A DNA stretch of 63,893 bases, counting the filler, from Hausera hauseri (taxonomy: Eukaryota), in assembly GCA_046269625.1 (NCBI GenBank). It is 12 parts of 12 records of this genome, joined end to end, with 100 filler letters (N's around TTAATTAATTAA, not from the genome) between each part and the next. Parts side by side here need not be neighbours in the genome. Positions count along the whole stretch, not along the records: positions 26,207 to 31,703 come from JBJURY010242071.1; 11 more parts are not named here. One strand, written 5' to 3'. This document shows positions 1 to 63,893 of this stretch, in pieces. The number at the start of each line of letters is the position of its first letter. The first letter of the stretch is position 1. Both the position numbers and the translations under genes were made by a program. The notes beneath the pieces were generated by a model, which searched no databases, was not told where the DNA came from, and worked only from the letters and a program-made list of their open reading frames with translations.

Positions 1-114
1 ATTGGCAATTTTACGAAATTAAACGTTCACCCTTAGTCTAATTAGTGAGGATTGAACAGTATAACCATTCCATGTGGTACTAATTGTATTCAATATTCAT
101 ATTATAGAATTATA

Positions 115-186
115 CAGGATGATCAGCAAAACATAGGATATTAGTGTCGGACATTTACACTTAAACATATTATGCTGATCATCCTG
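115..186. mobile_element. 72-bp Tc1/mariner-type MITE
   Basis: Perfect 14-bp inverted repeats CAGGATGATCAGCA (115-128) / TGCTGATCATCCTG (173-186), flanked by TA on both sides (113-114, 187-188). Confidence 0.6.
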
Positions 187-1826
187 TATTTATAAACAAC
201 ATGCACGCACAAAGTAGACCACAATAAGAAATAGGAGTTTCACAAAAAATTTAAAATATCAAAACTGCATAATTAAAAATCGTAATAAAAGAATTCAAAA
301 ATTTTGATTTAACCAAAACAAAAATTAAAAATATTGAAGAAAAATGCAGAATCAAAATTGAGGTTCATAAGAAATATGCAAATATGTACCTCCAATCTGC
401 TAATGATATAATTTGCATAACGGCCGAAATTGGATTAATTAAAAAAATTTTTTAATGTATATATTGATGAATGAAAAAGGATATTGATTAAATTTAAGAG
501 AGTTGACAGTTATAAACGGAAAATGCCCAGATAAAATAAAATCAATACTCAACTGCAAAGATTAAAGTTATATAATAATGGAACAAGTTTATTTCGTGTC
601 ATAAGAAATTCGATGCATACAATAAATTGTCTTATAATCGCTCATTAATTTATCAAAAATAAATCATGCCATTCAAACCAAAGCTGACAAATTCTATGTA
701 AAAATAGGATATTTAAAACATTTTCTTAGGCGACTTGAACAAAAATGAACGATATTTGAATGGTATATGAAATGGTATGATTAGTAGTATAAAAGCATTT
801 TAAAAAGTAATTGTTTAGTTCGTAATTCACTACAGAACAACGCCATAAATTTATTGACTTTGTACGAGAAATGCAATGTATTCTGCGCGAATGGATGTTA
901 TTATTTAACAAAATTATACCTGTCCGACATATACTATTGCACAATTTAGTTTCCGCCAAATGCTATGCACTTCCACCATCGTTTTTTGAGAAGTCACCAA
1001 ATTGGCTTTTTACGAAAACCCCTCAATAAGTAGATCCCACATAGGAAAACTTTGAGGAACTCAAAAAATGATAGCCGCTGGTGACAAAGTAAGATCGATT
1101 GGAGCGATAGCATTATCTTATTGTAATAGTGGGTTCCTGTGGATCTTTCTAGTTCCATCTAAGGCAGTTCTGTTGGACTTTCGCCAACAGAGCGATTGAC
1201 TCGGTTGGATAATAGTACCGTGTAGACCCAAAAAAGCATGGACTTTTTGTTTTGACACAATCAAACGATAAGATTGTCAAAACATTTTTCTTATATTTAT
1301 TTTTGTAGAGCTCTTTTCGCTTATCAGTTTGCTAAAAGAAAATTTTATTTTCAATGACTAATGACAACGTTATAATCAAAAAACTAAACATTGTAGTAAA
1401 AGTGGGTAAAAAGTACGATACATAGGTACTTATCTAAATATTACAAAGCACGAGAAAGAGTACTTAATTACATACAATAAAGATTTAAATTGAAAATTTG
1501 TGGCACATTTACACAAATAATGGAAATTGTATAATTTTTTGACAGCCTTCCTAAGTACCTAAGCTGTTGTTTTACCTACCTAACATACGGTACCCGGTAT
1601 TTCAAGTTTTTGTTTCAAATTCTAAACTCAGGATCTGCAATCCATTAATCAGTATGTTTATTATTTTTATTAAAATGTCGTACTCTACAAATTTAAAGCC
1701 GGACCGACGAATGCAAATAATCACAACTGGTATGTAAATTGAAAACTCATGACAAAAAGTTGCCTATGTGGAATTATTAAAGAAGACAAGTGGGGCCGAA
1801 AGGATTTATTGTTAAAAACGGGAATA

Positions 1827-3998
1827 TTATGTGATCGTCTTTGAATTTCCCAAGGACCTTTTCGTTGGCGTTGGATGATCCTTCGGATAGTCAGACGTAT
1901 CCATATGCTGAGCCAACTTAGCAAAGTCCTCAAAAATGTCCTCAGTATGAATCTGATAGATGAAACTATCAGTATTCATATACACTAGCTGCATGAACTT
2001 GAATGTGAGGACCATGATGTCATAGTGGAATTTGTACATCAGGGTCTTTGAGAGGTCCAGTATTGCCATATTCACATATATGGGCTTATTGAATTTCAAG
2101 GATATTTTTAGCATATGGACGTTGACCATGATCTCCGAATATATGGTGTTGCTGTGGCAATTGGGCTTGGAAATTGAGCTTCTTTGCCTGCTTCCACTTA
2201 GAAACCAGTTCCATGTTCATCCTGTTGCGTATTTTCTCCATGGTCTTGCCAAAAACACTGTTGTTATAAGGCTTGAACTGGTCCTACTCAAAGTCGTTCT
2301 TGGCATTGGTCTTCAGCTTGGTATTGAGGTCTATGTAGGGCTGCAGCCAGTTGCACTGGCTGAACTGCAGGGCCCGACGGATTTTAGTAATGCGGACAGT
2401 TTACTGGAGATTGATGTAGTGGACTACATGCCTCTCCCTACTATCCAGATGGCAGAGCAGCTTTCTCTGCTTTCCATGGGGCGGAGGCTTTCTCCCAGGA
2501 AGGAAAGGCAGGTGCTTATGCCTTGTGTTTATAGAAGCATGATATTCCATATCCACCTCCAGTATGTATCGAGTATCTCCAGTGGGATCCAAGTCTATTA
2601 TAGGGATGTTTTCAGGATTCTTGACCAAATTGAGGTTATCATATGGCGATGGGGGGCTTATTGCTTACCCATATAAGTTGTTGGCCTCAAAGTATGAATA
2701 TATGATGATTCCTTGGATGCATCACACTGGGCCATATATTTGTTGTTGGCCTCACAACACCGGTGAATGGCTGGCATATTCCACCTCTAATGCCTCTCTC
2801 AATCATGAGGATCATGTCGTAATCCTTTATGCTCTGCAGACTAATACCTGTATAGCGCAGCATAGATGCCCAGCTAATCCTTGGACCTGTAAAGAAGTTA
2901 TTGGGGTTCAATGCATAGTTCTTTATCGTAACATCCCCGAAACTGTCAAAGACATCCGTGAGCAGCTGCATGTCTCTCTTGAGGTATATGTCGCTGTATT
3001 CTTTTAATGTTAGGCATTGGAATGCATGCCAGATATTTTGGGCATTCTGATCATTTTTGTCATTGATATGGCTGTCCGACAGCTGTCTATAAAAGCCCTT
3101 CTTGTCCGGCAATGATGGTTCCTCCAGTGTTTCCCATGATGTGATGTAATCATAGGAAAACACTCCTTTCTTTTGGACTAGGTCAAATGTAGTGGGGAAG
3201 AACTGCTTCATCTCCTTGAGTTATTCTGCAGGGAGGTTCTTCACTAAACTGTCAAATGAAGCTGACATGAAACGAAAACTGTCTACGAAGCGAAGCCTGA
3301 TTTTTCCAACATGCTTCGTAAATGTGGTATACTTCTACTCCTATTGGGAACTACATCAATATTTCCTTTTAATATTTCCCAGTTTCGAATCATTGAAATG
3401 GGAATCATAGCCACTAAGATTATGGAGCACTACAGTCACATATGTACATGTTTTGCAACGTAGATTGCAGTTGTTGCATGCCGCACCTCTATATATTCCT
3501 GTAAAATGGCAGTGATCTCTGACTTTATAATTCTCCTTAGTGAATAATTTAGAGCACAAGTAACATTCTGTTACCTTGCGCCATTCTTCTTTCTGCTTCG
3601 ACATGCTCTTTGTATCCTTATGCTGCTGCAGCATATCTCCAATCCTATGAACCATTTCTTCAAGTCGTTTCACGAAATTAGCTGCTGCGCCTGGACACCT
3701 GAGTAGAAGTGGATTACTGTCCAGTCCTTTGGCATACATGCAATACGATGAGAATTCATGATATTGGTATGCCATTGTGCTGCTATGTTTGGGATTGGGA
3801 CTGCAACTTTGAACTAGATGCAGGATCGCTTCAAAGTTGCAACAGATAACTATTGGGACCTTGATCTTCTCGAACTCCGTGAAATCAATGTGATCCTCTT
3901 TGAGAAAATCTGGCCTGATACACTAATTATTGTTGCAGTAGATCTTGTTCTTTTTCAGCTTCTTCACAGCTACATCGCCGCTGAAATGGGATAAGCAT
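1827..3998 (-). pseudogene. Maverick/Polinton protein-primed DNA polymerase B, frameshifted and 5'-truncated by the contig end
   Basis: Fragments across frames: CYLC...KVRDHCHFTGIYRGAACNNCNL (endonuclease-VII-like Zn motif), HNLSGYDSH, KGVFSYDY, IRGG, KPIYV..AILDLSK.LMY.FHY, YMNTDSFIY (degenerate motif C). Several stops and frameshifts. Confidence 0.93.
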
Positions 3999-4098
3999 NN
4001 NNNNNNNNNNNNNNNNNNNNNNNNNNNNNNNNNNNNNNNNNNTTAATTAATTAANNNNNNNNNNNNNNNNNNNNNNNNNNNNNNNNNNNNNNNNNNNN
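3999..4098. other. Artificial contig spacer; also at 8841-8940, 15806-15905, 21164-21263, 26107-26206, 31704-31803, 38543-38642, 43339-43438, 50438-50537, 54592-54691, 59112-59211
   Basis: Identical 44N-TTAATTAATTAA-44N block, which places stops in all six frames, occurs 11 times. Confidence 0.98.
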
Positions 4099-4510
4099 GA
4101 AGACACTAGCTTTGATCTTAGTCTCAGAAAGCTTAGGGAAAAAGTCTTGAAGAAACTTGGAGGTCTTTAAAGTCCATAAAGGTCTTGACGCTTTTGCACT
4201 CCTCTTTGAAGTGCATCGAGTTTTCCAGGGGAAGAAACGGGTATTTGTTACCGTTATGGAGCAGCACTGCTTTACGGCTCTTGCATGAGCCATCTATGAA
4301 GAGGCGCCACTCTTTTGGGTTACATGCAATTCCAAATGATTAGAACAGACCTGTCACATTGTGGCATAAGCAGATTCCATATTGATGGGTGAAAAGTTGG
4401 AAAAAAGATGGTGACGCTTCTTCTGACCTGCAACTTGAACGCTTTATTCCAACAAGTTCCATTCCATGAGTCTAGAAGTCAAAAGTTCGGCATTTGACAT
4501 GGTAAAACCA
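4099..4510 (-). pseudogene. Chapaev3-like (CMC) DNA transposase fragment
   Basis: Manual translation with one frameshift and stops: SNAELLTSRLMEWNLL...CHNVTGLF*SFGIACNPKEWRLFIDGSCKSRKAVLLHNGNKYP, matching the EWRLFIDSSxxSLKAVLLHNGN block I recall for this family. Confidence 0.65.
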
Positions 4511-5060
4511 AAAATAAGGCAATTTCAGAATATCACCGTCCTGATCGCAAAAGCATAGTTTGGGGAGAATAAAAGCAGTTTTCTTTATTTATTAGTCATA
4601 ACCAATAAGGAAATAACACTCATTAACCACGAACAAAAATGTGTTATATAGCGTAATCATTTTGTTAACAATCCACGTAAGACTATTAGACATTTTGGAT
4701 TCCATAGTCATAGAAAATGTAAGAATTGTTATTTAGCCTAAACAAATTTTATCGAATTCATTGAAAAAAGATGAATGAACTTGGGAAATACCAGCCCATC
4801 TGAAGTTGTAAAAAGATAAAATATTTTCCACACTCTGATTCGAAGAAGGGCTTCATTCGCTTATTATGTACACTTTTCAATATATTTTACTATGAATTTT
4901 GAAATTTCCTTCAACCAGCATCTAATGGAATTAATATGCAACTGTGAAGCATAATTCTGAACTTTGACAAAATTTTTGTTCCTTTTCTGAAGACATTGTC
5001 CTATTAACGATCGAATTATATTGCTTTCTTGATGTTATGTCCATATAAGAAATATCCATA

Positions 5061-6162
5061 TAGTCGTAGCCAAAAATGAGCATAATTACACTATTACATG
5101 ATTTTTTGATGGAGTGCTTAGAAATGCTTGTAAATCTCTGTCAAATGATAACAAATTGCCACCCGTGAACAAATTTAAACTTGCTAACAGAGAATTCACA
5201 TTGTTATTAATTAAGCGTTAGTTCACCTGGTCTTATTTAATATTTCCATGCTTCGATTGAATGTATATTAAAGCAGGACTTACGCATAAAGGTATAATTT
5301 TTGTTGTTATTTGGTTACAATAATATTTTTCATCTGTTTTTGTCATTCATTACATTGTACAAATTTAATCATTTTTCAGGGATGGGTAAGCATCATGATA
5401 TGACTTCTGTTTTGCTCTCAAACATCGGGCTTTTGAAAGATGAAGGGTATGCACAATGTCAAATATCCCAAAAACTTCTGTCGAAAATACAAGCATTGGT
5501 CGCCCAAGCAGTGGGCTAAAGTCTGCTTCAGTAACGAATCTTGCTTTCAACTCATGACGTCCCTCGTTAAATCTTTCAGGAGATTTAAAGGTCAACGTTA
5601 TTTAACGCAATTTACTGTTCCAACTGTCAAACACCCTGACTCAATAATGGTTTGGGCATGAACTGGAGTTAAAGCGAGAAGATCAATCTGGTTTCTTCCT
5701 GAAAACGCCAAAATTAACTCAAAAAGTACATTGAATGTGTCACAGAAAAGCTTCCCACGCCCCTTGCAAAAGGCCAGTATGAAAATTTTCAGCAAGATTC
5801 TGCACCATGCCATGTCAAAGCGATCTATGGCGTGGTCTCATGCAAATAACATTCGTCTTCTGTACTACCAGGTTCCAGTCCAGATTTAAATCCTCTGGAG
5901 ATTTTATGGATAAAATTCAAAAAAATTGTAGCCGCTCAAAATCCCAAGTGTCACAGATTTAGGTAGAATTATTGTGGGGTCATTCCAGACTATTGTAGAA
6001 AGCATACTGGTTCATTACCAAGGCGCATTAAGTCTGCTATTAGCGCTAAAGGTGGTAATACCAAGTATTAAAACCATTTCATTGACGTTTCTGTATTTCA
6101 TTTTGTGTTAATTACAAATAAACGCTTTTGTGAAAATTATGCTAATTTTTTGGCCACAACTG
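5061..6162 (+). mobile_element. Tc1-like DNA transposon, degenerate and internally deleted
   Basis: TIRs TAGTCGTAGCCAAAAATGAGCATAATT / AATTATGCTAATTTTTTGGCCACAACTG with flanking TA. Transposase remnants WAKVCFSNES, PTVKHPDSIMVWA, QQDSAPCH, SPDLNPLE, KGGNTKY*. Confidence 0.88.
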
Positions 6163-6411
6163 TAATATAAGGCACATAATTTGGTCAAAATTTATACGAG
6201 AGAATATGCGAGTGTTAACTAGACGAAAATATTTTTCACTTTCTTGACCGAAGGTCAAGAAAACACTAAACGAAAAGGAACAAAAATTTTGTCAGTTCAA
6301 AATTCATAAACGTAATGCGAGAGACTTGAACAAGTGCTAAATGATACCATATTTCAAAGCTATAATTATATTATTATGGCCTCGTTGGTAAACGTTTGTT
6401 AACATTATTAA

Positions 6412-8455
6412 CCCTTATCTGGCCTAGGTGTAACAAAATGTTACAAAAAATTTCGAAATCAGAAATCGTGGAGAATATTTAAGTTAAAATATTTTCATTT
6501 TAAAAACATGAAGCATACACATACAATAGTTTTTAAAAATTAACGTAAATATCTCACGAACAGGAAAGTAGATATTCCAGTAAAACCATTTGCAAGTCAA
6601 TATGTAACAAAATGTTACAATAATTTTTCTTTGGCTGAATATTAGAATAGCATGGTGATGGTCTGTGTATTACTGATTACAGTCTGTACATATGTTACTC
6701 TTCATCTGTATTCGATACACAGGTCAAATAAATAGTGACAACGATCACAACAATAGCGATAAACTTTAGAACAAGAATAGCAGCAGCCCAACATTAGTCC
6801 ATCACTTATCGGCTGTTGTCGCTCGGATAAAAATCCAAGTAACTCTGCTGTCTGAATAATAAATTTCTGAAAACCTCGATTACGTTGATGTCTCTGTATT
6901 GCATTAGGAGTAGCTAGTTGAAAGGTAATGATCGCATAAAATGTTTCTTTGAAAGCTGATACAAGTCACGTTTTCGATGAATGTATACATTGTTGCAAGA
7001 AACATCAATAATATTGAAAAAGACAAGTAGAGGCTAGCAGACTGTTTTCTTAATGTACCTGATTTCTAACAAATTTTCGTCCATTTGGTCGACTCCTCCT
7101 TTTCCTTTATTATAATCAATGATCATTTCAGGACGACGAGCATCATCTGCAGCAGCAATTGTTCTGCGACCATGAGAAGAACTTAGCAAAATGATCAGTT
7201 GGTTGCGTTTAGGCGCTGCATGATCATACAAAAAACGGCTTTCATTTGGTTCTTGATTTTGTCTAAAACCAGCAGGTACTTCTCGCCGTTGCTTACAAAC
7301 AGTTCCAAGAAGGGTTAGTCTGTTTTGAAGTAAACTGATGGCCAGTGAATGAGTCGTAAAGAAATTATCAGTTACGATATCTCGGTTCGTTCTAAAGAAT
7401 GGACGAGCAAGATCCAAGACAACATCTCTAGCGAGATCACGATGTGGCGGTTCATTTGGACGATGCGTTGTAGCTTCACAAATCCAAAATATTTTAGGCC
7501 GTACTTTCTGGGTTTAGTTCTGCCAGGAATACGGCCTCGATAACCTAGTAATTGTTCATGAACTGTTAGCGTATCACCAGTCAGATAAAAACATCACAGA
7601 TTATCGTTGAAAATCCCCCGAACCTCTGAAACAGCGGCTAGCCTATCAGTTTCAATTAGCAAAAAAAAATTTGAATATATCATTTGATATCACAGCTTTA
7701 TAAAACTGTTTACCATCCAAACCATACCAAATATCATCCAAAGAATTAAAATTGTCCGTGTCCGAACCTGTTCTGATTAGGACACCAATGCAAGAAAGAA
7801 GCTCGGAATAAGAAAATTCTTACATGTAATTTTTGTGCGAAGCTCCACCGTCTTTTCTGTTGGTATGACGTAGTAACAAGCGCAGTAAATCCTCAAAACA
7901 AAATAAAAACGCTTCCTGCTCGGAATTAGCATGAATAATATTACGAGGGGTCTGTGTAACATTGTTTCTTACGCACCGACTATCAGCGGGAAAATCTTTG
8001 GAAAAGAAAATATCGTTTGCAATGTGCTCAATTTGTTGATCATTGCCAGACTCTTGCGAATCACTTTCTTCATAAACATCAATATCTCAGTCGCCATCCT
8101 CTTGAACACCATCAACTTTCTCAGCTGCCAGCGATTCCATCTCCTCCTCATCGTCTTCATTATATACCATGAATGGCACGAACAGCTGCAAGAAAAGTTA
8201 ACCGTCTTTCTTTTGACATCTTGAATTTATAACAACTGCAATACAAAAAAGTCAATTATGAAGTCAACTAACAACTTTTTCAAACCGAATCATTGATAAT
8301 TTCAAATAAATAATCATTATTTCAAACTTCATAACTTATAAACGAAATAATCTACCCGTATTTCAACTTATACTCGGTACAGATTGTCCTATATATCTCT
8401 AACAAGATGTTACACGTTGGTCGTCAACGTATGTAAAAAACTAACCAGATAAGGG
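6412..8455 (-). mobile_element. piggyBac DNA transposon with decayed transposase
   Basis: TTAA-CCCTTATCTGG (6408-6422) and CCAGATAAGGG-TTAA (8445-8459). ORF 7034-7417 carries IVTDNFFT, LLGTV and DYNKGKGGVDQMD. Confidence 0.92.
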
Positions 8456-9844
8456 TTAATCAACATTATATTTTGTACGTCTCTCTGACAAAGCGTTACA
8501 AAAATCCCTTATTTCCAGTAACTGATACCAAAAGCTATATTTTTATCACAAGACTTATGCCTGTTTTGACTTATATTTTATTCCCTATGTACAGTAATCT
8601 AACTGTTAATTGAACTGCCGTGACCGAACTGTCAACAAACCTCGAAAAATAAACATTGTTTAATTTATTGCATTGACTAATTTTGAAATCGATTTTTGTT
8701 TCGTTTAACTAAATTGATTTTTGTTTACCCATGAATTATTTTAATGAAATGTAAATTTCCCTCAAATGGTGTCAGCATTTTTTTACTATAAATACCTGCA
8801 TGTTCAATCATTTTTTATCGACAACTATTCACTGACTATTNNNNNNNNNNNNNNNNNNNNNNNNNNNNNNNNNNNNNNNNNNNNTTAATTAATTAANNNN
8901 NNNNNNNNNNNNNNNNNNNNNNNNNNNNNNNNNNNNNNNNCCATTGTACAACCGAGACAGTCTGACTGAATACTGATTGTATCGTGGTTGACTTGCAGCA
9001 GCAGCAGTATCATCATTGAACTTGGATGCTTCATTAGAATTCATTGTTGTTGTTGTAGTTGTTGTTAGAGGCAGAGAAAGAGAGACGGAGTGAAACGAAA
9101 TTTACACCTCTATATATATATACATGACACGTTGGTTGAAACTGTTTTGTTTATATTACACGTGTGTGCGCTGCAAAATGGCCAATGAGGGTTTTGTTAG
9201 TTTTTTGTTTGTTCTTTTTTCATTGTAAACAGTAGACATTTACTTTATGAGTATTGTCTCATATCACAATGATACAAATTACTTGCACGTCATTGAAGTC
9301 AGTGACACTGTTTCGATCGAAGTCATTCGTAATAAATGTGTACAATTTCTATTAGAGCACATTTACATTCTGGACATTAGTGAGTTACTTTGATGGAGGA
9401 ACACATTTGGCAAACAACGAGATGGCCGCACATTAAGAATACCGTATCAACTTTTCTTTGTCTACATAGAACACACAAACTGACAATCTCGTACTTTTTC
9501 CATTATATTCTCTCTCAAGTTCTTTAATTCACCGCGTACCTTATCAATAGTATTAAAGTAATGTGTCGTACAATCGGTGAATGTACATTTGATTTAATAC
9601 AATTAGATTTTCTATAGAGCTGCAATCTGTTGTTGCTGTCATCAATGCTATTGACGGTTCATCTTCTTTACATCCAAAATCACCTGCCGCTCTCGGAACC
9701 AGCTCACTATCAAGTACTTGCCATGAAAATATGTGACTTTTCATCACAATCATTCTCCTTGTGAGTTGTGAGTAGTAGTAATAGTACTCAACCATGAGAT
9801 CGTCGTACACGACTTTTTACAACAAATAAAAGAAAACGAAACGA

Positions 9845-11040
9845 TATTTTGACTTTTTAACAATGCGTTTTTTCGTTCGTTCGTTCGGTTTCGTTGAACA
9901 TTTTTCACACCCCTACCCATTGGTCTGATCGTGAGGCGGCTATAAAGGAAATGATCAACTACTGATGGGCTACGTGCTGAACCCATTTACACAGCCTGCA
10001 GATATGAACGGTTGGAAATTTTTACCGTTTGAAATTTTCACACCAATTTTTCCACATGTCAGACCGCGTTGAAATTGTGTGCATTCAACTAACCGACATT
10101 TATTTGACATTGCAAGCAAACATTGTGAAATTCGTAACTCGTGTCTAGTTTCTCGCAGAACATTTCCCGTTTTGTTTCTTTTACATCTAGCGCTGCCCGG
10201 TTACATTTTTGTCTGTCGCCGTGGAATAAAAATTTTCTCGCCTCATCAAGCTCTACCGATTTCCATCGGTGACATGTTGTTCCTGCTTGGGGTGGGGTCT
10301 ACCTACCAAAAAGAACATGAAATGCTTGGAATTGCGAAATAGGTGGGGAAACTTGGTCCGCGGTCGATCTGAGCACTTTTGTGAAAGTGGGCACGAACCC
10401 TCACTTCTACCTGTTACACTGATATTGACTTACACTTTTAACAATATGATTTTGACTTGAACTTTTAACAATGCGTTTTTCGGTTCGTTTGTTCGTTCCG
10501 TTGCCGTTTTCATCTGGATCCTTTGCTCTGATCGTGAGGCGGCTATAATATGAAATGCTCAACTACTGATGGAATATGTGTTCAACCCATTTCCACCGCC
10601 GTTTGACTTGTGTAAGGGGAAGTTTCCCCCGTTTGAAATTTTCACATCGATTTTTCCCCGTATTACCATGGTGCGATTGAGTTTTAGCCGTGTCCATTGG
10701 ACTCGCCAACATCGACTTACCCTTTATAAACATTTTGTCAGTGCTGGCAACATGTTTCGCGTTATATATGGCACATTTCTTGTTTTGCTTCTTCCTCTTC
10801 TGGCGCCTCTCCCTTACATTTCTGTACTCCTCACCTATAATACCTTTTGCTCAGATCGTCACGCGCTATCGATATCACTCGGGCCAAAATCCATTGCTCG
10901 AACTCCTTTTCGGCTTGGGGGGGGGTCTTCCGAAATTTTTATTCAAATGTTCGGGACAGCCGCTCAGGTGGGGAAAACTGGTCGACGGACCAATCAGAGA
11001 AGTGAGGTGGAGCGGACTCTTTCCATTACTAAATTACTAT
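9845..11040. repeat. Two diverged tandem units of about 600 bp
   Basis: CTGATCGTGAGGCGGCTATA at 9925 and 10528; TTTTAACAATGCGTTTTT and GGTGGGGAAA blocks recur at about the same offset. Confidence 0.75.
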
Positions 11041-11186
11041 CTAAATCGTCGGCAGAAAACCTTAGATGCTTCAGACAGCGTTGATGTTGTAAAAATTTGT
11101 AAATGTTTTAGGAATAATTACTAATCTGATCTTGAAATTTCATAAATAGAATAGAATAGTGATTGAAATATTTTACAGCTGACGCT

Positions 11187-11385
11187 TGTTCGATATGTCT
11201 GGGCCCAGCAGATTATTTATCACGAACAGATGGACAAAACCTATGCCCACTGCAAGTTTATTATCGAGCTAGAAAGAGATGAGAATCAATTCAGTTCAAA
11301 CTCGTGCGGAGAACTTATCAGGCTGTGCGGATAATTCGTTGGGAAAACACCAAAATTGCCCATTCTGTCGTAGGAAAATCACAAG
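11187..11385 (+). pseudogene. Decayed RING-finger coding fragment (copy 1)
   Basis: CSICLGP at 11187 and CADNSLGKHQNCPFCRRKITS at about 11323-11385; similar to 15015-15137. Confidence 0.55.
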
Positions 11386-11807
11386 CAATATCTGCCGGAG
11401 TATGACAGTAGTAATGCTTCCTGATAACGATAATGAAGACAACAACGGCATATATCTAGTCCGACCGAATGACATTGAATACCGCTCGCCGTAACTTGTT
11501 GACAATGCTACCTTTGGAAAGTATATTTGTATGTAGTTATTTTGCTGGTCTGTTTGATAATCGTTGGACAAAGATCAATATGGAGGATACGATTGCATCA
11601 ATGATTGCTATGCGTCTTACAAAACGCGAAAATACATTAAAATACATCAAATATCAAAAAACTCGATAGAACTGGTGTCCAACTGCATTGGAACTACTTC
11701 AGATTAAATAAGTGACCTATATGGTGTGTTTTCAATGTTTAGCTATGCATAGGTTAAATTTTTTGTTTATATATTTTGGTAGTGTACTTTGCTTGAATTT
11801 TAATCAA

Positions 11808-12221
11808 GTGAATTGTACTGCCAAAATATTTTTTTCAGCGCTACCAACATTAGAAGATTCAAATATCAAATATTCAGATGACCATAATTTATGTTTTCTT
11901 TACAGAATTTAGCTTATTTAAATTTCCACAACTAAATAGCAATATACATAGCGTATATAGCTACATACCGTTTTGCGTGAATTAACATACGATTAAGAGG
12001 AAATGTCAATGAAATTGGCTAACATACCTAAAGTTGAATATCAGAATCCACATTTACTCATCAATGTATTCTTATTTCATGATGAGATTGATGTGGATTT
12101 TGACACTGAAGTGGTCAAAAATCACTTTAACAATGTAATATATAAGCCTCTAACTTCCATTGGTGTGCGGATAAATTTACTTCTGGTTGAGGAAGAAAAT
12201 TACCACTTTAGCAGTAACTGA
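11808..12221 (+). pseudogene. N-terminal fragment of a Maverick-type pPolB
   Basis: With frameshifts: NIKYSDDHNLCFLY...KFPQLNSNIHSVYSYIPF...MKLANIPKVEYQNPHLLINVF...INLLLVEEENYH, resembling the CF...FP..L.DIPKFE..N..INV...INLLL...HY region of these polymerases. 11808-11987 is near-identically repeated at 15626-15805. Confidence 0.6.
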
Positions 12222-13569
12222 TTTGGATCATCTTTTAAATATGGGCCATTCTACATTAAGGATTCAATATAAGCACTAGTGACATTAATGCCTTCACGGA
12301 TTTAGGAGTGGAAATTCTTATGAGAAGAACTTTCCCATGTGTTTCGACCACTATATACAAAATTCCATTAGGCAAATATTGTGAATTTAGGAATTAAGAA
12401 AAATCCATTACAGAAACGGTCATGTTGAAAGTTGAAATTGCCGATTGTAAACTTATCTTCAGCCTGTAATTATGCAGCCCTTAATAAAATTCAAATGTTT
12501 AATGTTTATTCGGGTAAGATTAAATTGGAAGAAATTCATGAAAGTTGCCAAACTCGGTGAGGGTATATTAAAATTCAAACTTGTCAGAGTGATTTCAGAG
12601 TGATTTACAAACAGTCAAGTGTTTTGAATATTTGATTTTTAGAAACCTGAAAATCCGACAAATTTATGTCTTCGTTCATTTATAAAAAGCAACCTTGTGA
12701 TTGTTTGGCTGCTGATACTCGAAAAATTCGTGAGACACTGCTGAAGAAATGACCGAACTTGTAATACGAATATAAAATAAAGTTGTACAATAGCTAAAAT
12801 GAATTTGACTGATTCTTATTGAGGTAACTTCTTGTGATGTATATGTTTTGTGTAAAGGTTTCTGTAAATTATTCTCAGGAGATGTAGAGCTAGGGAGTTC
12901 CCAGAGGATATTCCTTTAAGAAAAGGAATCTGCTTAAAAATTAATAATCAAAATTCAAGTAACACAATAATCTGGATCAATCAACGCCGGAGCAGCAAGT
13001 TCATAAAGATGAAATTGAAGAACTCAGAGGAACTGTTCGTGACACAATCTGATGATGATTTTCTGTTTGATACCAGGTCTGCAGAAAGCAGTAAGAAGGA
13101 GATGGAAGAAGCCGATCAATAATCGAGATTCAGGTCAAACAAAAGTAAAAGGCAGATAGAAGATTATCAAAGACAGATAAATGAATTGAAGGTATGTCAG
13201 GAAGGGCTCAAAAACAAAACAAACGAGCAAGGCATGAAAGTAATATGCATGCGAAAAGAAAGCGGGAAAATTTTCCTGCCTGCCACACACTCGAAAGAGT
13301 TGGCCCATCCAATAATGGAAGACAAAGAGGTGCAGGTTGGTAGCGTTAACATACTAAGTGTTTACAACAACTGCTCTATTACCTACAACTACTACAATTA
13401 GTGTATGTAAGGTTCCACCTTACAAATCAAATAAATACAAAAGAAACAAAATTCATGCATAGGTCCAGTAAAAAAATCATAGAAACTTAATTGAAAGTGT
13501 AGGTTAAGATCACACCTTTCTCCTTCGTCGCAGTAATATGAAGTAATTTATTAATACTATTACTATTAT

Positions 13570-13929
13570 GCTTAATTCACATTTAGCTCCACCGAGCTCA
13601 GTCACTACGGAAAACTGCTCTTGGGCGTGAAGTTTCGTGGCGTGTTTCCACTGGACTGTGTGTCGCGTGATTTACGACAAATTGGCGACTTTATTGTCAA
13701 TACACACACTTCATCGTTACAGGGCGAATATTAGATTGCTGTGTACGCCCACCATCTGACCAACGTCGTCAGAGTATTCGATCGGCTCGGATTTTACTAT
13801 CCATCATCGTTAGTTTCTCAAATTGAACGGCAATCATCATACTGTGTTGAATATAATCGATTTCATTATCAAGATCCAATGACTATACTGTGTGGACATT
13901 ACTGCTTATTGTGGCTTACATTAAAATAA
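13570..13929 (+). pseudogene. Adenain-like cysteine protease remnant (Maverick PRO)
   Basis: FRGVFPLD...FIVNTHTSSLQGEY*IAV...VFDRLG...YQDPMTILCGHYCLLWL. The catalytic GxHW is decayed to GEY*. Homologous to 47288-47755. Confidence 0.8.
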
Positions 13930-15014
13930 CCGGTGAAATATATATGTGTATAATTTTATTGCTGTTGTTTTTTGAAAAAATCATGAGAAACAACATAATA
14001 TGTGACTTTTCATCAGTCATTCTCTTTGTCAGTTGCGAGATCTGAATAAAAATTGCTCTCATTGTTTTTTCGTCTTACCAGTATTTGTTTTAGTCGTTTC
14101 ATTTGACTGTGTTTACATGTTTATCCTTTTTATACTTAAAAGTTCCATCCATAAGGATGAGAACACTAAAGGTATATTGGAAGAAATTTATGAAAGTTGC
14201 CAAACTCGGTGATGGTATATTAAAATTCCGCTTGATAACTACCGTCGACCGCTTATTCGAATCACTGCTTCAGTCTGAGAGCCAGCTGATCCCCGCTGTT
14301 CAAGCCGACGGAACTCGATGACTAAGGGTGCCAAGTTCGAGCTCCAATGACATGCCAATCCCGTACCGCAGACGCCGGTTAGAGCCAACCCGACGGGAAC
14401 CTGTACAGACGGATTCTAGTTCGGACGACGCTCCGATTTGTCCACGCCGAAGTCTCAGGACTAATCCGGCCCTATCTTCAACCGAGAATTCGTACGCCTT
14501 AGCGGACGGCAATTGTTAAACCAATAAACGTTATGACTTGCATCTAGTTTAGTTCCTTGATCTTTTGTTCATATTTATTTTATTTTATTTTTATGTCGCT
14601 AGGATGTTCTGGAGCGGCGTTAAGGCCTTCATTAAGGCTATAACCTCTAAACATACCAAAGTTTACAACAACTACAGCATAACTTACAACCTGTACAAAT
14701 AAAGTTTCCCGCAAGAAGAACGAAAAAACAACCAAAAGTGAAGTAAACAAAGTAATGTACCAATACTAAGCAGACCGCAATAAAATCCAACGGAGGTTTT
14801 GGAGATTAAAGAGGTGAAGTCCGCTTGAGAGTCTGGTAGCAACATAATTCTGACACAAAGCAAGACATTTTTATAAGCATAATGATCACCATGATCCTCA
14901 TGAGGACAAGAAATGTTTGTCGGAATTGGAAATCAAATTGGAAACTTATTCTATTAATAAGAAAATTATGATTATTCAAGATTAGTTACAGATTTCCGCC
15001 GGTGTTATGAAGAA

Positions 15015-15137
15015 TGCAAGGTATGGTACAGTAGACTTGGACTCCGTTACGCATATCTGCGATGTACTCACTATATCTGTACCCGCTGTGCGGATAACTG
15101 GTTGGGAAAACATCAAAATTGTCCATTTTGTCGTAGG
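15015..15137 (+). pseudogene. C3HC4 RING-finger fragment (copy 2)
   Basis: Manual translation CKVWYSRLGLRYAYLRCTHYICTRCADNWLGKHQNCPFCRR*; the second Cys is replaced by Trp. Confidence 0.65.
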
Positions 15138-15625
15138 TAAATCACAAGCTATAACTGCTGGGGTAGCATTTATTTATAGCATTTATTTAATATATTGGAA
15201 CACTGACTAGGCGACATTGATTTTAAAAATATGTTCCCTTTGGAATATTACTTCTTTCCAATTATTTCATAGTAAAGATATTTGACCCATTAGGTAATCT
15301 GGAGTGCAGGTAATCTTGTTCTTCTAGTTACAATGTACCATTTCTTATTGTTAATCAGAATTTTTTATTGCAAATAGTTAGATCTCTAATAGTTAGATGT
15401 CTAAAATATGTTCCTTAATAAATGAAATTAAAATTTGCAAACAAAACCAAAATAGCGTAATTGGGTTATTTTCGACACTTGTTCATATCTCCCCTCACTG
15501 CGTTTAAGAATTGTGAACTTGCACAAAACTTCCGTTCCTTTCCTTGAGCATATATTATTTTAATATTTGAGTTATAATGTATTATTGATATTGTGACAAC
15601 CTATTCGTCTAAGAAACAATCACGT

Positions 15626-15805
15626 GTAAATTTGTATTGCCAAAATATTTTTTCAGCGTTACCAACATTAGAAGATTCAAATATCAAATATTCAGATGAC
15701 CATAATTCATGTTTTCTTTACAGAATTAAGCTTATTTAAATTTCCACAACTAAATAGCAATATACATAGCGTATATAGCTACATACCGTTTTGCGTGAAT
15801 TAACA
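15626..15805 (+). repeat. Near-identical duplicate of 11808-11987 (pPolB fragment), truncated by the contig end
   Basis: GCCAAAATATTTTTT...TTTTGCGTGAATTAACA shared with only a few mismatches. Confidence 0.9.
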
Positions 15806-16586
15806 NNNNNNNNNNNNNNNNNNNNNNNNNNNNNNNNNNNNNNNNNNNNTTAATTAATTAANNNNNNNNNNNNNNNNNNNNNNNNNNNNNNNNNNNNNNN
15901 NNNNNACACATGTCAATTAATCCATGAATTCCTTTCATAGGTAACTGCTGAATAATCGTCTGACTTTCGTGTATCCATATATCCCATTTTCGAACTCATT
16001 TTATTATATCTGGGATCTAAGCAAATTTCAACGTGGGTTTCAATATCGGCGAAACGTAAATTTATGGTATTAAAACTATATTTTACAACAATAATTTACA
16101 ATAAATATGCAAAGACAAAACATCAGATCAATTGGTAACTCACCGACTTCTGGTAAATTTTCTTGTGTTTGTTCATAACTATTTCTCTCTGCCATTTTTG
16201 ATTATTGATTGTTCTTTTCTTTATGGAATTGAGAATGTTTCAATTAAGATTTACTGTAGTTTCTTGGTTGAAATTGTTTCAGCTTTTAATTTCGACTCGA
16301 CGTAAATATTCTCCTCAAATTGTTTGTTGACTCTTAATATTCACTTTACAGCAATTAAGAATTATGAAGAACTTACATATAAGTTCTTGTTGACTAAGTT
16401 TCAATCTGTATTTTCGATAAAATTGAATGGTATAAATTTTTGTGTCTTTGAATTGGAATTACCAGCTTATATACCATTTGTTTGCGTCATTCCAATTCTA
16501 TTTTTGAAATTAAAATGTCATTTCAATAACGTCATTTCAATAACGTTCGTTCGTTTTTGCTTTATTTGTTTATTTAATTCCGAAAT

Positions 16587-16628
16587 TTGATGTGTCATTC
16601 TTGATGTGTCATTCTTGATGTGTCATTC
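16587..16628. repeat. 3 x 14-bp tandem repeat TTGATGTGTCATTC
   Basis: Exact units at 16587, 16601 and 16615. Confidence 0.9.
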
Positions 16629-17052
16629 TTAAAGAATGAACCAATTTTGAATTTTGACCCGACGAGTCATTTTCTTATTTAAAAAATGCGTCAATTTTTT
16701 AAATTTGACTTGATGAGTCATTTTCTATTTTAAAAACTATACGTCATTTTACTGGTTTCTGACTAATAAATTTTTAGATTTTCAAAATAATAAATTTTCA
16801 ATTTCACTTCGGTGAGCTCCAATCGATCACTCCAGCCTTTTAAAATGGATAACAATTCACTAACATACAACAGTAAACCAGAATGTCCATCAAATGGGAC
16901 TCATGAAAATAACGAAAAAGGAAAAAAATAACAAAATTCAAAGAGAAAATGTAATATGTTTAAAATATCAATTCACTATAAAATGTAAGTATGAGTATTT
17001 ACATCATGATAAAATATTTATTACATTGTCATTTTGTCAGCGTCTGTAATCA

Positions 17053-17136
17053 TTTATCAACGTTCGCAATCAACTGGGTCTTTATCAACGTTCGCAATCA
17101 ACTGGGTCTTTATCAACGTTCGCAATCAACTGGGTC
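17053..17136. repeat. 3 x 28-bp tandem repeat TTTATCAACGTTCGCAATCAACTGGGTC
   Basis: Exact units at 17053, 17081 and 17109. Confidence 0.92.
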
Positions 17137-17446
17137 TCAACAGAATACACCATATCCAATTCTTACTGGAGAAGCTATCGCACAAATAATAATAAAAAAT
17201 ATGAAACATTCACTTTCAAGTTCTTATCAACAGAAGATTTCAATAGTAGTCACCATAATACAATTCGAGGGAATCAAAGTTTTGGACAAATGACAAATTT
17301 GAATTATGATTGTAATAAGAATTGAATAAAATCAGTATTTGAAAAAATCTGACTTTACTTATGATTTAACTTACACCTAAAACGTTAGATAAAAGGAAGT
17401 TTAATAATTACTATAAACAATTATAATCAAATCCATCGGTATCATA

Positions 17447-18064
17447 ATGCTCTTACAAAACAATGCTGTTTTTCAAATAGTTGGACCGAGTGGAAGTGGT
17501 AAAACTCATTTTGTCTGCAAATTACTTCAGAAAAGAAAACTATTTCAAAAAGCCTTTCAACGCATTTATTGGCATCAGGGTGGTGGTGGTGAGGCGGGGA
17601 TAACTCATAAAGAATTTTGTAAGTTGAAAAATATATCTGTAATAGATGGATTTGATAAAAACTGGTCTGATCGCTTAAAATCTGGTGATGTTATAGTTAT
17701 AGATGATCTGTACCAGGAAGCCAACAAACAAGGTGATTTCAATAATCTATTTACGAAAATCGCACGTCATAGAAATGTTACGGTTATATTCATTACACAG
17801 AATTTATTTCATCAAGGCGGTCATCATCGAACAAGGAACCTGAATGTTCACTATTTGGTCTTATTCAAGAATCCCCGAGATCAGACTGTAGTGGATTTTG
17901 TTGCTAGACAGTCATTTCCCCATAATAAGGGATTTCTCATCGACGCATTTCATGATGCAACATTGAAACCCCATGGATATTTGTTTATTGACTTTACACA
18001 ACAATGTCCAGATAATGAACGTGTTAAAAGTGATATATTCTATCCAAAAAATTACTGTTTATAA
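17447..18064 (+). CDS. Maverick A32/FtsK-like DNA packaging ATPase
   Basis: Walker A GPSGSGKT, Walker B VIVIDD, ARHRNVTVIFITQNLF, LFKNPRD, PHGYLFIDF. Homologous to 50045-50437. Confidence 0.92.
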   Translation: MLLQNNAVFQIVGPSGSGKTHFVCKLLQKRKLFQKAFQRIYWHQGGGGEAGITHKEFCKLKNISVIDGFDKNWSDRLKSGDVIVIDDLYQEANKQGDFNNLFTKIARHRNVTVIFITQNLFHQGGHHRTRNLNVHYLVLFKNPRDQTVVDFVARQSFPHNKGFLIDAFHDATLKPHGYLFIDFTQQCPDNERVKSDIFYPKNYCL

Positions 18065-18263
18065 ACAAATAAGAAAAATGAAAAATAGAAACTTTTAAAT
18101 GAAGAATTGTAGCAGAAAAAGGTCATTGTTATCTTATAAACAAAAGTGAACAAAACGAACAAAACGATCAGAAAAGTGGCAGAAGGGTAATGGTATTACA
18201 AGCAAACGTAAACGGTCAGTCAGACGACGAAAAACACGTAAAATGCGTTTTTAAAAAGTTCAT

Positions 18264-18518
18264 ATGGATGTTGGAGGTAATAAATCAAGTAGCTCAGCAA
18301 AACTAAGACGGTTTTCTGGGAGTATACCGTATTTCAAATCGTTGTTCAGAGCTCCAGAAAACACTAGATGGCAAACCATTCATTCAATGCCTCCCTTTCT
18401 TCTCATTGATTTTATGTCCGTTTTGCAACAGATTATTTTGGGTCGTGTTGATATTGGAAAGCAAAACAAAGATTGTCCAAATACAGAGAGGTACTCGTTG
18501 GTATGGCGAAAGCTGTGA
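18264..18518 (+). pseudogene. Maverick PW-like small protein, probably frameshifted
   Basis: YFKSLFRAPENTRWQTIHSMPPFLLIDFMSVLQQIILGRVDI parallels the PW pattern in 49195-49512 (ECVLNVLKGNVPL); lies downstream of the ATPase. Confidence 0.5.
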
Positions 18519-19154
18519 GTTTAGCAAAAAAAGGGTTCTTGAAAATCACTTTCCCGTTGAACAAATAGGACAACCTAAAGGTACAAAGAAGAAAAGAGAA
18601 AGAAAAGCCATCGAAAAACAGTAATATGGATCTGCAAAAGCTTGTCAGGTAGCAGATGGATTATTCAGTGCAGCTTTGGAAATTTTAGGTAAATTAGGTT
18701 CAATAAACAAAACACTACAGACAATAGTAAGAAGGATAAAATAACACCAAAGAGGATTTTTGATCGGTTCCATGGCTAAAGGATTAATGTCCCTAACACA
18801 GGCAGTTATTAGTACCAAATTTGAAGGTGATGCAGTGAAAATGTGAGAATATCATAAACAAATCAACTGACAATAACCAAGGAAATGGACTTGTTTTGGT
18901 AGCTTTGCTACCGGCTTTAGATGCCATAAAAGCTGGAGCCATTCCCGCTGCCATTACTGCAAGAAACGTTGCTGCAGTCGGAGCAGCTAGTGTACTTGGC
19001 AATTTCGTAGCAAAACAGACAACTGATGCGTTTACTTGGTAAACGAATATATAAACAAATATGTAAATTTTTGTTTCATTTAATTAATGGGACTTGCACC
19101 ATCTTTACCGAATATTAGTTTTAACGTTCTTTCAAATCGTTGACGACTCGGTTG

Positions 19155-19423
19155 ATGGAAAAGCTGTAGTTCGACCTTGAAGAACTAGTTGGTTATATCG
19201 AAGTTTCAAAACTCAAGGGCATTAAGAACAACAAGGAAACAGGCAGCGAATTGGCTCGGGAATCAACTGACATACAGCTCCAACAAACAAGTGAGAAAAT
19301 GATTTCCAACTCGGAAATACCGAGTAGCAAAAGTTAATGAACTCTAGCAAATGTACTTGATAGAAATGATTCCATATGCACGAATAAACAATGACAACAA
19401 GTATATTTCTTACATGCGTTGAT
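19155..19423 (+). pseudogene. Maverick retroviral-like integrase, N-terminal remnant
   Basis: Manual translation AANWLGNQLTYSSNKQVRK*FPTRKYRVAKVNEL*QMYLIEM...NNDNKYI/LTCVD aligns with WLQTKDSYTLHKPLKHKFPRNRVIV...NDDYKYLLTCID of 43704-44753. Confidence 0.8.
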
Positions 19424-21163
19424 TAGGGTAGCCACTAACAGTCATCAACTTTTAATATATGTAAATTTATTGGTCTCATCGCAGAAAGGTTATATTTGGA
19501 ATATAAAATTCATATGCAAAATTGGAACAAATAATTTTGAAATTTAGAGGTAGCTCAAGGGAGTCAAAGTTTAGATATCCTCGGCAATCGGAATTCAATG
19601 AGTCTATGGCATGCGTACGCCGTGCAGTATAAGAATTATTTTTGATCTATAAGACCTACACTCCACTCCAGTAAAAAACAACAATTCAGAGAAAATTAGT
19701 GTATTGATACAAAGATCTCGCATTTATTAAAGTCGGTCGACCAGTAAATTTGTCAAATGATTTACTGAATTTGCTGTCAACTGTCATTTCTATAGCTTTA
19801 TAGATACTAACAACTGAAAGTGACGTGTGAGTTAACTGTCTAAGTCTATAGCTCAAACTTGTTTACTATTTAGTTAATCTTTTTCAGTGCGTCTGGCAAT
19901 TATCGACGATGTTCCTCAACAACTTGAAGGAGAAACTGCAGCTGATTCTCGTCTTTCGTCAGCAGTCCAGTGTATTCTTGAACCAATGCGACACCACGTT
20001 CAGCATGATCATTCACCAATGTAAGGTCATTGACGGTGACCCTGGTTTGATGGTAATTCTCAATCATGCCCCATGAAGCTGGATCTTCTTCCAGGAATGC
20101 TGTAGGAATTTTCAATAGTTCAAACAGCACTAATAACCTCTTGGATACAAAGCTTCACAACTGCCAGTACTTTATGGTCTTAATGTCAACTACTGCTCTC
20201 TTTGCAAGATCTTCATCTGCTGAACTGTTCTGAATGGCACGGATCATGGCAGTCTTCTCGTTAAGTCTGGTTAAACAGCGCGAGACACACCAGTTCTTCT
20301 GAGAGGTACTGGAGGTGAGAACTGAATTTGTCAGCCGAAACTTTCGCATTTTGTGGTTAGACTGCCTCATGTAACCAGGTCTTTAAGGAATTGTAGATAA
20401 CCAGCTGCTGCATTAGGCGCCATAAACCAGACGAGCCACAAAAACGCAAATGTCACTAAGGCCTTGTTGTGCTTTCGAAGTGAGTTTGAACTGGGAGCGG
20501 AAAAGCCAAATTTTCATGGCATAACTTTTGCCATCCATCTAGCCTGGTGGAATGCGCCTGGAGCCATGAAGTGTAATTCCGAGATAGATCAGAGATAGCT
20601 CCAGCATCTCACGGTAGTCATCTGTAGGTTGTTGTTGCAAAAGTTTGTCACGGATAAACTGAATGTTGGCTTCCTTTATGTCTGACACCTGAGTGGCTGC
20701 CAGCTCGTCGGAGGTGACATCTTGATAATGCAGGTGATTAATATACGACCACCGTTCCTTGAAGCGCTTTAAGATACGAATATCCGGCCCATCGGAAACG
20801 CCCAGGCACTTCTGGAATATAGCAGCAATGACTAGTTCGAATGTGATGTCGACAAGCCTGAGTTAATAAATTTCGTTTGAGTGTCAATGGTATTAGATTA
20901 CAGGCTCCATTAATTCTTCATGTGTTTGAACTGGTTGTATCAAAACTCATTCCAATAACAGTTTCTTCCAAGCCCCATTCTTTTAATGAATCAAAAACAG
21001 CCTTCGCCTGTGCTTCACCTGTTCCAGACGGTAGTTTGGCCACAGTAAGCAGCTTTGAAATTCCAACTCCGGTGACTATACTTGGCAAGCGATCAACGTG
21101 TTCATTGCCTCTCAAGTCCTTCAACAGCTTGCAATCCTAGTGCACAACCAGAGGACCATTTGA
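19424..21163 (-). mobile_element. hAT-superfamily (hATm-like) transposon with decayed transposase at about 19880-21163
   Basis: VH*DCKLL, GTGEAQA, FDTTSSNT, ACRH, VNDHAERGVAL. A putative terminus TAGGGTAG at 19424 coincides with the point where the integrase remnant stops. Confidence 0.75.
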
Positions 21164-21263
21164 NNNNNNNNNNNNNNNNNNNNNNNNNNNNNNNNNNNNN
21201 NNNNNNNTTAATTAATTAANNNNNNNNNNNNNNNNNNNNNNNNNNNNNNNNNNNNNNNNNNNN

Positions 21264-21923
21264 CTTTTACACCGCTATGAAGAAAATCCTGAGGAATTTG
21301 AGGCAAGGATTGTTACAGGTGAAGAAACAGCAAAACAAAGTGTGGATCAAGAAAAGAAATCTTCCACCCGTAAAGTCCAAGACCACCAAGTCATCTGGAA
21401 AAACAATGGTCACAGTTTTCTGGGATTGTAAGGGTGCTGTGTTGGAGGACTTTTTGTCACGTGGGACAACAATGACAGGCCAGTATTACGCTGGATTATT
21501 GGGGCGATTGAGAGAGGCTGTGAAGAAGGAGCGTCGTGGGAAAATATGTTGTGGTATTTTGCTCCAACATGATAATGCACCCCCTCACACCTCCCATGTT
21601 TCATCCGCTGCTATTCATGACTGCGGTTTTGAACTCACCCTATTCCCCATACCTTGTCCCCAGTGACTACCATCTGTTTTCAGAACTCAAGAAAGCGCTG
21701 GGTGGAAAATGATTTTCAGATGATAATGAACTGAAAGCCTTTGTTAATGGCTGGTTGCATGATCAGACAAAAAACTTTTATTTTCTGGGGATTAATGCAC
21801 TTGACACAAGATAACATAATTATATTGATGTAGGGGTTAGTTATGTAGAAAAACTATAAACAAATTATTTGTTTCATTTGCTTGCTTCTGGTATTTGGTC
21901 AAAAATTTTTTGAATGCCCCTCG
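21264..21923 (+). mobile_element. mariner (DD34D) transposon, 3' part
   Basis: KTMVTVFWD, HDNAPPH and a shifted PSDYHLF; right end TTTTTGAATGCCCCTCG followed by TA at 21924. Confidence 0.9.
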
Positions 21924-22546
21924 TATATAAAGGATGAGAAACGATCAATCAAGCCATAATTAAATAAAAACTCACTTTTCTTATTATTTACATATCTCAA
22001 CATTCCTATATAACTTAATCAATTGAATATATAAAGTCAATAAAAATTAGATACATACATGCCAGTGTACCTTAATAAATGACAACGTGTGTATTCGACT
22101 GGTAATTAGATGAATGAAATATGGAAATTCTTCTGCACCTATGGGAACATTGAAGAAGTGCGAAACTACGTTCTCATTAAATATAGTTATATGCAAAAAT
22201 TGTTTCCGCATTATTTCTCGTTATCAACGATTGTACAATGTATACACTGCAATATACAAATCACGAAAGTTTTCGAAAAAAAATTGTGTTTGAATCTTTT
22301 TGCGTTCTATTACATAATAACACTATGTTATGTAATTATGTTTTCAAGATTCAATATTATGTTCACCGAATATCGCATCTGTACATTTCCTCATATTATT
22401 TATCAACAAACGAAAGCAATACTTTAATTTTTTGAAAGAAAGTCTATCTCGAATTGAATACTGCACGTTTTTTTTTCAAACACTAAATATTTTATTAACA
22501 TCATTGTTGTGACCAACTTCTAACCGTGAAAATATTCATATACATA

Positions 22547-23703
22547 TATCGGTCGTCCCATAAGTTTACATAAGATAGTCACCTCTCTTGGAGATTATCT
22601 TTCAATGATTGTGACTGCCTTTGAAACCCTTCGCCGCAACACTTCCGAAGGTGACCTGTCAGAAACTCCATGGAATTAAAATCAATGCCACATCGAGCTG
22701 CTTCGAAGTCAGAAAATATAAATCGGTCAAGGAGATTAAAATCTGGAGATAGAGGGGGTTGCTTGACAATTGTTACGTGCATTGATGCCGAGGGAAATTG
22801 TGAGCAGTGTTTTGCAGAAAGTGTTCGTTGCGATCAAGCACCTCAACGTGGAATCTTCCACTGAATGTGACTGCAACAATTATCATTATCTTTTGCTCAC
22901 CCTGAACTTTGCTCTGCACTCTGAGTTTCTTTTTATTAGGGGACACCCAAACAGAATTGGATTTTTTGGTGCCCACCGATCTTAAAAAAACAAACCTTTC
23001 ATCTGTAACCACCAGACGGTCTTCGATTCTTCTCCTTAATATTTGCAGCAAAATGGTGACACACTCAATTCTTTCTTCTTTGTGGCGTTGCGTCAAAGTG
23101 TACGGCATCCAACGAGCAATCACCCATCTGAACTCCAGTTTTTCATTCAGCATTCTGCTCACGGTTGTTTTTGACGCATTACTTATGTCCCCTAACTCGC
23201 GCAGTGAGGCGTGAATGTGTTATTGTAGCGCAGTCCTAATCTTTTCTGCAATCTTGTCTGAACAGTTCAAAATGGGCTTTTCTGATCTATCAGCATCTCA
23301 AAACTTTGTCGATGACCACTTCCCACTTCAAGATAGAGTTGATACACCGCTGATAGAGCGACTGTGTCCTCACCTCATGCTCGATTGATGAAATCTCTGG
23401 CTTGTTACGCCTTCATTTCGTTCGTACGACATGATTCTACCAATAAACGAACGCCTTGTTTATTAATTTCCATTATCTGATAACAAAAAATAAAATAGTT
23501 TTTATAACCACTCGTATTCTGACAACAATAAATGATACTCTTATTTATGAACACACGTATTCAAAAAGATGTATAGAAATTTAAATAATTTTATGGTAAA
23601 AGATAGCTTACATGATCGTTGCTAAGTAATCAATGCGGCAAAACACGACTATAGTTTGTTCACATTATACGTGTAATGATGTAAACTTATGGGACGACCA
23701 ATG
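22547..23703 (-). mobile_element. mariner-like transposon, degenerate
   Basis: TIRs containing GGTCGTCCCATAAGTTTACAT at 22551 and its complement ending 23699, TA-flanked. Motifs WMPYTLT, VVTDE and PPLSPDFNLLD. Confidence 0.88.
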
Positions 23704-24151
23704 TAGGTAATGTCATCAGGATTTCGAGTATACAATCAGAAAATCTGAAGAATGGAGAGACAATAAACATTTCACGGATTCTATGTCAAACATCCAAAAA
23801 GTAACAAAAATTTTGCTTAATTTTGTTTATACATAGTTAAAATATGATATTCATGCGTGTACGTCATTTTACAATATTTTGCTCTATGAATTGGATCAAA
23901 GAAATAATACATTTTCCACAAACAGATTCATTACTAAAATGTCAACTCCGCACTCAATCCGTGGGAATTATATATTTCACAAAATGCATAAAAAAATGTA
24001 CCTGAAATTGACACACTTCAGCCAATTATTAGCCATCTTCAGTCAAATAAATTTAATATTGAGAAAAGGGCTATTTAAAGTGCAAATTTGGCACATATTT
24101 ACAAGGATTATGCAAACACATGAATTATTTTATTTAGATCTCTTTGCATAT

Positions 24152-24469
24152 TTATTCATGGATTACGTAGTCCAATAAAAATGCTTCACAGACTTTACGT
24201 TCATGTGTGAAGTTAAAGCTACGTTTCAGTATTTTAAATTCTTTTATTGTTATTTTGCCTGTTCTCATTTGGCATGAACAATAGTGATCTACAATGCTGC
24301 TATTTCGACTTGCTTGGGAATGTTCCTTGACACGTTCACAGAGATGACGACTTGTCTCTCCTATGTAGGATGCATTGCATCCGTTACAATTAAATTGATA
24401 GACTATGTCTGAAACAAGTCCCATTGGTGTCTTAGATTTTGTGTTGAAATTATCCATAAGTTTTCTCAA
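24152..24469 (-). pseudogene. Penelope-like element GIY-YIG endonuclease fragment
   Basis: IVYQFNCNGCNASYIGETSRHLCERVKEH...SSIVDH...RKVCEAF. Confidence 0.8.
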
Positions 24470-24879
24470 TTTGGATGGACCGAGGCACTGGATCTTTGAT
24501 TTCTTCTGCGTCGATTTTTGGCAGATTTCTGATTTTTCTCGTCTGTTATCTTTGAAGAGTAACCATTAAACCAGAGATTGGGGAATGTTTATATTTGCCG
24601 TCACAAAATCCTGTCTCTGTTTGCATTTTCAAATAACCTTTTCTCATTGTTATTGGTTTAAAACCGTTGTTCGAAAAAAGGAAACCCAGGAAAGCTCGAG
24701 TTAACTTTTGCCAGCAAATCAGAAATTACAATGGATTTCAGAAATAAATAAAAAGTAATATTTATATCAAATTTATGACAGGTTTTGTTTTCGCTTTTTC
24801 TGTAACGAAAATTTCGACAATTTCCGGCGATAAGTAAAAACAAAAAAGTCGCAGCAATAAAAAAGAAAATATCGAATAC

Positions 24880-25402
24880 TTTATGATCGTAACAAACTCG
24901 TTTCCGTTTGACATGAGTGACTTCCGGAGCAGTATAGAAAACCGTGCCGACATTTGCAGACATTTGCCGTCCTATCGGACTCAAAGGCTCATCTATAAAC
25001 AAATTCATTAACCCCCCCCCACAGCACAAATACCGTTGTCCAATGATTTAGCCAATCCAAAATCACCAATTTTCAGTTGAATATTCGAATCGGAATGATA
25101 CAAAAGAAAGAGATTTGCCGGCTAAAAAATCAATCCATTAACACGGAACGACAGATCAGCTTATTGTTACATACCTTCAAATCTCGATGAACAACATTAT
25201 TTGAATGAATGCATTCAACGCCAGCCAGTAATTGTCGTGCAAATGACCTTGTGAACTTATAATCGTCATCAACAAGTGCACCAGAACGATTGTTCCGTTT
25301 CTCTAACCATTCTTTCAATGTCAAATGACAAAGCTCCATTTGAATAAACACACTAAATTTGTCGTTCGGTACTTTTGCCGGAGAATTTTTAGCAAGAATT
25401 TC
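24880..25402 (-). CDS. eIF2-alpha kinase family (HRI/PERK/PKR-like) kinase domain, partial; exons 25402-25175, 25121-25034, 24992-24880
   Basis: FIQMELCHLTLKEWL, HSNNVVHRDLK|PANLF, KIGDFGLA, VGTVFYTAPE, YDHK. GT-AG introns of 53 and 41 nt restore the frame. Confidence 0.85.
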
Positions 25403-25541
25403 CTACAAATTTGAATTTTCTTTTCAATACAACAAACAAAATATCGTTGCAATATTCGAAATCCTGAAGTTATATTGTCCTTATTGATGTGTGTGTGTGT
25501 GTGTGTTTATGGAATAGGGAACAATATACGTTCAGAATTTC

Positions 25542-25676
25542 AAATTTCGCACTTGTTCAAATCCCCCTCCACCCCACTCACCATATTTCATTGCCTGTAA
25601 TGAAAATGCTGTCGAAGTTCAGCATTCCTAAACACAGTTGGGGGAGGGGTGGGGAATTTGAACAAGTGCAAATTTC
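25542..25676. repeat. Intronic inverted repeat (GCACTTGTTCAA family)
   Basis: AAATTTCGCACTTGTTCAAATCCCCC ... GGGGAATTTGAACAAGTGCAAATTT. Confidence 0.75.
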
Positions 25677-26206
25677 TGTTACATTTAAAATCTCTCAATT
25701 GCATTATTTGCGGTTCATTTCTTGTGCACATGGAAAATGCTGAGTATCAGCAAGGAAAACAACTGAAACTAACTAGAACCAAATCAGACGTTTTGCTGTC
25801 TCCATTGGTAGTTCGACTGTAAAAAAAGAAACCCCAATTAAGATGTACAAAATATCCGCACAAATAATTACTTCATGTCGAGTCTATTGTCATTCTCACA
25901 ATTCACAAATTCGATATCATCAGAAACCACGGAATTCCTTTAATGACTGTAAAAAGAAATCCAACGATAAAATCATATACTCTAATTGATCATGATTGTC
26001 ATCGGAAAGAGCAATTCTAGAGAACGATGAAGAGACTGTGCAGCTGATAATAATGAAATTATACGAACAACAACAACAGCAAATCATCAGTTACTTTGTT
26101 ATGTGANNNNNNNNNNNNNNNNNNNNNNNNNNNNNNNNNNNNNNNNNNNNTTAATTAATTAANNNNNNNNNNNNNNNNNNNNNNNNNNNNNNNNNNNNNN
26201 NNNNNN

Positions 26207-28330
26207 AGGATATTGAGGAGACACTCATGAGACTGGAACAAGCAGGGTGGAAGTGAAACCAAAAGAAATGGAAAGGGGCACAGAACGCCGTATCATACCT
26301 TGGACACATAGTTGGTGAAGGAGGATAAAAACCGGCAAATCTGCTAAATAAAATATCTGATTGTATGGAACCACAGAATCAAAAACAGGTAAGACATTGG
26401 TTAGGCCTATGTGGATATTACGCCACTTACGTACAAGATAATTCAAAAATTAACGCACCACTATATCGCGTACTCAAAAAAGGAACTAAGTGCAGATGGA
26501 CAGAAGTGAAACAAAAAGCATTCGACGAAATGAAGAAAATTTTGACAAGTGCACCAGTTTTAATATACCCAGATTTTAACCTATCATTCATCATTAAAAC
26601 AGATGCAAGTAAAGAAGGTATAGGGTACGAATTAGCTCAAAAACGCGAAGACGAAGAATTAGAACACCCAATAGCTTACGGTGAACGTTCATTAAAGAAA
26701 GCGGAAAAGAATTATTCGGTTACCGAACTGGAAACGTTAGCAGTCAAAGAAGCACTACGACACTTTAATGTTTATGTCTATGGACAAAAGATTATCATAG
26801 TGACTGATCACAAAGCAGTTACAGCATTGAAAGGACGAGCTAATAACCCAACGTGTAGACTAAACCGTTGGATTGAGGAAATTTTACGATATAACATTGA
26901 ATTTCAATACAAGCCGTGTAACAAACAAGTCGACGCCGATGCACTGTCAAGATTAAAAACAAAAACGAGTGCAATCACCACATTAAAGAGGCCACAACTC
27001 GAACAGCTCACTGAACGACAAAGAACCCTGATATCGGATAAGACAATTAGAATTACAGCTGAGCAAGCTAAAGATATGGTTATTCAGCAAAATATCGAGT
27101 TTTTACGAAACGACAAAATACCAAAAGGACGACAACTGAAAAAGCATCTACAGAAACATGCACATAAATACCATGCATTGAATCTAGATAATATTTTGTA
27201 TTACTAGCGAAAAGGAAGAAGATTAATAGTTATTCCAAAAGGATTGAGAATAGAAGTACTTATGGCCGAGCACAATTCATATTTAGCCGTACATATGTCT
27301 TGGAAGAAGACATTAGAAAGGATATTAAATAAATATTACTGGCCAATTATTTACACCGATGTAAAGAATTGGGTAGGAGCATGTGAAGTCTGTGCAACAA
27401 ACAAAAGAAAACAAAAGGCTACATAGCAGAAATAAAACCCATAAACGTACCAGATAGTCCCATGCAAACTATGTCTGTGGATATAGTAGGACCTTTACCG
27501 AAAACGCACAAAACCAACAGATATATTCTAACATGCGTGGTTTGATTGACGCATTTTGTCGAACTGGTGGCACTATTGGATCAAAAGGTGGAAACCTTAG
27601 CTGACGCAGTAGTGAGAAAAATCATCTGCAGATACGGACCACCAGAAAAAATTTTAATAGATAGAGGAAGGAACTTCACGAGCGAATTAGTCGAAAAAAT
27701 TACCAAGATATTCGAAATTGAACGTTTAACTACTACCGCATACCACCCACAATGTAATGGGATGGTCGAACAAATGAACGCGACAGTTATTCGCATACTA
27801 TCAACAGTAGTGGCAAAAGACCAAAAGGATTGGGATGAATTCCTAGAAGAAATGCAGTTTGCGATTAATACAACTCTACATCCAGAAACAGGATTTACAC
27901 CTTTCTTTATGATGTATGGACGAGAGGCAATCTTACCTACCGATTTAGTCATGACACCCTATGAAAAGAACCTTGAGGATTTAGGGCAAAACTTTGCTGA
28001 ACTCTTGCAGAGAAGATTGCAAAAGTGTTGGGAAGTGGCAAAAACTATCACTAGAATATCAAGAACAATTTAAAAAACAATATGACAAAAAGACTAAACC
28101 TCATGATCTAGAAAAAGGTAATTGGGTTTTTATACATTACCCAGTCGCGAAGAAAGGTACATCTTTGAAATTGACACGTACGGGAAGAGGACCATATGAA
28201 ATTAGCCGTACAACACCAACAACACTTTATGTCAATAAAAAGGGAAAAGCGGAAGTCGTATCAATTCAGAGTAGTTAAAAGCGATATAAGACCAATCAAG
28301 CATTACAACCTAAGACCACGAGAAAATAAA
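26207..28330 (+). pseudogene. Gypsy/Ty3 LTR retrotransposon pol (RT end, RNase H, integrase) with stops and frameshifts
   Basis: YLGH, WLGLCGYY, TDASKEGIG, ELETLAV, TDHKA, ADALSR; HHCC H..H..CEVC; VDIVGP, IDRGRNF, TTAYHPQCNGMVE, TGFTPFFMMYGR, GPY, HYNLRPR. Confidence 0.95.
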
Positions 28331-28339
28331 ACTTTGTCG

Positions 28340-29743
28340 ATTGTCACTAGACCAGTATTTTATCCACAAATAATAGTAGCTTTATCGTTGATTGTCACCT
28401 TAACGCCTAAGTCTAACGCCCAATGGTGGTAGATGAAAATTCGCTGATCGATATATATGGAATCAGGAAAGCAGGATTGAAACCACCGTCACAAAAAAGG
28501 GAACTCCCCAACATAAAACTGAACAAAGGACGAGAAATTTTTACGAGCAATAAAATTAGATTATTTTTCGCCAGAAATCCCATGTGTAGGATTTAAGTTA
28601 TCAGGACCATATGAAGGACAAATCCACATACTATTTCATGACCTAATAAGCCGAGTCGAGTCTGATTGCGAATTCGAACCGGAAGACGATACAGTTTGTT
28701 GCAATGTAAAATATGGGCATTCCTATGCCCTCACCTATCGTGCATATTTACCGAACTGTAATGAAGTACGCTCTGAAATAAATCTGAACTCACACTTAGT
28801 TATACCACAAACGTATGGAGACTACCTCAATATAGACTTAGAGGATATGCTCCAGTCTACTGATTTATTGAAACGGATGTTAGAAGAAAATGTAGCGAGT
28901 GTAATAGAAAATCTAAAAGATTATTGTATCCAAATAAATACAAAGGGACGGTTGATTAAAGGACAAGTAATAACGGTTCAATTATTGAGAGAAGACAAAG
29001 TATTTTATAACCAACAATACTATCAAATCGACACTGAAAGACCGAATAATTGTTGCAAGTTACCTCAGGGACATAAATGTAGAATTCGACTAGATTTATA
29101 TGAAGTTCGACCAAGCCAGTTAAGTATTTTCTTAGGAAGTTATCAATTGAAAATTTTGATTTTTGGAATTCCACCTAAAGCAACAACTAACAGAGTTACG
29201 ACTGCAAAAATGAATAAAACCATTTCAACTTCCACCAAATTCCTACAAACAACGGGAGCACCTCAAGAGGCGCTAGAAACAATTCCCATAAAATATTGGG
29301 CACAACAGTGCGAAATAAACTTCATTGTGGAAGAAACACTTAACTACAACGTAGAAATAAGCTGACTAACATTATACGATAATCAGAAATTAATATTTGT
29401 TAAAGGCAGTCATCGAATCAAATGTGTTGGTTTAAAATCCAAAACAGACTATATAATAAGATGAACGCCAAGAACAAATAAAGTAGAACGTTTACGGTAC
29501 GAACGTTAAATGAGATTGTTTTAACAAAGCCACTAACCAACGAGAAAGCGGACGGAAAAACTGACTAAATGGACAACGTTGTCATTAATATCAATCATTG
29601 GAACGCCAATATTCGCTCTCATAATGATAATTGCGTTTTGTCAATTGATTACCAAAAACTGTTGTATTAAGTGTCATAAAATCACCGAGAGGGAACTAAG
29701 GGTGATGGTACCACAGGATGAAATTAATGACGCAATAACCTGA
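28340..29743 (+). pseudogene. env-position type-I membrane protein (signal peptide, Cys-rich ectodomain, Thr-rich stalk, FN3-like domain, TM helix)
   Basis: PQIIVALSLIVTLTPKSNA signal-like stretch; ORF 28847-29365; VEIS*...GLKSKTDYII; TM TLSLISIIGTPIFALIMIIAFCQLI followed by KNCCIKC; stop at 29741-29743. Confidence 0.65.
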
Positions 29744-29845
29744 CAACTATAGACTGTTTTATTCCACCGTCAAACAAAGAATTGGTTCAAATTTCGAACT
29801 ATACTTTGTTTTAGGATTGACCCTTATTTTGTATTTTCTTTCAGA

Positions 29846-30880
29846 ATGGTAAGTACGAGCAGCCGACTTAGAATCGACGACTTCTTACAAAGATACGAAG
29901 CAGTTCTCATTCCCATATCAGAAGGTATATACCAAAGAATAAATGAAATACCCAACGATTTAAAAGGGACCACCAAAAGGAATCGCACAATTTTGCTATA
30001 CGCAATGCGTGATAACAACCAAGCTAAATCGTATGATCTTAAGGAACTAATCCAGAATACAACGGCCCAACTGGAAGATATATTTATTCATTTGGCCGAC
30101 GGAGAAGTTTACTACAGAATAAAAAACCAGCGATGGGAATGTAACGAAGGGCGCCAATACCGATTTAGCACGTTTAAAATAAGTGAACGAGGCTTAGAAA
30201 CTATTGATTATGAATTAGAATTCAGAATAGCAGCCTTACCGGTTAAACTGATGTTCGAAATGACTTATAAAGAGAGCTGAAACTTAGGCTTGCCAGTTCT
30301 ACAGTTCAAGCAAACTCCAACAGAGGCAGAAAAAGATGAACATTTGCAATCGTATAGGTTAGTCCAAGACTGTCGCAACATAAGGATCCTGGCTACAAAC
30401 TATGGTAGAGGAGACGATGGATATAGAATACCGATCGAGGTATCTATTCGAGAAAGAGATGTAACTGAATTATATTCAACCATTATAAACCCTCGGAAAC
30501 ATGTTCAATAATCACATGCGGAAGTGATTGGTCTAAGGAAAGAACAAGTGATAAATGGAAAAAATATTCTACAGGTCCGCTCAGAGTTAAGCCATTGTCT
30601 TTATGGTTGTATGATTACAGGATACAATGTAAAAAGGGAAATGGAGCTATTAGGGATATCCGATGCAAATTTTGCCGGATTTAGGGAAATAGCTACACAT
30701 CCAGTAGTCCAAGAGCGAATGGAGAAAATCGTACAAGGAAGAAATCGACCAACCGCAACAGAAGCCTTCTTCAAGATAACAGTCGAAGCAATGACCAACA
30801 ACCCAAGTAGAATTCCGAGACTTTTAACAGCCAGCCAGCGTTCCCAATATTTGCAGGAGATTTATAAAATGTTAAAGTAA
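29846..30880 (+). pseudogene. Accessory ORF of about 345 codons (two in-frame stops) with a C-terminal DEDDh exonuclease-like domain lacking catalytic residues
   Basis: ORFs 29846, 30290 and 30524 share one frame. EVSI...LYSTIINP...VIGLRKEQVING....QVRSEL...LYGCMITGYNVKREMELL...FREIA parallels the REX4/ISG20 pattern. Confidence 0.6.
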
Positions 30881-31966
30881 GAACATGAATGGATACCTAA
30901 AGCCCTATTTACAATCTACGCAATTCCTTAGAAACCGAAAACATAGATATCAAATATCGGAAAAACTTCAAGGCCTACTCTCCAATTAGAACCATCCAAT
31001 CTACAGACGAGCATCGCCTTATGATCACAGTCCGCGAAACTATGGAAGGAAAACAGGAAAATGCGATGGAGTTACCGATGATTAAAGAAGGAAACAAAAC
31101 ATTAGCAGGAACACCCAAGTCCCAAAAAGAACAAAAAGAGGAACCTAGGCCAAAAACAATAGTTAAAAAAATGAGGTTAGAAGAGAAACCCCGGCCCAAG
31201 AAGACATAATCCATTTACAACTATCTATTCAAGATGAAAAAGGAAGACAAGAGGCAAGGAGCGGAGAGCCAACAAAACAGGCCAAGCACCTCCCAAAGGA
31301 CAGAACCGTTAAAAAGGGGATTAGGAGTCCCATAATAACGAAAATCAATGTCCTAATAGGGAAAAGGAAAAAAAGACGTATATTACAGAACAATCCAAGA
31401 ATTTTCTAAAATGTTGATAACTACCGAACACTATAGTAAGAAGGAAATAAAAGAAGCTGTTTCTCATAAAGCTTGCCCCAGCAAGAAAAGTCCTGGAGAA
31501 CACCTATGTATGGGAAAATATTAAATTAGGGACTTATCTTACATCGATTTTTCGTTCAAAGAGAACTGGTAAGATAATAGTTCCCGTAGGCAAGCAAATT
31601 CGAACATTACTAAAAAACAATATCAAAAATATAAAACAGAAGGAAAGACCCCCGACTTGGATAAGGATCTTATTGCGGATTGGACCCTGATACAAGTAAA
31701 TTGNNNNNNNNNNNNNNNNNNNNNNNNNNNNNNNNNNNNNNNNNNNNTTAATTAATTAANNNNNNNNNNNNNNNNNNNNNNNNNNNNNNNNNNNNNNNNN
31801 NNNATTAAAAAGGATTGACGATAGAAGATACTCACAGCAAGTTACAGAGGTACACGAAGAGGACCATATTCCAGAGGAGCAGCGGCTATCGACCGACAAA
31901 ATAAGAGTGGGACACAACGAAATCCTAGAGAAACAACGGCCTAAACGATACAGAATTTAAAGTCGT

Positions 31967-32173
31967 AAAACAGGGGGAGTGTAGAATATTTAATTTATTT
32001 AAACACACTTAATAATGATAAACATTAAAATATTTTTTGGAAACTTATACTATTTGAAATTCAACACTGACAATGATTCGCTGTGTTCTTAATCGATCTA
32101 TTTTTAGAACGAAAACCGTGACGAAGGATAATCTCGAATGATCAAATTACACTTGAATACATCAAGGTCTACA
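31967..32173 (+). mobile_element. Polypurine tract and 3' LTR (31980-32173) of an LTR retrotransposon
   Basis: An ORF end RPKRYRI* is followed by AAAACAGGGGGAG, then TGTAGA...TCTACA inverted termini 194 bp apart. Confidence 0.6.
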
Positions 32174-34036
32174 ATTTTGAGAACGTTGAAACAAAACAAG
32201 AAAATCGAACACCAGAAACTCCTTAAGCACCACCACAGGCAACTACTCGGAATGAACATCTTTCAGCATAGCATGCCACAATTTTACCTTTTCCCTTCCA
32301 AAAAGCTTCTTCCTTCTCGTCATTTTACAGGAAATTTATCGCTGTTTTTAATTGGCTGGTTTCAATTTTAAAGAAACTTTTATAGCAACAGTTTCATTCC
32401 AACATTATGAGATACATACGAACTCGTAAAAATGGCCAATATTTCAATTTATATCATTTCAAATAAAAAAACAAGTTTTCAACGAAAATATTGATTTCAT
32501 CTAGTTACCCAAAATGCATGAGCAAATTCGTATGAAATATGATTGTGACCATTCAGCCATCTACAGCTTTTGTTCATGTGCCATAGAACCGCCGGATGTC
32601 TTGTGTATGATATAAGTAGACACTGGAAAATTAGTTCATCGATGCAGGGTGTTCAATCAATAAATCTGAACAAGAACATGGAAATGACTGATGGTTATAG
32701 ATGGGTTCCATATTCCATGCATCTGTTTGCACATCATGAAACATAATAGTCCACTTAATATAATTTTACGTACATTGATGTTCATAAATCAATTATTTAG
32801 ACATGAGTAGGAATGTGACACGAAAAGCTGTATGTTTTCCGTCGGTACTCAGCTCTTAAAAATGTCAAGTGAACCGAGAATAGTTTTGCGGAATGATTGC
32901 TTCGATAATGTCACACTTACTATTAAATTTAATCAATACAACACAAAGTAATCAATAGACCGATCGATCAGACGATATAACCTCACCGTTTTATTACATC
33001 TTACTGAGACTGACAGTTCGTTCGACATGAGTAATATGGATTTAATTTGATATACCATAGTGATTTGACAGCATGGATGCAATAGAATGCCAACGGTGCT
33101 TGAATTTGATTTATTATTACCTGATTCTCCATTGATTATAAGCTTCTAATAACTTTTGCCAGTCATTGTGCCGGAAGGAGTATTGCGTAACTATTTCACG
33201 CTGCAATATCGTGTTTATCGGATTTTGAAAAGCAGTTAAATCTCTTTAATGTAATGTGTTTCTAACAGTGATTTGAATCAGATGAATTTGATTTACTTAC
33301 GTTAAGTAGTTAAATTTCTATTAAATTTGCAATGTCAAGTAACATTACACTAAAGAAATATCGTTAAAATGCTATTAAGATGCTCTACGTGGATTGTTTG
33401 ATATTGATTTACTGAAGGGTAATCCGTATATTATTGCTGATTCTGTGGAGGACAATTGATTTATTTTCCATATTTATTTTTACTTTATAATCCCATTTAA
33501 ATTTCAAACACTTACCATAGTAAATTCTTGGAACCGAAATGTGCAATTTAAGTATATTAATTCTTAATTAATCTTAAACATGGTAATTTTAAAGAGTAAT
33601 AAAACTATAATCATTTATTGGTTAAATTGATGTAGTGGTTCGAGTTTCAGTTCATGTAATGGTTTGAGTTCTTTTTCTTTATTTGAATGTTTTTGATTTT
33701 TACAAATTGTTTAATCATTTGGCTCATAAAATGACCTTGACCTCATGTGACCTGTGAGGGATAAGAAATAAGTACCAATTCCGATTCACCCAATCGTCAA
33801 ATTGACATTAGTTATAACGCGTCGATTTAATTCATTGTGGGGAGGGTGTAGGGCTTCGTTCCATAGTGCCAATTTTTCCACTACTTTGGTGGTTATAGTT
33901 ACAAGAAATATATGACAGTATCTAGTTCAATGCACATTTTCGTATTTTACCAACGTAAACNNNNNNNNNNTTCAAACTTTTATTCACATTTTACTTGAAT
34001 TGAAATGAAACATTTTTTCTAACATTGGATATTTAG

Positions 34037-34476
34037 ATTGTTGTAAGTGACAAAGAAAGCGATAGTTTTTGGCAACAAAAAGATTATAAAACATTCTCAC
34101 CAGATGTCGAATTTCAGAATGCAGATTATAATTCAGTGCCACCTATTACTGAACCAAATGTTCAGTCTGCTATTTGTGTTCCTAAAGATGGCCAATCTAT
34201 TCGAAATGAAGGCACGTTGAATGTTAAAGGGTAATGGATTAAAAGTAATTTCGATATACAGCAAAATGCTTTTGAGACAAAAATATTGAAACTTATTTAA
34301 AAGGTATGCGTGGAGCGGCGGTGGCAGAGGAATTATTCGTGTTGAAATTTCTACTGATAATGGAAACACTTGGCGTTTGGCCAATATCACTCATTCGAAA
34401 GATATTCCAACAAGCAGTCATATAAACAGAAAACAATGGACATGGGTGCTATGGGATATCGATATTCCTGTTAATG
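34037..34476 (+). CDS. SUOX: Sulfite oxidase, two internal exons (34037-34230, 34304-34476)
   Basis: SFWQQKDYKTFSPDV...PITEPNVQSAIC...VKG|YAWSGGGRGIIRVEISTDNGNTW...WTWVLW; a 73-nt GT-AG intron keeps the frame. Confidence 0.88.
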
Positions 34477-35399
34477 GTAACATCTTTGAAAAAATATTAA
34501 ATCAAAAATTTGTGACAATTTTTAATTATTTTTGTAAAAATGTTATCTAAATATCAGACATTGTAAAGATGCAATTGCTGTTTTATAATTCCTATGAAAT
34601 AGCAAGAACAATCTAGAAAAATTTTAATAACTTTTAATAAAATTTTAATTTCAAAATTCCTCTCTAAGTAAAGAGGAAATTGAAAAAGTGCGAAATAACG
34701 CAACACTTGGAAGTCAATCCTAGATTTGCTTCCAATTTTTTCCCATATTATTATTGATAAGGTACACTATTTTACTTCTAAATGCAGATGTTGATGAAAT
34801 TCGATATAGTAAGATAATTTTGTTCATTGAATTCAAGTATGTAAATTATTTTTGCTTTTATCTAGAAATTTGGAAGTTTTGTATAATAATTTTTGTATTA
34901 TAGGTACTTCTTGCATAAGTGATTCCCCAATTTGAAATCAAAATATATACGAAATTACGGTGTTTTGTTTACTAAACTAATGAGTGTATCAAGACCAGAT
35001 ATTACACACAGTATTACACAAGCTGTTTTATATTTTGAAAGTACTTTTATTCGATGGCACAAGAATTTCTGTTTTGATATTTAAACAAGTGCATATCGGG
35101 TCCAAATGGTGAAACTTGAAAATCAAAAATCTGACTGCTACGAATGTTTTGTATGTGTACAGAGTTGAAATGTAAAATATTTTTGAATTTCGTCTGCACA
35201 ATTTAAAGTTGAAGCGAAAAATGTTCTAGTAATTTATTACTCTGTACAGTTCAACGTTTTTTAAATGGATTTTTATATTTTTCATCAAAACAATTTATGT
35301 TAAATTAAAACACTAATTCAAATAATGAATTATAACAACAATTTAATCTCAAATTTATTTAAACACAAAACATTTTTACATTTTGTTTGTTTTAATGCA

Positions 35400-35900
35400 A
35401 ATCGTTCCTTATGGCTCATTTATACATCTATTACCAACCATTGCATAACATTTCTGTCTCGTTCACCAGACGAACTTTTGTGTATTCGGAGCTCAGTTAC
35501 CAATTTGTTATGAATAGATTCAATTTCTTATTCTGATACGAAACCAGTCATTTTATGTTTCTACAAAAAAGGTCCAGTATGCATAACAATCACATGAACA
35601 AGTGCGATACTTCCAAATCCTCCAATATTTTCAACAAAATTTCCTACAATTTTAGTTTATCAGCAGTTATGATCGGTTTGCTCGGCAAGATCGGCGGGTC
35701 TAAATCCGGAGTATTACCAGACATTTTGGAAATATGCAATATTTGAGTTCCGTTTTGCCCAGTACCCTCGTGTTCTTGGATATTTGAAGATGGACATCAT
35801 CATCGCAGTTCTACAGAACTGTTCAAGCTCGTCTCTAAGAAGCTGTTTTAGAGAGTGATGTGGTTTTAATCACGATTTTGCTTGTTGAATATTCGAATTT
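35400..35900 (-). pseudogene. Highly decayed piggyBac-like transposase fragment
   Basis: ELEQFCRTAMMMSIFKYPRTRGYW and a frameshifted W..NRCIN stretch resemble PGBD blocks; no termini found. Confidence 0.4.
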
Positions 35901-37629
35901 CGGTGGTGCAAATGTTCTTCTCATTTTACTGTAATCGGTGATAATGAACGATAATCATGTCAAATTGATAAGTTGTATTTGGATATGATTCAGTAGTTCT
36001 AATTGACAAACCTTTGCCATCAAGGAAAATCCGGTAGAGAAAAACTAAGTAAACTGCAGAATATCATTTGGTGTTCCTGATTTTTCATGATAAAATACTG
36101 GACTATTTTGAGGATCTAGTATTTATAATTTGTCATCCATATTTGGCACTAGAGATTTGTAAAATGTTTTCTATTTCTCGAAACAGTAGCAAAATATCAT
36201 ATAGTATTGTTGTCTGCTATCAGATTCAGGTTTTGGATGAAATCGAAATGTAGACTGATAGAAAGGACCAGACGGGATTTTATATCGATTAAATGCAACG
36301 ATAGGAAGAGTCAAATAAATTGAGATTCTGAATTCATTCTTTACAAGTACGTCTCGCGATACTGAAAAAATTTTGAGATGTTTAGAAAGATGGTGAAATG
36401 CGAATGATTAAACGATGTTTCGTAGCCTTGTAAAAGTTTAAATGTCATTTGATGTTGATGTGATCAATCGTGTTCTATAGGATATGGCAGATATTAAGGT
36501 AATCAATTGTTGCTCTTGGAATAAACTGCTTGAAAATCTTGACTGACAATAGTTTTCTGTGATTGATCTGATTATTTTCAATTTTGTTGCTTGTCCAGTT
36601 TTGTTTTAGTTTCTAAACTGAACTGTTTAGTGAGGCTAAAACGGTCGGATGGTCGCGACTTCAGTAAAATTCTCCGAGGGAGGAAAACAAACCCGGAAAA
36701 CGGAGCCACCGGTGTCCGACCGAAATGGGCCAAGAGCACGAAGTACGGTGGGCACTGTGGTGCTCACATTGGCCGACAAACATTTTGACAAAATTTTTTT
36801 TGTTTAATTATTCAATAAATGAATGTGGAATTTGTCGATTGTTTATTTTTCTTCAATGGACAAAGTCGAAAATCATGTCTCATTTATTAACCAATCCTGT
36901 TGGACTTATCACCTAAAGTTTCAATCAGTATTTTTTTGAAAACCTAACAGCTCACAATACAGGATATATGTATCCTCCTCATTGTTCAATTCACACAAAT
37001 AACAATCTTAATCAAAATCGAATGCTCAATCCACAAATGTCGCTTAACAAGCTCGTTGCTGTTGCCAGTAATGGTCTGTCAAATTTACTAGCAGCATCTC
37101 AGCCGAATGCTGCTCGGGATCTTCTTCATCAAGCAATGGTTCTGCAACATAAACAATGGAATCAGTTTCACCAAGAGAAGGTAGGTGCAACTGCTCTCGC
37201 TGCTCTTGTTCTTTCAAATTAGCGCGGCGACTTCAGTGGGATTACAAACTTTTATCGGAAGAATCCCATTTATACGCATCAATATCCTAGTAAATATTCA
37301 TTACAAAATCAGTCAGATAATTTCATTTCGGACTCCAAATTTCTTGCAAACTAATTGCAAGATGAGCCCATGTCGAATTGTGGTGCAAGTATTTGGCTTG
37401 AAAAATCTTCTGATTTCTTTTATGTCAACAATCTAATATTGGTTCTGTTCCACCTTTCCTGAACAAATTGGGTAACAACAATTCGTCACCATCAGACAAT
37501 GCTTTGCAAATTAAACAACAGAAGAGTTATGAATATCGCGATGCTGCTTCTGACAGTTCCCCGCTATTTCCTGAATCAATAATGTCAGAACCGACAGGCA
37601 TCACAGTTTTCTGTTGGGATTTTCCGACG

Positions 37630-38542
37630 TTAGCATTCTTCACATTTTCCAATTACATCCACTTCTTTTGATGGAACCGGAACCGTGAAATGATGTTGAA
37701 TATATCGTTTTGTCTTCTTCATACCTAGATGGCATAGATCCACATGTATCTTCCGGATGAAGTCCTTGCGCATATTTTTTGGAACAACTGGTAGTCTGTG
37801 GTATAGATCTTTACATACAAGGAAACCGTCTGTCATTTCCAATTTGTCGATCATATTGAGAATCTCCTTCGAGAGTTGTACCTTTTTCACCGTCGAACCG
37901 TCTAATCGACATTTTACTTGTTGTATTTCTGTACATTTTTCCTTTTCGTCTTTTATCCATTGCAAGGTTGACCTGACCACTAAGGAATTAATGTGCTTTA
38001 TACGTGCCTTTGTTTGTTTCGGATCAGCATTTGTTGTTTGACACTGAACACACATATCCTTATACAACCATTACAATCATTTTGCATTTCCATGCTGTTT
38101 CCCTTCCTATATTCTAGTGTAAAATTAAAATCTGTCATGCTTTCTAGCCACGTCTGAAATTGCGGTGTTATTGGCTTGGCAGCGGTCTTCATATATACTA
38201 GCGCCTTATGATCTGTTCTAGCCGTGAAGTGGTTACCATACAGATACTGTTTAAAATGCAGTATAAACTCTTGCAATGCCAACAGTTCCTTTCTTGTAAC
38301 GCAGTACCCTTTCTCAAAAGATGAGAGTGTTCTAGACGCATACGCTACTACCTTTTCTTCATTTTCTATTTGCTCTGATTCTTGGATCTATGAGAGTTAA
38401 TACTAGCGCTTCACATAGTTTTAATTTCAATAGCTTTAAATTTTCCTCACGCTCTTTTAACCAAACCAACTTCCTACAAGTCCTCATGCAAGCCTGCCTA
38501 ATTCTTTATAAACATTCTGTAATAGTTGGCCAGACCTAAAAA
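37630..38542 (-). pseudogene. Gypsy pol fragment (RNase H and integrase zinc-binding domain)
   Basis: VVAYASRTLS..EKGYCVTRKELLAL, HFKQYLYG, RTDHKAL, HVDLCHLG...CEEC. Confidence 0.9.
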
Positions 38543-38642
38543 NNNNNNNNNNNNNNNNNNNNNNNNNNNNNNNNNNNNNNNNNNNNTTAATTAATTAANN
38601 NNNNNNNNNNNNNNNNNNNNNNNNNNNNNNNNNNNNNNNNNN

Positions 38643-41600
38643 ATCCATATGCTGTGCCAACTTAGCAAAGTCCTCATAAATGTCCTCAGTATGGATCTGA
38701 TAGATGAAACTATCAGTATACATGCACATCAGCTGTATGGACTTGAATGTGGGGACCATTATATCGTAATGGAATTTATACATCGGGGTCTTTGACAGGT
38801 TGAGGATTACCATACCCACATATATGGGCTTGTTGAATTTCAAGGATGCTTTCAGCATATAGATGCTGACCAAGTTCTCCGCATATATGGTGCTGGTGTA
38901 GAAGTTGGGCTTGGCAATGAGCTTCTTTGCCCGCTTCCACTCAGACACCAGTTCGATATTGATCCTGTTGCGGATATTTTTCTTGGTCTTGCCAAAAACG
39001 CTGTTGTTGTATAGCTTGAATTGATCCTTCTCAAAATCGTTCTTGGCATTAATCCGCAGCTTCGTATTGAGGTCTATGTAGGGCTGCAGTCAATTGGACT
39101 GGCTGAACTGCACGACTCTATAGATCTTAGTAATGCGGAGTCCATTTCTGACCGCCTGTTAGAGATTTATTTAGTGGACTACATATTTTTCCCGATTTCC
39201 ATGAAAACATAGTAACTTTTCTAATCCCCCATTCGGTGGTCTTTTGCTCTCAGAAAGGAAAGGCAGCTGCTCATGCATTGTGTGGATAGAAGTCGGATGT
39301 TCCATGTCCACGTCCAGTATGTATCCCGTATCTCTACTGGGATCCACGTCCAGTATAGAGATGTTTATAGATGCTCTACCCACTTGAAGTTATCATGTGG
39401 CAATGGGACGCTCATTGCCCAACCATATAAGTTGTTGGCATCCAGCTGTGATATATATGGGGATTCATTGGATTGATCACACTGGGTCATATACTTGTTG
39501 CTGGCCTCGCTATACCGGTGGATGGCCTGGCATATTCCGCCTCTAATGCATCTCTCAATCATGAGGATCATGTCGTAATCCTTTATGATCTGCAGCCTAA
39601 TATCTGTATATATCAGCATAGCTGCTCAACTCATCCTTCGAGCTGTAAAGAAATAAGCCGGATCTGATGCATGGCTCTTCATTATAATATCCCTGAAACT
39701 CTCAAAGACATCCGTTAGAAGCAGCACGTCCGTTTTGATGCATATGTTGCTGTATTCCCCTAATGCTCGGCACTGGAATGCATCCCAGACGTTCTGAGCA
39801 TGCTTGTATTCAGCATTACTGATATTGCAATCAGAGAGGCTATTGTAAAAGTTCTTCTTGGCCGGCAATGGGGTCTCATGCAATGTTTTCCATGAGGTTA
39901 TGTAGTCATAGGGAAATACCCCTTTCCTCTTGACGAGGTCAAATGCAGTGGAAAAGAACCGCTTCGTCTCCTTGAGTTCTTCTGCAAGGAGGTTCTTCAC
40001 TAAATTATCAAGTGAAGACGACATGAAACGGAAACTGTCTATGAAGCGAAGCCTAATTTTATCAACATGCTTTGTAAAGGTGATGTATTTATCCTCACTA
40101 TTAGAAATTACCTCAATGTTTCCTTGAATGCTGACCAGTTCCTGAGCAATAAAATGGGAATCATAGCCACTGAGATTATGGAACACTACAGGCACATATG
40201 TACATGTTTTGCAACGCAGATTGCAGTTGTTGCATGCCGCGCCTCGATATTTGCCTGTAAAATGACAATGATCCCTGAATTTATGATTCTCCTTAGTGAA
40301 TGATTTGGAACACAAATAATATGCTGTTGCCTTGCGCCATTCTTCTTGCTCCTTCGACATGCTTATTGTATACTTATGTTGCTGCAATATATCGCCAAGC
40401 CTATGAGTCATATCTTCAAGTCGTTTAATGAAATGTGCTGCTGCGCCTGGACCTCTGAATAGATATGGTTCACTGTCCAGTCCTTTGGCATACATGTAAT
40501 ATGATGAAAGCTTATGATATTGCTATGCCGTTGTGCTACTGTGTTGTGGATTAGGATTGAAACTCTGAACTGGACGCAGAGTAGCCTCAAATTCGCAATA
40601 GATAACTACTGGGACCTTGATCTTCTTTTTGAACTCCTTGAATTCAATGTAGTCTTCAATAGGAAATTCTGGCCTGATATAGTAATTGTTCTTGCAGTAT
40701 ATTTTGTGCTCTGCAAGGTTGTCCACGGCCTCATCGCCACTGAAATTGAAAAATCATCGTTTGCATATTTCGATTCTTGTGTGTGTTTCGTAATTTGAAA
40801 TCTTACTAGACGCTCAAAGTTCTTAATCCAAGCATAATGTTTCTTTTCTCCATCGTCTAGTAGGAGCAGACCCCTGTGATCTTCAAATTCAGTATCGTAT
40901 ATCTGCAGGGAATAGAATTTGTCCTCTTCATCCAATCCAATGATTTTGATGGATATATTGTTGATTTGACTGAACTTCTTGACTTCATCTATGGATGGCG
41001 GGAACTTAATACATTGGAAGTCATAGTTGTGTTACACATCCTTATATAGCCAAACTCGTGAAGCATTATGTTGATCCCGTACGAGTTTTGATAGAATGGC
41101 ATACATGAAACACATGATGTCATCATTAAAGATATTGATGCATGCCTTTTTCCTTACGATCCATTCCGGAAGCTGAATATAGGAACTGCCCCGCATTGGG
41201 AGTACTTGTGCACATACACAAGCAATCCCTTGATGGCTTCCAGAGTCAATCTGCTCTTTTTATCCTGGCTCTCCTCGGCTTCACGGATCAGCTTCTCGTG
41301 CGCCTCTATCCATTCTGCTATATTGATCTTTTCCAATATGGATCTATTTGTGGTCTTCAAGACCCTATTGGATTCTTCGCCATCAACATTGATGTATGTG
41401 GCCTCCAGTTTCATATTCACCTTAAGGGCTTTGTCCTGTTGTTGTCCTGAAGAATCCCCTTTATCTCGTCCTTTGTGCATAAGAGAAAGTCTTGGATGGT
41501 TGTTTGACCAGTTGCATCAATAACATATCTGCGACATTTTCTCTTTAATGTTGCCGCATCAACTGGCCGCTGTCTTTGGATTTTTGATGGAGCCGGTGCG

Positions 41601-42240
41601 TTTGGAACCGTGCCTGATGCTGCTGCGCATGATGTGGTTGCGCCTGGTGCTGATGCGCCTGATGCTGCTGCGCATGATGCGGCTGAGCGTTTCAATTCTC
41701 CAATATGCTTCGCAGCTACTGCACCAGATCCAGCAGCATAATGCGAGGCAGAATACTTCAAAGCATCATACTGCAAAGCAGATGCATCAATATTATGTTG
41801 CTCATTATAGATGACCTTTTTTGATTTTGATGCGAAGTGACTCAAATGATGTTTGTGATCATAATAGAACTGTATGTAATCTGCACTGCATATAGTCTCG
41901 CATCCCGGACATGTATAATATAGGATCCTTTTGGATTTGTGTCCATAATACCGCTACATCGTTTCATGACACTGTTGCGGATTATGTGCTTTGGGCGTGC
42001 AATAAGCATAGGAACCGCACATCTGCTTTGCTTTTGGGACACTTTTTGTCATTGGCATATTACTGTTGAATATTTCTTTCTTCGATTTTGTGAACAAATC
42101 CAGATGCTATTTATGCTGGTTGTAAAATTCCTCATGACCGTTCTGGCATACTACCGAACATGCAGGACACACATACTATTGAGTCCTATTGTGTTGGTAT
42201 CCGAAAAATGCTGCATTGAACTGTGGTAATTCTCCTCCTC
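38643..42240 (-). pseudogene. Maverick/Polinton pPolB, near full length, with multiple stops and frameshifts; same family as 1827-3998
   Basis: LLLLDDGEKKHYAWIKNFERL, VIYCEFEA, DHCHFTGKYRGAACNNCNL, FHNLSGYDSH, FIDSFRFM, RKGVFPYDY, LDANNLYGWAMS, NNSVFGKT, KPIYVG, MYTDSFIY. Confidence 0.95.
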
Positions 42241-43703
42241 GTGTTTCTGCGCCATGCTAAATTTGTAGAAGTTGCAAATCTAAGCAAACCCATTATTTGA
42301 GGAGCACAAATAACAAAACTCACCATTCTTGGAAGTGAATTTGGAAATAATGAAATATGTAGCCATATCAAGGTGCACTGTCTATTTTTATTGATTTTTA
42401 TTTTAATTTTGATAAATGACGCAGTAATACAAAACAAACGTAGTGAAAAATAAATAATTTTAATAGTAGAGTAAATTTGGCACTGTATATTGTTGCCAAC
42501 ATGTTGCACTTGTATCGTCAACATAGTGCATTTGTACATTTGTTTTAATGCATCACTTGCATGAACTTGTCACGTAATTTGATTAATTTAAACAAAACTC
42601 AAGATAAACCTTACTCACATGCATGAATCCGTGATTATGCTATTTGTATTGCCATCGTATTTCATTTGTCTTGTCAACGAGTTGCATTTGTGTATTTGTT
42701 TTAATGCATCATTTGTACATTTGTTTTAATGCACCAAATAAATTAAATGCACGTGGGCGCCTATGTCGATTAGGTTTTCGACCATGAGGAATTGAATGAC
42801 CTCATTAGATTCTGCGAATAATGCATGCTTGACCGAGTTTTCCAGTTAGAATAGCTAAATATTCGACTTTTAGGCTCGAATTCAAATATCTGGCGTCATA
42901 TTCCTATTTACTATGCATGTCTTCCTATCCATGTGTGCTATTATATTTATCAATTTCCACTTCACTGGGCTTTAACTGCAGATTTTGCTTAATTCGAAAT
43001 ATTATTTTTATATCTATATAGCACATTTTCATGGAATAAATTTAATGAAGAAATGGGTTTTCACACATGGGGAATTTAATTCCATTGTCAGATTTTTCGA
43101 AAAGTTCGATATTCGAAGGGGGACTTTTCGAATTTCGAATATTCGACTCGATATTCGACATCTCCATACTCGACTTCCTATCTGTCCCCACTCAATGCTA
43201 TATCGAATTTTGCTTCCTTAGAGCAAATAAAACCTGTGGCGGTTCTGGCTCACTTGCACTTTGGGCTGATATTATTCGAAATCCACTCGATCGATTTAAA
43301 TTCTAATTGCACATTCGTATAGTGCACGTGTTTCCTCTNNNNNNNNNNNNNNNNNNNNNNNNNNNNNNNNNNNNNNNNNNNNTTAATTAATTAANNNNNN
43401 NNNNNNNNNNNNNNNNNNNNNNNNNNNNNNNNNNNNNNAATGCACGAAAACTTAGATATATTTAGGGGATTTAGATTATTTTTGTCTACTTTTTGGGATA
43501 AATAGTGGAAACTTAGATTATTGTAGGAGACGTATGGGATTTACAATGGTTTTAGGATTAATTCACCCTTTCTTTTTAATGCAACAACATGTTACCGCCG
43601 GTATTTAGGCAAGATTTAGGTATAAATAGCCGTTCATCGAAGTAAATATATTTCATTTTGGACATGAACTTTAATCTACGTTTAGATCAGAATTACTGCT
43701 GCA

Positions 43704-44753
43704 ATGGAAACACTTCTCTCTCCGATGTATCGGGATCCTCAACATCCTGCCAGTTTTGGTGGTATCAATGCTTTGCATCGTGCTTTAAAAGGTCGCGTAA
43801 AAACAAAAGACATCAAACGATGGTTGCAAACGAAAGATTCGTATACTTTACACAAGCCTTTAAAACACAAATTCCCGAGAAATCGTGTGATCGTAGGAGG
43901 TTTGAACAATCAATTTCAGTCTGATTTAGTAGATATGCAGTCTTTATCTGCTTTTAACGACGATTATAAGTATTTACTCACGTGCATAGATATTCTGTCC
44001 AAGTACGCATGGGCCGTACCCTTAAAAGATAAGAAATATGACGGCGTTGTCATGGCTTTTGAAAAAATATTTTCGGAAAGAAAGCCTCAATCTTTACAGA
44101 CGGATGCTGGAAAAGAATTTACCAACAGACGTTTACAAAATTATCTGAAAAAAAGAAATGTACACTTTTTTACGACTCATAATGCAACGAAGGCTTCCGT
44201 CGTCGAACGATTTAATCGTACTCTTAAAACGAAAATGTGGAAATATTTTACAGAAATGAATACAAAACGTTACATTGATGTGATTGATAAACTGGTCTAT
44301 AGTTACAATCATACATGGCATCGTAGTATAAAAATGGAACCTGCTTCGGTGACAGTCAAAAACGAAGCCCAAGTTTGGCAAACGCTGTACGGTCATCCGA
44401 ATGAAAAGAAGGTCAATGCCAATACTTTAAAACTTGAAGATACAGTGCGCATCAGCAAAGAAAAATTGCGTTTTGAAAAAGGGTATGAGCAAAATTGGAC
44501 CAGAGAAATATTTACCGTTTATAAAATTATTGCCAGGAATCCCGTTGTGTACAAACTAAAAGATTTAGCGGGTGAAGTAATTGAAGGTACTTTTTATAAT
44601 CAAGAACTTCAAAAAGTTGCCGATTCAGGGTATTATCCGGTCGAAAAGGTACTGAAAACCAGAAAAAGGAACGGAAAATCAGAATATTTTGTTAAATTTC
44701 AAGGTTATCCCGAAAAGTTTAATGCATGGGTAAGTAGTGTGAAAAGGATATAA
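43704..44753 (+). CDS. Retroviral-like (rve) integrase with C-terminal chromodomain
   Basis: FQSDLVD, QTDAGKEF and VVERFNRTLK give an intact DDE; FEKGYEQNWT; chromodomain YPVEKVLKTR...YFVKFQGYPEKFNAWV. Confidence 0.96.
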   Translation: METLLSPMYRDPQHPASFGGINALHRALKGRVKTKDIKRWLQTKDSYTLHKPLKHKFPRNRVIVGGLNNQFQSDLVDMQSLSAFNDDYKYLLTCIDILSKYAWAVPLKDKKYDGVVMAFEKIFSERKPQSLQTDAGKEFTNRRLQNYLKKRNVHFFTTHNATKASVVERFNRTLKTKMWKYFTEMNTKRYIDVIDKLVYSYNHTWHRSIKMEPASVTVKNEAQVWQTLYGHPNEKKVNANTLKLEDTVRISKEKLRFEKGYEQNWTREIFTVYKIIARNPVVYKLKDLAGEVIEGTFYNQELQKVADSGYYPVEKVLKTRKRNGKSEYFVKFQGYPEKFNAWVSSVKRI

Positions 44754-44791
44754 AAAGGCATACGAAGCAGACATTGTAACCAGATACGAAG

Positions 44792-45517
44792 ATGTCTTTC
44801 TACGTGACGGTTATCAGCGACAGTTCCAAACAGTTTTTTCCCGACAATACCACGTCACAATTTATTACTCAGTTACCAACGCCTATTGACTTAAACAATG
44901 GACAATGGGAAGTGAGCTTAGTCAATATTATTTACCCTCATACATGGTATAATGTTAGGAAAGAAAACAACCTCTTTGGATTTGACCTAGGGGATGGAAA
45001 AGAAAACGGTCGTCGAATCCCACCCGGTTGTTATGAAAGTATACCCGATCTGTTGAAAGCTATGACTTTATCCTCCCACAAGAACAAAATTGAATTTTCT
45101 TACCACGCCGTAACCAAGAGAGTAGCGATCAAGACAAAAGACGATTGCAAAGTGATGCTTTACGACGGCATTGCACAGGTGTTAGGATTCCAGCCTGGAG
45201 TGTACAGCGGAATTGCACAAAGTCCTTTTGTGGCGGATCCGAATGGTTCTTTCTCCGTGATGTATGTCTATTGCGACCTCGTGGAACCTCAAATCGTGGG
45301 AGATGTTCAAGCCCCCCTTTTAAAAATTGTCAAAGTGGATGGAAAAGATGGCGAAACGGTGAACGTTCAGTATACTCGGCCTTACTATCTACCGGTAATA
45401 CGACAACATTTTCAGACCATTCAAATAGATTTGCGACTGCACACGGGTGGCCTGGTGCCTTTTGAAAGAGGTAAAGTCATTATTGTATTGCATTTTCGCA
45501 TGAGACAAATTGTATAA
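44792..45517 (+). CDS. Minor capsid (penton-like) protein
   Basis: FYVTVISDSS..FPDNT..F...LP..I.L...WEV.L, YVYCDLVEPQIVGD, PYYLPV, VLHFR. Confidence 0.9.
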   Translation: MSFYVTVISDSSKQFFPDNTTSQFITQLPTPIDLNNGQWEVSLVNIIYPHTWYNVRKENNLFGFDLGDGKENGRRIPPGCYESIPDLLKAMTLSSHKNKIEFSYHAVTKRVAIKTKDDCKVMLYDGIAQVLGFQPGVYSGIAQSPFVADPNGSFSVMYVYCDLVEPQIVGDVQAPLLKIVKVDGKDGETVNVQYTRPYYLPVIRQHFQTIQIDLRLHTGGLVPFERGKVIIVLHFRMRQIV

Positions 45518-45567
45518 ATAGCAAAAAACAAGAGGACAGGTTTTTATTTGTATCATAGTCCTGAAAC

Positions 45568-45987
45568 ATGTTGGTACCTTATTCGTGCTGTACAGAAACA
45601 TTTGAAGATTATTATGTGGGGCAGACTGGAGACGGTTTGCCCTTTTATGAAGGAACGTCCTTACAGCGAGGATACGGCATTGGGGGATTTTTTGCAAAAC
45701 TTTTCCGAAGTGCGCTGCCTTTTTTAAGAAAGGGTGCAAAAGCATTAGGGAAAGAAGCCCTGCGTACCGGTACGCTCATAGCGAACGACGTACTCGAAGG
45801 AGAAAATTTGAAAACATCTGCCTTATCAAGAATGAAAGAAGCTGGCAAGACCTTGACCCGGAAAGCACTGAAGAGAGCTGACGAGATGATTGGACACGGA
45901 AGACTTAAAAGGAAGCGCAAAAAAACTGAACTGCTCATTTCACCGAAAACCAAGAAGCGGAAAGGACGTGATATTTTTGACCCGTAA
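45568..45987 (+). CDS. Maverick PM core-like protein
   Basis: YYVGQTGDG, QRGYGIGGFFAKLFRSALPFL amphipathic helix, basic tail ending DIF. Confidence 0.85.
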   Translation: MLVPYSCCTETFEDYYVGQTGDGLPFYEGTSLQRGYGIGGFFAKLFRSALPFLRKGAKALGKEALRTGTLIANDVLEGENLKTSALSRMKEAGKTLTRKALKRADEMIGHGRLKRKRKKTELLISPKTKKRKGRDIFDP

Positions 45988-45989
45988 CT

Positions 45990-47288
45990 ATGGCGTATTT
46001 GTTTAAAGATTCTCCAGAATGTGCCAAATCTGAATTAAATCTGTTTACATTACCTCCCACGCAAACGGTTATTGAAAGAGGACAATGGATCGAATTTCAC
46101 CCCGTAGCTAATTTATTGGATTCTAACCCTGTCGAATTTAATATTTCGGGAAGCGGTGAAGATTATTTGGACTTATCACAAACTTATTTGTATGTGAAAG
46201 CCAAGATACTGAAAGGAAATGGAAACCCGTTGACCAAAGAGGACAAAGTCGGACCTTCCAATCTGTTTCTGCATGCTCTTTTCTCTCAAGTGGATGTCAG
46301 TCTTAACGAGCGAGTCGTTTCCTCCAGCACTAATACCTATCCTTATCGGGCCATGATTGAAACTTTGCTAAATCATGGACATGATGCCAAAACATCGCAA
46401 CTGTCTTCAGAGTTGTATTTCAAAGATACGGCAGGACGCATGAATGTATATGATGCGGCAGATCCTAAACCTAACGAAGGTTTTAACATTCGAGCCAACA
46501 TGTTTCAACTCAGTCGCCCAGTGGACATGTTCGGCCGGCTCCATGTCGATTTATTTCATCAAGAAAGACTCATGCTGAACATGGTGGATATGAAAATTAA
46601 GCTTATACGAAGCAAACCTGAGTTTTGCTTGTTGGGCGATGGTTCCTTTAAAGTGGCATTGGAACATGCTTCTTTATTTGCACGCAGAGTGAAGGTCAGC
46701 CCTGGAGTGGTATTAGCACATGCCAAATGTTTGGAAAAAACCTCTGCTAAATACCCTATTAACAGAGTGGTCTGCAAATCCTATTCCGTACCTCAAGGTC
46801 ATATGAGTTTTATCCAAGATAACATTTTCACGGGGCAGATGCCCAAACGTCTGGTCTTAGCCTGTGTCGACAACGACGCATTCAACGGAAACTTTAAAAA
46901 GTCGCCTTTTGAATTTAAGCACTGTCACATGAACTTTATCGGTGTCTACGTGGATGGTCAACCTTTGCCCCATAAACCCTTGCAACCTGATTTTGAAAAC
47001 CAGAATTTTATTAGAGCCTATCACAACTTATTCCTAAACTCACAAGACCGTGGACTTTATCTCTCTCGATCAGAGTTTCCTGAAGGCTATTGCTTATTTC
47101 ACTTTGATTTGTCACCGGATCTGTGTGACGGAGCACATTTAAATTTGGTTCGTCATAGTAATTTAAGATTAGAACTCAAGTTCAGTTCACCCTTAGAACA
47201 TACTATATCTTTATTAGTGTATGCTGAATTTGAGAATGTGATCGAAGTCAACAAATCTAGGAACATTTTATACGACTTTGGAAACTAA
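45990..47288 (+). CDS. Major capsid protein (double jelly-roll, PY)
   Basis: KSELNLFTLPPTQ, YLDLSQTYLYVK, YPYRAMIETLL, AFNG.FKKSPF.F, FDLSPD, VYAEF; 432 aa. Confidence 0.95.
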   Translation: MAYLFKDSPECAKSELNLFTLPPTQTVIERGQWIEFHPVANLLDSNPVEFNISGSGEDYLDLSQTYLYVKAKILKGNGNPLTKEDKVGPSNLFLHALFSQVDVSLNERVVSSSTNTYPYRAMIETLLNHGHDAKTSQLSSELYFKDTAGRMNVYDAADPKPNEGFNIRANMFQLSRPVDMFGRLHVDLFHQERLMLNMVDMKIKLIRSKPEFCLLGDGSFKVALEHASLFARRVKVSPGVVLAHAKCLEKTSAKYPINRVVCKSYSVPQGHMSFIQDNIFTGQMPKRLVLACVDNDAFNGNFKKSPFEFKHCHMNFIGVYVDGQPLPHKPLQPDFENQNFIRAYHNLFLNSQDRGLYLSRSEFPEGYCLFHFDLSPDLCDGAHLNLVRHSNLRLELKFSSPLEHTISLLVYAEFENVIEVNKSRNILYDFGN

Positions 47289-47755
47289 TGAATTCTTCAG
47301 ACATTCATAAAATACTCACACGTGATCCCTATACGGTGAGATATTTTACAGGTGTCTATCCCTCTGACAGAATACCCGTCCTCCATTCCACCCCTGCAGC
47401 TCTCGTGGTTAACACGGATAAGGCTACTGAACCCGGAAGTCACTGGGTTGCCCTGTTTGTGGAAAATAACAGATCTCTGGACTTCTTCGATTCTTATGGA
47501 TTACCAGCTGAAGCATATGGTAGTGACATAGCAAAATTCATCCAGAAATACCCTCAAGTCACGTGGAACAAGATACCCCTTCAAAGCCTTACTTCGAATG
47601 TCTGCGGACACTACTGTATCTATTATTTAGTGAAACGATGTCAAGGCTTCTGTACAAGATTCATTGTAGCTAACCTTGCTGGAAAGCAGAATGATTTTCG
47701 TATGTTTCAATTTGTAAAGAAACGATATGGTGTAAACATGATTTATAAAAAATAA
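47288..47755 (+). CDS. Adenain-like (Ulp1-fold) maturation cysteine protease
   Basis: VVNTD..EPGSHWVA, FFDSYG, LQS..SNVCGHYC; the His-Asp-Cys triad is intact. Confidence 0.95.
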   Translation: MNSSDIHKILTRDPYTVRYFTGVYPSDRIPVLHSTPAALVVNTDKATEPGSHWVALFVENNRSLDFFDSYGLPAEAYGSDIAKFIQKYPQVTWNKIPLQSLTSNVCGHYCIYYLVKRCQGFCTRFIVANLAGKQNDFRMFQFVKKRYGVNMIYKK

Positions 47756-47844
47756 ACTAACGTTTTTTAATAATAACTGTGTCTGTTTTCCTTTGTGTTT
47801 CATTGTATTTTTACATATTTGGAAAGTGTAAGAGCCTATCTTTA

Positions 47845-48431
47845 TCCTAACTCAAAGGCGAAACATCAGTGTTTTCGCCTAACTCAAAGGCATAAAAAAC
47901 ACCCATGTTTCGCCTAACTGAAAGGAATTAAAACGCCGAAAAACTCCCTTAACTAAAAGGGAGAAAATATCTATACTTTATCCTAACTAAATAGGGAAAA
48001 GTACCTAGGTTTCGCCTAAGACAAAAGGCGAAAAAACGCTTATGAGTAACTTAACTAAAAGGGAGAAAATATCTATAATTTAGTCTAACTAAAAGGGATA
48101 AAATATCTATAATTTTGTCTAACTAAAAGGGAAAAATACCTATACTTCATCCTAACACTAAAGGGGGGAAAGTACCTAGGTTTCTCCTAAGACAAGAGGC
48201 GAAAAACGCCTATACTCTATCCTAACTAAAAGGGGGAAAAGTACATAGGTTTCGCCTAACTAAAAGACGAAAAACGTCTATAATTTATCCTAACTAAAAG
48301 GCGAAAAACGCCTATGTTTAACATTACTGTAAAGGGGAAAAACATCTACGATTAACCTGAACATAAAGGGGAAAAGTACCTAGGTTTTGTCTAACTGAAA
48401 GGGAGAAAATGCCTATATTTTAACTAAAAGG
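47845..48431. repeat. Array of about 18 imperfect palindromic units of about 34 bp between convergent gene blocks
   Basis: Core (C)CTAACTAAAAGG recurs at about 47849, 47881, 47916, 47951, 47984, 48018, 48053, 48087, 48121, 48154, 48189, 48224, 48258, 48292, 48325, 48360, 48393 and 48422. Confidence 0.9.
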
Positions 48432-48584
48432 ATAATGTGATGAATGAATATAAAGGGAAAAATTTGCACAGAGTAGGAAAACAAATATATTTTTTAAAAC
48501 ATACAAAAATAAAAAAAGACTCGAACAAAAAACATAAAAGACACAGGAATTAAAGGACAAACATATTTTTTATTGAATGTAGTA

Positions 48585-49211
48585 TTACAGTTTTAACCAA
48601 CGGTTAGGTTGAGTTCGTACACGTTTGGGTCTTTCAGATTGATATTTTACAGAACTGCGTTTTACAGAGTACGGTTTTACAGAATTGGGTTTGGCGTACA
48701 GTTTACTTGTAGAAGTAAGGTGTCTGTTCTTGACATATTCTGGAGGAAAATGCAGTTCATCTAATGCTTGTTTCCATTCATCATAACCTTGAGGTTTCCC
48801 TTGCTGGTTTCGAAGTATATAGTTGATTAAAGTAGATATGTTTGTTCCAGATAGAATGCTTCCTTTCACTTTAATCTCTTTGGAAGCTGTCCAGGAAATG
48901 ACGTCTTTATGCCGATTCAAAAAATCAAGTATCTTCTGGGCAACATATCGCCATTTAACAGGTACAGAAGACAGAATGTCTTGTTCGACATTCGCTTGAA
49001 TAAGATTATTTTCTTCGGAAGGCTTATTTAAATCGGGAAAAGCTACGAACTTTTGTAAGGTTTGTAGATACAATTTCGCCTTTTCATCATCACTGGATTT
49101 TTTTTCCTTTAAAATATCCTGCATCTGGCTATCCAGTTCCGATAAATGGTCTTCGGTAAATTGCTGTTCTCGATCCGCAGGTACAAGAATTAATTTACGG
49201 GCGAACTCCAT
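48585..49211 (-). CDS. Maverick PZ protein
   Basis: MEFARKLILVP, LDSQM..IL....DDEKAKLY.Q.L, ISW...EI...G..L.GTNI..LI, terminal WLKL. Confidence 0.8.
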   Translation of the reverse strand: MEFARKLILVPADREQQFTEDHLSELDSQMQDILKEKKSSDDEKAKLYLQTLQKFVAFPDLNKPSEENNLIQANVEQDILSSVPVKWRYVAQKILDFLNRHKDVISWTASKEIKVKGSILSGTNISTLINYILRNQQGKPQGYDEWKQALDELHFPPEYVKNRHLTSTSKLYAKPNSVKPYSVKRSSVKYQSERPKRVRTQPNRWLKL

Positions 49212-49512
49212 GAATCAGTGTGCTTAGTACAGAAATCGCAGCAGGAATAAGAATGGACAGAAAACCTTCACCTTTTTGTACAAGAAGCTGTCTTTTCTTA
49301 AATAAGGGCGTCTTTTTCTTGGCTAGTTGACGTAAAGTCTTTTTATGGTGAGCAAGTTGGTTCTTTTCTTCTGAGGTTAATGGTACGTTTCCTTTTAGCA
49401 CATTCAAAACACATTCACACACACTCTTAATAACACTGTTAGGACACCACCTCAATAAAGAAATTTTGTTCTTACAGTTTTCTAAAAGTTTTAGATGTTC
49501 TTCAGTCGACAT
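49195..49512 (-). CDS. Maverick PW protein
   Basis: VCECVLNVLKGNVPL...LRQLAKKK...LVQKGEGFLSILIPAAISVL. Confidence 0.82.
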   Translation of the reverse strand: MSTEEHLKLLENCKNKISLLRWCPNSVIKSVCECVLNVLKGNVPLTSEEKNQLAHHKKTLRQLAKKKTPLFKKRQLLVQKGEGFLSILIPAAISVLSTLIHGVRP

Positions 49513-49533
49513 CTTAACTGATAATGATCAATA

Positions 49534-50040
49534 TCAATTTTCAGTCCTGTCTTTTATAAAGGTTCCGAAGGCAATTGCTTTCACCAAAGCACAATGTTGA
49601 AAGTCTGGCGTATGACGAGGACAATTTGAAGGTGGACTGTTCAAACTGGTTATTTTAGGACAATTAAAGTCATTCAGGTTAAGTATTTTTCGGCCCGATA
49701 GCTTCTCTAAAAATTTTGCCTTTTCTAAGCCTTTCACGTAAATATCCTTATAAAAAGCAAACAAAAATGTTAATACAAGCGGTAAAGATAAGTAAGATAA
49801 TTCTCCACTTTCCCAAGGCAATCTGTGACAATGACGAATAAGCCAGGAATAGTTTCTTTTGCGTTTAGCGGACAGCTCTTCCCATGGGTACGGCGGAAGA
49901 AAGGTCCAGCGACCGTGATATTTATGATTCACGTCAAAAAAGGCAAGTTCTTTGATAATAAAAGTATGAGGTTGTACCTGAAAACCTTCAAATTCTACGA
50001 CGACAGCAGACATGTTGCTCGTTTCGCGAGAAAACATCAA
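49534..50040 (-). CDS. DEDD/DnaQ-like exonuclease-fold protein with a C-terminal Cys/His cluster
   Basis: VVVEFEGF...FIIKELA, PPYPW, H.LPWESG, IYVKGLEK..FL, CP...C..H.....HCA. Confidence 0.6.
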   Translation of the reverse strand: MMFSRETSNMSAVVVEFEGFQVQPHTFIIKELAFFDVNHKYHGRWTFLPPYPWEELSAKRKRNYSWLIRHCHRLPWESGELSYLSLPLVLTFLFAFYKDIYVKGLEKAKFLEKLSGRKILNLNDFNCPKITSLNSPPSNCPRHTPDFQHCALVKAIAFGTFIKDRTEN

Positions 50041-50044
50041 ATGG

Positions 50045-50437
50045 CTATCGAGGTTCGTACACGTAATGTTTATCTTCTGGAAAAATTCCTGTGCGCATGC
50101 GTAAACCTTCGTCTGTTTCAGGACGTAAATCTATCAGCAAGTAGCCATATGTAGGCGTCGTCGCGTTTTGAAATATTTCTTGAAAAGCTCTTGTTTTTCC
50201 TGGAAATATTTGTCTTGACAAATGCATTATTTGACTTTTGTCCCTAGGGTTTTTGTACAATACTAAATATTGCGTATTTAAGTGTATAGTTCGCATTTCT
50301 TTTCCTTGATGAAATAGATTTTGTACTATAAAAATAACAGAAATATTTCTGTGATGACTACCTTTCGTGAATAATTTGCTTAAACGCGTGTCTTCACCTA
50401 ATTCACTCATAAGATCATCCAGTATAATGAGTGCATC
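50045..50437 (-). CDS. DNA packaging ATPase, C-terminal part (5' end cut by the contig end)
   Basis: LIILDDLMSE (Walker B), FTKGSHHRNISVIFIVQNLF, KNPRD, YGYLLIDL, RMRTGIFP. Confidence 0.93.
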   Translation of the reverse strand, partial: DALIILDDLMSELGEDTRLSKLFTKGSHHRNISVIFIVQNLFHQGKEMRTIHLNTQYLVLYKNPRDKSQIMHLSRQIFPGKTRAFQEIFQNATTPTYGYLLIDLRPETDEGLRMRTGIFPEDKHYVYEPR

Positions 50438-51544
50438 NNNNNNNNNNNNNNNNNNNNNNNNNNNNNNNNNNNNNNNNNNNNTTAATTAATTAANNNNNNN
50501 NNNNNNNNNNNNNNNNNNNNNNNNNNNNNNNNNNNNNGTTATCAAATTTTCCTATCTAGTTACTCTAATTACGAACATTCCCCTACCCTTAAAGAAGTGT
50601 TGTACTGAAAAATTTAATCATAAAAGGGTTAGTTATTACACACCGATAATTAAAATAATAAAATAGAAATAGACTATCATACGTTAAAACAGCATAAATA
50701 AAAACTATTATGGTTGACAGACGATCATTTTAAGGTGACCTAGCGCCTTTCATCAGTATTTAGCAGTCTTATGCCATGGTGAACACAGGAGCATTAAATA
50801 CCATTGAAACTATGGTTGTCATGGTGAAACATGAATCACATGACCCAAACTTGAAGAGCAGGAAAGGATAAGAAGAAACATCCTAAAAAGTCGAGGAGTG
50901 GTAGGGAGAAGGCCGTGAACAATAATTGCCTCCAAATTAGAACTAGAAATATCATTGATAATGGTGTCAGAATTTTTAAAAATATGAAATGTCTCATAGA
51001 AGTCCAACTCATGATGAGATTTACAACGTTGAATAATTTTAGCGGAGGAAAAATAAAAAATATGACCATTTTAAAGAAGAACGAAGATCTCTTGTAATGA
51101 ATAACCAAATGTTGATAAATTGTATAAACAATTTTAAATTTCGCGCAAAATGTTTGTTAACAACCAAAGAATCTATATAATGACGTTTTTTAACTTTTTG
51201 AGAAACACATTGCAATCGATGATCGTTTCGGTGTACATCACGGAAATAATAATGATTTCGAAAAATAATCGGAAAGGTTTCCCCATAAATATGCCGTTTC
51301 TCGAACACCAGTTTGATAAACTTCTGATTGGTGCATTTTAACGCGGTTTTAAATATTTGGTGTAAAAATGAAAACATTCCTTGTTAAATATTGACGTAAC
51401 CTGCATAAAAATCCATCATTAGTAAGTGCGTCAAAACGTGTTCTGAAATATTGCCCAAAAGTGGAAAAGGATGTTTTGAGTAATGCAACGAATGATTTTT
51501 GGGTTTTGGCTAATTGCTGTTATCATCAAATGAGACATGTACAG

Positions 51545-51821
51545 CAGTGGTTTTCAACCGGCGTTCCCCCCCCCCCCAGTACACTCCAAGGGTTTCGCAA
51601 TTTCTAAATTTCTAAATTAGAACAACGAACAAATAAACAACATGTTAAATTCAATTTCGAAAATCTACTAAATCTAACATAATTAAGTTCGCTACATCAT
51701 TCATTTTAAAAAATAAATGCTGTTTTCTGCATAGGACAATTAAATTACTGCACAGTGATTCCTCGAGCAAGAGGAATATTTCCGTGGGGTTCCGCTCCAG
51801 CAAAAAGGTTGAAAACCACTA
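51545..51821. mobile_element. Non-autonomous hAT (Charlie-like) element
   Basis: TIRs CAGTGGTTTTCAACC / GGTTGAAAACCACTA; 8-bp TSD ATGTACAG / ATCTACAG. Confidence 0.85.
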
Positions 51822-52291
51822 ATCTACAGAATGCAATATTCTATTTACAGGTACAGGTGGCGAACTGACTCAGTGTTATTATAGCGTAAATCATGTTCAT
51901 AAAGGTTCTAGCAAGGAACTTGAGCGGTATATATATTTCTGTTGATGAGAATTAGTAACCATTTCTTCCATCTTTTTTATTCCTCTTTCTGCGACGATAT
52001 TTGTTCCTGGAATGTCAATCACTGATTGCTCTAAACTCCAATGTGTTTTGAGACAGGAAATGGCTGAATAAAACTAAAGACAAATAATAATAATAATAGT
52101 TTTAAATTGAATATGTTGTATTTTTATAACGCTGATCGTTTACCTCTGTCTTATTTAATGCTTCCAACAATTTCCTGAATGTCCTCTTAAAAATTTTGAT
52201 CACAAAACCAGTCTTGTTGCTTCATAAGAAATGAAATTAGCGGCCACTTCCAGCTTTTTTCTTTATGCAGGCCAACGAAAATAAGTAATAA

Positions 52292-52835
52292 TCACATAAT
52301 TAGCTCAGGAGTTCCATCTTGTCTTGTGTAAACTTGATAGCTTGTGTTACACAATGTGAGGGAATGCACCATGTTACTGAAAACAAGTGAAAGTTTATTT
52401 TCTGTAAAATATGAAAAAATACGATTTAGGAACATAATATACCGAGTAAACTTACCTTGAAGTACTGAAATGATTGGCAAAGTTTATTTCTTCATAATCT
52501 TTTTGCACTGTCTCAATAAAATCGTGATTAAGTATAGGTTTTGTTGATTTGTTAATCACAAAATCAAGTACGTGCTTTAAAATTCGACCTAAGATATGGT
52601 GCTGACAACCCATGTATTGCGGTTCTGGATAGCCTTTTTGAACAATTTCCCTTTTCAACTTTTGCACATTTCCGTGGTGTTTACCAGTATTCACTGAAGT
52701 TGTATCGCAAATAACCATTCTGATATTTTGTTAAGCAACCAAATCATTGATCAAAGATTTTTATTCATTGAAAATGTCTTTCGCGGAGCCACTGTTGCGT
52801 TTCAATATTCCTAGATGTATTCTCAATGCTTCATG
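52292..52835 (-). pseudogene. hAT-like transposase fragment
   Basis: LGILKRNSGSA..IF, ICDTTSVNTG, GCQHHIL. Confidence 0.6.
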
Positions 52836-52919
52836 TTAAAGTGTTACAACTTGGTATTTGGTTGTGAAATTTGCTTTCCCGCTTGAGCCCGGGTAACATT
52901 TATTTGCACGATCCAACTC

Positions 52920-54420
52920 ACACAATTGTTGTGGGAATTGTGAAAATTTGGCATAAAGCCAGCATTCCTGCAATAGATGAGCGAAACTGCATCACTAAAA
53001 TCGAGAAGCTTTTTGAAGAATGACGTTTGCTGAAGAAGCATGAAGGACGTCGAACAAAAACGCAAGAAGATAAAGAAGCTGCATTTATCGCCACCCTAGA
53101 CGATCTCTTTGTTATTGCTCACGCTGGTGCTCTTTCATTGATGACAGTTGCTGAAGACAAAGATTTCTTATTAGCTCAGCGTCGAAAGAGAAGACGAGGT
53201 TCGATGGTGGGTATGGTGCTATACTTGCTGCAAGAGGAGGGTAGCAGAGAGACAGGCGAAAATACAAGCAAGGCGTTTTAAAGCAGCCGAGCAAGAGGTT
53301 ACAGATAGTGAGCAAGCTGAGCTAGTGTCATTAGAAAGCAACTCAGACGAAGAAGAACATTACAGCAGTGAGTACAGGTTATAACATAGTGGATTGTGAT
53401 GGAACCACAGAAAGTTGCTTAGCGAATAAATCAGCAATAAGAAAGCGTGGCAGAAAACCTATTATCACAACAGAGCTGTCAACTGCATTAGACAGAAACA
53501 AGATGTCAGACCTTAATGCAACATATGTTCTTGCTGAAACAGCCAATAGCTTGGTCCATAACATTGAAGATCTTGCTCTGAATCGTGACACAATACGCAG
53601 ACAAAGAATGAAACTAAGAGCACAAAAGTCTGCATATTTAAAGCAATAGTTTGTATGTGCTGTACCGCTAGTTTTTTCACTGGGATGGTAAATTAATACC
53701 GGATCTGAGAGGAAAAGAACAGACTAACCGACTTCCGGTAATTGTTTTAGGAAGAGGAGTTTCCAAATTGCTAAACGTTGCCAGACTACCGGCAGGAACA
53801 GGTGAGGCTTAAGCTGAAGCTGTGTGCAAGACAGTAAAGGACTGGGGAATCAATGGTAGAATTTGAGCAATATTCTTTGATACTACACGCTCTAATACGA
53901 GCAGAATTACTGGTGCCTGCACAATGTTAGAACAAAAGCTTGGTAGAGAATTGCCATCACTGGCATGCACGCACCACATTATGGAACTCATCATCAGTGC
54001 CGCATTTCAAGTTTTCTTTGGTACTGCTACATCATCTCCTGAAATTTCCCTCTTCAAACGCTTCAAGGAGTACTGAAGGTCTATTGATGCCAAAAACTAC
54101 GAAACAGGAATGGAAAATGTTGAAGTTTCCAATAATGTGAAGGATGTCAGAGAGAGCATTATCGATTTCACAAATAAGCATTTAGAAGATAATCAGCCGA
54201 GAGATGATTACAGAGAAACTTTAGAACTGGCTATTGTCTTTCTTGGAGCAGTTCCAGTGAGGAACCTGGAGCGATGCATCATACTCGCGGGATGTCAAAA
54301 ATCATATACAGCCTGATGATCTGGATGTTTCGAAAGCAGTTTATTTGGACACTAAGAGAAGAGAAAAGTCTGCAGGAATTTTGCATTTTCTCTATACGTA
54401 TTTATTTGAGAGCATGAATA
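52920..54420 (+). pseudogene. hATm-like transposase, decayed; same family as 19880-21163
   Basis: IWHKASIP, LDDLFVIAH, EDKDFLLAQR, HWDGKLIPDLRG, GTGEA, FDTTRSNT, LACTHHIMEL, QPRDDYRE. Confidence 0.8.
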
Positions 54421-54691
54421 ACTCCTGACAGAAATGGCAGTGGGAATAACTTTTTATAGTTTAGGCTTGGCAGCGAATGGGTTAAGTTATAACACTCAAT
54501 GTCAAATCTGATTTATCGATTTTTATTTTTATTCAAAGTACGTTAAATAAGACAATTTAGAAAATGGATTTATGCAAGAACCTACAAAATTNNNNNNNNN
54601 NNNNNNNNNNNNNNNNNNNNNNNNNNNNNNNNNNNTTAATTAATTAANNNNNNNNNNNNNNNNNNNNNNNNNNNNNNNNNNNNNNNNNNNN

Positions 54692-57600
54692 ATCCAATAC
54701 AAATGATTATTCATTACCAAGCAAAATATCGGATTCCTTGAATTATTGGGATAACAATTCCCTCGTTAGATTTTGTAATGACTGGATTTTGTCAGTGTCT
54801 GTTAACTGCATTATTGGCTGGCAATACAGCAATACGAAAAAGGTAAAAATTTCTAATGTTTATTTTCGTTGATTTAACAACATAGAATGTCATTTCTCAT
54901 TGCTATGAATATTTCCTACCATCATCCGGATTAGATTATCATAGCAATCAAGCATTAATTTTGTTTGATGAAAACAGCAGTGCATTATCGTCTGTTATTG
55001 TTGGCAATGATGGAATCATGAGATTCTGGCCCAGTGCCACTTTAACAAATGAATACATCGATCAGCGCATTCCGAATATATCCAATGACATCTGTCTAAT
55101 CGTGGAACAGATTGACGAATGTCGATTTGTTTGCATTTTCCGGAATAACAAAATTGTTGTTGCTGACGCATCCGATTATGGCAATGTTGGAATTGCCTTC
55201 AAATCGTATTCACGGCCGGGAGGAATTTTTAGTGGAATTAGTCGATGTTTCTCATTGCTTACCGGCGGTTTAACGCAAATTTCGGTAAGTATATTTTCTA
55301 TTATTAGTAGGATTTTTTTCTAAAATATTTTAATTCAATTACATTTACATTTGAATGAATTGAGCACTATTGCTGTTTCATAAACGTGATTTTTTTCAGA
55401 ATTTTCGAAATATAAAAATCAATCAGTCCGAAGAACCCTCTATGTTTTTACTGATTGACAATGAAATTGACTGGTTACGTTTGGATATTCTCTACAATGC
55501 TAACGTACGATATTCATTGCAACATTCCTCACGTTTATAATCCGTTTAGTATCAGAGAGGTATTTTAAAGCACGACATCTTGAAACAGTGTTTTCTACAA
55601 CAACTACGTCTGTTGTCAAATTTCGAATTGGCTGATTTCAAATTGGAATTTGTCAATTTTGATTTATATGGCAATATTCTTTATGTTATCGTGAAGATCG
55701 TTTCCAAAGACGAATTTTTCCACAGTCTGGGTAAACTGATTTTTATTTGCACATTGTCTGTTATGAACACCGATCAGTAACGTACAATCTGCGAATGGAG
55801 AACATTGACAATGTGGCCGTTGTGAAAATTCCCACCGATAACGATACCGAAATTCGAGTGGTATCCAATGACGGCACGAATGAAGACGATCCCTGTCTTC
55901 TGGCGTTGATTAAAACCCGACATAGCGTTTATATTGTCGAAGGTTTTCCTATTGTGTAAATCCGAAATCAACGGCATTGTATTTCAGTACTTTCCGGTGA
56001 AATCAAAAGCCACCTGAACACCGTCGACTGCCTAAAATCGACACTGCGTGTCAATTCCGATAAGGCTATTTTAGCGTGGCAATTTCCGAAATTACGACAC
56101 GATCCCAGTACGATTCTTATTGTGTTGACGGCAACGAAGCAGTTGGTGACGGTCCGACATTCGTTGAATGGAACGAATGGATCGTTGATGCAGAAAACTC
56201 GTGCTGATAATGATGGTGAAGGGTCGAATGTCAGTATTACAGAACTGAACGGCAGGTAATGTCCATTAACTATCCGAAAAATCTGTTGGTCCGTCTGATT
56301 TACGACAAGTTTCTAAAAATAGCAACGAATATCGATCAGCCAATGAAATTTCAGCATTGATTTTAAGCAATCACAAACACACAGACACTGCATTTGTGGA
56401 TAAATTCGAGTTATTAGCTAACAATAAATGAAAATAATGGATATATCCTGTCGTATTATTCAAGATAAGCAAGAAAATTGGTACTTATTCACATACTGGT
56501 TTCAGTTAGAGATGGTCATAGCAAGGGTACTGACGAATCATATACTTCACTTAAATTATGAACTGAATGCTGAACAACGCATATTGATAATGTTTTAATG
56601 GTATTTAAATTGTAAAAATATTGACCAGATGTCAAATATTCGATTGGATGGGGTTAATGAACAAGTGCCGAACATCACGCCCTTTCTATAAATCTGGGGT
56701 TTTAGTATAACAAATAGTCAAAGAGACGTGCAAAATATGAAAAGGAAAACGTTTTTCCAGCCAATCGAAAATATGGTCTTATTCGGCACTTGTTCAAAAT
56801 CTGCCTTCTCGACATTTGGAAATTCATTTCTCGAGCTTTCTTTTTTATTCATCAAGTTTGATGTTCTGTTGTGTCTTCTCTTTTGAATAAATTTTGCTTA
56901 TTTTATAAATGGGAATGTTGAACAAGTGCCGAACATTACCCATTTCTCAAAAATCGACGTTTTTGTCCAATAAACTAAAAATAATGCTTTTAAATGTAAC
57001 ATCATTTCGGCACTTTTTCAAAATCCTCCCCCGAAACGTTTTGGAAATTGAAGGGGGAGCTAATAAAACTGAATCTTTTCGGCATTTGTTCAAGATTCTC
57101 TCCCTCCCCCACGACGTTTTCTGTTATTTTGGGAGGCTAACAAGTACTGACTTTGTAAATCGGCACTTGTTTAAGATCCCCCACGACATTTTCTGCTATG
57201 TTGGGAGGGTAACAAGTAGTCACTTTGTAAATCGGCACTTGTTCAAGATCCCCCACGACGTTTTCTGCTATGTTGGGAGGGTAACAAGTACTGACTTTGT
57301 AAATCGGCACTTGTTCAAGTTCGCCTTCACCGTTACTCAATTTCAGAATCAATTTCATTTCAGCGTTAGTCGAAGACGTAATGTTACATTTGAGGGTGAC
57401 ACCGAACAATCCCGTATCAATCCGATTGCTCTGTCAACCCCAAAAGTTAAATCCGATCAAAAAGGCGACCGAGTCAAAGAGAAAATTAGTCCTTCGAAAG
57501 CTGACGTCGACATGAACATCAGTAAAATATCCCAGAGCATACTGGATCAAATGAGCCAATCCGGTGCCTTTGGGCAGTTTAAAAAGTGTATCGTTCTGTA

Positions 57601-58800
57601 CTGGCTGGGATATAAAGTAAAAATTGCCCCGTTGTTCTATGCGCAAAATTACGACAATCGTTACTAGAATCAATCGAGTCGCCTTTTGCAACCGTTACTC
57701 GATCAGGCCAAATCGGATGTTCATCTGTCTATCGCGGTATTTTGCTTACGCATCCTGCGCGAAATCATCGATGAATATCCAAGTAAAGATCCTCGATGGT
57801 GTAGAAATATTGTCGACACGGAATTTTGTTATTCGAATAAATCTCTCATTCTCCATCAGCAATTGAACGATAAAAAAGAAGCAATTGAGCTGTTGTTGCA
57901 ATTTCTCCAAGAGAACAAAATCAACGTGTTTGACCCGGTTCATAATGTGGCACCGATGACCGTATCACAATGTCTGTTTTTGGATACGAGAGAATCGAAT
58001 ATACAGTTGTTCGGTGATGCTACCGTTACGTGGTCACTTGGTACGGTGATTTGTTTTGGTGGGGAATTGTTGGAGTTTGCCAAAATGCTGAACGACGTGC
58101 TGACTACGTGAGTTGTTTGTACTGTTGTCCGATGAGTTGATGCGAAATTGCGGATTATCTAGTTATCCCAGTGACGAGTTGAATGACATTATCAGTCGAT
58201 GTTGTCAACATGTTTTACTGTTACAAAAGAAACTCAGCCCACAAGAAGTTCTGTGTCAAGAAGTGTCTCTCATTCCCAGATTCATCAATTTGTGCAGTGA
58301 ATACTTATCAGAACGACGACAGAGTGTTGACGAACAGAATGACGAGAATGTTGACGAACTTTGCCGAACGATGTCGAAACTCATTGCCGGATGTATTCGA
58401 GCTTCGTTAGCCTATCGTCGTCGACGATTTGACAACGGCACTTTTGGTTTGTTGACGGTTGCCGGTTGTTGGATTACCGGCGAACAACCGATTGGTATTG
58501 CGGATTCCATTGTTCGTATTGTACGATTGTTTTGCTGTCTGTCCCATGTTCGTTATTGTCGCTCTTTTAGTTCCATTGCCTTGTTGACTATTCTCGTTCG
58601 TTTGCCGATCATCAATTGCTCGACGGTGCTTACAATTTGGCTGTTGTGTTTCTGGATTGCTTTAAATTCCAATCGGAATGGATGGAGAGATTTAGTAATA
58701 ACCAGAATGAACTTCGGGCGATTGACGAGAGATTTGCTGATATTCGTTTTAGTTTTATTGAGAAATTCGGTAATGATTGGCAATTTGATGGATTGGTTTA
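54692..58800 (+). CDS. NUP133: Nucleoporin Nup133, partial and multi-exon (54692-54842, 54886-55284, 55400-55504, 55550-55730, 55778-55942, 55988-56255, 57364-57616, 57668-58107, 58163-58520, 58571-about 58800)
   Basis: CYEYFLPSSGLDY, DGIMRFWPS, GIFSGISR, IIDEYPSKDPRW...SLILHQQLNDKKEA..LLLQFL match recalled Nup133 blocks; GT-AG introns. Confidence 0.85.
56655..57320. repeat. Intronic fold-back and tandem repeat with CGGCACTTGTTCAA core, including about 3 x 72-bp units
   Basis: The core occurs in both orientations at about 56660, 56784, 56920 and 57008; 72-bp period at 57139, 57211 and 57283. Confidence 0.85.
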
Positions 58801-58848
58801 TGTTTGCTAACTCTAACCAAATTCGCTTTACCAAGGAGATTGGCAGTA

Positions 58849-59111
58849 TTTCGGCACTTGTTCAAAAATCCCTCAACGTAGCGGGGGGATTTTAAATAAG
58901 TGCCAAAATACTGTCACATTTAAAAACAGAACTAAGGTTTTAAATGTGACGGAATTTCGGCACTTGTTGAAAAATCCTTCAACGTAGCGGGGGGATTTTA
59001 AATAAGTGCCAAAATACTGTCACATTTAAAAACCGAACTAAGGTTTTAAATGTGACGGAATTTCGGCACTTGTTGAAAAATCCTTCAACGTAGCGGGGGG
59101 ATTTTAAATAA
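58849..59111. repeat. About 2.5 x 106-bp tandem repeat, each unit with two hairpins and the same core
   Basis: CGGCACTTGTT at 58852, 58958 and 59064; GTCACATTTAAAA...TTTTAAATGTGAC stem. Confidence 0.88.
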
Positions 59112-59611
59112 NNNNNNNNNNNNNNNNNNNNNNNNNNNNNNNNNNNNNNNNNNNNTTAATTAATTAANNNNNNNNNNNNNNNNNNNNNNNNNNNNNNNNN
59201 NNNNNNNNNNNATCTGAATTGAAGAATGCATATGGCCGTGGCTACATCTCTTTTCAAATTCCGGTTATTAAGTTGCCCACCCAATATATAACGAATTACA
59301 TTCGGCATGTAAATTTTCAATCAAATCCATACTCATTTTATACTACCTCGTTTAACATGTGCCCGTTGGTACTCATCTCATTATCACTATCAATAAAATT
59401 CACCGCATGCCATATTCTATCAAATATCCATGGAAATACAAATAAGACGCCAATTTCTGAACTGAATCCACACCAACGCATAAGTATCACACATACTTTG
59501 ATTCAAAAATTGGCTAATTTTGTCTAAAATAACATACTATATTGCATCATTGCGGTCAATTGCACATACACTTCATTTCTTATATAAACCATGATCGGCC
59601 AATTTTGCCAG

Positions 59612-62600
59612 TATGGACAGGAATTCAACGAATTTACTATCTGTCATGGAATGCCCGACGAAAACTGTCCAAATCCTGGCCACTTGTCATTCATTAACAC
59701 AAATGGAAAATGAACTGATAGGTGACCCATTAGAAAAGGCCATATTAGAATCGGCTAAATGGACTTTGTCGAAATCTGATGTCGTATTTCCAAGTCCGGT
59801 GTTCAAGACCCACCCATTGAAAATTTACTACCGGTTCCATTTCAGTAGCTACCTCCAACGAATGTCTGTCATATCTGGACACAATAAAATTGGTACATCC
59901 GATGTGTCGTATATTGCTGCTGTGAAAGGGGCACCAGAAGTATTAAAGGACATGTTCATTGACGCACCAAAAGATTACGATCAAATTTATCTGGACTTGT
60001 CTCGGAGAGGAGCCCGAGTTCTAGCTCTTGGTCACAAAGACCTTGGAATACTGTCTCATCAGAATGTTCGAGACCTGAAACGAGAAGAAGTGGAAAGTGA
60101 ACTGACATTCTGTGGATTTGTCGTTATTTCTTGTCCATTAAAAAGAGATACAAAAGCAGTCATTAAAGAAATTTTACATTCGAGCCACTACGTCACAATG
60201 ATCACTGGTGACAATCCATTAACTGCATGTCACGTTAGTCGTGAACTGAAATTGCTGCGCAAGGAGAAGACGCTAATTCTGACGAAACCGAACAGTTTCA
60301 GTAAGACATAATAATGAATATACCTAATGAAACTGTACCAGGTAATGCCTGGCATTGGCAGTCCATTGACAATACAACTATTCTACCGTGGAAAATGAAT
60401 ATCAAGGAGGTCTGTCTAACATTCGATCTGTGTTTGACCGGTGACGGAATAAAATATTTGGAAAGTATTGATCAAAAGTTCCTCAAAAGTATTTTGGCTC
60501 TCGTGCGTGTCTACGCCCGGGTAGCCCCTAAACAGAAAGAACAAGTCGTTACTGGTCTGAAAGAGTTGGGATATGTCACATTGATGTGCGGTGATGGTAC
60601 GAATGATGTTGGGGCATTGAAACAGGCTCATGTTGGTACGTTTTTGATTTATGATCTTTTACTATTTTTCAAAAGTTTTTATCATTATTCATGTAAATAC
60701 TATTACAGACTCCAGTTGTGTATTGGACCATAAGGACTTTAGTATGGCGATGAATTTCATTTACTTGACACATTTGCAGATGAATTATAATTTTGTATTG
60801 GTCATTGAGGAATTTACAGACGTTTTTATAAAATTTTAATGAGAACCTAACATATTCTATGTAGTATATATAGTTAAATTGATTGTGTCAAGGGAAATTG
60901 AATAATTATAAAATGACATAATGTTTATGTTATGATTAATACAGACTGTGTTGTTGAAGAAGCTGTGTGTTGTGCATAGTATTTCACAAACGGATTTCAT
61001 TTACAGGCGTAGCACTGTTAGCCAATGCACCAGAACCGAGCGCTGTATATGACAACAGTATTGATAATCACAAGAAAGACACGGTTGAGGATTCATCAGA
61101 CAAGAGCAAATTGAACAAAAAGATGAGTAATAACGTCAGTAGCAGGGCATTGAAATTGTCCGCCAACCAAACAAATCGCACCAAACATCAACCGACTAAC
61201 AATCCACCGAATGCTACGAGTAAATCGACTTTACTTTCTTCATTTCAAAACAGTGGACATTTCAAATCTACAAATCAAAAACTCAATTCACTTATTAATG
61301 ATTTGGAAACGGAAGAGAAGGCTCAAGTCGTTCGACTGGGCGATGCGAGTATTGCTGCACCATTCACTGTCAAAATGTCATCAATTAGAGGAGGTAACAC
61401 AATTTCCGTTGGAAAAGTAACCGTTCCATGATTCATGATTATTTCAGTCAGCCACATTATCAAACAGGGTCGATGTACCCTTGTTACGACATTGCAAATG
61501 TTTAAAATTCTGGCACTCAATGCTCTGATTCTGGCATACAGTCAGTCGGTTTTGTATCTTGATGGGGTGAAATTTTCTGACGCCCAAGCGACGATTCAGG
61601 CTCTGCTTTTGGCCGGGTGTTTTTTGTTTATTTCAAGGAGCAAGGTAATGAATGGATCATTATGATTATTGGGTGAGGAGAGTGTGGGAGGGGGGGCGGA
61701 TTTGTAGAAATTTGATCCCCATCATTAGTCATATTGCTGTAGTTATATTTAAATTATTTCCCAAATTTCAGCCACTGAAGGAGTTATCCAAACAACGACC
61801 GTTAGCCAATATATTCAATGCCTACACATTACTAACTGTCATGTCTCAATTTGCTGTGCATTTCTATTCCCTCTACACTTTATCTGATGCTGCCCATAAG
61901 TACATGCCCAGGTAAATTCTGTTCCTTTATCATCATACATTCATACATATATATATATATTCACCATATTTATTGTTAAATTTGAATTTCAAACGCGCGC
62001 GCGCACACACACAGATATGACGCATACAATTACCAAACCACTTGTACTTCATGGATTCGAAACGCTTTTAAAAATTAAAATTTCGCACAAAAACCTTTTA
62101 AATCCATGCAGTACATGTGCCTGTGTGTATCACCTTTTGTAACTGTATGCTTCCGATTTCCCCTCCCCCCTATTAACCGTGTATGTGTGTATCAGTTTCT
62201 CTTACCGATGACTCATCTGCAAACCACATTTATCAACTGTTATATTTCTTTTGGATGACCGACAGACTCTTTAGTAAAAAGGAATGCTGGAGAATTGTGA
62301 CAAACCAAAATTTTTTCTCATTGTCATATTTTTATGAATGTTTTGCGGCAAATTTTCAGTCAATTTCAAAAGATCTGGTAGAACACTTTATCGGTCCATA
62401 AACGATATATAAAATTTCGAATATTTTCGAGTCGACTAACACAATGTGAAGAAATCAATAACCAAATTGTTGCTCGAGAATCCAAATTGTAAACATTGTG
62501 GCCTATTATAGAAGGATTGTTATTGCAATAGAAATTATTGTTGACAAATTAAATTGATAATAATGGAAAATTATTTGTACATAACGAAATGTTAATCTGT

Positions 62601-63441
62601 AAAATTGAATGTAAATTATGAACAAATATTTGTACGAAAAACTGCTACTATATAAATAGAGTGCAGACAGCAGAATTCAGAGTACGACAACGCAAATTTT
62701 GAAGACTTATTACGCTTCATTCGTGAACTGACTTGTGAATTGTTCTTCCTGACAAAAATTGTTGTGTTAACCAGTATAAAAATAAAAGGTTATTTTTAAT
62801 TGTTTGATTGTCAAAATGCCTACATAGTTTTTCATCGTCCCTTAAGGACGATTTGACTACCATAAGAGTAAAATCTTACTTAAATTCTATAGCTAAGTTG
62901 AGAGAATGTAACCTCAGACACGCAGTTTTATCGCACGCAGTACCTGCATCACCGCATAATCTCCGTTTTAAAATTATTAAGGCACAAGCAGATTACTCGA
63001 GATCGACTAATTCTAATCTGCTGAAAAAGGAATTGAAACTATATTGACAATGACTTTCGATGAAACTAGACTGAATGAATAGATTTACACATAATTTGTA
63101 TGAAATGTTATCATATTTAAAATATCCAATTGCGTTTTTTTAACTTCGTTCACAAAAATGATTTTCATATTATTAATCAGCGTTATATCGTTGATAACGT
63201 AATATTTCTTCATGACGTAATACCTTCAATTACCATTTCTGTGACACACATGTTCAGTTCTGTTTATTTAAGGTTGAATGCCACTAAACAAAACACCACT
63301 GTAATAAATATCAACAATACGTCATCATTGAACAATCAGACTGGTACAATGGGAAACAGTACCCGTCTAACAGATTTAGAAACCGATTTTCAGCCGAATG
63401 TGTTGAATACAGTCATCTACATCATTTCATTGGGCATGCAG
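59612..63441 (+). CDS. ATP13A1: P5A-type ATPase, partial; exons 59612-60300, 60342-60635, 61007-61393, 61448-61644, 61772-61911, 63340-63441
   Basis: [94 protein letters not shown]. Confidence 0.95.
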
Positions 63442-63620
63442 GTGACTTTTGTGCAATGTGAAGTATCATCGGTTTGGTTGGTGAACTGGAAATAGTTTCT
63501 GAACATGTCTTACAACAACGAATTTCATCTCATGCAAATTTCTTATTCTGTTTCGTTTCACAGAATATTCGATCGAATTAGACTTCTTATTTTCACAATA
63601 ATGTACTTCATTTACATTCT

Positions 63621-63893
63621 TTCCATCGATTATCACCCTCTTCTAATTCGACTTGAATGCCTCATTTCCATTCCTTCCATCGATTATCACCTTCCTTCTA
63701 ATTCGACTTAAATGCCTCATTTCCATCCCTTCCATCGATTATCACCCTCCTTCTAATTCCACTTCAATGCCTCATTTCCATCCCTTCCATCGATTATCAC
63801 CCTCCTTCTAATTCGACTTGAATGCCTCATTTCCATCCCTTCCATCGATTATCACCTTCCTTCTAATTCGACTTGAATGCCTCATTTCCATCC
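63621..63893. repeat. About 5 x 55-bp pyrimidine-rich tandem repeat
   Basis: TTCCATCGATTATCACC at 63621, 63675, 63730, 63785 and 63840. Confidence 0.93.

Follow-up and report, generated by a model that had tools for sequence, protein, structure and literature searches.

Genes for DnaQ-fold accessory proteins are known from LTR elements in the form of the intact DEDDy ORFs of rotifers. In bdelloids, the LTR retrotransposons Juno and Vesta as well as the Athena/Terminon elements carry a DEDDy exonuclease as ORF3 (PMC5408684), and DEDDy ORFs in rotifer LTR elements are also cited in further studies (PMC6431247; PMC6338049). DEDDh enzymes of vertebrate hosts have been described to restrict retroelements (PMC10123124), and nucleic acid binding has been reported for DEDD pseudonucleases, namely for Maelstrom (PMC4408791) as well as for PXL and Exuperantia (PMC13659232). 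In the literature covered, which comprised few subscription papers, no LTR element was described to carry a DEDDh gene that is dead or joined to a RING; the main text of a survey of Gypsy elements with envelope genes, published in 2026, contains neither the word "exonuclease" nor "DEDD" (PMC13524379). Only few accessory genes of LTR retrotransposons have a known job, and the evasion of host silencing is an open question.

Here, we analyzed a window of 63,893 nucleotides (filler included) from the genome of Hausera hauseri (assembly GCA_046269625.1), one contig of which carries a gene of this kind downstream of a broken pol. This gene is very probably a conserved pseudonuclease accessory gene of a multi-copy Ty3/Gypsy family.

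The retroelement contig and its surroundings

Linkers of the form N-TTAATTAATTAA-N separate the 12 contigs that make up the window, so that genes on separate contigs are not neighbours. The accessory gene is located on the contig at 26207-31703, which starts inside the RT and ends inside the accessory gene itself (Table 1). For the RT-RNase H part, the best PDB match was Ty3 Gag-Pol (E 3.9e-33). Both the order RT-RNase H-integrase and the Ty3-like sequence place the element among Ty3/Gypsy elements (Metaviridae), and the Gypsy assignment made in an earlier sequence-only reading of this DNA is borne out by the Pfam matches (RT_RNaseH_2, Integrase_H2C2, rve) as well as by the PDB match. The integrase is disrupted by stops and frameshifts, and every gene of the contig is broken by one or the other. 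A repeat search of this contig revealed no LTR-like repeat, in agreement with the reading, which had noted that no 3′ LTR is visible; its remark on an A-rich make-up similar to that of the upstream pol also holds (38% A in the accessory ORF, 39-41% in pol). No second copy of the accessory gene is present within the window.

Table 1. Features of the contig at 26207-31703 (window coordinates).
Feature	Position	Strand	Basis
RT 3′ end and RNase H, Ty3/Gypsy pol, broken	26218..27207	+	Pfam RT_RNaseH_2 E 1.4e-34; frame map
Integrase (H2C2 zinc domain, core, C-terminal part)	27208..28278	+	Pfam Integrase_H2C2 E 1.4e-18, rve E 5.7e-6, MLVIN_C E 0.014
Env-position ORF, in pieces	28320..29743 (start approximate)	+	hydropathy
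Splice-acceptor-like site, pyrimidine tract to TTTCAG at 29844	29820..29845	+	pyrimidine count
Accessory gene, N-terminal domain, residues 1-169 (break 30278-30280)	29846..30352	+	conserved in P0123, P0124, P0125
Accessory gene, DEDDh (REX4/ISG20/SDN-type) exonuclease domain (breaks 30509-30511 and 30878-30880)	30356..30880	+	profile matches
Accessory gene, continuation in shifted frames	30881..31703	+	tblastn of P0123

According to hydropathy, the env-position ORF has a hydrophobic signal-like start, a Cys-rich middle and a transmembrane stretch at about 29585-29641, with ten cysteines in its largest piece, and it is predicted to encode a type I membrane protein. No significant match to an envelope family, a PDB entry or an atlas protein was obtained for this ORF. 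Thus, the signal-like and transmembrane stretches agree with the "env" gene of the reading, whereas the missing envelope-family match does not, and the label is therefore used here in a positional sense only. The ATG of the accessory gene is found one base 3′ of an acceptor-like TTTCAG, the sole one on the contig, which with 17 pyrimidines in 20 positions is the best of the contig's 399 AG sites. This arrangement suggests that the accessory protein may be made from a spliced subgenomic mRNA via the acceptor at 29844. A donor-like GTAAGT directly follows the ATG (29846-29855) and the second-best acceptor of the contig is located at 29814; judged from these signals, alternative splicing of a very short exon near 29846-29855 is possible.

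Elsewhere in the window, a Polinton/Maverick-like cluster (43686-50437) contains an integrase with chromodomain, an adenain-like protease and further ORFs that we take to be capsid-like and ATPase-like. Two stretches with PolB/endonuclease VII pieces (1827-3922 and 38595-41031) are 75-86% alike. Within the Polinton cluster, an ORF on the minus strand (49537-50130) appears DEDD/Maelstrom-like by eye owing to an acidic strand at its N-terminus and Cys/His close to its end; it received no Pfam or PDB support as a nuclease and was rejected as kin of the accessory gene, to which it is unrelated. Another Gypsy-type RNase H, unrelated and present as a fragment, is located at 37630-38387 (minus strand) and has no DNA similarity to the element on the contig at 26207-31703. 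Host-type genes are represented by a P5A ATPase (59595-61431), a sulfite-oxidase-like gene (34037-34550) and a protein kinase (24658-25402). Among the matches listed for the P5A ATPase exon, P0005 shares 77% identity with it, whereas the others, nearly all of them animal, reach 64% at most; this points to an invertebrate animal on a long branch.

The accessory gene and its relatives

An HMMER search of 1.84 billion representatives returned five proteins. The closest, P0123, is an uninterrupted protein of 870 aa with 44% identity to the window protein (E 6e-75), followed by P0124 (333 aa, cut short, 40% identity, E 4e-50) and P0125 (516 aa, 25% identity, E 1e-6). The other two are RNase_T proteins (E 6e-4), one of them in a cluster named RNA exonuclease 4-like. 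The P0127 cluster (Bombyx RNA exonuclease 4-like) and P0126, which has four RNase_T repeats, are REX4-like proteins that lack several catalytic residues, indicating that dead REX4 paralogues also occur among insect genes.

In the window, positions 29846-30880 form a single plus-strand frame that is interrupted by stops at 30278-30280 and 30509-30511. The claim of the reading that three ORFs represent one frame broken by two stops is therefore correct, and the motifs quoted there are present in this frame. The 3′ end that it had placed at 30880 had to be revised, however, as P0123 aligns in frame over all three stops to 30904 and then in shifted frames to 31698 (tblastn), five bases short of the contig end. 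Since the P0123 alignment runs across 30878 and the codon at this position differs among sister contigs, the stop codon at 30878-30880 has to be counted as a third break, and the gene proper is multidomain. Its continuation comprises a basic low-complexity linker and, at 31390-31698, a conserved domain corresponding to residues 598-699 of P0123, which gave local matches to the window in two frames (E 2e-8 and 3e-7).

P0123 additionally contains a C3HC4 RING at residues 746-791 (30.8 bits, with a Pfam cut-off of 21). It is the only one of four relatives examined to do so; P0125 and the metagenomic L070 protein (516 and 550 aa) end without a RING. The contig ends about 47 residues before the RING start in the P0123 alignment, and by comparison with P0123 a RING is likely for the window gene. 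Read in this way, the gene would comprise the N-terminal domain, the dead DEDDh domain, the basic linker, the further conserved domain and likely a RING. On another contig of the window, 15012-15137 matches the P0123 RING weakly (E 0.009) and probably belongs to an unrelated RING gene. For the N-terminal domain, no significant match was obtained in Pfam, NCBIfam, PHROG or PDB, and among the 1.84 billion representatives searched with HMMER nothing outside its own family matched; a match to a potyvirus coat protein was rejected as weak (E 0.34).

The search for further relatives was extended to metagenomes by means of the family profile, which yielded three loci (L070, L071 and L072) among 132 candidate stretches. 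L072, bacterial-looking and 59 residues long, was dropped as a false match. L070 and L071 share 82-84% protein identity with P0125/P0128 and are A-rich (38-39% A) and intronless. L070 (1-5089) carries an ORF of 504 aa with signal and transmembrane stretches, two related coiled-coil ORFs and then a gene of 550 aa with the catalytic residues D/E/E/H/D. There is no pol gene on its contig, and the L070 and window membrane-protein ORFs have no detectable similarity (best E 0.088), so that a retroelement origin of L070 is suggested by its layout, which resembles that of the window. By eye, a strand motif that is presumably fibronectin type III-like is seen in both membrane-protein ORFs (window 29400-29461, L070 about 930-1000); neither ORF has a Pfam fn3 match. 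Among 5.8 billion proteins, a word-seeded search confined to near lengths (874 candidates) and shorter ones (55 candidates) yielded no relative, the 870 aa of P0123 lying outside the range covered. No locus was obtained either when viral and metagenome contigs were scanned with this one protein or with RT/RNase H.

The DEDDh domain, its active site and the sister copies

For searches with the DEDDh domain of the window, break positions were read as X. Alone, this domain obtained three PDB matches, all of them DEDDh (SDN1, E 0.004; PolC exonuclease, E 0.03; ISG20L2, E 1.7), and four of its five NCBIfam matches were DnaQ-type; the window protein had no Pfam match to RNase_T. As the main evidence for DEDDh homology we regard a profile built from the window protein, P0123, P0124 and P0125, all four of which share the N-terminal domain; part of its strength is supplied by P0125. 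Its five PDB matches are all DEDDh, namely SDN1 (E 6e-10), ISG20L2 (E 1e-9), PolC (E 3e-7), ISG20 (E 2e-6) and DnaQ (E 6e-4), which is in line with the REX4/ISG20-like DEDDh domain proposed in the reading. A single-sequence fold model of the window protein reached a pLDDT of 34.5. In a guided model, DEDD matches made up 16 of the top 17 rows (best Z 7.5), but this model was built from DnaQ rows over the core only, so that these matches are circular and were not counted as support; its C-terminal 72 residues, for which there is no alignment, were unmatched (pLDDT 50-67). The score of the ORF with a phage DnaQ profile (24.5 bits, at most 6.2 in 1000 shuffles; 46 distinct sequences, 69 loci) is partly circular as well, since the profile seed came from a weak match to the query. 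Phage tblastn matches were rejected, all having E values of 3-8 (32 records; of 30 listed, 21 are annotated as epsilon, DNA polymerase or DinG). Atlas matches of P0123 residues 55-420, all below 0.9 and treated as leads only, included RNase_T clusters and an arenavirus nucleoprotein.

The reference enzyme for the active site, SDN1, requires Asp144, Glu146, Asp228, His278 and Asp283, with the loss of any one of them abolishing activity (PMC6123492). In our alignment, the five corresponding sites read D, E, E, H, D in P0125/P0128, A, N, E, L, R in the window protein and A, N, M, L, C in P0123. The ExoI residues of the window protein, A183 and N185, are likewise Ala and Asn in P0124, which is cut off before ExoII; E265 aligns with Asp228 of SDN1, and L327 and R332 take the place of the ExoIII His and Asp. 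Alignments with bacterial DnaQ proteins alone do not fix the ExoI and ExoIII registers. However, the motif-bearing P0125/P0128 align at A183/N185 and L327/R332, showing that the register of the reading was right and that DxE indeed reads ATN and HxxxxD reads LxxxxR. Independently of the register, a DxE is missing from residues 165-200 of the window protein, and a His from everything beyond residue 285. The statement that all catalytic positions are lost stands for four sites (A183, N185, L327, R332) and not for the fifth: since the ExoII Glu is common to P0125, a relative that keeps the other four residues, four sites are lost and not five.

As sister copies, contigs of one public sequencing run (X1) were used. 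In total, 2801 X1 contigs with 80-100% identity fell on 28200-31703 and covered 30 of 30 bins, and 3% of the sister contigs in this region run on into unlike sequence; the element is a dispersed multi-copy family. Over 30272-30884, 787 sister contigs revealed 48 places at which 35% or more of the depth deviates from the window copy (40 of them listed). According to the listed differences and a tally of the kinds of change at the other eight, no canonical residue can be reached at the five sites, with the caveat that, in some of the copies, position 185 could be turned acidic by one unlisted difference; restoring all five canonical sites would need nine base changes in 15. The active-site substitutions, whose fixation the reading had proposed to check, are thus shared by the sister contigs. 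No length differences at 35% or more of the depth occur in 613 bases of sister contigs, and only the window copy has the stop at 30509, where 98% of the depth (30 contigs) differs.

Classification was possible for 38 of the 48 places, the eight unlisted ones and two in the stop codon being left out. Among the differences of intermediate share, 14 of 27 are synonymous, with 22-29% expected (p 0.0006-0.012, omega 0.26-0.39), whereas the near-fixed differences private to the window copy include three synonymous ones out of 11 (omega 0.75-1.1); the contrast between the two groups is not significant (Fisher p 0.28). These values are to be read with the depth-weighted contigs as a rough stand-in for copies and contig depth not being a phylogeny. 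The variation among sister copies suggests purifying selection with an omega of about 0.3. The dN/dS below 1 that the reading had named as a check is suggested by the intermediate-share differences; the window-private ones look neutral. The stronger argument is the same dead site in the uninterrupted P0123. Its presence in the sister copies, P0123 and P0124 favors a pseudonuclease over random decay, as had been proposed.

Possible roles and comparison with known elements

By analogy with characterized pseudonucleases, the accessory protein may act as an RNA-binding adaptor that recruits a ubiquitin ligase to proteins of host restriction or silencing, a tentative reading to which we give a little less than an even chance. 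The pseudonuclease would have derived from an active element-borne nuclease, and the dead DEDDh domain would still grip RNA in the manner of Maelstrom, Exuperantia and PXL. The window-family protein would end in a RING as in P0123, and this RING would ubiquitinate host restriction or silencing proteins gathered on the RNA of the element. More speculative, and on balance rather unlikely, is the wider scenario in which an invertebrate Gypsy lineage captured a REX4/ISG20-type exonuclease that stayed active in one branch and became a dead-nuclease/RING fusion in the other, yielding a counter-defence ubiquitin ligase that homes on RNA and destroys host anti-transposon proteins. The family offers a natural pair in this respect: on one side a nuclease with an intact-looking site (P0125, L070), on the other a dead form that has been retained over 40-55% divergence and, in the best-preserved relative, P0123, is fused to a RING. 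Should the RING form indeed degrade a protein of the host defence, the retrotransposon would encode a ligase for counter-defence, comparable to the counter-defence genes of complex retroviruses.

Alternatively, the dead-nuclease gene could serve the element's own RNA by 3′-end shielding, export or packaging, similar to Rev or CERV and with no host target. Such a role would fit the substrate-side core (residues 202-269), which is the best conserved part, the splice acceptor-like site before the ORF and the precedent of C. elegans Cer1, whose spliced accessory mRNA encodes a protein needed for export of the genomic RNA (PMC10309623). It leaves the RING of P0123 unexplained, though, and we consider it unlikely. 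The DEDDh domain might also have given up nucleic acid altogether and act as a protein-interaction or dimerization module in imitation of a host REX4/ISG20-like protein. Both dead lineages carry substitutions at four metal or base ligands, and in the guided model the C-terminal 72 residues are not docked as a normal ExoIII helix; yet this model is weak in precisely that part, and the characterized DEDD pseudonucleases do bind nucleic acid (PMC4408791; PMC13659232), which makes a pure protein module distinctly improbable.

That the gene is a captured passenger, such as a retrocopy of a host REX4-like gene that does nothing for the element and whose residue losses are plain decay, appears very unlikely. 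In favor of it, the window copy itself is dead, the differences private to this copy look neutral, no LTR bounds are visible, and beyond the window no single contig links pol to the gene. Against this, the same dead site occurs in P0123 and P0124, sister variation is biased to synonymous sites, the sister contigs tile the whole of 28200-31703 and 3% of them run on into unlike sequence, and the N-terminal domain has no match outside its own family. The least probable reading, to which we attach hardly any weight, is a still-active exonuclease with a rewired site made up of residues such as D175, E265 and an acidic residue 318. E265 is indeed kept and common to the intact-looking relative, and one DnaQ alignment puts the ExoIII Asp at 318, where the majority variant, at about 70% of the sister depth, would be acidic. 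In the family alignment, however, residue 318 precedes the ExoIII motif, which is set at 327/332, positions 318 and 265 are Ala and Met in P0123, and the absence of DxE and His described above also speaks against such an enzyme.

Among the known systems, the planarian Burro giant Gypsy elements also carry accessory motifs linked to ubiquitination, which are located mostly inside a very large ORF1 polyprotein, with no DEDD domain named in the part of the source consulted (PMC6431247). CERV of C. elegans Cer1 is likewise an LTR retrotransposon accessory protein from a spliced mRNA, splicing being suggested for the window gene by its acceptor-like site; for CERV a function in RNA export has been shown, and no nuclease fold is reported in the text available (PMC10309623). 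Similar to the cellular enzymes SDN1, ISG20, ISG20L2 and REX4, the window protein has profile homology from ExoI to ExoII, and its ExoIII spacing matches through P0125. In contrast to these enzymes, four of its five catalytic residues are gone, its flanking domains are different ones and it is encoded on a mobile element. PML also has a RING. A DEDD fold without active site, as predicted for the window protein, is also that of Maelstrom, Exuperantia and the PXL of PML-1, PXL being a dead DEDDh domain in PML (PMC4408791; PMC13659232). The three are host genes, several of which act against mobile elements.

The closest counterpart is rotifer ORF3, which is also a DnaQ-fold 3′-5′ exonuclease gene downstream of pol and the motif of which reads DEED, P0125 and L070 likewise having Glu at ExoII (PMC5408684). 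An affinity to the rotifer-type DEDDy enzymes of the RNase D/Rrp6/WRN group was not found, as all five profile matches are DEDDh and the motif-bearing relative has His-x4-Asp. While ORF3 is a DEDDy (RNase D-like) gene with intact catalytic residues in the place of env, the window gene is DEDDh and dead, follows a membrane-protein gene and possesses an N-terminal domain of its own, and its relative P0123 ends in a RING.
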